From positions 1,406-65,405 of the forward strand of contig JAGQOU010000338.1 of the NCBI GenBank assembly GCA_020427145.1: DNA of 64,000 nt. The letters run 5' to 3'. Made by a program: the position numbers and the translations under genes. The notes beneath the pieces were generated by a model. It was not told the DNA's origin and ran no database searches. It saw nothing but the letters and a program-made list of their open reading frames with translations. Shown piece by piece: positions 1 to 64,000 of this stretch. Positions within the stretch are counted from its first letter, which is position 1, and every line of letters starts with the position of its first letter. The DNA comes from Planctomycetales bacterium (GTDB lineage: Bacteria > Planctomycetota > Planctomycetia > Pirellulales > Lacipirellulaceae).

Positions 1-1
1 C

Positions 2-163
2 ACCACGCCGCCCAAGGCGACTGTCGTCCGAACCGCCGCGTCGCCGTCGCTTAGCAACGGCCTGCATACGACTCCGACCAGCCCGACCGGTTACGCTCAG
101 CCGCAATCGACGGGTCAGCCGCAGACGCCGCCGCCGTTCAAGCCGACCCAGCCGCGGTTCTAA
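2..163 (+). CDS. 3' end of a CDS entering from upstream of the window; Pro/Thr/Gln-rich low-complexity C-terminus
   Basis: Frame is open from the window edge to TAA at 161-163 (..TPTSPTGYAQPQSTGQPQTPPPFKPTQPRF*). An intrinsic terminator follows about 70 nt later. No domain recognisable. Confidence 0.35.
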   Translation, partial: TTPPKATVVRTAASPSLSNGLHTTPTSPTGYAQPQSTGQPQTPPPFKPTQPRF

Positions 164-232
164 AGCGATACGAATCGGCCGCTCGTGGCGGCCGCTCGTC
201 CCGACTCGGCGCTCGGCGCCCATTCAGCGAGA

Positions 233-264
233 GCCGCCCCCCGGTGGTCCGGGGGCGGCTTTTT
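233..264 (+). terminator. Rho-independent terminator
   Basis: GCCGCCCCCCGG-TGGT-CCGGGGGCGGC stem-loop (one bulged C) followed by TTTTT, downstream of the partial CDS. Confidence 0.7.
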
Positions 265-394
265 GCTGCGCCGATGGCGAACCCTGCTATCATTAGGCAC
301 TCTTTCTTTCTGATCTTGCCAGCGACGGTCGTGGACCGCGCCGACTCCTGCTGGGCCTGCCGAGGTCTGCGAACTCGACTCCGCCGAGAATCCG

Positions 395-1714
395 ATGCAC
401 GACCTGGTGTTTGCCGCCCTCTGCCTTGCCGTCACCGCGACGACTCCCTCTAGCTCGGGCGACTGGCCCCAGTTTCGCGGTCCCTCGGGCCAGGGGATGG
501 CCGAGTCCGCACCCATGGCGTGGTCCGAAGAGAGCGGCGTGCGTTGGAAAACGGCGCTGCCCGGGCGCGGCTGGTCGTCGCCAGTCGTGGCCGATCGCCA
601 GATCTGGGTGACGACGGCCACCGAACAGGAGCCGACCGCCGAACAGGTCGCCAAGGTCCGCGACAAATTCCACGGCACGCCCAACGCCAACTCGATGAAC
701 ACGGTCGCGTCGATCGACCTGTGGGCGATCCAACTCGACGCCGCCACGGGGGACATCGTCCGGGAAGTCAAATTGTTCCACATCGACGACCCCGACCCGA
801 TCCACGGCCTCAACAGCTACGCCTCGCCGTCGCCGGTGCTGGCCGACGGGCGTTGCTATTGCCACTTTGGCAGCTTCGGCACGGCTTGCGTCGACTGCAC
901 CAGCGGTGAGGTCGTGTGGCGCAATGCTCTTTCGCTGGAACACATGGTCGGCCCCGGCAGCTCGCCGGTCGTACATGACGATCTGCTGATCATTCCGTGC
1001 GACGGCTGCGATCGTCAATTCGTCGCAGCGCTGCATCTGGCGACAGGCAAGACGGCCTGGAAAACGCCGCGGCCGCCCATTCGCAAAGAAGACGGCGATC
1101 TGCGCAAGGCGTTTTGCACGCCCCTGGTGATCGAAGTCGACGGCGTCGAGCAGGCGGTGATTCCCGGCGCCCAGTGGTTCATCGCCTACGATCCGCACAC
1201 CGGTAAGGAACTGTGGCGAGTGGATCACGGGTCGGGCTTCTCAAACGTGCCGCGGCCGGTATTCGACGGACAGAACGTCTTCCTCTGCACGGGCTTCGGC
1301 CCCACGGAGTTGTGGGCGGTGGATCCGCGCGGCCGGGGCGACGTCAGCGCGACGCACGTCGCGTGGAAGGCGACCGGCAAACGGATTCCCACGCAGCCCT
1401 CGCCCGCACTGGTCGACGGCCGACTGTATCTGGTCAACGACACCGGCGTGGCCAGCTGCTACGACGCGACCTCCGGCGAGTTGGTGTGGATCAAACGCGT
1501 CTCGGGCAACTTTTCGGCGTCGCCGCTCGCTGCTGACGGACGCGTCTACTTCTGCAATCGCGAGGGCATCACAACCATCGTCGAAGCCGGCGACAAATAC
1601 GTCGAACTCGCGAAGAACCGCCTCGACGGTTCCATCATGGCGTCGCCGGCCGCGACCGACGGCGACCTGCTGCTGCGCACCGATACGCATCTGTATCGGA
1701 TCAACGGCGAATAG
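395..1714 (+). CDS. PQQ-like (BamB-type) beta-propeller repeat protein, secreted
   Basis: 439 aa with a short N-terminal hydrophobic leader. Contains DWPQFRGP and repeated W..........SSPVV.D..I / DG.LY.....G blades typical of PQQ-enzyme-repeat propellers. Confidence 0.8.
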   Translation: MHDLVFAALCLAVTATTPSSSGDWPQFRGPSGQGMAESAPMAWSEESGVRWKTALPGRGWSSPVVADRQIWVTTATEQEPTAEQVAKVRDKFHGTPNANSMNTVASIDLWAIQLDAATGDIVREVKLFHIDDPDPIHGLNSYASPSPVLADGRCYCHFGSFGTACVDCTSGEVVWRNALSLEHMVGPGSSPVVHDDLLIIPCDGCDRQFVAALHLATGKTAWKTPRPPIRKEDGDLRKAFCTPLVIEVDGVEQAVIPGAQWFIAYDPHTGKELWRVDHGSGFSNVPRPVFDGQNVFLCTGFGPTELWAVDPRGRGDVSATHVAWKATGKRIPTQPSPALVDGRLYLVNDTGVASCYDATSGELVWIKRVSGNFSASPLAADGRVYFCNREGITTIVEAGDKYVELAKNRLDGSIMASPAATDGDLLLRTDTHLYRINGE

Positions 1715-2009
1715 ATGCGCCGCCGCGGCGGCCGTGCTGCCAAGGTTCGAGACCTGGGCGACCACTTCACGCAGCCGGAGCCGCCCGCCGCCGGCCGCGG
1801 AAGCCCTGCGTCAGAACCGGCACTGCGGGAATGACCGGAATCTTCGCGCCGGCACTCCGCGGGCGGCGAGCTCCGCTCGCTCGTCGTTCGTTGCTGGAAC
1901 GCAGGGCGGGATTTATGATGGGGGTTCTTATACGTGCGCCGTCGCGGGTTTAAAGGACCTCGGCTAGCTGACGCACGCCGAACGATTCTTCTCACCCCCG
2001 CGATCGACC

Positions 2010-2993
2010 ATGTCCGAAACCGCGCCCTGGATTACTTACCGCCCCGAACTGAAGGTCCTCGATTGCACGATCCGCGACGGCGGGTTGATCAACAATCATC
2101 AGTTTACCGACGAGATCGTGCGGGCCACCTACGAGGCGTGCGTGGCGGCGGGCATCGACGCCATGGAGGTGGGATACAAAAACTCTCCCAAACAGTTTCC
2201 CAAAGACGAATACGGTCCCTGGCGTCATTGCGACGAGGCCGACCTGAACCGAGTGTTCGCCGGACACGACGCCAAGGCGACCGGCCTCAAGCTGTGCGCG
2301 ATGGCCGACGCGGGCAAGAGCGACTATCGCACGCAGGTCGTGCCGCGCGACGAGAGCGTGCTCGACATGATCCGGGTCGCGTTCTACGCGCACCAGGTAT
2401 CCGAGGCGGTCGAGATGATCGCGCACTTCACGGAATTGGGCTACGAAACGACCGCCAATTTGATGGCCGTCTCCAGCATCAAGGACGTTGAAATCGACAC
2501 CGTGCTGACGGCGATCGCCCCTACGGCCGCCGGCACGATGGTGATCGTCGACAGCTTCGGCCATCTCTACCGCGAACAAATCGACCGGCTGTACAAGAAG
2601 TACGCTAAGGCGATGGAGGGCACCGGCAAGGAAGTCGGCATCCACGCGCACAACAACATGCAACTGGCGTTCGCCAACACGATCGAAGCGATCATTCTCG
2701 GCTCGAACCGCGTCGACGCGACAATGGCCGGCTTGGGACGCGGGGCGGGCAACTGCCCGATGGAGCTGCTGTTGGGCTTCTTGCGGAACCCGAAGTTCCG
2801 GTTGCGGCCGGTGATCGAGCTGCTGCAGAACCACATTTTCCCGCTGCGCGCCACGGTCGATTGGGGGCCCACCGTCCCGTACAACATCACCGGTCAATTG
2901 AACTTGCACCCGCGCGCAGCGATGCAGTTCCGCGCCAGTGAGAACCCGGACGAGATTCTGGAATTCTACGACGAGATTATCAGCGAAGACTGA
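2010..2993 (+). CDS. DRE-TIM metallolyase / HMGL-like (pyruvate carboxyltransferase-domain) aldolase
   Basis: 327 aa. N-terminal LDCTIRDGG signature of the HMGL-like family. TIM-barrel-like alternation with HAHNN metal-ligand motif (GIHAHNNMQLAFAN). Confidence 0.8.
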   Translation: MSETAPWITYRPELKVLDCTIRDGGLINNHQFTDEIVRATYEACVAAGIDAMEVGYKNSPKQFPKDEYGPWRHCDEADLNRVFAGHDAKATGLKLCAMADAGKSDYRTQVVPRDESVLDMIRVAFYAHQVSEAVEMIAHFTELGYETTANLMAVSSIKDVEIDTVLTAIAPTAAGTMVIVDSFGHLYREQIDRLYKKYAKAMEGTGKEVGIHAHNNMQLAFANTIEAIILGSNRVDATMAGLGRGAGNCPMELLLGFLRNPKFRLRPVIELLQNHIFPLRATVDWGPTVPYNITGQLNLHPRAAMQFRASENPDEILEFYDEIISED

Positions 2994-3067
2994 GCCGGCG
3001 CGATGAAGCACACAAGAAATCCACGCGAATCGTGAGCGCCCCAGTTTGCTGCGCCACGCCGACGCCG

Positions 3068-4204
3068 CTAGAGTGCGATCGCCGGGGCGCCGCCGTCGTC
3101 GCGATGGCCCAGCTGCCGGAACGTCTCGGCGTCGACGTCGAAGCTGACCATCTCCACGGAGCCGTCGCACTTGGATATCAGGCAGCCGGCAAGATGGGCG
3201 CTGCCGAACAGTTCTCGCGGGCCGATCTCGTCGATCGAGTTCTCGTAGAGGTCTGACACGTCAGCGGCGTCCGCCCGCGGCACGTGGGTGGGCGTCGTGC
3301 CGTCGAAATACGTCGAGCGCACCAGGTCGTCCTGAAAGCCGGTGTACATCGACCAATCGTCGGCCAACCAATGCTGCTCGACCGCGTAGGTCGAAGGGGG
3401 CGTCCAGCGTTCGCCCAGGCAGAGCGTGTTGGACAACCCGTCGGCGACTTGCCGCACCTGCACGGCATTGCCGCAATACGTGATGCCGTTGAAGTCCGAA
3501 CTGGCCGGCGGAAACACGCCCGTGGGATCCGGTTCGTACGACCGCGGACAGATCGCCTGACAATGCTGGTCGAACCCGGTCTGATCGCCGACGCTGATTG
3601 CGTAGTCGCCATGGGCGCGGTCGTCGGCGTCGTAGTTGTCGGCCCCCCCGGTTCCATCGCCCGAGCGTGGCCGAAACGCGGGCGAATTGGCCGTGACTTC
3701 GTTGGCATAGGGCCCGCCCGCACGGCGCGACGGGCAGTTCATCAGCGGCAGCGGCGTCGCGTCCCGCTGCCGGAGCAAGCGAAAGCGTTCGGCGCCTGTC
3801 GTCCCGGTTCCCGCATCGTGCAGCAGCTGTTGCTCGATGAACGGCAAGGTGGCGTACAACCACCCGCCCGGCTGCTCGGCGTCCGATCCTCGATCCGGGT
3901 CGCCGGTCCACGAGCCGTACCATCCCGAGGAAGGGAGTCGGCGGTTGGTCGACTCGAAGTGCAACACGCCGAGGGTCAGGTTCATGAGGTTGTTGGTGCA
4001 TTGAATCCGCCGCGCCGCTTCGCGGGCCGCCTGCACGGCCGGCAGCAATAGGGCGACCAACACGCCGACGATGGCAATCACGACCAGCAATTCGACAAGC
4101 GTGAAACCGCGTCGCTGCCCGGGGCGAGCGGGGCAGAGAATTCGACAGAGACTCGAAGGCAGCGGCTGAGACATCGCACTTCCAAGGGGGCGGCAACCAG
4201 TCAC
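3068..4204 (-). CDS. DUF1559 protein with type IV pilin-like N-terminus and C-terminal H-X9-DG motif
   Basis: [41 protein letters not shown] prepilin cleavage/methylation helix. C-terminal [16 protein letters not shown] (H-X9-DG). Alternative start is the ATG at 4174. Confidence 0.9.
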
Positions 4205-4451
4205 CCGACAAATTGCGATCGCAGTCGCTTCGCGCTCACGACTTAGCGCTCATGCGTCCCAAGCCGCAGCACGGCCGGTCGATTCAATTTGGCGAGTTCG
4301 CAACGTCAGCTCCAGTTATATCGCGATAACTCAACCCGCTCCATGGGGCGGAGATCACGATCGTCCCCACTCGGGGGAAACAATATTCCCAGTTCGAGGG
4401 CGTCCGGCGACCTGTCAGTGACGATCCGGGCGCCTTGCGACGTGATGCCAA

Positions 4452-5816
4452 TCACTTCCCGCCGCTGGCTTTGTGGCCCAGATCAAGACACAGCAACTCT
4501 CGCTCGTTGCGTAGATAAAGCCGCCCGTCGGCGAGTGCGGGGGCAGTGTAGCAGGGGGCGTCCAACAGCGGCTCGGGCGTCATGCATTCGAGTTCAGGCT
4601 CTTGGGGATTGATCTTCATCGAGGCCAAATGCCCCTGTTCTCCCCACAGGATGAAATGCGTGGGGGTGCGAATCGAAGAGCCTCGCGACAAATCCGAAGG
4701 AAATTGCCACTGCCGTTTGCCGGTGGCAAGTTCCTGGCAACAGAACGTGGCGCCACGGTTCCACTTTGAGGTGTAACCGTAGACGAAGCCCTCGTGGTGC
4801 GAGAGGTTGTTGAACTGGCTGTCGATGCCGCGGCGATCGCCCCACAGCTCTTCAAAGGTGCGATCGGGTTTAATTCGCAGGCATTTGCACCCAGGGCCAG
4901 GTCCCATCGCCAGGAACACGCGATCGCCAATCACAAGGGGCGAAGTCGCATTGAACGAATCGGGCGCCTTGGGGGCGAACGGGAATTCCCAGAATACTGT
5001 GCCATCTTGGGGACCAAGCGCAACGAGCCCTTCCTGCGTCAATACAAACACATAGCGCTGAGCGTGAATCGTCGCGGCCTTCGGCATGCAATAGCCAAAC
5101 CGGTGGTTCGTGGCGCGCCATACCTCTTCGCCCGATTCCTTGTCAAACGCGACGATGCCGGAGTCCGGTTCCGAACCGCCGACGTTGTAGATGAACAGAT
5201 CGCCTTCCAGACATGCGGCGGGACCAACGCCAAACAGCGTTTTCTTAATTGCATACTCGGCGCGTAGGTCGCGCTGCCAGATCAACTCGCCCGTGTCGAG
5301 CGCCAGACAATGGAGTTTGCCTTCGGCTCCCACGGTCCACACGCGATTGCCTTCGATCGTTGGCGTGGCGTAGGTGCCGTGACTGTATTCATAGAGGCAC
5401 CTAAACGCCGTCGGATAGCGGTACTCCCAAAGCGGCTCGCCGCTGGCGGCATCCAGGCACGAGACCGCTTCCTCGTCATCCAAGCGGTGAAAGAGAATCA
5501 GCCGTCCGTCGGAAATAACCGGCACGCTATATCCTGTGCCTATGGCCCTGCGCCACAACACGACGGGCCCCTCATCGGGCCACCTGGTCAGCAAGTTTGA
5601 TTCGTTTGTGCTGCTGTCGCAGTGCGGTCCGAACATGGTCGGCCAGCCGAGCAGCTCGCCCGGCGAATCACTTAGCGAAGCGTTCGACGGCAGCGCCGCT
5701 GAACCAACATGGGATCGGACCGGACTCGCCTCGTTACTGCAGCCAAGCATCAACGACAAGATCCCGGCAACTGCCAAACGTCTTGCAAAGAACTGAAATC
5801 GGTCGACTGCGAGCAC
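4452..5816 (-). CDS. PQQ-like beta-propeller repeat lipoprotein
   Basis: The 762-aa ORF in the track runs upstream into the lyase gene; its Arg-rich N-terminal part is not coding-like. An in-frame GTG at 5816 gives VLAVDRFQFFARRLAVAGILSLMLG|C (lipobox). The ATG at 5750 is the alternative start. The body has PQQ-repeat blades (DG.L......G.L.CLD..TGE..W). Confidence 0.75.
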   Translation of the reverse strand: MLAVDRFQFFARRLAVAGILSLMLGCSNEASPVRSHVGSAALPSNASLSDSPGELLGWPTMFGPHCDSSTNESNLLTRWPDEGPVVLWRRAIGTGYSVPVISDGRLILFHRLDDEEAVSCLDAASGEPLWEYRYPTAFRCLYEYSHGTYATPTIEGNRVWTVGAEGKLHCLALDTGELIWQRDLRAEYAIKKTLFGVGPAACLEGDLFIYNVGGSEPDSGIVAFDKESGEEVWRATNHRFGYCMPKAATIHAQRYVFVLTQEGLVALGPQDGTVFWEFPFAPKAPDSFNATSPLVIGDRVFLAMGPGPGCKCLRIKPDRTFEELWGDRRGIDSQFNNLSHHEGFVYGYTSKWNRGATFCCQELATGKRQWQFPSDLSRGSSIRTPTHFILWGEQGHLASMKINPQEPELECMTPEPLLDAPCYTAPALADGRLYLRNERELLCLDLGHKASGGK

Positions 5817-5971
5817 GCGAATTCTCCGCGATAAGTTCTTCTGCGGCTGAGACCGCAGATTCTCGCCCCCGATGGTGAAGAAATGATTAACGACGTCAAA
5901 GTGCAGTACCTTGCCCTGTTGTGTCGTGCGGACGTACGCGATGCGCAAAGCCGCCGGCAGCGCCGTGGCGT

Positions 5972-8098
5972 TCAGCGGAACCGAGCGAATGGCGTCACCA
6001 CAAAAATTGCAGCCAGCACCAGAGACGTCGGCTCTGGCACGCCCGCGGCGAGCGTTCCGTCGCTGGTTGCGCCGAAATTGGCCGACCAATACGCGAAGTC
6101 CTGTTGGGAAACTGTCCCCGGCAACTGGGTTCGCTGCCACGCCAGAAAATCGGCACCGTCGACCAGGTCGTCCGCATTGAAGTCGCCCAGCAACGCGTCG
6201 ATTTCCAACCGCAGCGCGTCGTACACGATTCCCTGGTTGACGCTGCTGCCGGGACTGGCGTGGGAGAGCGTAAGCGTATTGGCGCCGGGCACGAGCATGC
6301 TGCTGTTGATGGGGATCTCGATAAACGAATAGGGGCCCTGCGCCCCGCTGCGACTGAGGACGCTGCCGCTGTTGGGGATATCCCAGTTTGATTTGACGGT
6401 CGCCCCGTTGAGTTTCACGCGGAGGTTGGCATCCTGTTGACCGGCCACCGCAATGGTGAGCGTCATCACCCGCCCCGCGGGAACCGTGCCGACGTCGAAC
6501 TGGACGTCCCATTCGGGCGAGTGTCCGTCGGGGGCGCGCTCCCAATGGGCGAAGTTCCAGTCCTGGGCCTCTTCGCTCTGCCCGATCACGAAGTTCACGT
6601 CGTTGGGAAAGTCGCCAGCGTACTTGTCCCACATGCCGTACTGGCGGTAGTCGTTGTCGGCGCCGTGGCGAAATTCCTCCCCCGAGCGGTCGAACACGCC
6701 GATCTGCCACAAATAGGCTCCGTGATCGGCCACCTGCCAATCGACGACGCCCAGATCGAGCGCGGCTCCGCCCTCAACCTGCAGATCGTCGAGGTGCATT
6801 TCGCCCGCGGCGTCGTTGCCGTACGCGGTCAGGCGATAGCTGCCGGGGCGCACATTCGGCAACTCGAACGTGCCGTCTGCGGCGACGGTGGTCCAGTATT
6901 GGTAGCCTTGCTTGGAGAACTGAAACTCCGTGCGATTGTCGGCCAAAACGATTTTGGCGCCGGCGACGGCGTCGAGCCCCGCGACGTGCAGCGTGCCGAG
7001 CACCTGCCCGCGGTCGGGAGTCTCGATCCAACCGGGTGCGCCCAGCGAATCGTAGAACGCGCGATGGTAGTCGGGGTCGAAATAAGTCGCGGCGTCGGCG
7101 GCAAGCTGCGAGCCGTTTCCCTCCGAGTTCAAGTGCACGTATAGGGGGCCGAGTGCGCGGTCGTAATCGCCCACGGTTTCCACCGAACCGGGCGTGCTGA
7201 AGTGCTGGCCGACGAGCATGCCCAACAGCACGGGCGTCGTCGTCGTCTGATGCACGGTGAGTTCCTGCTTGGTCGGACCGCCGAGGAGCGTCTCGCGATT
7301 GGGTTGCACGATCCAGGCGCCGTAATCGTGACCGTAGTACCCATAGACGCCCAGCTCGTCGTACTCGGCCGCCCAATCGTACTTGGTGTAAACGTTCTTG
7401 CCGGTCTCCGCCTCATACGCGGTGCCGGGCTGCAGCAGGTCGGTGGCATCCTGTAGCGTTGCGATTTTGTTCACCAGATCGGCCGGAGTCGGCATGATGG
7501 ACTGGCGATCCTCGGCGACATAGTGATGGTCGAAAAGGCTCGGGTCGGCCCGCAGCACGAATCGCATTTCCTCGATCCGCTTGTCGGCCATGGCGGCAGC
7601 GTGATGGACGTCGGCGTAGACGTGAAAACCGCTTTCGCCGTCGCGCAGCACGTAGTGCTGGGTGACGTCCATGGGCATCGACGAGGAGGCCGGATAGTGC
7701 AGGACGACGTCGACGAAGTCGGCGCCGAGCGTGTAGCTGCTGGTCGTCCCGCTGGATCCCATCTGCCAGTAGGTTGAGCCGCTGACGCCAATGTCGCCGA
7801 CGTTGGCAGAAAAATAGCCGCGCGTTCCCCCTTCACTCATGAGGGATTGCGTACCGAGGGTGAGCCCGGTCATCAGGCCGTTGGTCTTGCCAACCGCAAA
7901 GGAGACAAGGCCGTTGTCGACGTTGATCGCGTTTGCGGACTCAGTCACCGTGGGAGCTGCGAAACCCGCCGCGGCGCGCAGCAGCGCCAGCGACACAACA
8001 ACCGCGGCGAGGATCACAGCGCGAAAGGGATCGCTGCGCGAGCGTCGCGCGCAGGTGGAGCAAGACAGCAACTCTCTCATGGCGAATGCCGTCAACAC
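5972..8098 (-). CDS. Polysaccharide lyase family 4-like rhamnogalacturonan lyase with dockerin-like + PEP-CTERM tail
   Basis: 708 aa with a signal peptide. VDNGLVSFAV..., YVLRDGESGFHVY, GAWIVQPNRETLLGGPTKQELTVHQ and ALGPLYVHLNS match my recollection of the RGL4 N-terminal/fn3/CBM-like architecture. The last 71 aa (5975-6187) read GDFNADDLVDGADFLAWQR...FAYWSANFG...VPEPTSLVLAAIFVV. Confidence 0.8.
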   Translation of the reverse strand: MLTAFAMRELLSCSTCARRSRSDPFRAVILAAVVVSLALLRAAAGFAAPTVTESANAINVDNGLVSFAVGKTNGLMTGLTLGTQSLMSEGGTRGYFSANVGDIGVSGSTYWQMGSSGTTSSYTLGADFVDVVLHYPASSSMPMDVTQHYVLRDGESGFHVYADVHHAAAMADKRIEEMRFVLRADPSLFDHHYVAEDRQSIMPTPADLVNKIATLQDATDLLQPGTAYEAETGKNVYTKYDWAAEYDELGVYGYYGHDYGAWIVQPNRETLLGGPTKQELTVHQTTTTPVLLGMLVGQHFSTPGSVETVGDYDRALGPLYVHLNSEGNGSQLAADAATYFDPDYHRAFYDSLGAPGWIETPDRGQVLGTLHVAGLDAVAGAKIVLADNRTEFQFSKQGYQYWTTVAADGTFELPNVRPGSYRLTAYGNDAAGEMHLDDLQVEGGAALDLGVVDWQVADHGAYLWQIGVFDRSGEEFRHGADNDYRQYGMWDKYAGDFPNDVNFVIGQSEEAQDWNFAHWERAPDGHSPEWDVQFDVGTVPAGRVMTLTIAVAGQQDANLRVKLNGATVKSNWDIPNSGSVLSRSGAQGPYSFIEIPINSSMLVPGANTLTLSHASPGSSVNQGIVYDALRLEIDALLGDFNADDLVDGADFLAWQRTQLPGTVSQQDFAYWSANFGATSDGTLAAGVPEPTSLVLAAIFVVTPFARFR

Positions 8099-8649
8099 GG
8101 AGACAAGAAGAATCGATCGATCGCGCTGCTAGTATACGCGGCGATTAGATTTGATGCACCGACGGCGGCGCCCGATTCGCCCGACCGCGTACCATCGGCG
8201 CAGCGGACGCATGCGATGCCCCTCGACCGCTGCAATTGCGCATCGGCCGCGGGGCTCGCCTTGGCGCCGCGTTCTTGGCAGGCCGCAGGCAGGCTCTCAC
8301 GGCGCATCGCCCGCCTGGCGAGGGCGGCGGCAGGTAGCGAAAATTCTTTGCGGAAAGTTGAATTTTGCTGCCTGAATGGGTATTCCAAATCGACTTTTCG
8401 CTTATTCGGAAATTCGGTCGTCGATCGCCGTCACGGGCGACATTTCAGCGCGTGACTTTTTCGGCGAGAAAGGCGTCCAAACGCTGGTTTTCGGGGGGCC
8501 ACGCATCTAGAGTGAACGAAGCTGAATGACCGCGAGCAGGAAGTCACACCCTTCAAGTTGTGCCATTGCAGCCGCCCCGCTTACTCGTTGCGGGGCGGGT
8601 CTTCAGCGCTCACGTCTACTTCTCTTATCTTGATTCTGGGAGACGCTCC

Positions 8650-9780
8650 ATGAAGGCAACCTTAGTTGCGCTGGTGCTTGCCGCGCTGGCACTCGTCGTT
8701 TGGGGGGACGCCGCCCGCGGCGCAGGCCTCTTAGCGCCCGGCGACGCGATTATCGCCATCGACCTCGATCCCATCATCTCCGAAAGCGGATATCCAGGCG
8801 GCGAGGCGCCTCAGTTTGCCGTCGATGGAACGCTGGCCAAGTATTTGAACTTCAAGGGTTTCAACGTCGGCTTCATTGTCACGCCGAATCTCGGCGCCGC
8901 GTCGATAGCCGAGGCGCTGCGACTGACCACGGCTAACGATGCTGAAGACCGCGACCCCGCATCGTATGAGATTTGGGGCACCAACGACGCCATCGTCAGC
9001 GCCGACAACAGCACGGGGCTGGGCGAAAACTGGACGCTGCTCTCCTCCGGCGGGCTCTCCCTGCCCGCAGCCCGGGATACCGTCGACGCGCTGATCCCGT
9101 TTGCGAATACCGATTTGTACACATCGTACAAATTCATCTTTCCAACCAACAAAGGCTCGAATCTCTTTCAGATCGCCGAGGTGGAATTATTTGGCGACGT
9201 TCCCTCGCTCGCCATGTCCGACGTCGATCTGCTGAATGCCGGCGATTCGGTACTGGCTGTTCAATACGGCCCGGACAGCCGTTTCCCCAGCGGGGAGAAT
9301 CCCGGCAATCTGCTCGATGGAAATGTCGATACGAAGTATCTGAACTTCGGCGCCGCGAACTCCGGCTTTATCGTGACGCCAGCCGGCGGCCCGAGCGTAG
9401 TAACGAATTTCCGCATCTCCACGGCCAACGACTTTGATAACCGCGATCCCACGTCTTATGAAATCTACGGCACAAACGACGTGGTCTTGAGCCAGGAGAA
9501 TAGTAGGAGCGATGGCGGCGAGAATTGGACGCTGATTACGGCCGGTTCAATCGCGTTGCCGACCGATCGCAAAGTGGATGGTCCGCTCGTGGAATTCGCC
9601 AACACCGACGCATACGCCTCGTACCGCGTCGTGTTCCCGACACTGGGCTTGGATCCCAACTCGATGCAGATTTCGGAGTTCCAGTTCAATTGGGTCCCCG
9701 AGCCGTCGTCGGTGGCGTTGGGCTTGTTTGCTGTTGCGGCCTGTGGTTGCGCCTCACGGCGGCGGTTGGTGCGCGGCTAG
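8650..9780 (+). CDS. Secreted protein with two discoidin-like (F5/8 type C-like) modules and a PEP-CTERM anchor
   Basis: The start is taken at the ATG at 8650 (MKATLVALVLAALALVVWGDAARGAG signal peptide), not at the ORF-track start 8560. Modules lie at about 8728-9195 and 9226-9690 (KYLNFG..NSGFIVTP...TTAND..DRDP.SYEI.GTND...ENWTL...Y.SY...FPT). The tail is VPEPSSVALGLFAVAACGCASRRR. Confidence 0.85.
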   Translation: MKATLVALVLAALALVVWGDAARGAGLLAPGDAIIAIDLDPIISESGYPGGEAPQFAVDGTLAKYLNFKGFNVGFIVTPNLGAASIAEALRLTTANDAEDRDPASYEIWGTNDAIVSADNSTGLGENWTLLSSGGLSLPAARDTVDALIPFANTDLYTSYKFIFPTNKGSNLFQIAEVELFGDVPSLAMSDVDLLNAGDSVLAVQYGPDSRFPSGENPGNLLDGNVDTKYLNFGAANSGFIVTPAGGPSVVTNFRISTANDFDNRDPTSYEIYGTNDVVLSQENSRSDGGENWTLITAGSIALPTDRKVDGPLVEFANTDAYASYRVVFPTLGLDPNSMQISEFQFNWVPEPSSVALGLFAVAACGCASRRRLVRG

Positions 9781-9840
9781 CGGCGACGGCTCGCCATCGC
9801 GGCGAGACTGTTGAACGCGAGAGGGAATGACCAACTTACG

Positions 9841-9878
9841 AAAAGAGCCCCGGCTGCAATGGCCGGGGCTCTTTTTTT
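9841..9878. terminator. Bidirectional intrinsic terminator between convergent genes
   Basis: AAAA-GAGCCCCGGC-tgcaatg-GCCGGGGCTC-TTTTTTT: a 10-bp GC stem flanked by an A-run and a T-run. It lies between the stops at 9780 (+) and 9911 (-). Confidence 0.75.
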
Positions 9879-9910
9879 GTCGCTCGAATTGCGGTGACTT
9901 CCGCGCCGCG

Positions 9911-10837
9911 TCAATCCTTGAAGTACTCGGGATTCTCGCGGCTGAAGTCCGCGTCGGTGAAACCGTTGTTGACCTTCAAGTTCATGTAGGTGTAGGTCTC
10001 TTCCAGCGGCGGCGCTTCGCCGGGGCGCTCGGGCCACAGGTAGGCCTCGTAGCGGATGGGGATCCGCAGTTCGTTGTCGATATAGACGCGGGCCTTGTGG
10101 AAGCGGAAGTTGCGCCGCTCGACCGGGTGCGTCACGTCCAGCAGCGTCACGGGACGCTTGACGCCGGTCTTGGGGCCCAGTTCGGTTTGCAGGTGCTGCA
10201 CTTCGCACTCGCCAAACTGCACGTCGTTGCTGGCAACCATGACCAACTCGTCGGTCAGGGCCTTCACGCCGAGCTTGGTGATCGGGTACTTCTGGCCCTT
10301 CATCGCGAGCCGGCCGTTGGGGTCGAGTTCGAACACGCCCAGTTTGCGGCGGAAGCCGCAGTCACGCGCCAGCAGCTTGCCGTTCGTGCCGTTGGGGCCT
10401 TCGACGTACATGCACTCGCGCCCCTTGTTCGGGGCCAGGAAGAACATGTAGACGCTGTAGGGTTGGTGCCGCACTTTGATGTAGGCGACTTCCTGATCCA
10501 TCAGCTCGCCGTCGATCCGCTCCTGCTTATACATGATCGCGGAGTAGTCGCGGATGGTGTTGTCGATGGTCGCCAGGCTCCCCTTGGCGAGCCGCAGCGC
10601 GGGCATCAGCGGATGCTCGCCGGGCCGCTGCGTCAGATCGAACGGAGCCCCGGGAGCGGGCGTGCCCGGCACGATTCGCGAAGCGACTTGCGTGGGAGCC
10701 GGCTCTTCGTGGGCCACCCGCATGATCGGCTCGACCCATCGGTCTTGCTGGGCGCGGGCGAGTGGCGTCGTCGCCAAGGCGCTGGCGGCAAGGGCCGACA
10801 GCGACACGATGCGGTGGAAGGCGGGTGACTTGAACAT
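9911..10837 (-). CDS. DUF1571-like secreted protein
   Basis: The start is taken at the ATG at 10837 (MFKSPAFHRIVSLSALAASALATTPLARA signal peptide, GGAGAG Shine-Dalgarno upstream); the longer 474-aa ORF upstream is not coding-like. The body (DYSAIMYKQERIDGEL..EVAYIKVRHQPYSVYMFF...GRLAMKGQKYPIT) fits my recollection of DUF1571. Confidence 0.75.
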   Translation of the reverse strand: MFKSPAFHRIVSLSALAASALATTPLARAQQDRWVEPIMRVAHEEPAPTQVASRIVPGTPAPGAPFDLTQRPGEHPLMPALRLAKGSLATIDNTIRDYSAIMYKQERIDGELMDQEVAYIKVRHQPYSVYMFFLAPNKGRECMYVEGPNGTNGKLLARDCGFRRKLGVFELDPNGRLAMKGQKYPITKLGVKALTDELVMVASNDVQFGECEVQHLQTELGPKTGVKRPVTLLDVTHPVERRNFRFHKARVYIDNELRIPIRYEAYLWPERPGEAPPLEETYTYMNLKVNNGFTDADFSRENPEYFKD

Positions 10838-11323
10838 GATCGCTACTCTCCTCGAGCGTGGCAGCTTTGCGGGCGAGCCGACGCCGCTGGTGGGGGCGAG
10901 GGCGTGTACGGGGGCGTGCAAGGCGACTTGGGGGGCGGTGCCGTTGGATTTCTCTGTGAAAACGTCCGCTATACCGTGCGACGCCGTGGTTCGCGATGCG
11001 AACGACGGACGACTTGCCCCCGGGAAGTCCACGATGCCGGCGACCGGCGGGTCCCGATCAGCAGCGCGCCCACAGGGCAAATATCGCACGGCGCAAGCGA
11101 AATAATGACAATTTGCGTCAGAGGCAGCTGGGTTTGCCCAACCGGACCAACCCGGCCCCTTCATCCGGCGACGCAATGCACTAGGATTTGTCGAGCCGGG
11201 GCGATGTTTCGCGAGAAACTGTTCGGTCGCCTGGCTCGTCAAACCGCTGCACATCGCGCCGTCTGATGCGACGCGGGGCGGGATCGTATCGTTTGCCCCC
11301 GCCACGGGGAAGAGGAACTTCAA

Positions 11324-11986
11324 TTGGCTCAACATCCCTTATTGGTAATACGAACCGTCGTGTCGGCGCTGTTCGAGGAGAATGCTTTCATCATCGCCGC
11401 GGCGGATCGCGACGACTGCGTCGTGGTCGATCCGGGGCTGGAACCGGACAAGATCATCGCCGAAGTGCATGCATTGGGGCGGACCCCGGCGGCAATCCTC
11501 AACACGCACGGCCATGCCGATCATATTGCCGGCAACGCCGCGCTGAAGGCCGAGTGGCCAGACATCCCGCTGGTGATCGGCCGCGGCGATGCCGCGAAAC
11601 TCACCGACGCGACGGCCAATCTGTCGGCAGGATTCGGGCTTCCCGTGACGAGCCCGCCGGCGGATCGCCAAGTCGACGAGGGCGACGTGCTGGAGATTGC
11701 CGGCGTCGCGTGGACCGTGTGGGACACGCCGGGGCACTCGAGCGGGCACGTCGCGTTCGTGGCGCTCGAACTGCAGCCGCATCTCGTGCTGGGGGGCGAC
11801 GTGCTCTTCGCCGGCAGCATCGGCCGCAGCGATTTTCCCGACAGCGATTCGGCGGCGCTGTTCGCTTCGATCCGCGAAAAGCTGTTCTCGCTGCCTGACG
11901 ACGCGATCGTGCTCGCCGGCCACGGTCCGGCCACGACCATCGGACGGGAAAAACGCACCAACCCGTTTGTGGGCGAGCGGCGCTGA
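11324..11986 (+). CDS. MBL-fold metallo-hydrolase (glyoxalase II/YcbL-like)
   Basis: 220 aa. HxHxDH motif (NTHGHADHIAGN). TPGHSSGHV and GDVLFAGSIGRSDFP are typical of small MBL hydrolases. Confidence 0.85.
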   Translation: MAQHPLLVIRTVVSALFEENAFIIAAADRDDCVVVDPGLEPDKIIAEVHALGRTPAAILNTHGHADHIAGNAALKAEWPDIPLVIGRGDAAKLTDATANLSAGFGLPVTSPPADRQVDEGDVLEIAGVAWTVWDTPGHSSGHVAFVALELQPHLVLGGDVLFAGSIGRSDFPDSDSAALFASIREKLFSLPDDAIVLAGHGPATTIGREKRTNPFVGERR

Positions 11987-11989
11987 CCG

Positions 11990-13780
11990 TCAGTCCTCGT
12001 CTTCGCTGCCGTCGGAAAACGATTGCGTGGCGCGCAATTGCGGGTCGACGTGGTCGTCGGCGACGTCCTCGGCAACCATGGTGGCCGGCAGTTCCAGCGT
12101 GAAGCAACTGCCATGGCCCACCGTGCTGGCGACCGTAATCTTGCCGCCGTGCTCTTCCAGGATCTTCTGCGACACCGGTAGCCCCAGCCCCGTGCCGCGG
12201 CCGCCTTTGCGGGAAACAAACGCCGTGAAGATGGCCTCCATGTCCTCGGGAGCGATCCCCGGGCCGTTGTCTTGCACGGTGACGTACGCCGTTTTGTGCG
12301 GCTCGTCGTAGCGCGTGGCGACGGTCACGGCGCCCTGTTCGGTCTCGTCGCAGGCGTCGATCGCGTTGGTCACCAAGTTGAGAATCGCGCGGTGCAAGCC
12401 CTCGGGGTCGAACATCAGCTGCGGCATCGCGTCGTCGGGCTGCCACTGTAACGCAACCCCCAGATCGTCGGCGCGCGTTTGCATGAGTTCGACGACGTCG
12501 GCCGCAACTTCGTTGAGTTGCCCCGGCTCGGGCTCGGGCTCGCGTTCTTTGCTGAACGTGAGCATGTCGAGCACGAGCGCCGAGATGCGTTCCTGATTTC
12601 GTTCGACGATGCTCCAGCCTTTGCGAATGGTCCCGACCGCGCTCTGCGCTTCGTCGAGGTCCGCTTCCCCCTCGCTCGTCGCGTTGTCGTGCGCGTTGAG
12701 CCCCAACTCAATCAGATAGCTGCCGCCGCGGACGCCCTGCAGAATGTTTTTGATATGGTGCGAGAGCGACGCGACCGCCTGCCCCACGGCCGCCAAACGT
12801 TCGGCCTGCACCAGAGCTTTGTAGTACGACGTATCCTCCACCGCGAGCGCCGCCTGGTGCCCGATGGCGATCATCAACCGCAGATGCTCTTCGGTAAACT
12901 GGTTGGCGCCCTTGGAGAGCACCAGCCGCTGCGGCGTGGCGGCGGTGTCGATGTAGATGACCCCGACAATGTCGTAGCGACCTTGCATCGGCACGCAGAT
13001 CGCTTCCCGCACGGCGAGATTCACGATGCTTTGCGCCGGGTCCCAGCGACTGTCGTCGCGGGCGTTGCTGGTCAGCACGCCTTCGCGATGTTCCTCGACG
13101 TAGTCGAGAATGGTCTTGCTGATCGAGATTTTCTCTTGCGTCTGCGAACCGCGCCGGTGCCGGCGCACCTTTGGCTCCAGCTTGCCCGTCTCCAGGTTCT
13201 TCATCATGATGCAGCCGCGGTCGGCGTCGACCCAATCGAAGATCATATCCATGATTCGATTGAGCAGCTGGTCGATGTCGAGCGTGTGACTCACGGCCAA
13301 GGCCGTGCGATACATGATCTGCAGGTTGCTGCGCGCCTGGGCGAGAAACGGGTTGGACGATCCGCGGGCGTTGGGCATCAGCCATTCGCTGCCGCCGGTT
13401 TGGCTCAGCGATGCAACGATCCGCGAACCGTCGTCGCCGCTGGTGATCGGCACGATGTTGACCAGGTCCGCCAAATCCTCCGGCGGCGTGTCGTGCGAGC
13501 TCGTGTACAGCAGCGTGGACCGCCCCACCTGCACCTGGTCGCCGGTCAAAAGCGGCTGTTCGGTGACCGCCCGACCGTTGATGAAGGTGCCGTTGCTGCT
13601 GCCGGAGTCGCGCAGCAGATAGCCGTCGCCGCGACGCACCAATTCCGCGTGATTGCGCGACACTTCCGTATCGTGCAATCGGATGGAATTGGCCTGCGTC
13701 CGGCCGATTGAGTGAACGGAATCATCCAGTTCAAACCGCGCACCCTGGTCGCGGCCGTGGATTACAAACAACGATGCCAC
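11990..13780 (-). CDS. FHA-GAF-HisKA-HATPase sensor histidine kinase
   Basis: 596 aa. N-terminal FHA domain (IGRTQANSIRLHDTEVSRNHAEL...SSNGTFINGR). Central GAF-like region. H-box SLSHHIKNILQGV. C-terminal N/G1/G2 boxes (NLVTNAIDA, DNGPGI, GTGLGL). No TM segment seen. Confidence 0.9.
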   Translation of the reverse strand: MASLFVIHGRDQGARFELDDSVHSIGRTQANSIRLHDTEVSRNHAELVRRGDGYLLRDSGSSNGTFINGRAVTEQPLLTGDQVQVGRSTLLYTSSHDTPPEDLADLVNIVPITSGDDGSRIVASLSQTGGSEWLMPNARGSSNPFLAQARSNLQIMYRTALAVSHTLDIDQLLNRIMDMIFDWVDADRGCIMMKNLETGKLEPKVRRHRRGSQTQEKISISKTILDYVEEHREGVLTSNARDDSRWDPAQSIVNLAVREAICVPMQGRYDIVGVIYIDTAATPQRLVLSKGANQFTEEHLRLMIAIGHQAALAVEDTSYYKALVQAERLAAVGQAVASLSHHIKNILQGVRGGSYLIELGLNAHDNATSEGEADLDEAQSAVGTIRKGWSIVERNQERISALVLDMLTFSKEREPEPEPGQLNEVAADVVELMQTRADDLGVALQWQPDDAMPQLMFDPEGLHRAILNLVTNAIDACDETEQGAVTVATRYDEPHKTAYVTVQDNGPGIAPEDMEAIFTAFVSRKGGRGTGLGLPVSQKILEEHGGKITVASTVGHGSCFTLELPATMVAEDVADDHVDPQLRATQSFSDGSEDED

Positions 13781-14121
13781 GCGTCTTGGCTCTTTTGCTC
13801 GACGAAAAGGGACGCCTGAGGGGAGGTTCCAGAAGTCCCCTGATTGTACGAGGGGGCTGCAAATGCGGATAGTCCCTGCGGGCGCAGTCGCTTGTCCGGC
13901 AAGGAGTTACGGACGCCCCGGCGTTCGGGCGAGGCCGGTTGGGTAAGAGTTGCGGCCCCGCGGCTCAACTGCCCTTGCCCCGGTTGGACTTGGTCGACAC
14001 AATACGCCCCGCCTATCAAGCCCGTCGTCCGCTTCCCCCGCGGCAATCGCTGCCGCCCCTGCGGACGGGACCCACTACGTTCCGGTCATGGATGACCAAA
14101 ATTTCAGCAAGGAGTGCTGAC

Positions 14122-14736
14122 GTGAAAAAGCTGCTGCTTTCAGCCGTCGCGATGGGGCTCGCCCTGACCTCGGCAAACGTCTCTGTGGCCCAGAATCCTC
14201 ATGGGGCCAACGCCGCTAAGTATGGCGTCGCCGTCGTCGACGTGACGTACATCTTCAAGGAGTATCCCAAGTTCAAGTCCATCATGGACGGGATGAAGAA
14301 GGAGATGGAGGCGGCCGAAACGCAGTTGAAGGCCGACCGCGATCGCATTCAACAACTGCAAGAACGCCGCGACACGCTGCAACCGAGCAGCGACGAGTTC
14401 AAGCAACTCGACGAGACCCTCGCCCGCCAGCAGGCCGAATTCCAGATCAAAGCCGGCACCATGCGCCGCGACATCATGGAACGCGAGGCCAAGGTCTACA
14501 TGGAGACCTACCGCGAAGTGGCTGCCGCCGTCCGGGCGTACGCCACCAGCAACAACATTGGTCTGGTGATTCGCTACAACGGCGACGACGTCAACTCGTC
14601 GGAGAATCGCCAGGACGTGCTGCGGGCGATCAATCAGCCGATCGTCTACCAGAACAGCGTCGACATCACGCCTGACGTGCTGCTGTTGTTGAACCGCGGC
14701 ACTGGCGTCGCTGCCCGTCCGCGGATGCAGCAGTAG
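14122..14736 (+). CDS. skp: OmpH/Skp family periplasmic chaperone
   Basis: A GTG at 14122 sits 7 nt after AAGGAG (14109-14114) and gives VKKLLLSAVAMGLALTSANVSVAQ as signal peptide; the ATG at 14092 is the alternative start. The body is a coiled-coil, Lys/Glu/Gln-rich Skp-like sequence (VVDVTYIFKEYPKFKS...). The gene lies upstream of lpxC and lpxA. Confidence 0.8.
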   Translation: MKKLLLSAVAMGLALTSANVSVAQNPHGANAAKYGVAVVDVTYIFKEYPKFKSIMDGMKKEMEAAETQLKADRDRIQQLQERRDTLQPSSDEFKQLDETLARQQAEFQIKAGTMRRDIMEREAKVYMETYREVAAAVRAYATSNNIGLVIRYNGDDVNSSENRQDVLRAINQPIVYQNSVDITPDVLLLLNRGTGVAARPRMQQ

Positions 14737-14756
14737 TAGTCGATTTGTTGCGCCGT

Positions 14757-14785
14757 GTCGGCGTCGTCGTTGCGACGACGCCGAC
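14757..14785 (+). other. Perfect 13-bp GC-rich stem-loop between skp and lpxC
   Basis: GTCGGCGTCGTCG-TTG-CGACGACGCCGAC with no T-run after it. It lies 21 nt after the skp stop and 50 nt before the lpxC ATG. Confidence 0.5.
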
Positions 14786-14835
14786 GCGTGTCGCTTCCGC
14801 CTTGATTCTGGCTTGGCTTCAGTGAAAGGGCTCGC

Positions 14836-15705
14836 ATGCCCGCCGCCCCCTTGCAGCAAACGCTCGCCGCGCCCGCGGTCGTCTACGGCTTCGGCTACTA
14901 CAGCGGAACCGACGTGCGACTGGAATTCCGCCCGGCGCCAATCAATTCCGGCGTGGTTTTCGTGCGGCCCGACGTCAGCGGTCACGCTCGCGTCCCCGTC
15001 CAGTGCGATCTGCGGACCGACGTGCCGCGGCGAACAAACCTGCGGCGGGGCGACGTCGAAGTGGCGATGGTCGAGCACGTGCTGGCCGCGCTGGCCGGAC
15101 TGCAGATCGACAATTGCGAGATCTGGATCGACCAACCGGAGATGCCCGGCTGCGACGGATCGGCCGACGCCTTTGTGCGGGCGATTTTCGGCGCCGGGAT
15201 CGTGGAGCAAGACGCCACGGCGCCGACGTTCGAGGTGACTCGCACTCTCCGCGTCGAGCACGGCAACTGCTGGATCGAGGCCTCGCCCAATCCGCAGGGG
15301 CAGCTGCACATCGAGTATCGCCTGGACTATCAACACGACTCCGTGATCGGCCGGCAAACGGCGTCGCTGACGGTCACGCCCGACGCCTTTCGTCGCGAAC
15401 TGGCGCCTTGCCGAACGTTTTTGCTGGCGAGCGAAGCCGAACAGCTTCGCGGCGCCGGACTGGGCTTGCGCGTCACGCACCGCGACCTGCTGGTGTTCGA
15501 CCAGCAAGGACCGATTAAGAACAAGCTTCGATTCCCCAACGAGTGCGCTCGCCACAAGGCGCTCGACGTGCTGGGGGACTTGGCGCTGATGGGCCGACGG
15601 GTTGTCGGCAATTTCGTGGCCTACCGCAGCGGACATCGGCTCAACGCCGAACTGGCAACGCGCCTGCTCAACAACGCTGCGAAGCCCATGCGAATTAGCG
15701 CCTAG
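14836..15705 (+). CDS. lpxC: UDP-3-O-acyl-N-acetylglucosamine deacetylase
   Basis: 289 aa. VEHVLAALAGLQIDN, MPGCDGSADAFV and HKALDVLGDLALMG match conserved LpxC blocks (compare E. coli TVEHLNAALAGLGIDN / IMDGSA / HK.LD..GDL). Confidence 0.9.
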   Translation: MPAAPLQQTLAAPAVVYGFGYYSGTDVRLEFRPAPINSGVVFVRPDVSGHARVPVQCDLRTDVPRRTNLRRGDVEVAMVEHVLAALAGLQIDNCEIWIDQPEMPGCDGSADAFVRAIFGAGIVEQDATAPTFEVTRTLRVEHGNCWIEASPNPQGQLHIEYRLDYQHDSVIGRQTASLTVTPDAFRRELAPCRTFLLASEAEQLRGAGLGLRVTHRDLLVFDQQGPIKNKLRFPNECARHKALDVLGDLALMGRRVVGNFVAYRSGHRLNAELATRLLNNAAKPMRISA

Positions 15706-15722
15706 TGAAAATGAGATGCGGT

Positions 15723-15752
15723 TTCACCACGGAGACGCGGAGACCACGGAGG
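15723..15752 (+). repeat. ACCACGGAGAC-RCGGAG extragenic repeat, copy 1
   Basis: TTCACCACGGAGACGCGGAGACCACGGAGG, internally about 8-nt periodic (CNCGGAGA), in the lpxC-lpxA spacer. Its partner is at 32199-32226 on the opposite strand. Confidence 0.55.
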
Positions 15753-16071
15753 TTTTGGATGCGGAATTGGCTATGACAACGCCCAGCGGCGCGCAACAGC
15801 AATTGCGACGAACGCGGAGCAGACGCCCTGAATCGCAATTCGGTTCAACGACGGCGTTTCCCGCTGCGTCTGCGATTGTTGCGAACCCTGCAGCCAATTT
15901 CCAAGTCCTGACTTTCCGCGCCCTTCGCGCCTCCGTCGTGAAGAAGACGATCGGCGGCAGATAAGAGAGAGACGCAACATGGCAGGCGACGCGCTTGCCC
16001 ACTGACGACGCGACCAGTTCGGCAGGCATGTCCAACGCCGTGCAGTCGCCCAATGCAGGATCGTAGACGAA

Positions 16072-16878
16072 ATGGCTACCAGCATCGCCGCAAATGCGTG
16101 GGTTGATCCCCGCGCGCACTTAGACGAAGAGGTCGAGGTGGGGCCGTTCTCCATGATTGGGCCCGATGTGCGCATCGGCCGCGGCACGCGGCTGCTAAGT
16201 CATGTGACCGTGATGGGCCGCGTGGAGATTGGCGCCGACAACGTCATCTACCCCAATGCCGTCATCGGCGGCGAGCCCCAGGACGTCAGTTACGACGGCT
16301 CGGACACGCGCGTGGTCATCGGCGACGGCAACGTCATTCGCGAAGGCGTGACCATTCACCGCGGCAGTCAAAAAGAAGACGGCCTCACGCAGGTGGGCGA
16401 CCACAACTTTCTGATGGCCAATTGCCACGTGGCCCACGATTGCCAAATCAGCAACCATGTGACCATCGCCAACGGCACGCTGCTGGCCGGGCACGTGCAT
16501 GTGCACGACCACGCCAACATTTCCGGCGCCGTGGCCGTACATCACTTCGTGACCGTCGGTCGGTACAGCTTCCTCGGCGGGCTCAGCCGGGCGCTGCACG
16601 ACATCCCCCCTTACATGCTGTGCGAAGGTGCGCCCGCGCGGCCGCGATGCATCAACATTGTCGCGTTGCGCCGGCACGATTTCTCGCGTGAAACGATCGA
16701 CTGCCTGGCGGCGGCCCATCGTCTGCTCTACCGCTCCAAGGTCGACGCGACCCATGCGGTGGAGATTCTGCAATCCAAGGACCAAATGTGCCCCGAGGTT
16801 GAGGAGCTGTTCGAGTTTCTCTCCGGGCAACAGGCAGGCAAACACGGCCGCGGCCGGGAAATGAGGAGAGCGGCGTGA
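16072..16878 (+). CDS. lpxA: Acyl-ACP--UDP-N-acetylglucosamine O-acyltransferase
   Basis: 268 aa. Left-handed beta-helix hexapeptide repeats, then a C-terminal helical domain. DPRAHL...VGPFSMIGPDV.IG, NCHVAHDC.I.NH and GG.S....D.PPYML are LpxA-like. Confidence 0.9.
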   Translation: MATSIAANAWVDPRAHLDEEVEVGPFSMIGPDVRIGRGTRLLSHVTVMGRVEIGADNVIYPNAVIGGEPQDVSYDGSDTRVVIGDGNVIREGVTIHRGSQKEDGLTQVGDHNFLMANCHVAHDCQISNHVTIANGTLLAGHVHVHDHANISGAVAVHHFVTVGRYSFLGGLSRALHDIPPYMLCEGAPARPRCINIVALRRHDFSRETIDCLAAAHRLLYRSKVDATHAVEILQSKDQMCPEVEELFEFLSGQQAGKHGRGREMRRAA

Positions 16879-17987
16879 AACGGGTACGCATGGCAGTCGT
16901 CGGCACGGGCCACCTGGGAAAGATTCACGCCCGGCTGGCCGCCGGTTTGCCGGAAATTGAACTCACCGCGGTGGTCGACGCCAATCGCGCCGCCGCCGAA
17001 GCCGTGGCCCAGGAAACGGGCGCCCGCCCTGTGGCGCAGCTCGTCGATCTGGTCGGCGAAGTCGATGCGGCCGTCGTGGCCACGCCGACCGACACGCACT
17101 TTGCCGTCGCCAGTCAGCTGATCGACAGCGGCATTCACGTGCTGGCGGAAAAGCCGCTCGCGCCCACGGTGGACGAAGCCGACCGTCTGGTGCGGCTCGC
17201 CCGTCGCGCCCACTGCGTGCTGCAAGTGGGCCACGTCGAACGATTCAACCCGGCGCTGGAAGCGGTGCGCGACCAACTGATCGATCCGAAATACATCGAA
17301 GCCCGCCGGCAGAGCACGTACACGTTCCGCTCGACCGACGTCGGCGTGGTGCTCGACCTGATGATTCATGACATCGACATCGTGCTGTCGCTCGTGCAGT
17401 CGGCAGTCACCAGCGTCGACGCGCTGGGCGTATCGGTGATGGGCGGGCACGAAGACATGGTCAGCGCCCGCCTACATTTCGAATGCGGCGCCGTGGCGAG
17501 TCTCACGGCCTCGCGCACCAGCTACGCTCCGGCGCGGCACATGCAGGTGTTCACGCCGCACCGCTTCGCTTCGATCGACTTTGCCACTCGGCAGGCGACG
17601 ATTGTGAATCCCCACGACATCATTCGCCAACGGCGTCTGAACGCCAACGAGCTGGCCGCGCACGCGCAGGCCGCGATGCGTGAACAACTGTTCGAAAACT
17701 GGCTGGTGAAGAACACCGTCGAGGCGCCCGCGACCAACGCCATCGAAAACGAGTTGCGCGACTTCGCTGCGGCGATCCTTACCGGCAGCGAACCGCGCGT
17801 CACCGGCGCTGCGGGCCGCGACGCCGTGTTCGTGGCCGAAATGGTGCTGGCCAGCGTTGCCGCCCACCGCTGGGACGGTCGCAACGGGCAACGCATCGGT
17901 CCGCTCGCCCAACCCCAATCGCCGGCCGCCGCGCCGGACGACTTCGGCAACGACGACGACACGGTCATCTGGCGTAAAGCAGGCTGA
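16875..17987 (+). CDS. Gfo/Idh/MocA family NAD(P)-dependent oxidoreductase, translationally coupled to lpxA
   Basis: 370 aa. Rossmann motif VGTGHLGKIH. EKPLA motif (VLAEKPLAPT). The GTG start overlaps the lpxA TGA (GTGA); the ATG at 16890 is the alternative start. Confidence 0.85.
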   Translation: MKRVRMAVVGTGHLGKIHARLAAGLPEIELTAVVDANRAAAEAVAQETGARPVAQLVDLVGEVDAAVVATPTDTHFAVASQLIDSGIHVLAEKPLAPTVDEADRLVRLARRAHCVLQVGHVERFNPALEAVRDQLIDPKYIEARRQSTYTFRSTDVGVVLDLMIHDIDIVLSLVQSAVTSVDALGVSVMGGHEDMVSARLHFECGAVASLTASRTSYAPARHMQVFTPHRFASIDFATRQATIVNPHDIIRQRRLNANELAAHAQAAMREQLFENWLVKNTVEAPATNAIENELRDFAAAILTGSEPRVTGAAGRDAVFVAEMVLASVAAHRWDGRNGQRIGPLAQPQSPAAAPDDFGNDDDTVIWRKAG

Positions 17988-18472
17988 GTTGGCTGCTTCC
18001 TGGCTAGCCACGGTCGATTCACGCCACGGACCGCGGGCTGTTCTCGAAGAGTACGGCCCGCGCTGACGACGCGACCGCGTTGTGCTCAAGACGGGTGGGC
18101 GTCGGCAAGCCCTGCCGCCGATCTTGTGCTGCCCCCTCTTTCTGGGGATTGGGCCAGCCTGCGACTCCACGCACGGGTCTCTTTGCAGGCGTCGTTTGCA
18201 GCGCGGAGCGCGTCGACCGCCGCGCGCCTGTCGTCGCTGCGTGGTGCTGCTCCAAGAGCGCATTTTCCGTCATAGTTGGAAGCGGACTCGGCGCCGTGGT
18301 ATGGTGGTCCGTTGAGAGGTTTCTTGTGGCAACGCGTTGGCGTTGACAAACAATCTCAAACGCCAAGAAACGCTCCTCTTCACAACTGCTCTGGCCCCGC
18401 CGTCTGATCCGATGTTGATCGCCCGCGGGGTCGCGGCTGCTGCGAGGTTTTCAACCGCCAAAGGAGGCGGGC

Positions 18473-19177
18473 ATGATGATCACTCGGGCCGGTTTCTTTG
18501 CCGCTGTCGCGTTGGCGGCGTCCTTTGCGGTCGCAGCGGAGACGGCCAAGCAGAAGTCCGACGACGGCTTCACCGCCATGTTCAACGGCAAGGACCTGAC
18601 CGGCTGGGAGGGGGCGCTGGGGTGGTGGGAAGTTCGCGACGGGATACTCACCGCCGAAAGCACGCCGAGTAAGCCCTGCCAGCGGTCGCATTACCTCTAC
18701 TGGAAAGGCGGCGAGCCGGCGAATTTCGACCTGCGCGCGACCTACCGCATCAGCGGAGAGGCCAACTCGGGCATCCAGTTTCGTAGCGAGCGGCGGCCCG
18801 AGTGGGACACGTGGGGCTACCAGGCCGACCTCGACTCCGCCGGCCAATACACCGGGTGCCTTTACCAGCACGACCGCGGTCTGGTCGCACAGCGCGGTCA
18901 GCGCGTGCTTATCGACGCGTCCGGTCACAAGGAGATCACCACAATCGGCGACGCCGCAAAACTGCTCAAGGCGGTTCGCCCCGACGACTGGAACGAGTAC
19001 CGCATTCTTGCCAAGGGCCCGCAGATCACGCTGTGGATCAACGACGTGCTGATGTGCCAGGTCGAAGATCACCAAGAGAAGTTCACGCGGCCCCAGGGGA
19101 TCATCGCCCTGCAGTTGCATCAGGGGCCGCCGATGAAGGTTGAGTTTAAGGAATTGAAGATTCGGACTCTCGACTAA
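18473..19177 (+). CDS. DUF1080 (3-keto-disaccharide hydrolase-like) secreted protein
   Basis: 234 aa. AAAGGAGG Shine-Dalgarno upstream and a signal peptide. FNGKDLTGWEG...W.V.DG.L, NSGIQFRS, NEYRI.A.G..I.LW.N and IALQLH are hallmark DUF1080 blocks. Confidence 0.85.
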   Translation: MMITRAGFFAAVALAASFAVAAETAKQKSDDGFTAMFNGKDLTGWEGALGWWEVRDGILTAESTPSKPCQRSHYLYWKGGEPANFDLRATYRISGEANSGIQFRSERRPEWDTWGYQADLDSAGQYTGCLYQHDRGLVAQRGQRVLIDASGHKEITTIGDAAKLLKAVRPDDWNEYRILAKGPQITLWINDVLMCQVEDHQEKFTRPQGIIALQLHQGPPMKVEFKELKIRTLD

Positions 19178-19230
19178 CTGCTTCCGGTTCATCGGCGACG
19201 ATCAACCGACTGTTTTGGGGAACAACAATC

Positions 19231-20640
19231 ATGGCAAGCAAGAAGTTCACCCGGCGCGACGCGCTGAAGACGGGAGCTGCGGCGTTGGCTCTGCCCACGT
19301 TTGTTCCGGGCGCGGCCTTGGGACTCAACGGGGCCGCGCCGCCGAGCGAGACGGTCCGCGTGGGGCTGATCGGCTGCGGCGGTCGCTCCCGGGGGTTGAT
19401 CCCCGAAGGCGCCGACGTGAAAGGCTTCAACGTGGTCGCGGCCTGCGACTGCCTGAAGAAACGAGCGGAAGACCATGCCGCGGCGCTCTCCGGCGGAGCG
19501 AAGTGGGGCGTCTACGAAGACTTCCGCAAGATGATCGAGCAGGAGAAACTCGACGCCGTGATGGTCGAGACGACCACGCACGCCCGCGCGTGGATCACGA
19601 TTCTCGCCATGCAAATGGGCGTGGACGTTTATATCGAGAAGCCCATTTCGCTCACGGTTGCTGAAGGCCGCGCGATGGTCGACGCGGCACGGGCGTACGA
19701 CTGCGTGACCCAGGTGGGCACGCAGCAACGCAGCATGCCAATCAACAACTGGGCGAGCGATCTGGTCAAGAACGGCGCGATCGGCAAGATCAAGACCGTG
19801 CTGGCGCCGAATTTCATCGGCCCGTTTCACTGGACCGGCGCGACGCAGCACCAGTCCGCCGCCCCCGGCGAGCCGTGGTGGAACGTGTGGACCAATCAGG
19901 CCGAGCTGCGTCCGTACTCCGAAGCGTTGCACCAAGGCTGGGCCCGTTGGTGGGACTACGACTCGGGCGGGCTCTGCTTCGGAGTGACCGGCTGGGGAGC
20001 CCATTCTTACGACCAAATCAACCGGGCCTTGGGCACAGACGACACGGGTCCCGTGGAAGTGATCCTCGAAGAAGCGGTTGCCGATCGCGACTCGGGAAAG
20101 TTTGCGCCCAGCGAGTCGGTCGGCGGCGTGGCGCCGGGCGCCACCGGCGACATTGACACGGGGGCCGATTATTACAGCATGGCGAAGCTGTCAGGGCCTC
20201 GGGCGAAAGTGAAGATGCGATTCGCCAACGGGACCGAAGTCCGTTTGCACCTCGATGGCGATCGCGGCCCGGGGCTGGGCGCAATCTTCGTCGGCGACGA
20301 GGGCAAGATCGAAATCAATCGCAACAAAATCGCCAGCAATCCGAAGGAACTCACGCGGTCGCCGGACAACCCAGGCCCCAATCGCCGTTCCGAATCGGCC
20401 TATCACATTGAGAATTGGATCGAGTGCATCAAGTCGCGGCAACGGTGCAACGCCGACATCGAAATCGGCCAGCGCTCGTCCACCCTCTGCATCCTGGTGA
20501 ACATCGCGCGCGACGTCGGCCGCGTGGGCGAAACGCTGCGCTGGGACCCCGCCGCCGAACGGTTCACCAACTGCGACGAGGGCAACCTGATGCTGTCGCG
20601 ACCGCGGCGCAAAGGGTTTGAGTTGCCGAGCATCGGCTAG
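19231..20640 (+). CDS. Tat-exported Gfo/Idh/MocA family oxidoreductase
   Basis: 469 aa. Twin-arginine leader MASKKFTRRDALKTGAAALALP. Rossmann GLIGCGGRS. EKP motif (YIEKPISL). DUF1080 + Gfo/Idh/MocA is a common planctomycete pairing. Confidence 0.85.
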   Translation: MASKKFTRRDALKTGAAALALPTFVPGAALGLNGAAPPSETVRVGLIGCGGRSRGLIPEGADVKGFNVVAACDCLKKRAEDHAAALSGGAKWGVYEDFRKMIEQEKLDAVMVETTTHARAWITILAMQMGVDVYIEKPISLTVAEGRAMVDAARAYDCVTQVGTQQRSMPINNWASDLVKNGAIGKIKTVLAPNFIGPFHWTGATQHQSAAPGEPWWNVWTNQAELRPYSEALHQGWARWWDYDSGGLCFGVTGWGAHSYDQINRALGTDDTGPVEVILEEAVADRDSGKFAPSESVGGVAPGATGDIDTGADYYSMAKLSGPRAKVKMRFANGTEVRLHLDGDRGPGLGAIFVGDEGKIEINRNKIASNPKELTRSPDNPGPNRRSESAYHIENWIECIKSRQRCNADIEIGQRSSTLCILVNIARDVGRVGETLRWDPAAERFTNCDEGNLMLSRPRRKGFELPSIG

Positions 20641-20646
20641 CTCGGC

Positions 20647-22116
20647 CTATGCCAGATCCCGATCCTCAAACAGCAGTAGCGCCAGCAGCATGGCCACGCC
20701 GCAGTACAGCGCGGTGTAGAGCAGCGCCCAGCCGAGGTACGCCATGGGGACCGTCGATTCGCCGGCGATGGCGCCCTCGATCTCGAAGTGGTCGAGCACT
20801 GGCAGGATCGTGGACACCAGTCGGCCGAAGAAGCGGACGAATACGATTTCGTTGAGAGCCGACTGCGACTTGACGATCAACGCCGCGAGGTGCCCCAGCA
20901 CGTAAATCGAGCCGCAGATGATCAGGTTGGGCAGCATCGGCAATCGCGTCGACACCGCCACGCTGATCGCGGCGAGCACCACCGACTCGAAGAAGGCGAG
21001 CACCAACCCCGGGATGATTCGCACCACTTCGGTGTGACACTCGGTCCATACCGGCATGGTCTTGGAGGATTCGCGGGCGTCGTACACCACCTTGAACGAC
21101 ACGCACGCCAGGAACACTACGCCCAGCACGACGAACATCAGCACGATCGGCCAGATGATGCCGAGGAATTTGCCGATGATGAACTGCCGGCGGCCGACCG
21201 GTTTGGAGAGCACGGTCAGCGCGGTGCGGCCTTCGATTTCGTCGGCGACCGACGTACTGGCGGTCCACAACGCCATGATGATCGCAAGCACCTTGATGGT
21301 GGTCATGCCCGAGGTTTTGAGCATCTTCACGTCTTCGCCAAACGTGTTGTAGGGGATGAACACGTAGGCCACCAGCGCCACCACGCCCAAGCCCGTGAGC
21401 AGCGCGAACAGCGGTTGGGAGATCGTCTCCTTGGCCGTGGCTGCGGCGATGACGGAGACGCGCGGAGCGAGCCAGCGAATCAGAAAGTAAATGCCGAACA
21501 GTCCGATGACGCTGACCGCGGCGATGGGGATCTGCCGCGCCTGCGGCGTCTTGACGTCGGTCTCGGCGAGAAACGTGAAATCGCTGTCGGAGGCCGTTTC
21601 GTTGGTCACGTACAGCGTGGTCACATCTTCGTCAAAGCCGCGCGGCGTGGGGCTGCCCGGCGTCCAGCGATACTGATCGCCCCCTTCGACCAACACCAGC
21701 GGATCGACGTAGCCCTTGCCCTCTTCGGTGTTCACGGCGACGTCTTCGTCGCTGTCGATGACATACTCCTGCAGTTCCTCGCCGCGGAAAACGAGCGGCA
21801 CCGGAAAGTCCTCGGAATTGGCGGGGACCGTAACCTGTACCACTTTGGGACCGACGGCGGTCAACCGACCTAAGGATTCCATCACGGCGCTCACCGGCAT
21901 CGTGGGGGCGGCAAAGATCGCCAGCGCCGCCATGGCTGCCACGACGTAGCCAATCGGTTGTAAGACGCCCTCATGCACGGCGGACGCCATCGCGTCGGCC
22001 GCGGGACGCCGCACGAGGTACAACAGGGCCCACAGCGCCAGCAGCGCCGCGGCGCCGATCGTGACGCCCACCGACAGGACCCAGATGGGGGTCAACCAGA
22101 TATACAGCTTTTCCAT
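20647..22116 (-). CDS. ABC-2-type transporter permease-like membrane protein with a large extracytoplasmic loop
   Basis: 489 aa with multiple TM helices. The C-terminal half (ADEIEGRTALTVLSKPVGRRQFIIGKFLG...) resembles ABC-2/NosY-like permeases. No ATPase gene is adjacent. Confidence 0.6.
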   Translation of the reverse strand: MEKLYIWLTPIWVLSVGVTIGAAALLALWALLYLVRRPAADAMASAVHEGVLQPIGYVVAAMAALAIFAAPTMPVSAVMESLGRLTAVGPKVVQVTVPANSEDFPVPLVFRGEELQEYVIDSDEDVAVNTEEGKGYVDPLVLVEGGDQYRWTPGSPTPRGFDEDVTTLYVTNETASDSDFTFLAETDVKTPQARQIPIAAVSVIGLFGIYFLIRWLAPRVSVIAAATAKETISQPLFALLTGLGVVALVAYVFIPYNTFGEDVKMLKTSGMTTIKVLAIIMALWTASTSVADEIEGRTALTVLSKPVGRRQFIIGKFLGIIWPIVLMFVVLGVVFLACVSFKVVYDARESSKTMPVWTECHTEVVRIIPGLVLAFFESVVLAAISVAVSTRLPMLPNLIICGSIYVLGHLAALIVKSQSALNEIVFVRFFGRLVSTILPVLDHFEIEGAIAGESTVPMAYLGWALLYTALYCGVAMLLALLLFEDRDLA

Positions 22117-22158
22117 GGCGATCTTGCAGTCGTGGGGACCAAGCAGCGGAAGCTGCGA

Positions 22159-22428
22159 TCAGGTGCGAATCTCAAATCGGGCGAACTCGCCGTTGGCGGG
22201 ACGCACGTCGGTGGTCATGTCGCGGATGTTCGGTTCCATTTCGTCGGCCACGGCAGCCAGAAACGCACGGAGCTCAGCGGGCTCGCCTTCGGCAATCAGA
22301 TGCACCCGCCCGTCGGGCAGATTCTCCACATAGCCGGTCACGGCAAACCGGGTCGCGATGCTGCGGGTCGTGTAGCGAAAGCCAACGCCCTGCACCCGAC
22401 CGCTGAAGTACGCCTCTTGTCGTTGCAC
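22159..22428 (-). CDS. acyP: Acylphosphatase
   Basis: GRVQGVGFRY...GYV.N..DGRV....EG signature. The start is uncertain: an in-frame GTG at 22428 gives 89 aa, while the 221-aa ORF upstream is Arg/Pro/Gly-rich and not coding-like. Confidence 0.7.
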   Translation of the reverse strand: MQRQEAYFSGRVQGVGFRYTTRSIATRFAVTGYVENLPDGRVHLIAEGEPAELRAFLAAVADEMEPNIRDMTTDVRPANGEFARFEIRT

Positions 22429-22694
22429 GATGATTTGATCAGTTTTCGGATCGCGATTCCGCGGGCCGCGGACGCCCCGGCGGGAGCGACCAGCGAAAGC
22501 CGGCTCGATCGCGGCGTCGGCGAAGCTTGCACTGATTGCCGGACGCCCCGGCGGTCCTCGCCACGACGCCGTAACCGGCCATGGCCTAAGCAGTTCCGGT
22601 CGCGGGTCGAAATGCGAATAACTCAGTATATCAGCCGGCGGCGGGCCTTCCAGCCTTGACCCAGGGAGCCCCGATTCGTACGCTCCGCCACGCG

Positions 22695-24026
22695 ATGAAC
22701 CGCCCCCACCAGCACAATTTCTGGCACTTTCCCCACCCGGCCCAACGTCGAGCGACGCGGGGGACGATTCGCGTCGTGCGCCCGTGGCGTACTCGGGGCC
22801 TGACGGCACTGCTGTGCGGGGCACTGGCTCTGGCCGGATGGCCGCCGGCGGCCCACGCGACCGACGGCTTGCTGCTGCTGACCAACGGCAATCTGCTGGC
22901 CGGCAACGTGGTCCGTGAGGGCGACTTTTACAAACTCACGCGGCCGGGCAGCGAGCTGATGATCCCCGCGAGCCAGGTCGACTCGTTCTGCCGATCGTCC
23001 GCCGAAGCCTACGAAGTGCGTCGCCGCCGCACGTACGACGACGCGGCCGGGCACGTCCAGCTGGCGCGGTGGTGTCTGCAGCATGCGTTGTGGCAACACG
23101 CGGCGGGCGAGGTGCTCGTCGCCCGCGCACAAGACCCGCAGAGTCCCGGCTTGCAATTCGTCGAACGCCAACTGGCCGCTGAACTGCGCCGGCAGGCGGA
23201 ATCTCATGCCGCAACGCACTCCGCGGCAGGCGACCCCGCGTCACGCCCCCCGGGGGGCGTCTCGTCGGCCGACGCGCCCAACGCGGGCGCGACGGACGTC
23301 GAGACGGCCCGCCCGGCGATTGTTCCCTCGCTTGCGGCGCGGGCGCAGTTTGTCCGCTCGATTCAACCGATGCTCGTTCACAGTTGCGCCACGACCGGCT
23401 GCCATCAACCCGGCACGTCGACGCCAATGCCCTTAGATCGCATGGCGATGACCGGCGGCGGCAGCCCGGCGGCGGTCGAGAGAAACCTGCAAGCGGTCAT
23501 GCCGTTGCTGGACGTGAAAGCGCCCGACGACTGCCAGCTGGTGCAGTGGGCGCGGCGGAACCACGCCCCCGCCGGCGGCGCGAACACGGCAATTTCGGCG
23601 CATCAGGCCGAGTTGCTGGTGCAGTGGGTGCGCGACGCGGTCGGCTACGTGCCGCCGCCACCGCCCAGCGAATCGCCCGCCAACCCGCCGGATGACTTTG
23701 GCGAGGCAGCGAGGAACAGCGAAGAAGAGTTCCTCAGCGCCGACGAAATGCTGCTGAGCGATGCCGAGTTGAAAGAGTACGGCGTGTCGGCGCCCAGTGC
23801 GCTCGCCGCGGAAGCCTTGCCGGCGCGCGACGAAATGATCGCGGTTGGCGAAGTGCGCTCTGAGCCCGCCCCGCCGCCCGGGCCTCGCGATCCGTTCGAC
23901 CCGGCGGAGTTCAATCGGCGCATCGCCAAACGCCGCGCTGATATGCAAGCGTCGCAGGCCAAAGCGACCGATTCCACAAGCGCCGACGAAGGCGCTACCG
24001 GTTCCAACCCAGCGCCGACGCAGTGA
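22695..24026 (+). CDS. Secreted hypothetical protein with a degenerate PSCyt-like Cys/His motif and an acidic Pro-rich C-terminus
   Basis: Signal peptide RTRGLTALLCGALALAGWPPAAHA. Start options are TTG 22656, ATG 22695 and GTG 22776. The internal IQPMLVHSCATTGCHQPG resembles the planctomycete cytochrome-like motif but reads C-x4-CH. Confidence 0.6.
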   Translation: MNRPHQHNFWHFPHPAQRRATRGTIRVVRPWRTRGLTALLCGALALAGWPPAAHATDGLLLLTNGNLLAGNVVREGDFYKLTRPGSELMIPASQVDSFCRSSAEAYEVRRRRTYDDAAGHVQLARWCLQHALWQHAAGEVLVARAQDPQSPGLQFVERQLAAELRRQAESHAATHSAAGDPASRPPGGVSSADAPNAGATDVETARPAIVPSLAARAQFVRSIQPMLVHSCATTGCHQPGTSTPMPLDRMAMTGGGSPAAVERNLQAVMPLLDVKAPDDCQLVQWARRNHAPAGGANTAISAHQAELLVQWVRDAVGYVPPPPPSESPANPPDDFGEAARNSEEEFLSADEMLLSDAELKEYGVSAPSALAAEALPARDEMIAVGEVRSEPAPPPGPRDPFDPAEFNRRIAKRRADMQASQAKATDSTSADEGATGSNPAPTQ

Positions 24027-24273
24027 TTGTCGCGGACGCGTTGGTCGCCGCCTGCTCGTCGAGCACCGGTGCGCTGCCGTCGGATTCTTCCACAGCGGGC
24101 AACGGCGCGGTCGTGTAGCTCTGCGGGCCGGTGAACGCCGAGCCGGCGCGGCCGTAAGGATTGTGATATGGGCTATCGGCCACCGGCGAACTGTAGTCGC
24201 AACAGTCGCTGCACATGCGGCAGCCGCCGGCCAGCGCCAAGCATGCCGCGATCGCGGCAAGTTTTCTTGTCAT
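23995..24273 (-). CDS. Small Cys-rich lipoprotein
   Basis: 92 aa. GGGGGGAGA Shine-Dalgarno 4 nt upstream. MTRKLAAIAACLALAGG|C lipobox followed by CRMCSDCCDY. The 3' end overlaps the convergent gene by 32 nt. Confidence 0.5.
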   Translation of the reverse strand: MTRKLAAIAACLALAGGCRMCSDCCDYSSPVADSPYHNPYGRAGSAFTGPQSYTTAPLPAVEESDGSAPVLDEQAATNASATITASALGWNR

Positions 24274-24566
24274 GGATCTCCCCCCAATTTTGCGTACGCG
24301 CGCAGGCTAAACCCGCGCGCGAACTGCAGTTCGTTACACAATCGAATCGGCAGATGCCGCCGTGCGGCCTGAGAAAAGCCCGGGAGAAAGCTGGCTGGCG
24401 GCCCTCCCGAGTGCTAGCAAAGGGGCGGCTCGGATGGCGGGGGACGACCTGCAGCTGTCCCCGGGCGAGGCGCAATCCGATGGTGCGCACTGGGGGCTAC
24501 GCTGCGCTGCGTCCCCAGCCACCCTCCGGTGTGAACGCCAATTCTCATCGCTAGTCGGCCGGTGGG

Positions 24567-25235
24567 CTACGCGCCGTCCCACCCGAGCGCCGCACCAATG
24601 CGCGGATCGGCCAACGACTCGGCGACGAATTGCGCGCCGGGGAATTCATGGTTCTCGCTGCGTCCCGCTGGCACGGCGACGACAAAGGCGCCGGCGGCGA
24701 CCGCGGCGCGGCAGCCGATTTGGCTGTCCTCAAGCACCAGCATCTCGGCGGGCGTCACGCCGTGCCGCTCAGCGGCCAGCAGATAGACGTCGGGGGCCGG
24801 CTTGCCGTGTGTGATGTCTTCGCCCGATAGCACAAACGCGAACCGCTCGGTCAGCTGGCTCAGGTCAAGCACGCGCGTGACGAAGTCGCGGCCGCTGCTG
24901 GTGGCGATCCCCTTGGGAATGCCCACCGCTTCGAGCGCCGCCAACAGATCGAGCAGGCCCGGCATCGGCGCCAGCCGTGCGGGTAGCAGATCGGCGAAAA
25001 TCTCCGCCGACTCGGCCGCGAGCTCCTCGGGCGTATCGCTCAGGTCGTGCCAGTCGACCATCACCTGCAGTGCCAGCAGCGACTTGCGTCCCATCATCTC
25101 GTCGAGCAGGTCGCCGGTGATCTGCTTGCCGCGGCGGACCAACACCTCGCCGCCGACCTGCTGATAAAGCTCCTCGGTGTTGAACATCAGGCCGTCCAAA
25201 TCGAAGGTGACGGCGCGAAGCGGCGAAGACGACAC
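24567..25235 (-). CDS. HAD-IA family hydrolase (beta-phosphoglucomutase-like)
   Basis: 222 aa. Motif I FDLDGLM, motif II ATSS, motif III K (HGKPAPD), motif IV LEDS. Confidence 0.85.
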   Translation of the reverse strand: MSSSPLRAVTFDLDGLMFNTEELYQQVGGEVLVRRGKQITGDLLDEMMGRKSLLALQVMVDWHDLSDTPEELAAESAEIFADLLPARLAPMPGLLDLLAALEAVGIPKGIATSSGRDFVTRVLDLSQLTERFAFVLSGEDITHGKPAPDVYLLAAERHGVTPAEMLVLEDSQIGCRAAVAAGAFVVAVPAGRSENHEFPGAQFVAESLADPRIGAALGWDGA

Positions 25236-25376
25236 GGCGGGACTCGGGGCAAAATTCTGCGGCGGGGGACGGCGAGGCGGGATCGCACTTGCGACGCCGG
25301 TATTCTACGCGCTGCGGGGCGGCTCGTCATGGCCGTGCGCCGATTTCGCCCGCCGCTGCCGATAACGCCGTGCCGG

Positions 25377-26102
25377 CTACTGACGGCTTGCCGCGTCGCG
25401 CTCGCCGCTGCGCTGCGCCACCCGAATGGCCTGAATCTCGTCCGGCGAAAGCGTTCGACCGGCAACCCAGAACTCGCCGTCGCGCAGCGCCAACGCCGTG
25501 AGTTCTCGCGGCTCGGTGGTCCGGGCCATCAAGCCGGCCAGATCGGCGGTTGCTGCGGGCCGTCCGTCCGCGTCGGTCCAGGCGACGGGGATCGCCAATC
25601 GCACCGCGGCCAGGGCGATTTGCTTCTTGACCTTGCTCAACGGCAACGGCAACGCGCCGGCGCGCGCCTCCTGCAACTGCAGCTCCAGACAATTCGGCCC
25701 CGTCAACTTCGCGGCGGCAATCACGCTGACCACCGTGTCGATGCTGCCCTCGGCGTAGCGAAAACCAACCAACAGACGGTCGCTCTCCAGGGCAATGCGC
25801 ACGTCCGAAACCGTCGGCGGCAACAGGTTCGCGTCCTTGTCCGACAAGACCGAGGCGAGCCATCCATTGACTTGCGCTGCGGTGAACGTGGCATTCCACT
25901 CGTCGGGCGACTCGGGGGCGTCGACCAGCTCGGCGACTTGCTCTTCCAGCTGGTGCGCGGCAGCGGCCAGCTCGCCCGGGTCCGCGGCCAGGGCCTGCTG
26001 ATAGAAGGGCTGCACCTCGCTGAGCGCGTCGACTGCGGCCCGATAGGCGAACATCCCGCCCACGGACAGCGCAGCGAGCGACACGGCGGCAATTTTGAGC
26101 AT
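25377..26102 (-). CDS. Membrane-anchored hypothetical protein
   Basis: Start taken at the ATG at 26102 (MLKIAAVSLAALSVGGMFAY TM anchor). The rest of the 537-aa ORF is antisense to lysS and not coding-like. No domain recognised. Confidence 0.55.
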   Translation of the reverse strand: MLKIAAVSLAALSVGGMFAYRAAVDALSEVQPFYQQALAADPGELAAAAHQLEEQVAELVDAPESPDEWNATFTAAQVNGWLASVLSDKDANLLPPTVSDVRIALESDRLLVGFRYAEGSIDTVVSVIAAAKLTGPNCLELQLQEARAGALPLPLSKVKKQIALAAVRLAIPVAWTDADGRPAATADLAGLMARTTEPRELTALALRDGEFWVAGRTLSPDEIQAIRVAQRSGERDAASRQ

Positions 26103-26420
26103 TCGCGGCACGGAATGGACTCTCGCAGACACGGCGGCAAAACCCGGCGGCGGGCAATGGTAGGAATCTGGCGGCGGCAGGTCAATTTCGAACAGCCGGG
26201 AAGCCAGCACCGCCAGCGGGAGACCGCAGTGGCGGGGCGTTGTTCGATTGACCGCGTATCGGGAAACCTCGAACGGGCCCGTCGCCAGACCGTCAGTGAC
26301 ATTGTGGCCGGGTGCGGCGTTCACTAAAATCTTTCCGCTCTTAGCTTTACTGCGCAAACTGCCGCGACCGTCGCGGCGTCCCACCACCACTCTGCCCGCC
26401 GCCCCGCTGGCCTGCCCACA

Positions 26421-28106
26421 ATGACGACCGCGATGACCGACGCCCCCGACCCCGCCGATTCTCCCGCCCCGGACGCTTCGAACCTGGAAGCCGCCCGCCG
26501 CGCGAAGCTTGCGCGATTGGTCGAGTTGGGCGTCGATCCCTGGGGCGGCCGATTTGACGACCGGCAATTCATCGGCGACGTGCGCGCTCGGTTGGGCGAA
26601 GTCGTCTATCGGCTCGAAGACGGGACCGACATCCCCCTGCCCGACTTCGCCAACGCGCCGGACGATTTCAACTTTCGCCAATGGAAGGCCGACCAAGGCA
26701 AGGGCGAACTCGTCGGCCCGCAGGTGCGCGCTGCCGGGCGCATCGTGCTGAGCCGCGACAAGGGCAAGCTGCAGTTCATCGACATCCGCGACATGACCGG
26801 CGACATCCAACTGATGGTCGGTCAAAAGCAGGTCGGCGACGACTGGGAAATCGCCCAGCAGCTCGACCTGGGCGACCTCATTGGCGTCGACGGCATGCTG
26901 GGCGTCAGCAACACGGGCGAGCTGTCGATCTTCGCCGCGCGGTTGCACTTTCTGACCAAGAGCATCGAGACGCCGCCCGAGAAGCATCACGGGCTGAGCG
27001 ACCCCGAGCTGCGCCAGCGGCAGCGGTACCTCGACCTGACCTACACCGAAGGGGTGATGCCGCGGTTTTTAGACCGCACGCGCATCGTCGCTTCGATCCG
27101 CCGCACGCTGGCCGAACGCAATTTCGTCGAGGTGGAAGGCCCGACGCTGCACGCCATTGCTGGCGGAGCCGCGGCGCGGCCGTTCACCACGCACCACAAC
27201 GCGCTGGACATCGACCTGTTTCTGCGAATCGCGTTGGAGCTGCATCTCAAGCGGCTGCTGGTGGGCGGCGTGGAGCGCGTGTACGAACTGGGCCGCGTGT
27301 ATCGCAACGAGGGGATCAGCCCCAAGCACAATCCCGAGTTCACGATGCTGGAGGTCTATCAGGCGTACGGCGATTACGTCGCGATGATGGATCTCACCGA
27401 GGCGCTGGTGTGCGACGCAATCAAGGCCCGGCGAGCGGGGGGCATGAGCCCCCTGTTAACTGGCGCCACAAGCGATGCCGACAATTCAAGCGGCTCGAAC
27501 AAACAGGGGGCTGACGCCCCCCGCTCGCCGTACTTGCTTCCCTGGGGCGACGCGACGATCGACTTCACGCCGCCGTTTCAGCGCAAGACCTACGCCGAGT
27601 TGTTCGCCCAGCACGCGGGCGTCGATCCCGACGATGAGGCCGCCGTCGCCAAGCTTGCCAAGTCGCTGGGAATCGAAACCGCCGGCCGGCATCCCGACGT
27701 GATTAAGAACGACGTGTTCGAGGAAAAGGTCGAAGACGCGCTGGTGGGGCCGATTTTCGTCACCGACTACCCGGCCAGCATCTGCCCGCTCACCAAACGC
27801 AAGCGCGACAATCCCGCGATCGCCGAGCGGTTCGAGCTGTTTGTCGAGGGCATGGAGATCGCCAACGCCTACACCGAACTGAACGACCCCGACCTGCAGG
27901 AAGAACTGTTCAAGAGTCAGCTGGCGGGACTCAGCGAAGAAGACTCGATGGCCAAGATGGACCACGATTTCATCCGCGCCCTGCGGCACGGCATGCCCCC
28001 CGCGGGCGGCCTGGGCGTGGGGATCGACCGGCTGGTGATGTTGCTGACCAACTCGCAAACGATTCGCGACGTGATTTTGTTCCCGCTGTTACGGCCGGAG
28101 CGATAG
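26421..28106 (+). CDS. lysS: Lysine--tRNA ligase, class II
   Basis: 561 aa. OB-fold anticodon-binding region. Class II motifs (FVEVEGPTLH, RVYELGRVYRNEG, GLGVGIDRLVMLL). Contains a low-complexity insertion at about 27430-27530. Confidence 0.95.
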   Translation: MTTAMTDAPDPADSPAPDASNLEAARRAKLARLVELGVDPWGGRFDDRQFIGDVRARLGEVVYRLEDGTDIPLPDFANAPDDFNFRQWKADQGKGELVGPQVRAAGRIVLSRDKGKLQFIDIRDMTGDIQLMVGQKQVGDDWEIAQQLDLGDLIGVDGMLGVSNTGELSIFAARLHFLTKSIETPPEKHHGLSDPELRQRQRYLDLTYTEGVMPRFLDRTRIVASIRRTLAERNFVEVEGPTLHAIAGGAAARPFTTHHNALDIDLFLRIALELHLKRLLVGGVERVYELGRVYRNEGISPKHNPEFTMLEVYQAYGDYVAMMDLTEALVCDAIKARRAGGMSPLLTGATSDADNSSGSNKQGADAPRSPYLLPWGDATIDFTPPFQRKTYAELFAQHAGVDPDDEAAVAKLAKSLGIETAGRHPDVIKNDVFEEKVEDALVGPIFVTDYPASICPLTKRKRDNPAIAERFELFVEGMEIANAYTELNDPDLQEELFKSQLAGLSEEDSMAKMDHDFIRALRHGMPPAGGLGVGIDRLVMLLTNSQTIRDVILFPLLRPER

Positions 28107-28124
28107 TGCGACAACCGCCATTTT

Positions 28125-28150
28125 CCCCCGGTCAGTGACCGGGGGCTAAC
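28125..28150. repeat. REP-like palindromic element, copy 1
   Basis: CCCCCGGTCA-G-TGACCGGGGG-CTAAC, 19 nt after the lysS stop. Near-identical to 28846-28874. Confidence 0.7.
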
Positions 28151-28184
28151 GCCTGAGCTGATCGCCAAATCAAACACGCCCTAG

Positions 28185-28207
28185 CCCCCGGCGCAAGCCG
28201 GGGGTTT
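28185..28207 (+). terminator. GC-rich hairpin with GCAA loop and short T-tract; probable lysS terminator
   Basis: CCCCCGGC-GCAA-GCCGGGGG followed by TTT. Confidence 0.55.
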
Positions 28208-28285
28208 AAGTGAAACAAGCCCCCTGGTTCGATCTCGGCAATTCCGTTTTGGATCGCGATTGGACCTTGAGGTACAATTCAGACC

Positions 28286-28837
28286 ATGAGCACCGTCGCA
28301 CTTGTCACTGCCGAGGAATTGCTTGAGCACTATGCGCACAAGCAACGCTGCGAACTCATCGCGGGGGAGGTTGTCGTCACGTCGCCAGCAGGGTGGAAGC
28401 ACGGTGACATTGGCGGCCGAATACAATCGCTGTTGGCGCACCACGTCAAACCGCCGAAGCTCGGCAGGATCTTTCTGGCGGAGACTGGCTTTCTGGTCGG
28501 ACGCAATCCTGATACGGTCCGCGCCCCCGACGTCGCCTTCATTGCCAAGGAGAATCTGCCAGCAACAATGCCCGAGTCGGCGTTCTGGCCGGGAGCCCCT
28601 GACTTGGCGGTCGAGGTGCTCTCGCCGGACGATCGCACCGTTGCCGTCGACAAGAAAATCCAAACCTGGCTCGCTGCTGGCGCCAAACTGGTCTGGGTCG
28701 TCGACCCGGAATTGGAGACAGTCGCGATCTACCGTTCGACGACCGACGTCTCGATCGTCGCGCGCGACGGACGCATCACGGGACGCGACTCAATCGCCGG
28801 ATTCGAATGCGACGTGCGCGAGTTTTTTGAGGAATGA
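28286..28837 (+). CDS. Uma2 family (DUF820) endonuclease
   Basis: 183 aa. ELI.GEVV..SPAG..HG, APDVAFI and PDLAVEVLSP.D...........W...G...VWVVDP are the conserved PD-(D/E)xK Uma2 blocks. Confidence 0.85.
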   Translation: MSTVALVTAEELLEHYAHKQRCELIAGEVVVTSPAGWKHGDIGGRIQSLLAHHVKPPKLGRIFLAETGFLVGRNPDTVRAPDVAFIAKENLPATMPESAFWPGAPDLAVEVLSPDDRTVAVDKKIQTWLAAGAKLVWVVDPELETVAIYRSTTDVSIVARDGRITGRDSIAGFECDVREFFEE

Positions 28838-28845
28838 ATTCCACT

Positions 28846-28874
28846 TAGCCCCCGGTCACTGACCGGGGGCTAAC
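28846..28874. repeat. REP-like palindromic element, copy 2
   Basis: TTAGCCCCCGGTCA-C-TGACCGGGGGCTAAC, 9 nt after the Uma2 stop. The central base is complementary to that of copy 1, so the two copies are in inverted orientation. Confidence 0.7.
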
Positions 28875-28880
28875 TACGAA

Positions 28881-28895
28881 TCCCAAGGACGGGAA
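28881..28895 (+). promoter_or_regulatory. Conserved 15-nt RBS leader TCCCAAGGACGGGAA, copy 1
   Basis: Ends 2 nt before the ATG at 28898. An identical 15-mer at 29627-29641 precedes the ATG at 29646. Confidence 0.55.
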
Positions 28896-28897
28896 GA

Positions 28898-29614
28898 ATG
28901 ATTCGCCGAACCCATGCCATGCCGTTGGTTGCCGTTGCGTTGCTGACGACCTTCGTCGGCTGTTGCGAACCCGTCGAAATCACGCACCCTATTTGCGAGA
29001 TCGGCGACGACGTCGATGTGTCGCCGTATCTTGGTGTTTGGGAATGTGCGTATCGAATCGATCCCGTCTTCGGCGATCGTGATGGCGAAGGCGAAACGCG
29101 ACTGATCATTTCTTCGGTGGCGAACGATCGAGTTGAAGTTCGCGAAGACGAGGACGTGTCGTTCGCAACCATCGGTCGCCTAACGGAAATTGGCGCCGTG
29201 GCGTATTATGAAATCGAGAAATACGAGTTGGTTGCCGCTGACCCGGAAGTACTGAACGCCATAGAAAACGGAAAGGACTCGCAAACGTGGCAACTCCTCG
29301 ATACGAGCCCGCGAGAATGGCAAACGCCGAAGCTCGTTGCCAAGGTCATGCTCAAAGACGGCGACTTGTTCGTTGCGTCGGCTTACGAACTTGACGAATT
29401 GCTGCGGAACGCCGTCGCCGCTGGGACGCTCGCGGGCGAACTGGTTGACGAAACGCTACATGTGACGGCCACCACTGAGGAATTGCTAGCATTCTTGCGT
29501 AAGCATCCGTCGCATCCCGCGTGGTCAGTTGCCTGCTACAAGCGAGTTGGCGACCTCGCAGAAACCGGCTGTCGAGGTTTCAATGACTCGAAGACGCTGA
29601 TCGCTGATCGCTAA
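28898..29614 (+). CDS. Hypothetical lipoprotein
   Basis: 238 aa. MIRRTHAMPLVAVALLTTFVG|CC lipobox. Acidic, no recognisable domain. Confidence 0.6.
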   Translation: MIRRTHAMPLVAVALLTTFVGCCEPVEITHPICEIGDDVDVSPYLGVWECAYRIDPVFGDRDGEGETRLIISSVANDRVEVREDEDVSFATIGRLTEIGAVAYYEIEKYELVAADPEVLNAIENGKDSQTWQLLDTSPREWQTPKLVAKVMLKDGDLFVASAYELDELLRNAVAAGTLAGELVDETLHVTATTEELLAFLRKHPSHPAWSVACYKRVGDLAETGCRGFNDSKTLIADR

Positions 29615-29626
29615 CCGCTCTCCCTC

Positions 29627-29641
29627 TCCCAAGGACGGGAA
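29627..29641 (+). promoter_or_regulatory. Conserved 15-nt RBS leader TCCCAAGGACGGGAA, copy 2
   Basis: Identical to 28881-28895. Ends 4 nt before the lolC/E-like ATG. Confidence 0.55.
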
Positions 29642-29645
29642 CCTC

Positions 29646-31247
29646 ATGTACAAACTCCTGCTCTGCTGGCGTTATCTGCGCACGCGGTACATCGCGCTGG
29701 TGTGCATCGTCAGCGTCATGCTCGGCGTGGCGACGATGGTGGTCGTCAACGCCGTGATGGCCGGCTTCTGCAATGAGATGAAGATCCGTCTCAACGGCAT
29801 GCTGGGCGATCTTGTGGTCGAATCCAATAGCCTCGACGGGGCGCCAGACGCTGAGTCCGCGATGCAGTTGATTCGCCAAGTGACCGGCGATGACGTGGTC
29901 GGCATGAGTCCCACCGTCACCGTGCCGGCGCTCATGTATATCGACGTGCGCGGGCAGTCGCTCACGCGCCAGATCCTGCTGGTGGGAATCGACGATGCGA
30001 CGTACGCCGAAACGGGTTCGTTTGGCGACTATCTGCAGCACCCGGCCAATCGCGAGCAGCTTTCCTTCGAGCTGCGCGACGGCGACTACGACGTGTACGA
30101 CCATCAAGCCGCCGGCGACCCGGACGCCAAGCCGCGCGACGCGATGCGCGAGGCGGGCTGGGTGCATCGTCGCATGGTGGCGGCGGCCAAGGCGGCGCAG
30201 CGCACGGCGATCGAACGCATGAATCGAGCTCGCGCCAGCCTGGCGACCGCGCCGGGCGCCGATCCCGCGGCCGGCAGCGATTCGCCCGCGTCAATCATCG
30301 CCGCCAATCCGTCCGGAATCGCCGTCAGCAACCCTTTCGAAGCCATGGATCCCGAGGAGGCGCAAGGGCGCGACTTCGACCCGGCGATCGACGTTCATAC
30401 GGGCATGGTGGTCGGACTGGGGGTCTGCAGCTTTCGCGATGCGGCGGGCTACGATCGCTACTACGCCGTTCCCGGCGACGACGTGAAGGTCGCGTTCACC
30501 AAGGCCTCTATGCCGCCCGAGATTCTCAGCGACAACTACACGATCGTCGACCTCTACGAAAGCAAGATGCAGGAGTACGACTCCAATATGGTGTTTGTGC
30601 CACTGCGAAAGTTGCAGGAAAGTCGCGGCATGATCGACCCCACGACGGGGATCGCGCGTTTCGGGGCAATCCACATGAAGGTGGCTCCCGGGGTCGACGC
30701 CGAAGCGCTCCGCGATCGCCTGCAGGAAGTCTTCCCCATCGAGCAGTTCTCGGTAAGCACGTGGCGCGACAAGCAAGGCCCGCTGCTGGCCGCCGTGCAG
30801 ATGGAAACGGCCGTGCTGAACGTGCTGCTGTTCATGATCGTCGCCGTGGCCGGGTTCGGCATCCTGGCGATCTTCTTCATGATCGTCGTCGAGAAGACCC
30901 GCGACATCGGTATTCTCAAGTCGCTGGGCGCCTCGGCGTCCGGCGTCATGGGCATTTTCCTCACCTACGGACTCAGCTTGGGAACCGTCGGGGCCGGCGT
31001 GGGGGTCGTCATCGGCCTGACCTTCACGCACTACATCAACGAGATTGCCGACGGACTCAGTTGGCTCACGGGCCAGCCGGTGTTTGATCCGTCCGTGTAC
31101 TACTTCTATAAGATCCCGACGATCATCAACCCGTTGACTATCGTTTGCATCGCCCTGGGCGCGATTGCCATTGCCGTTGCCGCCAGCGTATTGCCGGCGC
31201 TACGGGCCGCTCGACTTCATCCCGTGAGGGCGTTGCGCTATGAGTGA
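29646..31247 (+). CDS. LolC/LolE-family (FtsX/MacB-type) ABC transporter permease
   Basis: 533 aa. N-terminal RYLRTRYIALVCIVSVMLGVATMVVVNAVMAGF is the Lol/MacB TM1 signature. Large periplasmic domain. C-terminal FtsX 3-TM bundle (DIGILKSLGAS). Confidence 0.85.
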   Translation: MYKLLLCWRYLRTRYIALVCIVSVMLGVATMVVVNAVMAGFCNEMKIRLNGMLGDLVVESNSLDGAPDAESAMQLIRQVTGDDVVGMSPTVTVPALMYIDVRGQSLTRQILLVGIDDATYAETGSFGDYLQHPANREQLSFELRDGDYDVYDHQAAGDPDAKPRDAMREAGWVHRRMVAAAKAAQRTAIERMNRARASLATAPGADPAAGSDSPASIIAANPSGIAVSNPFEAMDPEEAQGRDFDPAIDVHTGMVVGLGVCSFRDAAGYDRYYAVPGDDVKVAFTKASMPPEILSDNYTIVDLYESKMQEYDSNMVFVPLRKLQESRGMIDPTTGIARFGAIHMKVAPGVDAEALRDRLQEVFPIEQFSVSTWRDKQGPLLAAVQMETAVLNVLLFMIVAVAGFGILAIFFMIVVEKTRDIGILKSLGASASGVMGIFLTYGLSLGTVGAGVGVVIGLTFTHYINEIADGLSWLTGQPVFDPSVYYFYKIPTIINPLTIVCIALGAIAIAVAASVLPALRAARLHPVRALRYE

Positions 31248-32061
31248 AATCCACTCCGACCTGTCCGCCACCAGCGGCGGCGACCTGGCGCTCACGGCGC
31301 CGATTACGCCGCGTCGCAGCACCGCCCCGCACAACCGGCTTGCGCCCCACGGCGCGGCGACGGTCCTGCCGAGCGTGCTGGGCTGTCGCAACCTGTTGAA
31401 AAGCTACCAGAAGGGTTCGCTGGAAATCCCCGTGCTGCAGGGCATCGACCTGGACGTGCGGCAGGGCGAGTTCCTGGCGATCGTCGGCCAAAGCGGCAGC
31501 GGCAAGAGCACCCTGCTGCACCTGCTGGGCACGCTCGACCGCCCCGACGCCGGCGAAGTGTACTTCAACGGCCGGCGCATCGACAATCTGTCCGCATCGG
31601 TACACGACGAGCTGCGCAATCGCGGCTTCGGCATGATCTTCCAGGCCTACCACCTGCTGCCCGAGTTGACGACGCTGGCCAACGTGCTGGCCCCCGCTCT
31701 AGTCGCCGAAAGCACGCTCGGCTACTGGCGGCGGCGACGCGAATACCGCCAACGGGCGCGTGACCTGCTCGATTTGGTGGGATTGGGGCACCGGCTCAAG
31801 CACAAACCGCGGGAACTCTCCGGCGGCGAGATGCAGCGAGCCGCCATCGCCCGGGCCCTGCTCATGCAGCCGCGGGTCCTGCTGGCGGACGAACCGACCG
31901 GCAATCTCGACCGGTCGACCGGCGAGTCGATCATGCGGACCCTGGTCGAGTTGAATCGCCGGGACGGCCTCACTATAGTCATGGTCACGCACGACCCGTG
32001 GATCGCCCAACAGGCGGATCGCACCGTGCAACTGGTCGAAGGGCGGATTGCCGCCCCGTAA
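31240..32061 (+). CDS. lolD: ABC transporter ATP-binding protein, LolD-like
   Basis: Walker A GQSGSGKST, signature LSGGEMQR, Walker B LLADEPTGNLD. The start overlaps the permease stop by 8 nt. About 45 aa of N-terminal extension, so an internal start is possible. Confidence 0.8.
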   Translation: MSEIHSDLSATSGGDLALTAPITPRRSTAPHNRLAPHGAATVLPSVLGCRNLLKSYQKGSLEIPVLQGIDLDVRQGEFLAIVGQSGSGKSTLLHLLGTLDRPDAGEVYFNGRRIDNLSASVHDELRNRGFGMIFQAYHLLPELTTLANVLAPALVAESTLGYWRRRREYRQRARDLLDLVGLGHRLKHKPRELSGGEMQRAAIARALLMQPRVLLADEPTGNLDRSTGESIMRTLVELNRRDGLTIVMVTHDPWIAQQADRTVQLVEGRIAAP

Positions 32062-32198
32062 CCGTGGTTCCGCAATCGCCGATTGAACCGCGGAGACGCA
32101 CTGAGCCCCGAGTCCGTCTCGCCCGGGCCGTTTGGCCCGCGGGCGCCGTCAAACGCGAAACGAACTTGCGTTTGAGACGCTGGCGCGACTCGAACCTG

Positions 32199-32226
32199 CT
32201 CCGCGCCCTCCGTGTCTCCGTGGTAA
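32199..32226 (-). repeat. ACCACGGAGAC-RCGGAG extragenic repeat, copy 2
   Basis: The minus strand reads TTACCACGGAGACACGGAGGGCGCGGAG. It lies 22 nt upstream of the ilvE ATG, in the opposite orientation. Confidence 0.55.
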
Positions 32227-32247
32227 ATCCCCTTTTCAAGACAAGCC

Positions 32248-33105
32248 ATGTCACGACAAGTTTATCTCGCCGGCAAGCTCGTCCCCGCTGAACAAGCGAC
32301 GGTGAGCGTCTTCGACCACGGACTGCTATACGGCGACGGGGTTTTCGAGGGCCTGCGCAGCTACGGCGGCAAGGTGTTTCGCCTGGCCGAGCACGTCGAC
32401 CGCTTGTACGAGTCGGCGCTAGCGATCTGCCTGAAGATCCCGCTGTCGCGCGACGAAATGGCAGCGGCGATCAACGAAACGGTGGCCGCGAATGAGATCA
32501 AGGACGGCTACATTCGCGCCGTCGTCACCCGCGGCTCCGGGACGTTGGGGCTCGACCCCAATCGCTGCAGCAATCCGCAAATTATCATCATCGCCGACGC
32601 GATCAAACTGTACCCGCAAGAGTACTACGACAACGGCCTGGAGTTGATCACCTCCAGCGTGATTCGCAACCACCCGGCCGCGCTCTCCCCGCGGATCAAG
32701 TCGCTCAATTACCTCAACAACATCCTGGCGAAGATCGAGGGCATGAAAGCCGGGTGCATCGAAACGCTGATGCTCAACCACAAGGGCGAGGTTGCCGAAT
32801 GCACCGGCGACAACATCTTTCTGGTGAGACACGGCAAGATTCTCACGCCGTCGCTCGATGCGGGCATTCTCGAGGGCGTCACCCGCAACGCCGTGATTGA
32901 GCTGGCCGCCGCCGCGGGCATCGAGGTGCGCGAGTGCGCGATCACCCAGCACGACGTCTACATCGCCAACGAATGCTTCCTCACCGGCACCGCCGCCGAG
33001 ATCGTGCCCGTGGTGAAGGTCGACGACCGCGTGATCGGCGACGGCCGCCCGGGCGCCGTCACCCGGCAACTGACCGAACAGTTCCACGAACTGGTGCGAG
33101 CGTGA
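32248..33105 (+). CDS. ilvE: Branched-chain amino acid aminotransferase (PLP fold type IV)
   Basis: 285 aa. FDHGLLYGDGVFEGLR, GYIR..VTRG.G.LG, NYLNNILAK (catalytic-Lys region) and EGVTRNAVIEL blocks. Confidence 0.85.
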   Translation: MSRQVYLAGKLVPAEQATVSVFDHGLLYGDGVFEGLRSYGGKVFRLAEHVDRLYESALAICLKIPLSRDEMAAAINETVAANEIKDGYIRAVVTRGSGTLGLDPNRCSNPQIIIIADAIKLYPQEYYDNGLELITSSVIRNHPAALSPRIKSLNYLNNILAKIEGMKAGCIETLMLNHKGEVAECTGDNIFLVRHGKILTPSLDAGILEGVTRNAVIELAAAAGIEVRECAITQHDVYIANECFLTGTAAEIVPVVKVDDRVIGDGRPGAVTRQLTEQFHELVRA

Positions 33106-33196
33106 ACCCCGGCGCCGCCGGGCGCGTTGACGCCCCCCGCCGCGGCGCCGTACCATCCACCAACCAGCACTGCCGGCCCACCCGCCGCCAGTTGCC

Positions 33197-33272
<76 letters not shown>

Positions 33273-33330
33273 TGATGGCTTTCGACGGTCGCTGACAAGC
33301 GATATCTCAGCGGTCGCATGGCGGGCCGAT

Positions 33331-35109
33331 TCACGATCGCCGTCGCCCGCGGCTTTGGCCGGCTCGGCTGACCATCCCGAGCGTGAGCGCCAGGGCGGCT
33401 AGCAACGCTGCCGACGGCTCGGGGGTCGCCGCCAGGGCATTCGCCGACGCTGCCCCCGCTCCGAAGTTGGCTTGCCAATCGGCCAAATCCGCCGCCCCCA
33501 GCGCGGTCGGGGACTCGCCCCGTTGCCACGCGAGAAAATCGCCGCCGTCTACGTCGAAGTCGCCGTCAAAATCGCCGGTCGGGCCCGGTGCCGTGACGGT
33601 GAGCATCGTGTAACCAGCCAGATCGCCTGTGGTGAGATACTCAAGCGTGTAATCGTCGCCGTAGGTGGCATCTGTGAGAGAAGCGAGATGTCCGTCCTCG
33701 GGATTCCAGTAGCGGATAGCGTCGTTTCCCTGGACGAATCCCAAGAACTGCGTCAGCGAGTCGTCGACATCACCGGGGATTGCCAGCATGCCGCCACTCG
33801 CCATAGCAATGGAATTGTCGTGACGCGGAGTCGCGCTAATCGTAAGCGCGTAATCAACCGTCAACAATCCGCCGTCAGTGATATTGAGCATCGCGTCCCC
33901 GCCGACATCAAGTACTCCACGGACGTTCCACTTCGATCCGGCGCCATGAATGCGAACCTTCCCGGATGAGCTGGAAAAGGACCCAATCGCACCCCAACTG
34001 CAGCTTACCTCGCCGCCGCTAGTGATGTTGAGCGTGCCGTTACCCCCACGCCCGACGTAAAGACCATAGTTACTGGTGGTCCAATTTGCGTTGGCGCCTG
34101 ACACAGTCACATCGCCCACCGCGCCCCATTCGTAGCCGATGTACGCCCCTTCGCTGCGAACCGAGCCGCCTTCAGCGATTGCGACGTTCCCTCTGCCGCT
34201 AATACCGGCGTAGAGTGTCGAGCTATTCCAGACCGACCCCTCCCCCTCCACCGTAACCCAGCCAATGGAATTCTCATCGACGCCGATGCGGCTGTGTCCC
34301 TGATTGCTAACTGTTCCCCTATTGCTAATAGAAAGCGTGCCCGTGCCGGCGCGGCCAACCATGAGACCGCCGGTGTTGGTCAAAGTCGATCCCGAGCCAT
34401 CGACCATCACGACGCCGCTGGAACCGGAAACATCCCCGATAATGCCTGTAAAGTTGCCGCCCGCCATGACGTACCCGCCGTTAGAAACGGTGAGCGAGCC
34501 TATTCCTTCACGACCAACTAAGAACTCGCCACGCAATTCCCAATTCGTGCCGGCGCCATCAACTGAAACCTGACCGGTCGACCCGGGGGCGTCGCCGATG
34601 ACGCTCGTGTCTTGGCTGCGGAGTGCACCGCCTTGGGAAATCGTTAACATTCCGTGGCCGCTATTGCCAACCGAAAGAGACTCGTCGACAGACCAGCGCG
34701 AATTCAAGCCATTCACAGTGACCTGGCCCATGGAGCCCGAGTTCTGACCGACGCGTCCTGCGTTGGTCCGAACCGATCCACCTCCATTGATTTCAAGTAT
34801 TCCTGAACCGTCGACGCCGATGTCGAGACTCTCGACACTGTGCCAAGTCGATCCTTCGCCAAGGACCGTTATCTGACCGAATGCGCCGGCTTGGTATCCC
34901 GCGTACCCAGACGACGACATGAGGTCGCTATCGGAATCAACGACTATCGTTCCGCTTGCTGAATTGCCAATGTAGGCAGTCGTTTCAGTTGTCCACGCTC
35001 CTGGATCAGCCGGGCCTATGTCGCCGGTCGAGTTGATGGCAGCCCGCACCGGAGCCGCCGAGTGATACAAGGTGACGACAAGAAGCGCAGAGCCTATGTG
35101 ACGCAACAT
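33331..35109 (-). CDS. Secreted tandem-repeat (beta-helix-like) protein with dockerin-like + PEP-CTERM tail
   Basis: 592 aa with a signal peptide. About 8 tandem units of about 47 aa (G.G.L.I..GG.V......IG...GS.G.V.V.G.GS.W.....L.VG). The tail at 33334-33576 reads GDFDGDFDVDGGDFLAWQRG...LADWQANFG...TPEPSAALLAALAL. Confidence 0.8.
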   Translation of the reverse strand: MLRHIGSALLVVTLYHSAAPVRAAINSTGDIGPADPGAWTTETTAYIGNSASGTIVVDSDSDLMSSSGYAGYQAGAFGQITVLGEGSTWHSVESLDIGVDGSGILEINGGGSVRTNAGRVGQNSGSMGQVTVNGLNSRWSVDESLSVGNSGHGMLTISQGGALRSQDTSVIGDAPGSTGQVSVDGAGTNWELRGEFLVGREGIGSLTVSNGGYVMAGGNFTGIIGDVSGSSGVVMVDGSGSTLTNTGGLMVGRAGTGTLSISNRGTVSNQGHSRIGVDENSIGWVTVEGEGSVWNSSTLYAGISGRGNVAIAEGGSVRSEGAYIGYEWGAVGDVTVSGANANWTTSNYGLYVGRGGNGTLNITSGGEVSCSWGAIGSFSSSSGKVRIHGAGSKWNVRGVLDVGGDAMLNITDGGLLTVDYALTISATPRHDNSIAMASGGMLAIPGDVDDSLTQFLGFVQGNDAIRYWNPEDGHLASLTDATYGDDYTLEYLTTGDLAGYTMLTVTAPGPTGDFDGDFDVDGGDFLAWQRGESPTALGAADLADWQANFGAGAASANALAATPEPSAALLAALALTLGMVSRAGQSRGRRRS

Positions 35110-35870
35110 GAAAGGGCTGCGGGGCTGGAGAGCAAGGTGATTCGGGTACTCGCAGTGTAGACGATGGCAGTCGTTGTGTCCTGCAAAGAGTCGCCAATTG
35201 GCGGGAGTCGAGCCGGCCGCGGTCGCGTGAAACTGGCGAATACGGTGTATTTACAGCCGTCCCAGTGGGAAAACCCTCCGGTCGGGTCCTTCCGCCGCCC
35301 GCCCCACTGAGCCGACGCCCGCGATCGCACGTCAAGCACACAGACGCTCCCCAAGGGCCTCCCTCCACCACAACCAAGCACGTCGCTGCCCTCCTGCCAA
35401 CCTCAGCGATTTCCACCTGCCCCCTCTGTCGAAACTCGCGAAGGCGTTCGCGACGCTGGCGGGCTGGTCGCGGGTGCTTAGATTGGCGAAGATAGTCACG
35501 TTACCGTCACTCCGGCATTAACACCGGCTGCACTTCCGCCGGCTGATACCGTCACGCCGGCCCGCTTGTGTTCTTCGCGTTCGGGCGAAACGGCGCCGAT
35601 TCGTCAGCGGGCTGCGACGATCTCGGCCCGGGAGCGGTCGGGGACACTCGGCGACCGTTCCGTTACTCTGACCAGGGCGGGGCCCTCCATGGGAGGGTGT
35701 GCGGTTCCGTCACTTCGCTGATACTCTGGCGGAGCTTGGACTTCTGTCGATTCGTCGTGGCGCCAGGTTAGGGTGTTTGCTGCCGGCCGAGAATATCGCA
35801 CGGGACGCAAGAGCGTGTATAATGGGCGGCGGCACTCGCTTCTCTCTCTTCCGGAACAGGAGATGGACTC

Positions 35871-36800
35871 ATGAGGACGTTCGCATTCATGCTTCTCGTG
35901 GCAGTCGCTGCCGCAAACGTTGTTCGGGCCGATGTGTTCGGCAGCGGGGCGGATACGTTCGAGATTGAATTTGTGACCATCGGCGATCCTGGCAATCCTG
36001 CCGACACGACAGGAGCCCCGAACCCTGCCGGCTCAGTTCCCTATCAATATCGAATTGGCAAATTCGAGGTTTCAGAGGCCATGGTTGATATCGCGAATAG
36101 CATGAGTTACTTGAGAATTGTGCACGACGACCGAGGCCCCAACAAACCTGTCACCCAGATCAGCTGGTACGAGGCCGCCCGGTTCGTCAATTGGCTCAAT
36201 ACCACCAATGGCCACCCGCCGGCCTACAAGTTCGTTGCGAACAGGGGATTGCGATTTGAATTGTGGCAACCAGGCGACCCTGGATACAATCCGGCGAATG
36301 CTGTTCGCAATAGCTTGGCATTTTACTTTCTGCCCAGCACGGACGAGTGGTACAAGGCTGCCTACTATGACCCAACGTCAGGCGCCTACTACGACTACGC
36401 GACGGGGAGTGATATCTCGCCCACGGCAGTCGCCAGCGGTTCGGCGGCAGGCACCTCGGTCTACGGTCAGCCGCACTTGCAGGGCCCCGCCGATATCACG
36501 CTTGCGGGCGGTCTGAGTCCCTACGGCACTATGGCCCAAGGAGGCAATGCCTTCGAGTGGGAGGAGACGGAATTCGACTTGGTCAATGACATGGCTTCGT
36601 CTGTTCGCGGAACACGCGGCGCCTCTTGGGGACACTCCAGCGACTTCTTGCGGTCGTCGGTTAGAACTCCTTTTGATCCGGGTTTGGGGGCCTCGGACGT
36701 TGGCTTCCGCGTCGCCTCCCGCATTCCCGAGCCCAGCACGCTGTTGCTGGGCTTGGTTGGCTTCGGCTTGTTGCTGCGAACGAAGCGAGCGTCCCCTTAG
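35871..36800 (+). CDS. FGE-sulfatase/SUMF1-like domain protein with PEP-CTERM anchor
   Basis: 309 aa with a signal peptide. FEIEFVTIGDPGNPAD...YRIGKFEVSEAM, GNAFEWEE, RGASWGHS and VGFRVA are blocks of the FGE-sulfatase (C-type-lectin-like) fold. The tail is IPEPSTLLLGLVGFGLLLRTKR. Confidence 0.75.
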   Translation: MRTFAFMLLVAVAAANVVRADVFGSGADTFEIEFVTIGDPGNPADTTGAPNPAGSVPYQYRIGKFEVSEAMVDIANSMSYLRIVHDDRGPNKPVTQISWYEAARFVNWLNTTNGHPPAYKFVANRGLRFELWQPGDPGYNPANAVRNSLAFYFLPSTDEWYKAAYYDPTSGAYYDYATGSDISPTAVASGSAAGTSVYGQPHLQGPADITLAGGLSPYGTMAQGGNAFEWEETEFDLVNDMASSVRGTRGASWGHSSDFLRSSVRTPFDPGLGASDVGFRVASRIPEPSTLLLGLVGFGLLLRTKRASP

Positions 36801-36812
36801 ATCGCCGCTACA

Positions 36813-37370
36813 GTGTTATCGTGGCCGTCGATGCGCTCGCTGGCTACAATCGGCCCCATGACGCTCCTGATCGCCAGCCTCTATCTCGGAACGCTCGCCG
36901 TGGGATCGTTCATTGCGATCGCCTGCAGTGATTCCGTCTTAAGCGTGCTTCTTCCAAGTGATGCGGAGTGCGACCCTTGGCCGCTGTGGCTGTTTTGTAG
37001 CGCGACGATGATCTGCGCCGTTGCATATTTCGTCAATGACGGGCCCAACCGGGGCGACTGGATGACCGCGGGCGCCGGCGTCGCGCTGGTATATCTCTGG
37101 TGGGGCATGTCGGAACGATTCCGAGAGGGTGACCAATGCGGTTGTTATTGCTCGCGCTGGCGTTCGCGTCAGGTTGTTCCGTTCCGCCTCCAAATTGTGG
37201 CCCGGCGACGATTACCGAAGGCTTTCCTGCGACAGTCTCGATTGTCATTGACAACCCGGGACGGCAACCGTTGCAGGTCACCCGTGTCACGTCGATCATA
37301 TCGCAACACCACCTGCTCGTGGCGCGGGGCGCAGGCATGCCGGCAGAATTCTCCGACGCCTGCGTGGTGA
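36813..37370 (+). CDS. Possible small 3-TM membrane protein; 3' end unreliable
   Basis: The first ~110 aa contain three hydrophobic segments. The last ~75 aa are Arg/Cys-rich and overlap the next gene, which is well supported, by 235 nt. A frameshift or an earlier true end is possible. Confidence 0.35.
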   Translation: MLSWPSMRSLATIGPMTLLIASLYLGTLAVGSFIAIACSDSVLSVLLPSDAECDPWPLWLFCSATMICAVAYFVNDGPNRGDWMTAGAGVALVYLWWGMSERFREGDQCGCYCSRWRSRQVVPFRLQIVARRRLPKAFLRQSRLSLTTRDGNRCRSPVSRRSYRNTTCSWRGAQACRQNSPTPAW

Positions 37371-37702
37371 CTCAGGGCGATGTCGCCGCTGGCGGAAAAT
37401 CCACGGTTGAGTTTGAGTGGGTATGGAAGTCTCCGCCTAATTCACCGGCGGCGTTGGCGGTCGTGGAAGCGTCCTTTCGGATCGAGTTTAGCAGCGGAGC
37501 CGTTGACACAACTGGGATCAACGCCGCCGTGCTAGAATCTCAACCAGACGTTTTCGCGATGACGATCGCAAACAGGAATGAGTCTGCTACTGTTCGGCGG
37601 CGGGTCATTGGGCTCACTGAGGAAATCTCAGGGAGTTCCGATCGTCTCGACGAGATTCGACTTTGGGCGTCGGGTAAGTTGCCAGCCGACAACACCAAAT
37701 AG
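37136..37702 (+). CDS. Hypothetical lipoprotein
   Basis: 188 aa. GAGAGGG Shine-Dalgarno 6 nt upstream. MRLLLLALAFASG|C lipobox. Beta-rich body, no domain recognised. Confidence 0.6.
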   Translation: MRLLLLALAFASGCSVPPPNCGPATITEGFPATVSIVIDNPGRQPLQVTRVTSIISQHHLLVARGAGMPAEFSDACVVTQGDVAAGGKSTVEFEWVWKSPPNSPAALAVVEASFRIEFSSGAVDTTGINAAVLESQPDVFAMTIANRNESATVRRRVIGLTEEISGSSDRLDEIRLWASGKLPADNTK

Positions 37703-38294
37703 TCGCTCCGGCCCCCCATCACGCCCCGGCCGTGCTACGCTCCGCGGCATGACACACCGCGTGATCGACTTGCTGGATTTCACCCTCGACGCCGATCAGG
37801 CGCTGATTGGCCCGCTGGACCGCCGGGGACTCTCCGAAGCTGGTTGCCCCAACGGCTGGCCACTTCGACCGCAGCGCCGCACGATCGATCTGCGGGCCGG
37901 CGATAAGATCCTCTGCGAGGGGCGCTGGCATTGGTTCAGCGAGTCTAAGGCAATCGCGTCGCCTGACGACGCGGGCGGGTACATTCACCGCGTTGTGGAG
38001 GACGTGCAGCGGATTGCGTCGGGGTCGGGTGAGCAGGCCGTGCTACGCCGGAGAGAGCGGCACGAATCTCCGCAGAAAACGCCGTACGCAGGGGTGGCGG
38101 CGATCCGCATTCCGAATTCACCGTGCGTTTCGCACGACGACGCCCCAAATGCCGGCTCGCAGGCTACAATCGCGGTTGTCGACGCGGTGTCAGATCTGTT
38201 TGGCTGCCATTGCGCCTGTTTCGAGCGGGACAAGCTCATTCGCCACAGACCGAGGAGCCGCATCGTGCCGCCACGCGGGAATCGCACAGCTGAC

Positions 38295-39179
38295 ATGGGC
38301 GCCCGAGGTTTGAGGTCTCCCTGGAGCCTGGTGGTGATAGTCTGCCTCGCCTTTTGCGGTCAGCGGGCGGCCAGCGGCGGGACCGTGCAGGTCGCGCTGT
38401 TCACCGGCTTTAACGCCGGCGCCAACGCCGGCATGGACGTCCTCAATGAATTCCTGGCCGCGTCGGCCGTGAACGACTACACGGGCATGGTCTTCGAGTG
38501 GACGCAGCGGGAAAATGCGTTTGACTGGATTCAACAGCACGCCGAGGAACGAACCACGCTGGTCGTCATCGGCCATAGCTTTGGCGGGAATAGCGCTCTG
38601 CAATTGGCCAACAACTACCTCAAACCTGCGGGGGTCGCGGTCGATCTGACGATTCAAATCGACTCGGTCGAAAACTTCTACACGGGCTGGAACAACGTCT
38701 TGCCGAGCAATGTCGAGGCCGGGATCAACTACTTTCAGCACGCCACCGGATTTCTCGAACCGCAGGGCGAAGACTACGTGCAGGGCGCGCAGAATTATAA
38801 CGTGGAGGTCCTGTTCAACGACACGTCGATCACGCACACCTCGATCGACAACGATCCACGGCTGCACAGCCGCATCGTGCAGGACATCTTGGAAAACCTC
38901 AATCAGCCGACGGCCGACTTCGATGGCGACGGACTGATCGATGGCGCCGACTTTCTCAAATGGCAACGGGGCGAATCGCCGCGGGGCGGTAGCGCCGACG
39001 ACTTGGCGTTGTGGCAGTCGCAATACGGCGCCGGCGGGCCGGCGTCCGCGTCGGTCGCCGTCCCTGAACCAGCTTCGGCAACACTCGTTGCAATTGTGGT
39101 TGGATTCGCAGCCATCGTTGGTCGCAACCGAGCCAAGATTTACCCGAGGAGGTCGGGGGACTCGTTGGCGCGCCGGTGA
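38295..39179 (+). CDS. Alpha/beta-hydrolase (lipase-like GHSFGG) protein with dockerin-like + PEP-CTERM tail
   Basis: Start placed at the ATG at 38295 (MGARGLRSPWSLVVIVCLAFCGQRAASG signal peptide); the ORF is open in frame back to 37578. Nucleophile elbow VVIGHSFGGNSA. The tail at 38913-39176 reads ADFDGDGLIDGADFLKWQRG...LALWQSQYG...VPEPASATLVAIVVG. Confidence 0.65.
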   Translation: MGARGLRSPWSLVVIVCLAFCGQRAASGGTVQVALFTGFNAGANAGMDVLNEFLAASAVNDYTGMVFEWTQRENAFDWIQQHAEERTTLVVIGHSFGGNSALQLANNYLKPAGVAVDLTIQIDSVENFYTGWNNVLPSNVEAGINYFQHATGFLEPQGEDYVQGAQNYNVEVLFNDTSITHTSIDNDPRLHSRIVQDILENLNQPTADFDGDGLIDGADFLKWQRGESPRGGSADDLALWQSQYGAGGPASASVAVPEPASATLVAIVVGFAAIVGRNRAKIYPRRSGDSLARR

Positions 39180-39185
39180 GATGGC

Positions 39186-42100
39186 TCACTCGTTGCCGCT
39201 GATCATGCCGTCGGCGGGGCCGCTATTGCGTCTGGCGACCCACGATTCGCCGAAGTGCGTCAGCGCCAGGTCGAATGCCGCTCGATGGCGTGTCGCGCCT
39301 GACCGCCGCTGCGCCTCTTCGCGGCGCGGCGTCTGCGGCCGCGGCGACGACTCGCCGGTCAACGACCGGGATAGGCCACGCTCCATTCCGTCTTGATGCG
39401 GCCCATTGAAGACAGCTTCGTCGCGCCAGGCGTCTTGAGCGATTGCGTCGTCGTCCATCAGCAACGCAATCCCGGCAAAGTCGCTCTGCCTGGACGCTTC
39501 AATCGCCTCGGCCGCTTGGTCAGAAAACGCAGCGGCCACCGCGGGCGCCAACGTGGTTCCGAAAGAGGCGCCCCATTGGGCCAGATCGGCGCCATCGACG
39601 TCGCGATCGGCGTCGGCGTCGCCATCGGCCGCCGTGGCGGTAAGCTGTGCGGCGCCAAACCCGCGCTGCCAAATGAGGAAATCGCCGCCATCGACGTCGG
39701 CGTCGCCGTCGAAGTCGCCGGGGACCGCCGGACCTTCGCCGCTCGTGCCGGGCGAACCGCCGCGGTAGTAACTGGCCCGCCAGTTCGCACCGGCGGCGGG
39801 ATCGGCAAAGGGATCGACAATCTCCACCGAATGGCCGCCGCCGTCGGCAACAGCCGGCCATGGAAAACTATCGTCGTAGGTGAAATCCTGGATCGTCTGC
39901 CCCTGGGCCCCAAGCAGGGCAATCCGCTCGCCGCCGTTCGATAGACTCGCCGATCCGTAGCCCTGGGGCGCCAGGTTCACGCCCGCGCCGTAGACTGCGG
40001 CAAAGGCAACCGGGTCCTTGGCCACCACGATCCGCGCACCGGCGGCGAGTTCGATGCCCGCGGGGAAGGAGTAGGGCGTTGACGCAAACTGAGCGATTTG
40101 CACGCCGTCGAGACTCACCGGCTGATTGCTCGGGTTGAGCAATTCGATGAACTCGAGAGACTGCTCGTCCGCCACGCCGGCCTGCGGCGCCGGGTTGTAA
40201 TGGAACTCCACAAGGCGGAGGTTCGAGGCGTCCGCCGGCGCCACGGAGGTAAACTCGGCCTCGTTGGCCGCCGACCAGACGCCGCCGCTAAGCGCACGGG
40301 CCCGCACTTGGACGGCGCCAACGATGTCCACCGGCGTTCCATTGTAAAGTTGCGCGGTCGCCGAGACGGCGCCGCCGATCGCCCGCGGGTCGGAGCCGTC
40401 GGTCGTGTACCAAATCGCCCCGGCCGGCGCCGACATCGTCAAGTCGTAACCCGCCGGCACTTGTCCGCCAAATTGGCTGAAGGTCGGCGCGGTGACGTTT
40501 GAGTAGAGTCCCGCCGAACGCAGCTGATTAAGGAAGATGGATTGGCGGTTGTTGAGGAAACCCAGCACGTTGCCGATTTCGTTGATCCATTGAGTCTCGA
40601 CGAGAGGCGTGCTGTAGTGCATATCGCCCCAACGCGCCGATTCGGCAACGATCGCCTCGGCAATTTCATCGGTAATGTCCAGATAGCGAGCCACGGACTT
40701 GGCGGTCGAGAGCGGACCATCGTTGAAGAACGCCCGATGCACGCGGTCGGCAAAGGCGATGCGGAATTCCTCGCTCGACTTCAAACTCGAATAGGGGATG
40801 GCCGCCCCCTCGGACACGCCAGTTCGATTGGTCGTGACGCTGGACCCGAGCCCCAAGGCGGTTTCCGTGTCCCAACTGATGAATTTGAAGCCCGTGCTGT
40901 CGGGGACGTTCTCCCGCACGGCCCACCAGTTGCGATGCGGCCAATCGACGTTGCCCATGTAGAAATTGAGCATCAAGTAGTCGATGTAGTTGGTCGCGTC
41001 GAGGTACGTGGCCAAGGCGGGATTGTCCGACCCGTCGGGATTGAGCCCCAGTACCTGCATGTAGGCCGCCGTCTTGGCCGATTGCGACGACGCCGAACCG
41101 ACCGCGTGCGACAGCGAAACCAGCGTGTTCCAGGCGTCCATCGTGCCGCTGTTGATGGCGCCCGAATTGATGGCGTCCCAGTCGTCCTTGGCGCCGCCGA
41201 AATAGCTGGCCGCGAACGAGTCGTCCGGCCGCTCGACTGGCGTGTAGAGCCCCCAATAGACGCCGTTGATATAAAGATGCACTCGCGAATGATGCGACGA
41301 AGGCTGGCCCAGGGCCAGTTGCGACTCGTTGCCAAACGCGTTGCGGGCGTACTGGGCCTTAGCGCCCGCGGCGTCCCACGCGTAGCCGTCGTTCGAATCC
41401 ATGCGGAGCACAATCGTGTCGAACGACGACGCGGCGTCGTTGCCGAATAGCGGGAAGTCGAGCTTGGTATTGCCCTCGTAAATCCCCTTGAACACCAACC
41501 GCATCGAATGCTTCTTGCTGAGCGAGTCGTTGCGAAAAGCGCCGCCGTGCATGCGAACGCCGGCGTCGATCTGGAACTCTTCTCCTGTCGCCGGGTCGAT
41601 GTACTCGACGCTCACAGCGCGCTCCCAGGCGCTGCCGCTGGCGGTTGAGTTGGTGTAGATGCCGGTGGGGCCGAACAGATCGTCGACGTCCATCACCAAC
41701 GACATCGTGGGAATGGCTTGGAGATCGTCCTTGATCGTCGCCGCGTAAATGCCGCCGTACTTGTCGCCGCCAATCGAGACGCCGGACGAGTTGAAGTTGC
41801 CAATGACGTCAGGGTCGAGACCGTAGTCGGCGCTGAAGGGCCCCCAGTTCGCGGGGAAGCCTTTATTGAGCGTGTTCAGATAGGTCTGCTGGACAATGTC
41901 GTCGACGAAAAAGTACGAGCTCGTCGCGGGCGACGACGGCAGGTAGCCGTCGTGGAACGCTTGCACGCGAATGGTCGTCGTGGCCGAGACAGTGATCGGC
42001 GCCGAGTAGAGCGAACCGTTGGTCGGCGAAGGCGCCGAGCCGTCGGTCGTGTAGTAGACGTCCCCCGGCGATACGCCGCTGTCAATGCTCAACTGGAAGG

Positions 42101-43805
42101 GCGCTGAGTAGAACCCATGGGGAACGCTCAACGTCGGCGTCGCAACAATGCCCGCATAACCCTCGCTGTTCGGCGCGCCGGGCGTGGGATTGGGCATGTA
42201 TTCCAGCGCCAACGTGTCGTCGACGAGCTCCGTCGCCGTCAGCCGAGGAACGGACAGCAGGTCGGAACTGACGTCGGTGATGTTCAGAGCGTGAATCGCG
42301 AGCACGTTCGTGCCCGCAACTAGGCTGTTCAGGTACGGCGTCAGGTTAAACTTCTGCGGCTGGACGGCCAAATTGTCGTCCCGATTCTCGGTGGCGTGCG
42401 ATTGATAATTCGGCAAGGCAGGCGCGGCCGCCGACGCGACGCGCACGCCGTTGAGATAGGCGACGAAGCCGTCGTCGTACTGCATATCGAGGGTCAGGGA
42501 ACCCAGCGCCGCGGGATCTGCGACGTCGAAATCGATTCGCTGGTAGACGCTGGTGGGATTCGAGTTCCACTGAGACGCGACGTTCAGGTCCACCAGTGGA
42601 GTAAAGTCGACGGCCCCGTTGGTGAGCAATTCGAATTCCGCGACCTGAATCGCAACGGGTTGGTTTTGCCCCGTGACCCCGAACTCCGTTTGCAGGTCAA
42701 ACCGGTAGTACTCGTAGGCGACGTAGTTCTCGAATTCATAGAGTCGCGTTTCAAACCGACCGGCAAAATTTTGCGCCGTGCGCGTGTCGATGACCGTGTA
42801 GTTGTTGCCGTCGTTCGAGCCGCTCAACGTCCAGGAATAGGGATCGCGATCCTCCGCGTCGTTGGCCGACGTGATGGTGTAAGCGCTAACGACTTGCTTG
42901 ACATTGTCGTCGAATTGAAACTCGTAGTAGGTGCCGGCGGGCATAAAGGCCAGCCACTTAGTAGCGGTGGAATTGTCGAGCGCCTTGTCTGGCTCTTCAT
43001 TGGTGGGCGACCCGGGAAAACCGCCGGCCGAGATTGTGCCGTTGACGACGCCATTCTCCTCAGGATCCGTGAAGTCGCCGCCAATCAGCCCTTCGGACAG
43101 TAGCGTGCCGTTGGGGATATTGGGCGGCGGGGCGTTGCCGACGTCGTAGCCCAGCCCCGAACCGCTGGAGGTCAACCAGCCGGCGTCATTAAACGAATTT
43201 AACGTCCATGCCGGCGGCACGCCAACCGACGGCGCATCGAGCGCGCCGTTGACGGGCAACAAGGCCGTCATTGGCGAGGCGGGGCCGACAAGCTCCAGCG
43301 CATTGACGTTCTCGTTGACGCCGTAGGAAACGTCGGTGCGCTGCGCCGGGTACTCGGGCGCAAATTCGTGAACTACGGTGTTCGCCGCATCCGTCAACGC
43401 GAGATACTCGCCGTCGGCGCTCAGACCGAAGTTTGCGTGCAGGCGGCCGTCGGCATCGACGTAGTCGTCAGTCGGCTGCCCCGAGGCGAACACGACCAGA
43501 TAACCGCCCGGTTCAAGGACCGTCTGGGGCGCTGCGGGAAACGTCCACTTCGCCGGACTCTGCTCGTCGTCAGTGAGGTGCCAGCCGGCCAGATCCACCG
43601 TCGCGGTCGTGGGATTGTAGATCTCGATCCAATCGGACGACTCGCCGTCTCCGTCGAAGAGCGTCGTGCTATTGGACGCCATGAACTCGCTAATCAACGG
43701 ACTTGCGCTGAGCAGATGGCGGTGCTCTAAGATCTCAAGCGAAAGCACTCGACGGCCAGGCGAAGGGTAACGCGTATCGGAGCGAGATGGCATAGGTGCG
43801 AACAC
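39186..43805 (-). CDS. Giant exoprotein: LTD - F5/8 type C - CHB_HEX_C-like - CotH kinase-like - CHB_HEX_C-like - LTD - double dockerin-like repeat
   Basis: 1539 aa. GTG start (the ATG at 43793 is the alternative). N-terminal GRRVLSLEILEHRHLLSA motif. Lamin-tail-like segments (ISEFMASN...DWIEIYNP...L.GW.L; later LVEFHYNP...EFIELLNP). Discoidin block at about 42624-43034. CotH-like blocks (HSMRLVFKG, VHLYINGVYWGLYTPVERPDD, YIDYLMLNFYMGNVDWPHRNWW, FISWDTE). Dockerin-like pair at 39558-39719. 123-aa acidic tail with no PEP-CTERM. Confidence 0.85.
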   Translation of the reverse strand: MFAPMPSRSDTRYPSPGRRVLSLEILEHRHLLSASPLISEFMASNSTTLFDGDGESSDWIEIYNPTTATVDLAGWHLTDDEQSPAKWTFPAAPQTVLEPGGYLVVFASGQPTDDYVDADGRLHANFGLSADGEYLALTDAANTVVHEFAPEYPAQRTDVSYGVNENVNALELVGPASPMTALLPVNGALDAPSVGVPPAWTLNSFNDAGWLTSSGSGLGYDVGNAPPPNIPNGTLLSEGLIGGDFTDPEENGVVNGTISAGGFPGSPTNEEPDKALDNSTATKWLAFMPAGTYYEFQFDDNVKQVVSAYTITSANDAEDRDPYSWTLSGSNDGNNYTVIDTRTAQNFAGRFETRLYEFENYVAYEYYRFDLQTEFGVTGQNQPVAIQVAEFELLTNGAVDFTPLVDLNVASQWNSNPTSVYQRIDFDVADPAALGSLTLDMQYDDGFVAYLNGVRVASAAAPALPNYQSHATENRDDNLAVQPQKFNLTPYLNSLVAGTNVLAIHALNITDVSSDLLSVPRLTATELVDDTLALEYMPNPTPGAPNSEGYAGIVATPTLSVPHGFYSAPFQLSIDSGVSPGDVYYTTDGSAPSPTNGSLYSAPITVSATTTIRVQAFHDGYLPSSPATSSYFFVDDIVQQTYLNTLNKGFPANWGPFSADYGLDPDVIGNFNSSGVSIGGDKYGGIYAATIKDDLQAIPTMSLVMDVDDLFGPTGIYTNSTASGSAWERAVSVEYIDPATGEEFQIDAGVRMHGGAFRNDSLSKKHSMRLVFKGIYEGNTKLDFPLFGNDAASSFDTIVLRMDSNDGYAWDAAGAKAQYARNAFGNESQLALGQPSSHHSRVHLYINGVYWGLYTPVERPDDSFAASYFGGAKDDWDAINSGAINSGTMDAWNTLVSLSHAVGSASSQSAKTAAYMQVLGLNPDGSDNPALATYLDATNYIDYLMLNFYMGNVDWPHRNWWAVRENVPDSTGFKFISWDTETALGLGSSVTTNRTGVSEGAAIPYSSLKSSEEFRIAFADRVHRAFFNDGPLSTAKSVARYLDITDEIAEAIVAESARWGDMHYSTPLVETQWINEIGNVLGFLNNRQSIFLNQLRSAGLYSNVTAPTFSQFGGQVPAGYDLTMSAPAGAIWYTTDGSDPRAIGGAVSATAQLYNGTPVDIVGAVQVRARALSGGVWSAANEAEFTSVAPADASNLRLVEFHYNPAPQAGVADEQSLEFIELLNPSNQPVSLDGVQIAQFASTPYSFPAGIELAAGARIVVAKDPVAFAAVYGAGVNLAPQGYGSASLSNGGERIALLGAQGQTIQDFTYDDSFPWPAVADGGGHSVEIVDPFADPAAGANWRASYYRGGSPGTSGEGPAVPGDFDGDADVDGGDFLIWQRGFGAAQLTATAADGDADADRDVDGADLAQWGASFGTTLAPAVAAAFSDQAAEAIEASRQSDFAGIALLMDDDAIAQDAWRDEAVFNGPHQDGMERGLSRSLTGESSPRPQTPRREEAQRRSGATRHRAAFDLALTHFGESWVARRNSGPADGMISGNE

Positions 43806-44166
43806 GGATGAGACTGCAAAGGAGACAGGCCCCGGCGAGCGGCGCCGGTGGCGCGCGCCGGTCTGCGAGCAACGACGCCGACGCCCTGGCTTGCGCGACT
43901 CCCGGCGTCAAACGGCATTTATCAACCGGGGAGACGAATCACAGCGTCGGCAACGGCGATTTGGAGGACGACCGTCCGCCAAACGACGCCCGCAAAACAA
44001 CGTTTGCCGACTCTGCAGTTGGGAAAAAACTCCGCGGTCGACGTCACGCTGGTCTAGAAAAGCGCCCCAGCGACGAACCGCGTCTTTCAGCGTGATCCCT
44101 TCCGCCGGGCAATGCAAGTCACTGGCGCCGCAACTTGTTTCGCCGAAGCCGTTGAGCGACCACGAC

Positions 44167-45687
44167 CTAATTTGTCATTTCGCCGATCGGCGCGTCGCGG
44201 CCTCCCGAGGCGTCAAAAATCGTCACGCGGATGTCGTCGAAATCCTCATCGATGCCGGACCCGTAGGAATCTTCCATGCCGATGACCACGCACCCCTGTT
44301 GTTCATTGCAAACCTTGATCGCCGACGATTCCCACGTTGAGCCATTCCCAGCAGGCAAGATCGACGTCCTGTGTTCGCCGAACAGCGCCAATTGCAACTC
44401 AACGTCGCCGCGGTTCTCAAGCAGCACGCCGCCGAGATTCGCCGACAGCCCTGTCCCGCGAGTCGCGCTCCACAGAATCTCGCCCGTCTCTTCGTTGGCG
44501 AGAAAGACGCAATTCTCCAATGCTGCCGCGGTGGTCACCCCCAGCACGACCAACTCGCCCGGAGCCAGCCGAAAACGGTGCATTTCCGAGGGTTCCGTCC
44601 GTGGCGTTCCGACGCTCTCCAGCGCGGCGCCGACGACGCGCAAACCTCCCAACGGGCGCCGCTCGTCGCGACTTCGCGATTCGATATGCAGCATGACGGA
44701 AATGTCGTCGTAGTCACCGTCAGCCGGGACGCTATGCGGCCGGACGTACGACTCAATACCCCCATCGTCACAGCCCAGCAGAACCACATCCGGCTCGTCA
44801 ATCACGACCTTCATGTCGCTGATTCGCCACCGCAAATCATCCATGTCGCTGAGCGAATCCGGATCCACGACTTGATGAATGCCGGTGAGCAGATAGTACT
44901 TCGGCATCGCGGAATCGTTGGAGGCCGACCAGGTGCCCAGCAGGCCATACTGGCGAGTCGTTCGCAGATAGCCGCTGCCATCCCGAATATAGTTGTTGAA
45001 CGAAACGCTCCGGCGAATCGGCATGCCCCGGGCATCGAGTTCGGTAATGGAAAAGTTGTTTTCCGACCTCGCATCGGCGGTGATGACCACGTCGGCCGTC
45101 TCGCCTGGCTTCAGTTCAAGCAGGTAAGCATTCACGGTCGCCCCGGTACTCAACTGCAAGGCGACGCGGCCCGGGCGCACCTCAGCCGCCACGAGATCGT
45201 TCTCAATGGAGTTCGCGAAGTAGGGTCCCGTCCACTTCACGTGCGTCACCTGCGGAATCCGCCACATCTCGCTGGGTTCGGCCGCAGCGGGCGGTTTCTC
45301 TGCAACGACGGCATGCGCCGACGCACCGTCGGGGCCTGCTCCGCGCCACAGGGGCGCGGCCGCCAAGAGCCCGATCAACCCTGCCGCCGTCGCCGCGCCA
45401 ATCCCCCATCTGCGACGAGAGGACCGGCGATCGCTCACGGGCTCGGCAAAGCCATTGGACGGAACCAACAGTTGGCTTGAATCCGCAGAGACGCTGGCGC
45501 CTAGCAACGTCTGGCATTCAATCCCCAACAGGACGTGCGTGTCCATCCATTGCCAGTAGTGGTCCTGCAATTCGGGATTGTCGAGCAAAATCTGTTCGAG
45601 CTCGCCCACCAATGACTGGCTGGAGCCCTCGTCGGCTAGCTGCGACAACAGCGTTTCGAGTTGGCGTATGTCTGCCCGCGTTATCAT
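44167..45687 (-). CDS. Single-pass anti-sigma-like protein with a large extracytoplasmic domain
   Basis: 506 aa, 56 nt downstream of the ECF sigma gene. N-terminal helical region (DIRQLETLLSQLADE...LLDNPELQDHYWQWMDTHVLL) is typical of planctomycete anti-sigma partners. TM segment at IGAATAAGLIGLLAAAPLW. The C-terminal ~390 aa contain two D-x-DYDDI / DEDFDDIRV acidic motifs. Confidence 0.7.
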   Translation of the reverse strand: MITRADIRQLETLLSQLADEGSSQSLVGELEQILLDNPELQDHYWQWMDTHVLLGIECQTLLGASVSADSSQLLVPSNGFAEPVSDRRSSRRRWGIGAATAAGLIGLLAAAPLWRGAGPDGASAHAVVAEKPPAAAEPSEMWRIPQVTHVKWTGPYFANSIENDLVAAEVRPGRVALQLSTGATVNAYLLELKPGETADVVITADARSENNFSITELDARGMPIRRSVSFNNYIRDGSGYLRTTRQYGLLGTWSASNDSAMPKYYLLTGIHQVVDPDSLSDMDDLRWRISDMKVVIDEPDVVLLGCDDGGIESYVRPHSVPADGDYDDISVMLHIESRSRDERRPLGGLRVVGAALESVGTPRTEPSEMHRFRLAPGELVVLGVTTAAALENCVFLANEETGEILWSATRGTGLSANLGGVLLENRGDVELQLALFGEHRTSILPAGNGSTWESSAIKVCNEQQGCVVIGMEDSYGSGIDEDFDDIRVTIFDASGGRDAPIGEMTN

Positions 45688-45743
45688 ATGGTTACGTCGT
45701 TTGCAAAAAGTCCTTGCCTAAATCCTCTTGTCGCATACCCGTT

Positions 45744-46376
45744 TTACGAAGAATACGATCCCTCGCTTCCGAGCGAGAGGCGACGCTCAATGCACCGGCG
45801 CAGCGATTTTCGTATCCGAAACAGGCACGATTTGACCGCAGCGGGCGTCTTTTGGGTCTGCTCCGCAATCTCGCAAATGGCGCTGTTGGAAAAATAGCGG
45901 TGGACCAGCATCTTCTTGTCGCCTTCGTTGAGCGACTGGACGCAAACCCGCAACGCACGCCGCGAGGGTTCGATGTCTTTTGAGGCAATCGGCCGCTGGA
46001 CCAGCTGCGACACCAACTCGCTGCTGAAGACGTGTCGATCGCGTCCCCGGTCTCGGAGCCACGCTTTTACCTGCCAGAGCGCCACGGAGCGCGCCCAAGC
46101 GTCAAAACTGGTTCCCGGACGAAACTCTTCGGCCTTTCTCCAGAGGACGATATTTGCCTCCTGGAGAATATTACCGGCGTCGTTCGGGTCTCCTACAAGT
46201 CCGCAAATGTATCGAAACAGCCCCACCTGGGCGCCCGTCAACAGGCGAACAAACTCATCGCTGGAGCCCCCCCGAGGGCTCTCCTCCGGAAATCGATCAG
46301 GTCCAAACGGTTCGGGTGGGAGTCGTGAGGCCATGGACATGAGCTCGATGGCTTGAGCGGACGAGTCGCGACGCAA
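45744..46376 (-). CDS. ECF-type RNA polymerase sigma-70 family factor
   Basis: 210 aa. Region 2 (LFRYICGLVGDPNDAGNILQEANIVLWRKAEEF....F.AWA..VA). Region 4 (ICEIAEQTQKTPAAVKSCLFRIRKSLRRCI). Several possible starts. Confidence 0.85.
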   Translation of the reverse strand: MRRDSSAQAIELMSMASRLPPEPFGPDRFPEESPRGGSSDEFVRLLTGAQVGLFRYICGLVGDPNDAGNILQEANIVLWRKAEEFRPGTSFDAWARSVALWQVKAWLRDRGRDRHVFSSELVSQLVQRPIASKDIEPSRRALRVCVQSLNEGDKKMLVHRYFSNSAICEIAEQTQKTPAAVKSCLFRIRKSLRRCIERRLSLGSEGSYSS

Positions 46377-47835
46377 TCGGCCGAAAACGAGAATCCGGCC
46401 AGATTCTTACCGCCGAACGATACCAGTCCGCAGGACGAAGGCAACCCAGCCCAGCCACCTGGGCAGCCCCTGGCGCGCGGCTCGCCTTGCGAAGCACGAA
46501 ATCACACAATCATCTTATTTGACAAGAGGTTGCGACAATTGGCGCCCAGCCTCCTCCCGCCATTGGCACACTGCCTGCGGCGGATCTCTCACGCCAAATG
46601 AACCATTCTCAGCTGGACCAATCGCAGCCCTCTCCGAATAGAAATACCACGGTAGACCGCAGGGTTGCAAAAAAACCGCGTGGACGGGCTAGCCCGACGC
46701 CGCCCAGCCGCTCGCCAACGGCCTCCATGCAGTTCCGAACTGGCGAAAGGCTCGCGGCTTGCCGCACATACTCCATCCACGCCCGCCACACGCTGGACCG
46801 ACTTGACAAATCTGCCACCAATTTCGATCTCTCGCAGGCCTCCCGCCTAAGCGATTTGCCCGCTGGTCCAGGATTGACCATTCCAACGAAGGCGTTTCCC
46901 AGCGCCCAGCTCGACGCAAGTTGTTTATCACAATCGGATTTCGGACGAGGTACGACCCTCCTCTGCTCCGGCTACGAGGCCGACATGCGGATTACCGCAT
47001 TCGCAAATCAACGGCGCATCTTGCCGCCGCCTGACAGTTTGCGAGTAAAACTCTCAAAAAAAACGAGATCATCGGCAACCTCGCGCCACCGACTGGTATT
47101 TCCTTCTACAGGGCAAATCGGCGTCGACGAAGTGGCGAAGCATTCTCGTCTTCCTGCCAAAGTGTATTCGCGGTTCGCATGACCGCCGATTTTCCCGCCA
47201 TGTCGTCTACGACCCCAGGGCAGCAGGGTCGTGAGAGCCGTTTACGCCGCAGCGTCGGCATGAGGTCACTCCAGCATGGGGGCCAATGTTGCCTAGTTTT
47301 TGACACGAAGAGGGCGTCGAGCTTGTCGCTTGGCAGCGGGGCGCCCGGCAGGTCGGATATGAGGCTATCCGACCGTTTGCCGAAGCGAAGCTGCGGTTAA
47401 TCGCCGCAAATGAGTTCTGGAATAGAGTAGCGGCAGGGTTACGACATAGTTTTGTTCGCTCGCGCGGGCAAGTTCGGTGGCCAAGGCAATTTGTAGGCCT
47501 TGGCTACCAAGCCGGCAGCGAGCGACGATTTTGGTCGCGCGCCGCGGGCAGACACTCCCGCGACGGGCGGATCGACCGAGAAGCTGCGTTGGTCATGCGG
47601 GGGCAAGCGACCGGCGCTCGCTTCTCGGTCGTCCGCTTCGTCGCTGAGCGCGATCGCAGAATTTGAGGGCGCACGTCAAGAGAATGGCGTTGCGCACAGT
47701 GGCAATCACCCCGAATTGAGACCGCCGTGAACATGGTCCGGGCGGGAGATTGCGTTGTGGAAGTCGTTCAAATCGTACGCAGTGCAACCGAGAACCAGAC
47801 TGAACAGCTCATCGCTTTTAGGAGATTTGATTGCC

Positions 47836-49644
47836 ATGACGAGGTTTCTTAAGTCGTTTGCCGCATCTCTGGGGTTGCTGGCCCTGTTGTCCCAGGCGCA
47901 TGCCGCGCCGTTCCTCAGCACCAACGATTTCATCATCGCGATCGACACCGACCCGGCGAATTTGCCGAGCAACTACCCCGGCGGTGAAGCGCCGATCAAC
48001 GCCCTTGATGGCGCAAGCACGTCGAAGTATCTGAACTTCGCCAAACTAAACTCAGGCATTATCGTGCAGCCGTTCATTGGCAGTACGACGGTCCAAAGCA
48101 TCCAGCTGACCACTGGTGACGATGCGGTCGAGCGGGATCCCTTTTCGTGGGAGTTGTATGGGACGAACGATCCGCTGTCGTCGGTCGACAATGGCGACGG
48201 AAGTGCGGAGAATTGGACGTTGATCGCGCAAAACGACGCAAACTTGCCGGAGGAGCGTCAAACGCTTGGCCCCGTGCAATCGTTTAGCAATTCGACGTCG
48301 TACTCGGCCTACCGCGTCCTCTTCCCCACCGTCAAAGACCCTGGCGGGGCCAACTCGATGCAGATTGCTGACATTGGGCTGTACGAATCAAACGACGCCA
48401 GTGGTCTGAGCGTTTGGGACGCATTTGAAACTGACGTTGTCGCGTTCGCCTATGCCCAACCCGATTCGAGATACTTCGACTACGAGGGCCCGGAAAACGT
48501 GCTTGACGGCAGCACGTTGGTACCGCGAGCTCCGCAGAGCGGCTATCCTGCGGCCGAGGGCCCGACGAATATCCTCGATGGCAACAGCGGAACGAAGTTC
48601 CTGAACTTCGGCGACGTGAACTCGGGCTTCATCGTCACCCCCGCATCGGGTGCGGCGCAAGTGCAAAGCTTTCAGATTACCACGGCCAACGACGCCGCGG
48701 TACGCGATCCGGGAAGCTGGCAGCTATACGGCACGAACGATCCGATCGTCAGCCTCGACAACAGCTACGGCGACGCCGAAAGCTGGACCCTGCTGGACGG
48801 AGGCGACTTGGCGTTGCCCGATGAGCGCTTCACCATGGGATCCGTCGTGCCGGTGAGCAACGCCGGGACGTACACGTCCTACAAGATGGTGTTCCCCACG
48901 GTCAAAGGCCCCAATGACGGCACCCTGCAGTTCGCCGACATGTCCTTTTACACTTCGACCGACGGCACCGGGTCCAACATCCTGGCGCCGGGAGATGCGA
49001 TCCTGGCGATCGACGAATCCCCGGCGACGCAGCTTACCAAATATCTTAACTTCGGCGGCGAGCGCAGCGGCTTGATTGTGACGCCCGACGCCGGCGCCAA
49101 GGTGCTGACGGGCTTCCAGATCACGACCGCCAACGACTTTGATTCGCGCGATCCGACAAGCTATGAGATTTACGGCACGAACGATCCGATCACCAGCGAA
49201 GCCAACGGCAACGGCGACAGCGAGAACTGGACGTTGATTTCCTCGGGCGCCCTGGATCTGCCGTTGGAGCGTCAAACAGATGACGAGCTAATCTCGTTTG
49301 CCAACTCGACTGCTTATGCATCGTACAAGGTCATCTTCCCGACCCTGAGGGATCCCGGCGAGAACTTTGACAACTCGATGCAGATTGCCAACATCCAGTT
49401 CTTTGACGATTCGGTCGGCGTCGACGTCGACCTGAACGACGACGGCAAGGTCGATGGCGCCGACTTCCTGCTGATCCAGCGGACCAACCCCGCGTTGACC
49501 GGCGACTGGCAAAGTCAGTTCGGCGCGACCGGGCTGGCCTCGGCCGCCGCGGCGGGCGTGCCGGAACCGACTTCGCTGGTCTTGGTCGTTGCGGCGGCTG
49601 CCCTGATGGCAGCCGCCGGCCGCGGCCGGATCGGACGGAGCTAG
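47836..49644 (+). CDS. Secreted protein with three discoidin-like modules, dockerin-like repeat and PEP-CTERM anchor
   Basis: Start at the ATG at 47836 (AGGAG 12 nt upstream; MTRFLKSFAASLGLLALLSQAHA). Modules at about 47911-48387, 48415-48951 (with a partial internal duplication of the N-terminal strand) and 48976-49404. Dockerin-like segment at 49426-49524 (DLNDDGKVDGADFLLIQR...DWQSQFG). VPEPTSLVLVVAAAAL at 49555-49641. Confidence 0.85.
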   Translation: MTRFLKSFAASLGLLALLSQAHAAPFLSTNDFIIAIDTDPANLPSNYPGGEAPINALDGASTSKYLNFAKLNSGIIVQPFIGSTTVQSIQLTTGDDAVERDPFSWELYGTNDPLSSVDNGDGSAENWTLIAQNDANLPEERQTLGPVQSFSNSTSYSAYRVLFPTVKDPGGANSMQIADIGLYESNDASGLSVWDAFETDVVAFAYAQPDSRYFDYEGPENVLDGSTLVPRAPQSGYPAAEGPTNILDGNSGTKFLNFGDVNSGFIVTPASGAAQVQSFQITTANDAAVRDPGSWQLYGTNDPIVSLDNSYGDAESWTLLDGGDLALPDERFTMGSVVPVSNAGTYTSYKMVFPTVKGPNDGTLQFADMSFYTSTDGTGSNILAPGDAILAIDESPATQLTKYLNFGGERSGLIVTPDAGAKVLTGFQITTANDFDSRDPTSYEIYGTNDPITSEANGNGDSENWTLISSGALDLPLERQTDDELISFANSTAYASYKVIFPTLRDPGENFDNSMQIANIQFFDDSVGVDVDLNDDGKVDGADFLLIQRTNPALTGDWQSQFGATGLASAAAAGVPEPTSLVLVVAAAALMAAAGRGRIGRS

Positions 49645-49692
49645 CAGCCAAGGTCGGCAAACAATTCGTATTCGTGTCTTAGGAGCCGTTGG

Positions 49693-50805
49693 ATGTCTCG
49701 GCGAGAAAATCTGAGGAGTCGTGGTTTCACGCTGGTCGAGTTGCTGGTGGTGATCGCCATCATCGGCGTTCTGGTGGCGCTACTGCTGCCCGCCATTCAG
49801 GCCGCCCGCGAGGCGGCCCGGCGGACGCAATGCACCAACCAGGTGAAGCAGATGATGACGGCGATGCTCAACCACGAGAGCGCCAAGCAGGCGTTTCCCA
49901 GCGGTGGCATCATTCCGTGGCCCAACATTCAGGACTACCTGACAGGCCCAAACGGTCGACCGTACGGGCCCGAAAAGCAGGGTCTAGGATGGGCGTATCA
50001 AATCCTTCCATACATCGAAGCGGACAACGTCCTGAATATTTCGAATCAGGCAACGTTGAACGAAACCGTCGTTCCCATGGTCAACTGTCCGTCGCGAAGG
50101 GGTGCGTCGTTTTATGTCGACGACATAACGGGTGAAAGAACGTCGCTAATGGACTACGCCGGTGCAGTTCCTTACCCCTCGGATAGTCAGAAGGGCCTCC
50201 CACCAGGAAGACCCGCTCCCTGGTACAACGTGACGGCGAGCGGCGGGGCGAACGACACAATAGGTTGCAACGAGGAGGGATTTTGGGGCGCCAAAGGAAA
50301 TGATCAGCCAGTCCATACGATCAAGCCGATCTCCTTTTTTGACGGCGATCCCAACTGGTACGGATTCTGGGGCGTGATTGTTCGCAGCAACCTATGCGTC
50401 GGCTGTGGCGGCGTATCCGGATACTATACGAAGATTTCCTTCGCCCAAATTGAGGACGGATCGAGCAATACGATCGTTATCGGCGAAAAACGCATGTTCC
50501 CCTCACGCTACGATACTGGCGATTGGGCCGACGACCGCGGTTGGACCGGCGGGTGGGACGCTGACATCTTGCGGTCGACGATTTGTGAGATCGGTCCCGA
50601 TGAGGACGTCCCCAACGATTCCTTACACCAACGTGAGTATCAAAGACTCGCCGGTTTTCGGTTCGGTTCGGCACACACCGGCGGAATGAATGCTGGCTTT
50701 GCTGATGGTTCGGTCCATTTTATGGGATACGATCTCGAGCCTCGGACGTTCAACAGTCTGGGGCATCGCAGCGACGGGGCGACTATTGACACGGGGGCGC
50801 TGTGA
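49693..50805 (+). CDS. DUF1559 protein with type IV pilin-like N-terminus and H-X9-DG motif
   Basis: 370 aa. AGGAG Shine-Dalgarno upstream. [41 protein letters not shown]-terminal SAHTGGMNAGFADGSV. Confidence 0.9.
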   Translation: MSRRENLRSRGFTLVELLVVIAIIGVLVALLLPAIQAAREAARRTQCTNQVKQMMTAMLNHESAKQAFPSGGIIPWPNIQDYLTGPNGRPYGPEKQGLGWAYQILPYIEADNVLNISNQATLNETVVPMVNCPSRRGASFYVDDITGERTSLMDYAGAVPYPSDSQKGLPPGRPAPWYNVTASGGANDTIGCNEEGFWGAKGNDQPVHTIKPISFFDGDPNWYGFWGVIVRSNLCVGCGGVSGYYTKISFAQIEDGSSNTIVIGEKRMFPSRYDTGDWADDRGWTGGWDADILRSTICEIGPDEDVPNDSLHQREYQRLAGFRFGSAHTGGMNAGFADGSVHFMGYDLEPRTFNSLGHRSDGATIDTGAL

Positions 50806-51242
50806 TCAGACAACGCCTGCAAACATGCGTCGTCACGATTCTACTTGGCGTCGTCGCTGCTACCGCTGGATGCACCGGCGATGGAACGTCTGCCGATGCG
50901 CGCGATCAGAAGAATTCACGTTTGGGATTCTTAGTGAAGCTTCATACTTACGCTATCAAGCAGCTCCGGCATCCGCCGCGAAGCGAAAGTGAATTCAAGG
51001 AATTCGTCGCCAAGCAAGACGCCTCTATGTTTGAGCGGATGAACGTCGCTTCGGCCGATGAGTTGTTCGTCTCGGACCGCGACGGCAAGCCGTACGTCGT
51101 GATCTACGGCAAGCCGCCCGTTGGGGCTGTTGGCATCGTGGCTTACGAATCAGAAGGCGTCGATGGCGTGCGCGAAGTAGGTTTCGATACGGGAGACGTA
51201 CTGAGCATGACAGCCGAAGAATTCGCTAAGACGGGACTGTAA
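50802..51242 (+). CDS. Small lipoprotein translationally coupled to the DUF1559 gene
   Basis: 146 aa. The GTG overlaps the DUF1559 TGA (GTGA). Lipobox VVAATAG|C. Confidence 0.6.
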   Translation: MIRQRLQTCVVTILLGVVAATAGCTGDGTSADARDQKNSRLGFLVKLHTYAIKQLRHPPRSESEFKEFVAKQDASMFERMNVASADELFVSDRDGKPYVVIYGKPPVGAVGIVAYESEGVDGVREVGFDTGDVLSMTAEEFAKTGL

Positions 51243-51296
51243 CGACCAGCCGCTGGGTCGGTTTCGTGAAATATCGCCGCTGCCGCTGGCGACGTG

Positions 51297-51355
51297 CTTG
51301 CCGCACTCTAGTTTTGCGTTCTTGCGCACTCGCAGCGTCGCACCGTAGCGCACTC
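51297..51355 (+). promoter_or_regulatory. Three direct repeats CTTGC(C)GCACTC / TAGCGCACTC spaced 23-24 bp, abutting the start of the 1199-aa gene
   Basis: The GCACTC cores end at 51308, 51331 and 51355. The putative TTG start is at 51360. Function unknown; candidate regulator-binding sites. Confidence 0.35.
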
Positions 51356-51359
51356 AACA

Positions 51360-54300
51360 TTGAGAGGCAACGCTGTGGCTATTCCCCATCGGCCGCGAAA
51401 CCACGGGGCTCTGTCCCGCGGTCGCCGGCCTGTTTCGCATAGTTTGCATGTCGAGCATCTTGAGCCGCGGCATCTGCTCGCCGGCGACGTGTTCCTCATC
51501 AACTTCCAGTTCGACGAAGTGCCGACGCCCGACAGCTACGTGCGCGACGTCGGCGCCCTGTTCGGCGATCGCGGCAACGGCCTCACCTACGGCTGGTCGT
51601 CCGATCACACCGACGTGTCCCGCGACCGGGGCGTCGATCTCGATCAGCGCACCGACACGCTGATTCACTTTCACCAGAACGCCAACTGGGAATTGCAGCT
51701 GCCCAACGGCGACTACGAGGTGACGGTCGTCGTGGGCGATCCCGGCACCAACGACGGCGTGCATACCGTGAACGTCGAGGGGGTCAGCTTCTTTGCGGCT
51801 GTGCCCGACGGAAATACGCCGCTGTTGGCAACGCAGGTCGTGACAGTGGCCGACGGCCGCCTGACGCTCGATCAGGGCGCTGCCGCGGACAAGGCGACGC
51901 GCATCGACTACATCCACGTGATTGGCGTGCCCAGCGCCCCCAACGCGGCGCCGGCGGCGCCAACGGTCACTGAGCCGGCCGCCGAAGGGCAACAGGTCAA
52001 TCCCACCGACGTCCACATGGAAGCCGTGGGCTTTTCGGATGGCGACGGGAACGCCCATAAGTCGTCCGACTGGGAAATCTGGACGACCGGCGCGAGCCCC
52101 GAACTGGTGTGGGCGACCATCGGCATTCAGGGCGTCGAGCGTCTGCACACCCACCTGGGCGACGGCTTTTTCCAGAACTCCCACGCCGGCCGACTCGACC
52201 TGTTGCCCAATACGGACTATCAGCTGCGGGTGCGGTTCCGCGACGATGCCGGGTCGGTCAGCGCGTACTCCGTTCGCAACTTTCACACCACCAGCGCCAC
52301 AACGACGTTCCCCCTGCAGATTGAAGACGTTGTGGCATCGCCGGCGCCCGCTTGGGACACCGTGTTCGGCGCGCCCGTCGAGCTGCCGGACGGCACGACG
52401 ATCCTGTCGCCCGGCGATGCGATCGTGGCCATCGACACCGACGGCAACAGTTCGTATCCGGGCGGCGAATCGCCGCCCAACGCCGTCGACGGCACGCTCG
52501 CCAAGTATCTCAACTTTGGCGAGATCAACTCGGGCTTCATCGTGACGCCGGCGACCGGTTCGTCGACCGTCACCGGATTTCAAATCACCACGGCCAACGA
52601 CGCCGACGAGCGCGATCCCACCGCGTGGCAATTGTTTGGGACGAACAGCCCCGTCGTCAGCACCGACAACAGCACCGGAGCCGGCGAGAGCTGGACGCTG
52701 ATCGACTCGGGGTCCGTCGCGCTGCCGCTTGCGCGCGATACGCTGGGGCCGTTGGTGGCCGTGACCAACACGACCGCGTACACGTCGTACCGGATGGTGT
52801 TTACGGGAGTGCGGAACTCGGGGGCCGCCAACTCGATGCAGATTGGCGAGATCCAGTTCTTTGCCGACGACGCGGGTCCCGCAACGCCGCCGTCGCTGCG
52901 CATGGAAACGCCGGATGGCACGCCGCTGCTGCGAATCGACGGCGACTCGGCGCCTGGCAATCTTGTGACGGACTCTCCCACGCTGCCGTCTCACAAGCCG
53001 GTGCGAATCGTGATCGACGCCGGGTCGCGCGGCCTGTTTTTAGGCCAAAGCGATCTGACCTTCACCGACGAAACAGATAACGAACACACGATTTTCCTGC
53101 CCGAGGTTGATCTCGCCGCGGGCGAGTCGCTGACTCTTTGGGCGGCACTGGACGGGGCGACGTATTTTGGGACCGCAGGGCAGACGGCCCCCAATTTCGA
53201 CAGCCTCGCCCGTGCCGCCCAACTTGATTTGCCGTTTATTGCCCTGCAATCCGGCTTCATCGTCGAGGAGGTGGCGGGCGGCATGCAGTTGCCGACCAAC
53301 ATCGCCTTCGTCCCCAACCCTGGCTCCGCGCCCGGCGACCCGCTGTTTTACGTCACCGAGTTGTACGGCACGATCAAGGTCGTCACCAACGACGGCACGA
53401 CCAGCGACTACGCCACCGGGCTGCTCAATTTCAATCCGACCGGCAACTTCCCCGGCTCCGGCGAGCAGGGACTCACGGGAATCGTGGTCGATCCGGCCAC
53501 CGGCGATGTGATCGTCTCGCGCGTTCGCGACACCGACGGGCAACCGGGCGGCGCCCATCACCCGCAGGTCGTCAAGTTCACCAGCCTCGACGGCGGTCTC
53601 ACCGCCGCCACCGAAACGGTGCTGTTGGACATGGTGGGCGAGTCACAGGGGCAATCGCACCAAATCTCCAACGTGTCGATCGGGCCCGACGGGATGCTAT
53701 ACGTCCACAACGGCGATGGATTTGACGCAAGCACGGCGCTGAACCTCGACTCGTACCGCGGCAAGATTCTGCGAATGACGCTTGACGGCCAACCGTTGGC
53801 CGACAACCCCTTCTACAACGCCGGCAACGGGATCAACTCGCGCGACTACGTCTACGCATACGGTTTTCGCAATCCGTTTGGCGGCGCCTGGCGCGCGGCC
53901 GACGGCACGCACTATGAGGTCGAGAACGGACCGAGCAGCGATCGCTTTGCGAAGGTCAACCCGGGGCAGAGCTATCAGTGGGACGGCTCCAACGCGTCAA
54001 TGTTCACCAACGCGCTGTACAACTGGGATCCGGCCCACGCCCCGGTGAACATCGCGTTTGTGCAGCCCGAGACGTTTGGCGGCAGCGGCTTTCCCTCGCA
54101 ATACTGGGACCAGGCCTTTGTCAGCGAATCGGGCCCGACTTACGGCTTAGGTCCGCAGGTCCTTGGCAAGCGCATCGTCGGATTCCAATTGGACGCCCAG
54201 GGCAACGTCACCAGCGGACCGGAAACGTTGGTCGAGTACGTAGGCATGGGCCGCGGCACCGTGGTGGGACTGGCGGCGGGCCCCGATGGCTTGTACTTCA

Positions 54301-54959
54301 CCGAGTTGTATAAAGACGTCGACGCCGTGACGCCGATCGACGCCGGCGCACGCGTGTTCCGCGTCCGCTACATCGGCGGAAATTCAGCGGACTTCACCGG
54401 CGACGGGTTCGTCGACGGCGCCGACCTGTCGGTGTGGGAAACCAACTTCGGCGCGCCCAGCGGCGCCTCGCGCACCACCGGCGACGCCGACGCGGATCAT
54501 GACGTCGATGGCGCGGACTTCCTCCTCTGGCAACGCAGCTACTCGCCCGCTCCGGCGGCGGCAAACGAGGGCCTCGTCGCCGCTTCCAGCGGCTCCACCG
54601 CGTCGCTCGTCACAGCGGCGGCGAGTTTCGAGAGCGAACCGGCGGCGGCTGACTCACCCGACGAATCGTTAGCCGCGATGCCGTCGGTGGCCGCCGCCTG
54701 CGATCTGCTCAATCATGCGATGGGGACCGAGCACGACGGCGACGCTGCGGAGTTGCACGACGAGTTCTACGCGGATGTTTCGAGCCATTGGCGACCGCGA
54801 ACTGCGACCACGGAGACGGGATTCGACGCACCGAGCTTGAACCGGGCGGCGAGGCCAGGCCATCACGCTCAGCAGCACGACCAGGCGACTGACGCCGCGG
54901 GCGAGTTGGAGGGGATCGGACGGGCGCTGCGACATCTGTTGCGAGGCCGCGTCAGGTAA
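51360..54959 (+). CDS. Giant exoprotein: malectin-like CBM - discoidin-like module - PQQ-type sugar (sorbosone/glucose) dehydrogenase-like propeller - double dockerin-like repeat
   Basis: 1199 aa. Non-ATG start (TTG 51360 or GTG 51375). N-terminal RGRRPVSHSLHVEHLEPRHLLAG motif. Malectin-like FLINFQ...GLTYGWS...NGDYEVTVVVGD. Discoidin module at 52401-52862. SGDH-like blocks (LPTNIAFVP, YVTELYGTIKVV, GPDGMLYVHNGDG, GKILRMTLDGQPLADNPF, AYGFRNPFG). Dockerin-like pair at 54387-54542. 138-aa tail with no PEP-CTERM. Confidence 0.85.
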   Translation: MRGNAVAIPHRPRNHGALSRGRRPVSHSLHVEHLEPRHLLAGDVFLINFQFDEVPTPDSYVRDVGALFGDRGNGLTYGWSSDHTDVSRDRGVDLDQRTDTLIHFHQNANWELQLPNGDYEVTVVVGDPGTNDGVHTVNVEGVSFFAAVPDGNTPLLATQVVTVADGRLTLDQGAAADKATRIDYIHVIGVPSAPNAAPAAPTVTEPAAEGQQVNPTDVHMEAVGFSDGDGNAHKSSDWEIWTTGASPELVWATIGIQGVERLHTHLGDGFFQNSHAGRLDLLPNTDYQLRVRFRDDAGSVSAYSVRNFHTTSATTTFPLQIEDVVASPAPAWDTVFGAPVELPDGTTILSPGDAIVAIDTDGNSSYPGGESPPNAVDGTLAKYLNFGEINSGFIVTPATGSSTVTGFQITTANDADERDPTAWQLFGTNSPVVSTDNSTGAGESWTLIDSGSVALPLARDTLGPLVAVTNTTAYTSYRMVFTGVRNSGAANSMQIGEIQFFADDAGPATPPSLRMETPDGTPLLRIDGDSAPGNLVTDSPTLPSHKPVRIVIDAGSRGLFLGQSDLTFTDETDNEHTIFLPEVDLAAGESLTLWAALDGATYFGTAGQTAPNFDSLARAAQLDLPFIALQSGFIVEEVAGGMQLPTNIAFVPNPGSAPGDPLFYVTELYGTIKVVTNDGTTSDYATGLLNFNPTGNFPGSGEQGLTGIVVDPATGDVIVSRVRDTDGQPGGAHHPQVVKFTSLDGGLTAATETVLLDMVGESQGQSHQISNVSIGPDGMLYVHNGDGFDASTALNLDSYRGKILRMTLDGQPLADNPFYNAGNGINSRDYVYAYGFRNPFGGAWRAADGTHYEVENGPSSDRFAKVNPGQSYQWDGSNASMFTNALYNWDPAHAPVNIAFVQPETFGGSGFPSQYWDQAFVSESGPTYGLGPQVLGKRIVGFQLDAQGNVTSGPETLVEYVGMGRGTVVGLAAGPDGLYFTELYKDVDAVTPIDAGARVFRVRYIGGNSADFTGDGFVDGADLSVWETNFGAPSGASRTTGDADADHDVDGADFLLWQRSYSPAPAAANEGLVAASSGSTASLVTAAASFESEPAAADSPDESLAAMPSVAAACDLLNHAMGTEHDGDAAELHDEFYADVSSHWRPRTATTETGFDAPSLNRAARPGHHAQQHDQATDAAGELEGIGRALRHLLRGRVR

Positions 54960-55075
54960 CTGCTGGCGCACCGTACCATTGCGATCGTCGCGCAGGCTTC
55001 GAGTGCGAACAGGCGGCCATCGCGTTTCCGGCATCGCGCCCCCTGACCGCTCGCCGTGGCGATCTGAAGAATGCC

Positions 55076-56428
55076 CTATGCGCTGGCCAAACCGGGCAGC
55101 GGCCCGGTGCTGTCGCCCACGCGGTCGAGCGGCGCGCCAAGTCCTTGCAGCATGGTCAGGAACAAATTCATCAACGGCGTTTGCGACGGATAAGCGATGT
55201 GGCGCCCCGGTGCGAGCAAGCCGCCGCCGCGCCCCGCGACCAGCACCGGCAGGTCGTCGTGATTGTGGCGATTGCCGTCGCCGATGCCGCTGCCGTACAC
55301 GAGCATCGTGTTATCGAGCAGCGATTGCCCCTGCTCGTCCGCCGCGGCCAGCCGGCCCAGAATGTAGGCGAGTTGCTCCACGTGAAAGCGATTGATCTGC
55401 GTGATCTTTTCGAGTTTTTCGGCGCGCCCCTCATGGTGCGACAGGGCATGGTGGCCGTCGCTGATGCCGAGTTCGCGATAAGCGCGGTTGCTCCCCTCGT
55501 TGGCGATCATCAGCGTGCAGACCCGCGTGGCGTCGGTCCGAAACGCCAAGATCATCAAGTCGGCCATCAGCCGAATGCGTTCGCCATAGTCGTCCGGCGG
55601 ACCCTCGGGCCGGGCGAGTTGACCATCGGGCGATTGCAATGATGACGCACGCTCCAGCCGCTGTTCGATCTCGCGAATCCCCTCGACGTACTCCTGCAAC
55701 TTGTGCCGGTCGGCGCCGCTGAGCTGCGGTTGCAATTGCCGCGCATCGGCGGCGACAAAATCGAGGACGCTTTGCCTGCCCGTTTGCCGGCGGTAGCGCG
55801 ACTGTCGTTGATCAATCGCCGAGCCGGCGCTGAACAGACGATCGAACACCAGGGCGGGATTCGTTTCTTTGGGAAGCGGCTGGGTGGGCGACTTCCAGGC
55901 CAGCGTGTTGGAGTAGGCGCAGCTGTACCCGGAGTCGCAAGACCCCGCGAGCTTGCCCGGCTCGCAGCCCAGCTCCAACGACGGGAATTGCGTAGCGCGG
56001 CCGATGAGCTGTGCGGCGATCTGGTCGACCGACACGCCGGCGCGGATGTCGTTGCCGTTGGTCTTTACCGCTTGCGTGCCGGTGAGAAACGTCGCGGCGC
56101 TACGAGCGTGGTCCCCGGCGCCGTCGCCGTTGGCGCGGGCCTTGTCATGTGTCAGCCCGCTCAGCAACGTGATTTCCCGCTGAAACGGCTGGAGCGGCTC
56201 CAAGATGCGCGGCAGCTGAAAGTCGGCGCCCTCAGCCACGGGCTTCCACGCCGGCATGTGGATGCCGTTGGGAACGTAAAGCACTGCCAACCGCGTCGGC
56301 GACGGGGTCGGACCGGCAGCGGCGTACGCGCTTCCGGTCGGCAACAGGCTTTCCAACGCCGGCAGGGCGATGGCCGTGCCCAAACCACGCAAGAACTGCC
56401 GCCGCTCGAGACCTGGGTTCCGGGACAT
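55076..56428 (-). CDS. DUF1501 (sulfatase-fold) protein with Tat signal
   Basis: Start at the ATG at 56428 (MSRNPGLERRQFLRGLGTAIALPALE). DHARSAATFLTG and GNRHNHDDLPVLVAG blocks. The ATG overlaps the upstream gene's TGA by 1 nt. Confidence 0.9.
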   Translation of the reverse strand: MSRNPGLERRQFLRGLGTAIALPALESLLPTGSAYAAAGPTPSPTRLAVLYVPNGIHMPAWKPVAEGADFQLPRILEPLQPFQREITLLSGLTHDKARANGDGAGDHARSAATFLTGTQAVKTNGNDIRAGVSVDQIAAQLIGRATQFPSLELGCEPGKLAGSCDSGYSCAYSNTLAWKSPTQPLPKETNPALVFDRLFSAGSAIDQRQSRYRRQTGRQSVLDFVAADARQLQPQLSGADRHKLQEYVEGIREIEQRLERASSLQSPDGQLARPEGPPDDYGERIRLMADLMILAFRTDATRVCTLMIANEGSNRAYRELGISDGHHALSHHEGRAEKLEKITQINRFHVEQLAYILGRLAAADEQGQSLLDNTMLVYGSGIGDGNRHNHDDLPVLVAGRGGGLLAPGRHIAYPSQTPLMNLFLTMLQGLGAPLDRVGDSTGPLPGLASA

Positions 56429-58806
56429 CAGTGAGATTCCTCCTCGGCCGCTCCGGGGGAGCGAGCGTATTGAAAGGGCGTGCTCTTGACGATCGCCAGC
56501 GTCAACGCTGAAAAGCGATCGTCGCCCTGGGCGGCTACCGCCGCGATCTGCTCCACCGCGCAATGGTCGTAGTGCTCCAGCCCCCGCGCCAACGCAAAGG
56601 TGAGCAGCTTCTCCGTCAACGCCGTTCGGAAGTCGTCGAAACGGTCCAATAGCAGCGATCGCAGGCCAACCGGTCCTTGAAACTCCGTACCGTCGGGCAA
56701 CGAGCCCTTATCGTCAATCGGCTGGCCGGCGTCGGAATCGCGCAACCGGCCGAGAGCGTCGAAACGCTCCAGTGCAAAACCGAGCGGATCCATGTTGACG
56801 TGACACGATGCGCAACCGGGTTGGCTGCGATGCGCTTCGAGGCGCTCGCGCAGCGTCCCGGCGGGTTGCGTCGGATCGTGCTCCGGCAAGGGCGGTACGT
56901 TCGGCGGCGGCGGGGGAGGCTCGTCGCCCAACAAATTGGCGAGAATGTACTTGCCACGCACCACGGGCGACGTGCGATTGGGATGGCTGCTCACGGCCAG
57001 CGCACTAGCCAAGCCGAGCACGCCGCCCCGACCCTGGTTGCGTTGCTGGTCGCTGAGCGGCACGCGGCGGAACTCCGGCCCCGCGACGCCCTCGATCCCG
57101 TAGTGCCGGGCGAGTCGCTCGTTGAGGTACGTGAAATCGGCATCGAGAAAAGTGCGAATCGGCAGATCGTTGCGGACGATCTCCAAGGCGAACTCTTCGG
57201 TCTCCTGTCTCATCGCCGCGCGGAGTCCCTCGTCGAATTCGGGAAAGATTTGCGGGTCGGGACTCAATGTCTGTAACTGGCGGGTTTCGAGCCATTGTCC
57301 GGCGAAGCTCGTCGCCAAGTGCCTGGCCCGCTCGTCGTGCAACATCCGCGGCACCTGGGCGTCGAGTTCGCTGCGCAGTCGCCCGGCCGCCGCGAGTTGC
57401 AGCAACGTTCGGTCCGGCGTCGATCCCCAGAGGAAGTAACTCAATCGCGCCGCGAGTTCGAACTCGTCGACCTGGATCGCTTCGCCCGGGGGCGTCCCCG
57501 CCGGGACGTTCCCCAACAGCAGAAATCGGGGCGAGACCAACACCGCCTGCAGCGCCACCTGCATCGCTCGTTGGTAGCTGCCCCCGTCGTGTCGCACTTG
57601 TTCGAGAATCTGCAGCAACCGATCCACCTCGCCGGGCTCCACGGGCCGCCGCCAGGCGAGCGGCAAGAACTCGCGCCATTGTCCCGCGGCGATCTCGCGC
57701 CACCCGGCGCCAGATTGCCATTGCTCGGGGGCGGGCGTCTCCTTGAGCAGATTGTCGCGCGTCGCCGCGGGGGCCTGCTCCGCGAAATGGTGTGGTCCGG
57801 TGACCGACAGACTGTGAACGATGAGGTTGCGATCTCTCGCCGCGGGATCGCCCGCCTGCGGATTGTAATAGTCATTGAGAAAAGCGACGCCCAGTTCCAC
57901 CGTGGCGCCAGCGGCCAGATCAACCAGTACGGTGAAGTGATCAAACTCGTCGGCGTCCGCGCACACGTCGCACTCCAGCACCTGCCGACCGCCAGACTGC
58001 AGCGACATCCGCACGGGCTCGTCGCCCGCCTGTTCGCCGGCAACGACGGCGCACAATGCGTACTGACCGCTCTCTGGCGGCGTGAATTGGGCGGTCGCGG
58101 TCGCGCGGGTGTAGAGCCTCCTCCCCGCACCGCCGTCATGCACAGCCACGCCTGGGCCTTGGCTGAGGGCCATCGGCGCGCCTTGGTCGGGCAGGTTTTC
58201 CGGAGCGGGCACCGCCTGTTCGGCAATCTGCTCCGCGGCCGTGAGATACTTCTCGACCAACGCTGGCGACAAACTCAATACATTGGCGTTGTTGTCGAAC
58301 CCGTAGGCGAGCTCGTCGGGCGGGAAGAGTTCCGCCACGGCAAAGTCGACGCCCAGCAAATCGCGAATCGTGTTGCGATACTGCTCGCGGTTGAGCCTGC
58401 GCAGCGGAACGCGCCCTGGCTCAAGCTCGCCGGTGCAGTCGACTTGATCGAGCCGCGTTTGCAGCCACGCGATCAAGTCTTCTCGCTCCGCTGCGGCGGG
58501 CTGAGGCATCTCCTCGGGCGGCATGTCGCCGGCGCGAAGCCGCCGGACGACGTCGAGCCACCGCTGGCGATCCTGTTGAAAGTCGTCGCCGCCCTGAAGG
58601 CGATCGACAGCGAGCCCTGACTCGGCGTCATCGCCGGCGTGACAGTCGCCGCAATAGGTTGCCAACAGCGGACCGGCGAACGACTCGTACGCCGGCAACG
58701 GCTCAAGCGGCGCTTCCGCAACGGCCCCGTGAGAAATCAACCCTGCGATCGCCAACGCCAGCGCCCCAAGAGCGGCGTTGGCGCCGCGACTGTTCGTGTC
58801 GTGCAT
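56428..58806 (-). CDS. DUF1592/DUF1595/DUF1587/DUF1588/DUF1585-family protein with N-terminal CxxCH motif
   Basis: Start probably the ATG at 58806 (signal-like ALGALALAIAGLISHGAVA); the ORF track starts at 58914. YCGDCHAG heme-like motif. LSYFLWGSTPD, NERLARHYGI, RTSPVVRGKYI and CASCHVNMDPLGFALE blocks. Canonical partner of DUF1501 in Planctomycetota. Confidence 0.9.
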   Translation of the reverse strand: MHDTNSRGANAALGALALAIAGLISHGAVAEAPLEPLPAYESFAGPLLATYCGDCHAGDDAESGLAVDRLQGGDDFQQDRQRWLDVVRRLRAGDMPPEEMPQPAAAEREDLIAWLQTRLDQVDCTGELEPGRVPLRRLNREQYRNTIRDLLGVDFAVAELFPPDELAYGFDNNANVLSLSPALVEKYLTAAEQIAEQAVPAPENLPDQGAPMALSQGPGVAVHDGGAGRRLYTRATATAQFTPPESGQYALCAVVAGEQAGDEPVRMSLQSGGRQVLECDVCADADEFDHFTVLVDLAAGATVELGVAFLNDYYNPQAGDPAARDRNLIVHSLSVTGPHHFAEQAPAATRDNLLKETPAPEQWQSGAGWREIAAGQWREFLPLAWRRPVEPGEVDRLLQILEQVRHDGGSYQRAMQVALQAVLVSPRFLLLGNVPAGTPPGEAIQVDEFELAARLSYFLWGSTPDRTLLQLAAAGRLRSELDAQVPRMLHDERARHLATSFAGQWLETRQLQTLSPDPQIFPEFDEGLRAAMRQETEEFALEIVRNDLPIRTFLDADFTYLNERLARHYGIEGVAGPEFRRVPLSDQQRNQGRGGVLGLASALAVSSHPNRTSPVVRGKYILANLLGDEPPPPPPNVPPLPEHDPTQPAGTLRERLEAHRSQPGCASCHVNMDPLGFALERFDALGRLRDSDAGQPIDDKGSLPDGTEFQGPVGLRSLLLDRFDDFRTALTEKLLTFALARGLEHYDHCAVEQIAAVAAQGDDRFSALTLAIVKSTPFQYARSPGAAEEESH

Positions 58807-59290
58807 GGTAGTGACGCTGCCAGGAACAAAGTTCGCGGGCCATCGCTGCGCGATCCGCGCAACGTGCAAGACGCACCTACCACTATACGGCCACCGATAC
58901 GGCCCCGTAAACATGACGGAAGATTGCCTGAATTACCTCGCCGCAGACCACGAACTCGAATTCGCGTGGTTTTTCATCGCAGAGACGCACGCCGCGCTCA
59001 TCAGCCTCACTTCGCGATGAGCCATATTGCGATTCAATCTCTCCCATAGCGTGAAATCAGACACATTTCACGCGAGCGCGAGTCGCTGCGACGCGAATGC
59101 GTAGCCGAGATCGGACGGCCCGTCGCTGCCGCGATTCGGGGAAAAACTCATTGTTCGCACGTCTTCGCGCAATCTGAACAACGGAGCGAGCGGGCAAACG
59201 ATGCGAAACGTCGCTCGCGGCGCCAACGGTCGCTGTCGATGCGCGTCACGCATGGGCGTGGGGGCAAGTACGCTACCCTGCTGGCTGGCG

Positions 59291-60589
59291 TCACGTCGAC
59301 GCGGGATGCCGTGCCTTGCCCCGACTGGGGATCATCCGGCGCAGTCGATCCGATGCGAACGGGCGGGACACCTCGTCCGCATCAGTCCGACTCTCTCGTA
59401 AGGCCCAGCTGCCAGCTGCCAACGCCGCCAGAACCGACCACGAGGCGTAACTCCGTTCTCGTTCAGCCACAGGACTCACGGGGCCCGCCACGCCAGTCCA
59501 TGCGGCGAAGGCGGTGTCGCGTTCCGCGGTTGCGGCTTGATGCGAGTCCGTCTCGCCCTGCGCAGCGACGGATTCCGAACGCTCAACGCGCCCCGTGCGA
59601 ACCGTCGCCAGTGCGGGTTGAATCACTGTCGGCGATGCAATCTCCGCGGTTGCGCTACGGTGCGCGGACTCGCTCTCCCGCGAAGCCGTTGGAACCTGGT
59701 GGTTCGCTGGCTGGGTCTCGTGAGCATCAGCAAGAGATCGCGGCGCCGCGGCGGCGGCACGAAGCCGCGTCACGCGGGCTTCGACGAATGCGTCGGCGGG
59801 TTGGTCGACCGACGACAACGGCTCAACGTCGTGAACCTCATCAGCGCGGGCACGCGCTGGACCGCCGGACGCGATCGGCGGGGTCTCAGCGGCCGCGACC
59901 TCAAACGCCGCTTCGCGTCCCTGCGACGTCGTGAGACGCGGCAATGCGTTTCGCTTTGGCGCCTCCGAACCGCGGTGCATGTCAACGGGTTCGCGCTCCG
60001 TCAGATGCTGAGAATGTTCCCGCAAATCGACGAACGGCCCGGACAAGGACGCCAACGCCTCAGCCACGGGAATCTCGTTGGGCGCCTGCGGCAGAACGCC
60101 CGGCGTGGGAATGGTGGTTACGGACGCCGGAAACCAGCCGTAGAGACTGCCGTCCGAATCAAACGCCAGGTTCAGGGCGTGTCCGTCTACAGTCAAAGAA
60201 TAAAGCAGTTGGTCAGCGCTATAGTTATGGTTGTCGAAGAAGGAGACAACGGAGCCCGATACGCGCAACCGCTCCACAACATCCCCATCAGCCAACGCTA
60301 GGTCAGAGGCGGTGAGAGCGCTTTGAATGTCGATAGAACCTTGAGTCGTCGCCGAAGCGTCGAATCCTGCAAATACAATCGCCGACGCTGCCGCAGCGGG
60401 CTCGCGCAATTGCAGACGCAAAGCCGTCAAGTCAATCGACGTCGCGAGATCGCCGCTGGACGGAATGGTCGCCGACAATGTTGTTGCCAACGCCAGACGG
60501 TCTTCGCATTGTTCAAATGCAAGCCGGCGGCGCGAATCGCCGCTCGGAAGGTCACGGCGACGCTTACGTGCGATACGCCAATTCTTCAT
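59291..60589 (-). CDS. Hypothetical exported protein translationally coupled to the Ser/Thr kinase
   Basis: The ATG at 60589 overlaps the kinase TGA (ATGA). 432 aa. N-terminal basic stretch + SRRRLAFEQCEDRLALA motif. Middle beta-rich region. Long acidic/Ala-rich disordered half. Hydrophobic YASWSVLAALAAGSWAL near the C-terminus. Confidence 0.6.
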   Translation of the reverse strand: MKNWRIARKRRRDLPSGDSRRRLAFEQCEDRLALATTLSATIPSSGDLATSIDLTALRLQLREPAAAASAIVFAGFDASATTQGSIDIQSALTASDLALADGDVVERLRVSGSVVSFFDNHNYSADQLLYSLTVDGHALNLAFDSDGSLYGWFPASVTTIPTPGVLPQAPNEIPVAEALASLSGPFVDLREHSQHLTEREPVDMHRGSEAPKRNALPRLTTSQGREAAFEVAAAETPPIASGGPARARADEVHDVEPLSSVDQPADAFVEARVTRLRAAAAAPRSLADAHETQPANHQVPTASRESESAHRSATAEIASPTVIQPALATVRTGRVERSESVAAQGETDSHQAATAERDTAFAAWTGVAGPVSPVAERERSYASWSVLAALAAGSWALRESRTDADEVSRPFASDRLRRMIPSRGKARHPAST

Positions 60590-63492
60590 GACTGCTCTCC
60601 TAACTTCGCCAAGAGCTTTGCGTCGAGCCGGGTACGCACCGCCGCTGGCAAGGCGTCGCGGGGCAGCGGTCCGTCGGCCGCGGACCACGCTTCGATTGCC
60701 GCGGTCAAGGTCGTGGCCGCCTCGGCCAGTATAGCGTCCCGCGCGCGGTTGCCGTCCTCACCGCCGGCAAGCTCGTCGGCCGCCTCGGCCATCGCCAGGG
60801 CCATGGCATACAACGCGGGACCGTCGCCCTGCCACAACTCGCGCTGCTCGATCAACGCGGCCGCCGCGTCGCCGGAGCGACCGGCCGCCCGCAGACAGCG
60901 GACGTAGTTCGCGTAGTGCTTGCTCAGATAGTCATGGAACTGGCGCCGCTGGCCCGATTCGCTCCAAGCGGTGCGCTGCCGCGCAATCGCCGCCTCGTAG
61001 CGTCCGATCGCCGCCGCCCAGTCGCCAGCCGCCTCGTCCGCCATCGCCTGATTGTTGAGCACCCCGGCCAGCGCGCTGGCAAACCGCGTCTCCGCGGGAT
61101 AGTCGCGCACCAGTTCGTCCAGCAGCGCGATCGCTCGCTCGAACGCTTCCCGCGCACGCTGCGGCGCTCCGGAGCGCGTCTCCGCCTGGCCAAGATTGTT
61201 GAGCGTGACTGCCAAGTCGCTGCGATGTTGCACGACCGCCGGGGCCTGCCGCATGAGCGTCTCCTGAATGGCGGCCGCGTCGCGCAACGAAACGACCGCC
61301 GCTGCGCCGTCGTCCAAATGGCCCTGAATGGCGCCCAGGTTGTTCAAACACAACGCCAGGTCGGCTTGATACGTGGAGACGGCCGCCGATTCGCCGGCGG
61401 CCGAATCGACCAGTTCGCTGAGCACGGCGATCGCACGCTCGCACGAACGGCGCGCCGCGGCGAAGTCGCCCGGCTGCTGGACGAAGCTGTGATTATTCAG
61501 CGCGAGCGCCAAATCATATTTCGCGTCAGCCAGTTCGGGATCGCCAGCGACGACGCGCTCCAGCGTTTCGATAGCAGCCGCCAAATCGGCCTGCGCAGCC
61601 GCGTCGTCCCCCTGGCGTCGTGACAAGAGGCCGCGATTGGCTAGAATCTGGGCGAGTTGCCTGTGGCTTGCGGCGTCGGCGGGAGCGTTCCTGACCAGCG
61701 CCTCCTGCAATGCGGCGGCGCGCGTGTAGCAGCGTCCCGCCTGCTCGTTGTCGCCGTGCTCGGCGTACAACAGGCCCAAACTGTTCCAGCAGGCCGCTTG
61801 CTGCTGGCGATAATCCCCAGCCTCGTCGCCCTGGTCCGCCAGTTGGCCAAAGGCCTCGCTGGCGGCGCGCAGATACTGCTCGGCCGCGTCAAAATCGCCC
61901 AATCGCCCGGCGACCATGCCGGCCTGATACTGCGTGGTCGCCAACTCGGCCGTCAATTGCGAATCGCTCACCGCTTGGGCGATGAAATTGCGGTAATACT
62001 CCAGCGTGTCGGCCAGCACCGCGCGTCGCAGCGGCTCGCTGCCGGGGAGTCGTTCCAGTTCGCGCACAAACTGCCCGCCGAAGCGGTCCACGACGCGGCG
62101 GGCTTGGTCCAGGCTCGCCTGGGCGTCGGCCAGCGCGGCGGCGGTGCGGGCTTGTTCGCTCGATAGCAGTACCGCCCCGGTCGTGGACAACACGGCGACG
62201 ACGGCCACGAAACCTCCCAGCGCCGTCGCGGCAACGCGATGCCGGCGAACCAACTTGCTTGCGCGGTCAACCAGCGTGGGCCGGCGGGCATGCGTCGGCT
62301 TGCTGGCGAGGAACCGTCGCAGATCGGCCGCCAACTCGCCTGCCGTCGCGTAGCGATCCTCGCGGGACTTGGCCAGCGCGTGCATCACGACAGTCTCCAG
62401 GTCGATCGGCGTCTCGGCCGCCAGTTCGCGCAAGCGGCGCGGCTCACGCGCAATCACGGCCTGGGTCACTTCTCGGCGGTCGTCGCCGGGAAACGCCGGC
62501 TCCAGGGCGAGCAGTTCGTAAAGAGTCGCCCCCAACGAGTAAACGTCCGTCCGCGCGTCGACGAGCGCCTGATGGCCGGCAGCCTGTTCGGGACTCATGT
62601 AGCGCAGCGTGCCCACGACGTCGCCGGTCGCCGTGACGCCCGGGTCGCCCTGAATGCGAGCGAGACCGAAGTCAGTGATCCACACCCGGTTTCGCTCGTC
62701 GAGCAACAGGTTTGACGGCTTCACGTCGCGATGGATCACGCCGCAATCGTGGGCGTACTGCAAGGCGTCGGCGGCCTGAGCGCCGAGTTCCGCCACCGCG
62801 CGGCAGTAATCGCGCACGCAGCCGCGACGCGCGGCGCCCAGCTGCGTGGAACTGAGGACCGAGTTGGGCGACGAGTCGGCCGCCGGCGCAGTCGTTCCGC
62901 CCGGACCCGCCGTTTCGGCGCTGCGCAGCGCGGCGGCTCGGCGCAACTCGAGAATCAGCCGATCGAGCGACTGACCCTGCACCAGTTGCATCGCATAGAA
63001 GTGGACGCCCCGCTCCTGGCCGACGCCGAACACGGGCACAATGTGCGGGTGATGCAATTGCGCAGCGGCACGGGCCTCGTTCTGAAATCGCGTCAGCTGC
63101 TTGCGGTCCCACATCGCGGCAAACGGCAATACCTTTAGCGCGACGCGACGCGTGAGCGAAATCTGTTCCGCCTCGTACACGACGCCCATGCCGCCGCGGC
63201 CCAACTCGCGGACAATGCGATAATCACCCAGGCGACTTTCCGGCGACGCGACGCTGGGGCCGCGCGTCGCGTCCTCGGGCGTCGCAGCGCCTTGCGCGGC
63301 GCGATGCAGTTGCTCGATACTGCGAGCAAACTCGCGAATATCCGCCGCCAGCGCAGGATGGGCCGCCGCCAGGGCGTCAATATCAAGCGGCGCCCCCGCC
63401 TCCAACGAGACAAGATACTCGTCGAGTAGCGTCGCGAGTCGCTCATCGACTGGGTGATCGATCGTGGTCGACGCCCCGGGTGCGCGATTCAT
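60586..63492 (-). CDS. Ser/Thr protein kinase with TM segment and large TPR repeat domain
   Basis: Start at the ATG at 63492, overlapping the sigma-factor TGA (ATGA). Kinase subdomains GRGGMGVVYEA, ALKVL, HRDVKPSNLLLD, DFGLA and SPEQ. TM segment ALGGFVAVVAVLSTTGAVLL. About 10 TPR-like units with recurring LNNLG / L.NRG helices. Confidence 0.9.
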   Translation of the reverse strand: MNRAPGASTTIDHPVDERLATLLDEYLVSLEAGAPLDIDALAAAHPALAADIREFARSIEQLHRAAQGAATPEDATRGPSVASPESRLGDYRIVRELGRGGMGVVYEAEQISLTRRVALKVLPFAAMWDRKQLTRFQNEARAAAQLHHPHIVPVFGVGQERGVHFYAMQLVQGQSLDRLILELRRAAALRSAETAGPGGTTAPAADSSPNSVLSSTQLGAARRGCVRDYCRAVAELGAQAADALQYAHDCGVIHRDVKPSNLLLDERNRVWITDFGLARIQGDPGVTATGDVVGTLRYMSPEQAAGHQALVDARTDVYSLGATLYELLALEPAFPGDDRREVTQAVIAREPRRLRELAAETPIDLETVVMHALAKSREDRYATAGELAADLRRFLASKPTHARRPTLVDRASKLVRRHRVAATALGGFVAVVAVLSTTGAVLLSSEQARTAAALADAQASLDQARRVVDRFGGQFVRELERLPGSEPLRRAVLADTLEYYRNFIAQAVSDSQLTAELATTQYQAGMVAGRLGDFDAAEQYLRAASEAFGQLADQGDEAGDYRQQQAACWNSLGLLYAEHGDNEQAGRCYTRAAALQEALVRNAPADAASHRQLAQILANRGLLSRRQGDDAAAQADLAAAIETLERVVAGDPELADAKYDLALALNNHSFVQQPGDFAAARRSCERAIAVLSELVDSAAGESAAVSTYQADLALCLNNLGAIQGHLDDGAAAVVSLRDAAAIQETLMRQAPAVVQHRSDLAVTLNNLGQAETRSGAPQRAREAFERAIALLDELVRDYPAETRFASALAGVLNNQAMADEAAGDWAAAIGRYEAAIARQRTAWSESGQRRQFHDYLSKHYANYVRCLRAAGRSGDAAAALIEQRELWQGDGPALYAMALAMAEAADELAGGEDGNRARDAILAEAATTLTAAIEAWSAADGPLPRDALPAAVRTRLDAKLLAKLGEQS

Positions 63493-64000
63493 GGCGTCTC
63501 CCCGGCAGTTTCGCTCGCGTCGATCATCCGCTCGCGCAGTTCGCGAATCGCCCGCAGCCAGATCATGCGCACCGCGCCAGCCGATCGCTCCATATGTTGC
63601 CCAATGGCCTCGAACGGCAAGCTCTGCAAATGTCGCAGGACGATCACCTCGCGATAGTCCGCAGGCAGGGACGCCAGGCAATTGGCCAAGGCCAGTTGCT
63701 GCTCGTTCTGCTGCAGTCGCGCGCTGGGCGACGCGATGGATTCGGCCAGGATTGAGTCCAGGCGCACCGTCGATTGCTCGAGGGAGTTGGCCACGGCGTC
63801 GAGCGACACCTCGCGGTGCACCGAGCGTTTCGCCGCCAGCACGTGCTGCTCGACGGCTCGGTGGACGTTGTTCACAAGAATTCGCCGCAGCCAGGCGCAG
63901 AACTCGCCGGCCGACGTTCCGCGGAATTGCCCAAAGTCCCGATTGGCCTCCAGAAAAGTCTCCTGCACGACATCCGATGGGCTCAACCGCCGGCGCAGGG
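63489..64000 (-). CDS. ECF-type sigma-70 family factor (5' end outside window)
   Basis: The frame is open to the window edge. Region 2 ..DVVQETFLEANRDFGQFRG....F.AWLRRILVNN. Region 4 LPFEAIGQHMERSAGAVRMIWLRAIRELRE. Confidence 0.85.
   Translation of the reverse strand, partial: LRRRLSPSDVVQETFLEANRDFGQFRGTSAGEFCAWLRRILVNNVHRAVEQHVLAAKRSVHREVSLDAVANSLEQSTVRLDSILAESIASPSARLQQNEQQLALANCLASLPADYREVIVLRHLQSLPFEAIGQHMERSAGAVRMIWLRAIRELRERMIDASETAGETP

Follow-up and report, generated by a model that had tools for sequence, protein, structure and literature searches.

Three genes lie on the minus strand at one end of the window (the whole 64,000-nucleotide stretch of DNA that was analysed), in the order ECF sigma factor gene, gene for a 968-aa Ser/Thr kinase and 432-aa ORF, with two ATGA overlaps between them:

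63489..64000, minus strand: ECF sigma factor gene, 5' end cut by the window edge (Sigma70_r2, r4, TIGR02984)
63489..63492, minus strand: ATGA, sigma stop and kinase start, read from the sequence
60586..63492, minus strand: Hanks-type Ser/Thr kinase, 968 aa, with a conserved N-terminal region, kinase domain, one membrane helix and TPR domain
60586..60589, minus strand: ATGA, kinase stop and third-gene start, read from the sequence
60597..60601, minus strand: AGGAG ribosome-binding site of the third gene, 7 nt 5' of its ATG, read from the sequence
59291..60589, minus strand: third gene, 432 aa, product predicted to be exported, C-terminally anchored and largely unstructured; no assigned family

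At the first junction, the ATG of the kinase gene (63492-63490) and the TGA of the sigma gene (63491-63489) together form ATGA at 63492-63489, and at the second, the ATG of the third gene (60589-60587) overlaps the TGA of the kinase gene to form ATGA at 60589-60586. Re-reading of the sequence showed that the coordinates and both ATGA junctions given in an earlier note on this DNA were all correct. From these overlaps we infer that the trio would be made from a single transcript and be translationally coupled. The earlier note had also placed a DUF1592-family/DUF1501 pair downstream, but the gene that follows the DUF1592-family gene is a DUF1552 gene (HXXSHH, 362 bits), and this DUF1592/DUF1552 pair is outside the conserved module.

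Scans for sigma-70 promoter and terminator consensus sequences at the junctions and in the 484-nt downstream spacer gave nothing above chance, and an Rfam scan of the whole window returned one tRNA and no other match. A reading of the cluster as an anti-phage defence system was rejected because PADLOC produced only generic kinase-domain matches for the kinase (PD-T4-6 and mad6, about aa 76-460); the sigma factor and the third protein matched no defence system in PADLOC.

The sigma factor and the kinase

The full-length sigma factor is 214 aa long (P0003), and Sigma70_r2 and Sigma70_r4/r4_2 domains were detected in it. Its score against TIGR02937 sigma70-ECF (76.5 bits, cutoff 42.9) places it among the ECF (sigma-70 group 4) factors, and it also exceeds the cutoff of TIGR02984 Sig-70_plancto1 (187.6 bits, cutoff 183.75) despite the absence of the first 45 residues from the window copy. 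There are 2092 homologues at E <= 1e-10, and the best 120 of these 2092 are 60-78% identical. One feature of region 2.2 bears on how the protein may be controlled:

63972..63983, minus strand: codons for S51-P52-S53-D54 in sigma region 2.2, at the site of the DAED-type acidic motif in canonical ECF sigma factors

S51-P52-S53-D54 is invariant in 18 orthologues (alignment A1), and when the protein is aligned to solved structures, S51 pairs with an Asp of E. coli RpoE (1or7) and a Glu of 6in7. In kinase-regulated ECF sigma factors, DAED has been reported to be replaced by Ser or Thr (PMC8999054; PMC8103513), and the presence of SPSD in its place fits activation of this sigma factor by phosphorylation. 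Because SPSD stands where the acidic patch that grips RNA polymerase is normally found, the sigma factor is probably inactive until phosphorylated. Replacement by uncharged Ser/Thr is only partial, as SPSD keeps the final Asp (D54), and the sigma factor therefore may not depend fully on phosphorylation. SPSD appears to fit the serine-type groups better than the ECF43 group named in the earlier note (PMC8103513); for ECF59/60, serine and not threonine is the proposed phospho-acceptor (PMC7826278, PMC8103513).

The kinase has the Gly-rich loop, VAIK lysine, HRD, DFG and APE motifs of Hanks-type enzymes, all intact (GRGGMGVV at aa 98, VALK at 117, HRDVKPSN at 254, DFGLA at 274 and SPE at 300), and a Pkinase match of 133.5 bits. 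Its catalytic, membrane and C-terminal regions are arranged as follows:

62350..63216, minus strand: catalytic domain, aa 93-381, predicted cytoplasmic (PK_Tyr_Ser-Thr match, aa 93-381)
62152..62220, minus strand: single transmembrane helix, aa 425-447, with the basic stretch RRPTLVDRASKLVRRHR just N-terminal to it
60589..62145, minus strand: TPR-rich C-terminal domain, aa 450-968, predicted periplasmic sensor (TPR family matches)

The helix is the top Kyte-Doolittle 19-mer of the protein (2.16), and each of the 58 kinase orthologues analysed has exactly one such membrane segment, at the equivalent position. The single helix, together with the basic flank on its N-terminal side, suggests a topology in which the TPR domain is outside. 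Median identity to the 58 orthologues is 58% for the catalytic domain, and median identity to orthologues is 35% for the TPR-rich domain. Matches to TPR_2, TPR_12, TPR_8, TPR_1 and TPR_10 lie between aa 517 and 790, and the last 276 codons have a dN/dS of 0.15 relative to the nearest relative.

Sequence evolution of the third gene

The third protein matches no Pfam or NCBIfam family at E <= 0.01, and the source's gene call for it is shortened to 301 aa (P0002). The 432-aa start is favoured over the 301-aa start because AGGAG sits 7 nt before its ATG. P0001, a syntenic homologue with 81% identity, is nearly identical over the 44 N-terminal aa upstream of the start in the source's call; a second syntenic homologue, P0123, is 37% identical. 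In three of four segments the gene has a dN/dS of 0.32-0.35 with third-position changes in excess, and the indel that separates it from L001 is in frame. An ORF of 254 aa also exists on the opposite strand, antisense to the third gene.

With a syntenic 81% homologue, dN/dS of 0.32-0.35 and positional equivalents in related loci, the third ORF is, on this comparative evidence, a real gene. That the 432-codon frame could instead be a chance open frame in GC-rich DNA is hardly credible: the GC3 of the frame (0.67, compared with 0.78-0.80, or about 0.79, in its neighbours), the antisense ORF and the 301-aa call in the source annotation could each be read in that way, but the low dN/dS with its third-position excess, the in-frame indel, the ribosome-binding site and the near-identity of the N-terminus in P0001 all argue against it, as does retention of the N-terminal motif in P0123 and in ~70 loci.

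One part of the gene departs from this pattern of purifying selection:

60125..60454, minus strand: hypervariable stretch, aa 46-155 of the third protein (dN/dS relative to L001)

Between the window and L001, this stretch has a dN of 0.349 and a dS of 0.182 (ratio 1.9), with 68 non-synonymous and 14 synonymous changes (Fisher p = 0.04 for dN > dS and 1.6e-5 compared with the rest of the third gene), and it is also the region richest in indels in the alignment of the third-gene family. In two more distant Lacipirellula pairs, dN/dS stayed at or below 1 in every window scanned along the gene (overall ratio 0.24), and the hypervariable stretch is therefore documented in the lineage of the analysed DNA alone. 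A word-indexed protein search, conducted with the third protein and then with a 19-sequence alignment of its family, found nothing besides P0001 and the fragment from the window itself. Because both searches gave this result, we judged the word index to be blind to such a low-complexity family. Scans of JGI metagenome contigs with the third protein and with alignment A4 yielded pattern matches, none of which was confirmed as a relative.

Conservation of the trio across Pirellulales

Gene neighbourhoods were compared in a sample of 80 Pirellulales loci anchored on sigma orthologues; 333 further sigma relatives were matched outside this sample. An orthologous, colinear kinase gene directly follows the sigma gene in 78/78 of the fetched loci that extend past it, and a Ser/Thr kinase gene is thus conserved beside the sigma gene, as in the kinase-activated ECF groups ECF43, ECF59-62 and ECF217. 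Among the 71 loci with enough flank past the kinase gene, an ORF of the same architecture as the third ORF, on the same strand and starting no more than about 60 nt from the kinase stop, was present in 61 under a strict filter and in about 70 after re-inspection, compared with a background of 5.5% of the other ORFs of those loci. Overlaps of 4 nt join the sigma and kinase genes in 29 of 78 related loci and the kinase and third genes in 22 of 61, and the gap at the latter junction is <= 60 nt in 58 of 61. All other flanking genes vary between trio loci.

A context-blind search of 1.84 billion proteins found P0123 as the only distant homologue of the third protein, and it occupies the same operon position, being the product of the third gene of L085, where the genes are joined by GTGA and ATGA overlaps. 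Some genomes contain two paralogous sigma lineages (L029 and L067 in Lacipirellula limnantheis, for example), and each lineage has a third gene.

When the third protein was compared by tblastn with the 80 sigma-anchored loci, no match was obtained at 1e-5, and the first impression that the gene is not conserved was overturned by ORF and motif analysis, which revealed conservation of position. Comparison of motif-stripped subfamily profiles by hhalign found similarity across subfamilies in the C-terminal region only (89% and 79%), and for third proteins from different sigma lineages it gave 1.2%, with nothing significant beyond the motif and the architecture. Since these proteins share no other detectable sequence similarity, non-orthologous replacement of the third gene is possible.

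These counts bear out the earlier note's description of an ECF sigma/Ser/Thr kinase pair to which a third gene is tightly coupled. The note had proposed gene-neighbourhood analysis as a check and took a third gene never conserved with such pairs as the outcome that would speak against it; the gene is instead conserved with the pairs. Judged by its position, the third gene is part of the module, and its product is probably a third component, so far undescribed, of the signalling system.

Architecture of the third protein

Third ORFs have a common layout with little shared sequence: a basic N-terminus with RRLxFExxExR, a variable body, and a C-terminal hydrophobic segment followed by a basic tail. 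The corresponding elements in the window are:

60485..60532, minus strand: N-terminal motif RRRLAFEQCEDRLALA, aa 20-35, of the Planc_extracel type, preceded by a strongly basic stretch
60050..60112, minus strand: conserved island IPTPGVLPQAPNEIPVAEALA, aa 160-180 (A2 consensus I.P...P...P..GG.I)
59894..59926, minus strand: short linear motif SQGREAAFEVA, aa 222-232 (A2 and A4 alignments)
59498..59524, minus strand: short linear motif ERDTAFAAW, aa 356-364 (consensus RDAAFAEW in A2 and A3)
59294..59440, minus strand: hydrophobic segment WSVLAALAAGSWAL (aa 384-397) and basic tail (Kyte-Doolittle)

The first 45 aa of the protein contain 11 Arg/Lys, and RRRLAFEQCEDRLALA conforms to the consensus RRLxxExLExRxLLA found near the N-terminus after a basic stretch, with Cys replacing the central Leu. 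Residues R21, L23, E29, R31 and L34 are invariant in 19 members of the third-gene family (A3). Against the 20-residue Pfam model PF07595 Planc_extracel, the motif scores 14.0 bits (E = 0.041 for the N-terminal 60 aa), which is under the gathering threshold of 25.5 bits, and its counterparts in related third-gene proteins and one large surface protein of the window score 19.3-19.4 bits. The motif region has no classical hydrophobic core. The Planc_extracel motif is a putative planctomycete export signal (PMC8567305), and the earlier note's reading of the protein as exported fits this N-terminus, although its score is below the Pfam threshold.

In SQGREAAFEVA, V231 and A232 are invariant and E230 nearly so in A2, and the motif is identical in P0001 and P0123 (A4); in ERDTAFAAW, residues R357, D358, A360, F361, A362, A363 and W364 are invariant in A4. 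The hydrophobic segment WSVLAALAAGSWAL is weak (Kyte-Doolittle 15-mer score 1.33) and is followed by a 35-aa tail with 9 Arg/Lys and 7 Ser/Thr. Across the family, 48 of 61 members have a hydrophobic 15-mer in the last 90 aa and a net-positive tail and 13 of 61 fail on this count; a lineage-2 subset ends differently at the C-terminus.

Several parts of the protein's earlier description held. The ORF is 432 aa long, ends at 59291 and has the N-terminal motif at aa 20-35, and the C-terminal hydrophobic segment is present at aa 384-397, though weak, with the basic tail after it. The half described as acidic and Ser/Thr-rich is so only mildly (pI about 5.5, 17% Ser+Thr, 20% Ala), and the "beta-rich middle" could not be confirmed because an AlphaFold2 model built from a 3-sequence alignment had a mean pLDDT of 31 and was uninformative.

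A candidate promoter motif shared with neighbouring surface-protein genes

A bipartite motif, CGTGACA-N14-CGGCCT, lies 5' of the sigma gene in 55 of 79 loci, at one fixed spacing in 53, and in about ten loci a further copy precedes a neighbouring gene whose product is a large surface protein. Of the matches of >= 18 bits in a 1.38-Mb PWM scan, nearly all were upstream of a sigma gene or just before such a fourth gene. The products of the fourth genes differ in type between loci (Beta_propel, Big_9, cadherin, dockerin or serpin proteins), and most of those examined carry the same Planc_extracel-type motif at the N-terminus. Neither the PWM nor the exact pattern found CGTGACA-N14-CGGCCT in the window or in the 314 nt 5' of its sigma gene. 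The occurrence of the motif before the operon and, in about ten related loci, also before the fourth gene suggests sigma-dependent autoregulation and a small local regulon, with CGTGACA-N14-CGGCCT as the candidate promoter in these relatives.

Possible roles of the third protein

The model that we favour, and to which we give an even chance of being right, is a three-part system in which the exported, membrane-anchored third protein partners the periplasmic sensor of the kinase. The sigma factor would be off until the kinase phosphorylates one SPSD serine, as in Vibrio EcfP/PknT. The kinase would cross the membrane once, with its catalytic domain in the cytoplasm and its TPR domain of roughly 520 aa in the periplasm as the sensor. 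The third protein would be exported via its N-terminal Planc_extracel motif, its C-terminal hydrophobic segment would hold it in the inner membrane, and its basic tail would stay cytoplasmic; export and inner-membrane anchoring would therefore put its long and largely unstructured ectodomain in the same compartment as the TPR domain. TPR domains typically bind short linear motifs, and GREAAFEVA and RDxAFAxW in the ectodomain are candidate ligands. Acting as an accessory co-sensor or tethered ligand, the third protein could set the activity of the kinase, and aa 46-155 may contact a changing external cue. This stretch does not appear to be co-evolving with the C-terminus of the TPR domain, because the latter is conserved (dN/dS 0.15) and the stretch is not.

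The third protein could also be output only, that is, an envelope or surface protein that rides on an autoregulated sigma-kinase transcript and takes no part in sensing or kinase control, which we consider possible if somewhat doubtful. A Planc_extracel-type N-terminus is common to the adjacent predicted targets of the sigma factor (beta-propeller, cadherin and dockerin proteins); the rapid evolution of the third gene, with atypical codon usage (GC3 0.67) and one stretch with dN/dS >1, is typical of exposed surface proteins; and the third proteins have no detectable similarity across the two sigma lineages. Mere cargo, however, would not be expected to keep one position, in many cases overlapping by 4 nt, at ~70/71 loci and in two paralogous lineages when all other flanking genes change, and the fourth genes, by contrast, vary in type and own a copy of the promoter. 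We regard as improbable a cytoplasmic partner, in which the motif is not an export signal and the protein is tail-anchored with most of it in the cytoplasm, where its disordered region would be phosphorylated by the kinase, serve as a scaffold or work as an unconventional anti-sigma factor. The sub-threshold score of the motif, its lack of a classical hydrophobic core and the 17% Ser/Thr of the protein would agree with this, and the role of anti-sigma factor is unfilled, as kinase-linked ECF groups otherwise have none (PMC7826278). Yet the disordered region is not unusually Ser/Thr-rich, the same motif stands at the N-terminus of proteins whose domains are clearly extracellular, both in the window and in related loci, and searches of Pfam and NCBIfam for an anti-sigma domain found none in the kinase or the third protein. 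By the positive-inside rule, the net-positive charge of the tail after the hydrophobic segment (48/61) suggests that the tail is cytoplasmic and the body external.

A more specific form of the favoured three-part system, which we think unlikely, would make the third protein an obligatory tethered sensor and sacrificial sentinel, whose disordered ectodomain holds the kinase off via the TPR domain and whose damage, cleavage or capture releases it. GREAAFEVA and RDxAFAxW would bind the periplasmic TPR domain and keep the kinase off until a protease, phage, predator or competitor hits the fast-evolving stretch; the kinase would then be freed and the sigma factor phosphorylated. Such a role would explain both the universal retention and the extreme sequence turnover of the third protein, and, if true, it would be a mode of ECF control not yet described.

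ECF sigma/Ser/Thr-kinase pairs are abundant in Planctomycetes, and to our knowledge the studied examples are proteobacterial only (EcfP/PknT and EcfK/PknS). If an exported, anchored third protein is a fixed part of the module, the picture in which the kinase replaces the anti-sigma factor would be incomplete for this large family. The analysis provides several experimental handles: a CGTGACA-N14-CGGCCT reporter, two candidate TPR-binding peptides, the candidate phospho-acceptors S51 and S53, and three cultured carriers of the trio, namely Bythopirellula polymerisocia Pla144, Lacipirellula limnantheis I41 and Adhaeretor mobilis HG15A2. It also links Planc_extracel, as a putative export signal, with a regulatory system and with a local group of genes for surface proteins, and it flags a third-gene family that gene callers shorten and no domain database covers.

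Comparison with known systems

EcfP/PknT of Vibrio parahaemolyticus and EcfK/PknS of Xanthomonas citri (ECF43) are systems in which ECF sigma factors are activated by Ser/Thr-kinase phosphorylation (PMC8999054; PMC8103513). As in EcfP/PknT and EcfK/PknS, the ECF sigma gene described here adjoins a gene for a membrane Ser/Thr kinase, with no recognisable anti-sigma gene, and as in EcfP hydroxyl residues take over part of the DAED patch (SPSD in this sigma factor and STTA in EcfP). It differs from EcfP in having Ser rather than Thr and in keeping the last Asp. Unlike PknT, the kinase has a large predicted periplasmic TPR domain, and the cited EcfP/PknT papers describe no partner like the near-invariable third protein of this operon.

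The trio shares its phylum, the order sigma then kinase and the lack of a recognisable anti-sigma factor with the planctomycetal kinase-linked groups (ECF59-62; ECF217, Casas-Pastor et al. 2021). The main texts on these groups name only the kinase as a conserved neighbour, and the third gene would set the trio apart from them.

Planc_extracel cell-surface proteins of Planctomycetes were reportedly treated by Studholme and colleagues in 2004 (Studholme et al. 2004). Like the third protein, PF07595 proteins have an N-terminal RRLxxExLExRxLLA after a basic stretch (PMC8567305). Typical members, such as the products of window ORFs 39186-43805 and 51360-54959, are large, with recognisable extracellular domains and no C-terminal anchor, whereas the third protein has no known domain, a predicted C-terminal anchor and a sub-threshold motif with Cys for the central Leu.

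In the Bacillus WalRK operon, YycH and YycI are single-pass proteins with an extracytoplasmic body that are encoded directly after the sensor kinase and control its activity. That system uses a histidine kinase together with a response regulator, and the one described here a Hanks-type kinase and a sigma factor; YycH and YycI are folded and have an N-terminal anchor, whereas the third protein has a predicted C-terminal anchor, is largely unstructured and bears no sequence relationship to them. By analogy only, then, both operons encode a membrane protein right after the sensor kinase.

Layout of the trio and coding status of its third gene

The earlier note had described an ECF sigma gene, a Ser/Thr kinase gene and a third, exported-type gene as one operon, and on re-reading of the sequence all of its numbers for that operon (coordinates, overlaps and lengths) proved correct. 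The features are as follows.

59291-64000 (-): trio, three co-oriented frames (sequence read)
stop at 63489, running past the window end at 64000 (-): sigma gene; full product 214 aa (P0003)
63492-63489 (-): ATGA overlap of sigma and kinase genes; kinase ATG at 63492
63492 to stop 60586 (-): kinase gene, 968 aa
60589-60586 (-): ATGA overlap of kinase and third genes; third-frame ATG at 60589
60589-59291 (-): third gene, 432 aa; AGGAG 7 nt 5' of the ATG
60125-60454 (-): variable stretch, third protein aa 46-155; dN/dS about 1.9 against the nearest relative
55076-58914 (-): DUF1592-family/DUF1552 pair downstream of the trio (domain matches)

The second member of the downstream pair had been taken for DUF1501 and is actually DUF1552 (HXXSHH, 362 bits); the DUF1592-family protein has PSD2-5, PSCyt3 and CBM60 matches and a weak cytochrome c match.

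The third protein has no family in Pfam, NCBIfam or PADLOC, and the GC3 of its gene is 0.67, versus 0.78-0.80 in the neighbours. The source contig's gene call (P0002; 59291-60196 (-), 301 aa) uses an internal TTG start and covers neither the N-terminal motif nor the kinase-stop overlap. P0001, a homologue encoded at a syntenic position, shows 81% identity along all 432 aa, with the N-terminal 44 residues included. Relative to P0001, aa 1-45 and aa 241 to the end both have a dN/dS of 0.32 and aa 156-240 has 0.35, and in these segments third-position changes exceed those at first or second positions; the flanks give 0.15 (kinase C-terminus) and 0.14 (DUF1592 gene). Within aa 46-155, dN is 0.349 and dS 0.182 (68 non-synonymous and 14 synonymous changes; Fisher p 0.04 for dN > dS, and 1.6e-5 against the remainder of the gene). 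No third-gene window with dN/dS above 1 was found in more distant Lacipirellula pairs. Judged from these comparisons, the third frame is a real gene, and the alternative that it is a spurious ORF is essentially excluded.

Conservation of the trio

We collected 80 loci through aligned sigma orthologues on bacterial contigs, one genome per species, including Bythopirellula, Lacipirellula, Adhaeretor, Thermoguttaceae, Rubripirellula and many Pirellulales MAGs. A whole-length, colinear kinase orthologue directly follows the sigma gene in all 78 loci that reach past it. Although tblastn with the third protein gave no match across the 80 loci, an ORF survey revealed a same-strand frame of 350-600 aa starting at or just past the kinase stop, with a basic N-terminus and an RRLxFExxExRxxLS motif ~30 residues in; such an N-terminal motif occurs in 5.5% of the other ORFs of those loci. 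A strict filter recovered the frame in 61 of the 71 loci whose flank was long enough, and on closer inspection nine of the ten missed loci also proved to have it, one in truncated form. The third gene, whose conservation beside sigma-kinase pairs was the neighbourhood check proposed in the earlier note, is thus present in about 70 of the 71. Of 61 kinase/third-gene junctions, 22 are 4-nt overlaps and 58 have a gap of at most 60 nt.

An exhaustive HMMER search of 1.84 billion representative proteins, which used no gene context, returned one distant homologue, P0123 (37% identity). Its gene occupies the third position of the trio in L085, a locus from a Pirellulales MAG, in which the junctions are GTGA and ATGA overlaps and the sigma factor is 78% identical. 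The genes past the trio differ among L085, the window and the remaining loci, indicating that the conserved unit comprises three genes and that the DUF1592/DUF1552 pair lies outside it; only the near-identical contigs L001 and L002 have that pair behind the trio, and it is found there neither in L085 nor in the other loci. Several genomes carry two paralogous trios (e.g., L029 and L067 in Lacipirellula limnantheis). One full trio (L010, CAXMSB010000264.1) is labelled 'uncultured Granulosicoccus sp.', a gammaproteobacterium, probably a binning error since its content resembles Pirellulales.

Architecture of the third protein

The N-terminal motif of the third proteins corresponds to Pfam PF07595, Planc_extracel, described as a putative export signal, specific to planctomycetes, for proteins of the cell surface (Studholme et al. 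2004, as cited in PMC8567305); scores are 14.0 bits in the window protein and 19.3-19.4 in relatives, all below the 25.5-bit cutoff of this 20-residue model. Stripped of the motif, the third proteins fall into several BLAST clusters, and iterated profiles connect the window protein with 27 others. The alignment contains conserved islands (I-P-x-P...GG-x-I, S-x-G-R-E-x-A-F-E-V-A and R-D-x-A-F-A-x-W) and ends in a hydrophobic C-terminal stretch and, after it, a basic tail, often with PPRR; a hydrophobic 15-mer within the last 90 residues plus a net-positive tail is present in 48 of 61 proteins. Similarity between subfamilies is detectable only in the C-terminal part (hhalign 89% and 79%), and hhalign found no significant similarity between the third proteins of the two sigma lineages. 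What unites the family is thus its position and architecture, not its sequence. AlphaFold2, run on a three-sequence alignment, was uninformative (mean pLDDT 31). Five third proteins of the second lineage (L052, L059, L065, L070 and L081) are without the C-terminal hydrophobic segment and have instead, close to their C-terminus, a conserved VGxYQAFD(V/I)G motif.

Kinase and sigma factor

The kinase carries the full set of Hanks-type catalytic motifs, one strong hydrophobic helix (aa 425-447) preceded by a basic stretch, and TPR family matches between aa 517 and 790. In each of the 58 orthologues analysed, a single helix of this kind occurs at the same position. By the positive-inside rule, the single helix and its basic flank predict a cytoplasmic catalytic domain and a periplasmic TPR domain.

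In a profile search, the window copy of the sigma factor matched Sigma70_r2 and r4, and though truncated there it passes NCBIfam TIGR02984, 'Planctomycetaceae-specific subfamily 1' (187.6 bits against a cutoff of 183.75). Its best 120 homologues among the matches listed share 60-78% identity. S51-P52-S53-D54, unchanged across the aligned homologues (n=18), lies in region 2.2, immediately N-terminal to the VVQETF helix; when aligned to ECF sigma factors of solved structure, S51 is opposite Asp in E. coli RpoE and Glu in 6in7, and the site is the location of the acidic DAED patch of canonical ECF sigma factors. According to two reviews, in kinase-regulated ECF sigma factors this patch is swapped for uncharged residues, and phospho-Thr (ECF43) or phospho-Ser (ECF59/60) restores the charge required for RNA polymerase binding (PMC8999054; PMC8103513). 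SPSD matches this scheme only in part, because the final Asp is retained.

A promoter-like motif and adjacent surface-protein genes

Upstream of the sigma gene, 55 of 79 loci contain CGTGACA followed by C(G/T)GCC(T), 53 of them with a fixed 14-nt spacing, 34-167 nt from the sigma ATG; in the second sigma lineage the motif takes a closely similar form that ends in CGGTC. A weight-matrix scan of 1.38 Mb on both strands (threshold at least 18 bits) gave matches almost only 5' of sigma and, in ~10 loci, just beyond the third gene, 1.1-1.5 kb after the kinase stop. The second CGTGACA-N14-CGGCCT copies are located as follows.

L004, 14719
L012, 14681
L018, 14686
L041, 15124
L043, 14822
L047, 15054
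L050, 14965
L069, 14761
L071, 14869

In the loci checked, the genes behind the second copy encode large proteins with Beta_propel, Big_9, cadherin-like, RTX, dockerin or serpin domains, most of those examined sharing a Planc_extracel-type N-terminus; the sigma factor probably controls these genes as local targets. Such a motif distribution would be expected if the ECF promoter were autoregulated and served a small regulon nearby. The scan found no separate copy between the kinase and third genes, which argues for co-transcription of the third gene.

Neither the window nor the 314 nt 5' of its sigma gene (L083, 1-314; a contig matching the window exactly over 720 nt) contains the motif; in those 314 nt, GTGACA and CGGCC are separated by 8 nt versus 14 in relatives. 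A second sample encoding the same sigma protein (L084) differs upstream (1-52, contig end) and has a canonical downstream half, TCTGCCTATCATG. Strains may differ here, the promoter may have decayed, or the assembly may be at fault.

Other genes were noted around these loci. In the second lineage (L051-L082) a divergent gene of 330-460 aa lies upstream of sigma (e.g., L067 8521-9687 (-) and L054 5511-7637 (-)), with the N-terminus RFE(S/T)LE(K/N)RLAL.VTA.V.DGDL and no Pfam family; further upstream, some of these loci encode an animal-type haem peroxidase that also bears the N-terminal motif. Within the window, two other large proteins have Planc_extracel-type starts, and a tRNA gene is the sole Rfam match.

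39186-43805 (-): 1539 aa; Lamin-tail, CotH, chitobiase C-terminal and F5/8-type-C domains
51360-54959 (+): 1199 aa; glucose/sorbosone dehydrogenase domain, dockerin-like C-terminus
33197-33270 (+): tRNA gene

A model for the trio and its relation to known systems

Based on the SPSD motif and on analogy with EcfP/PknT, the Vibrio parahaemolyticus pair, the kinase may activate the sigma factor through serine phosphorylation. The motif, hydrophobic segment and positive tail of the third protein suggest that it is exported and anchored C-terminally with its body in the periplasm. TPR domains bind short linear motifs, and the third protein, which is invariably co-encoded with the kinase, would share a compartment with the TPR domain and has conserved short linear motifs of the TPR-bound kind; it could be a partner of that sensor. 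The main alternative is that the third protein is a mere output of the signalling system. That it is instead a cytoplasmic kinase substrate or an anti-sigma-like factor is less likely, as the charge of its C-terminal tail speaks against such a role.

The Planc_extracel motif is already known, as are ECF sigma-kinase pairs in Planctomycetes (PMC7826278). The main texts of the ECF literature covered by our comparison name the kinase as the only conserved neighbour. Relative to those main texts, the near-universally retained third gene, with its predicted exported, membrane-anchored product, appears to be new, as do the promoter motif and its link to adjacent surface-protein genes. As a partner of the kinase, the third protein may be likened, by analogy only, to YycH and YycI, membrane proteins that are encoded after the WalK sensor kinase and control it.
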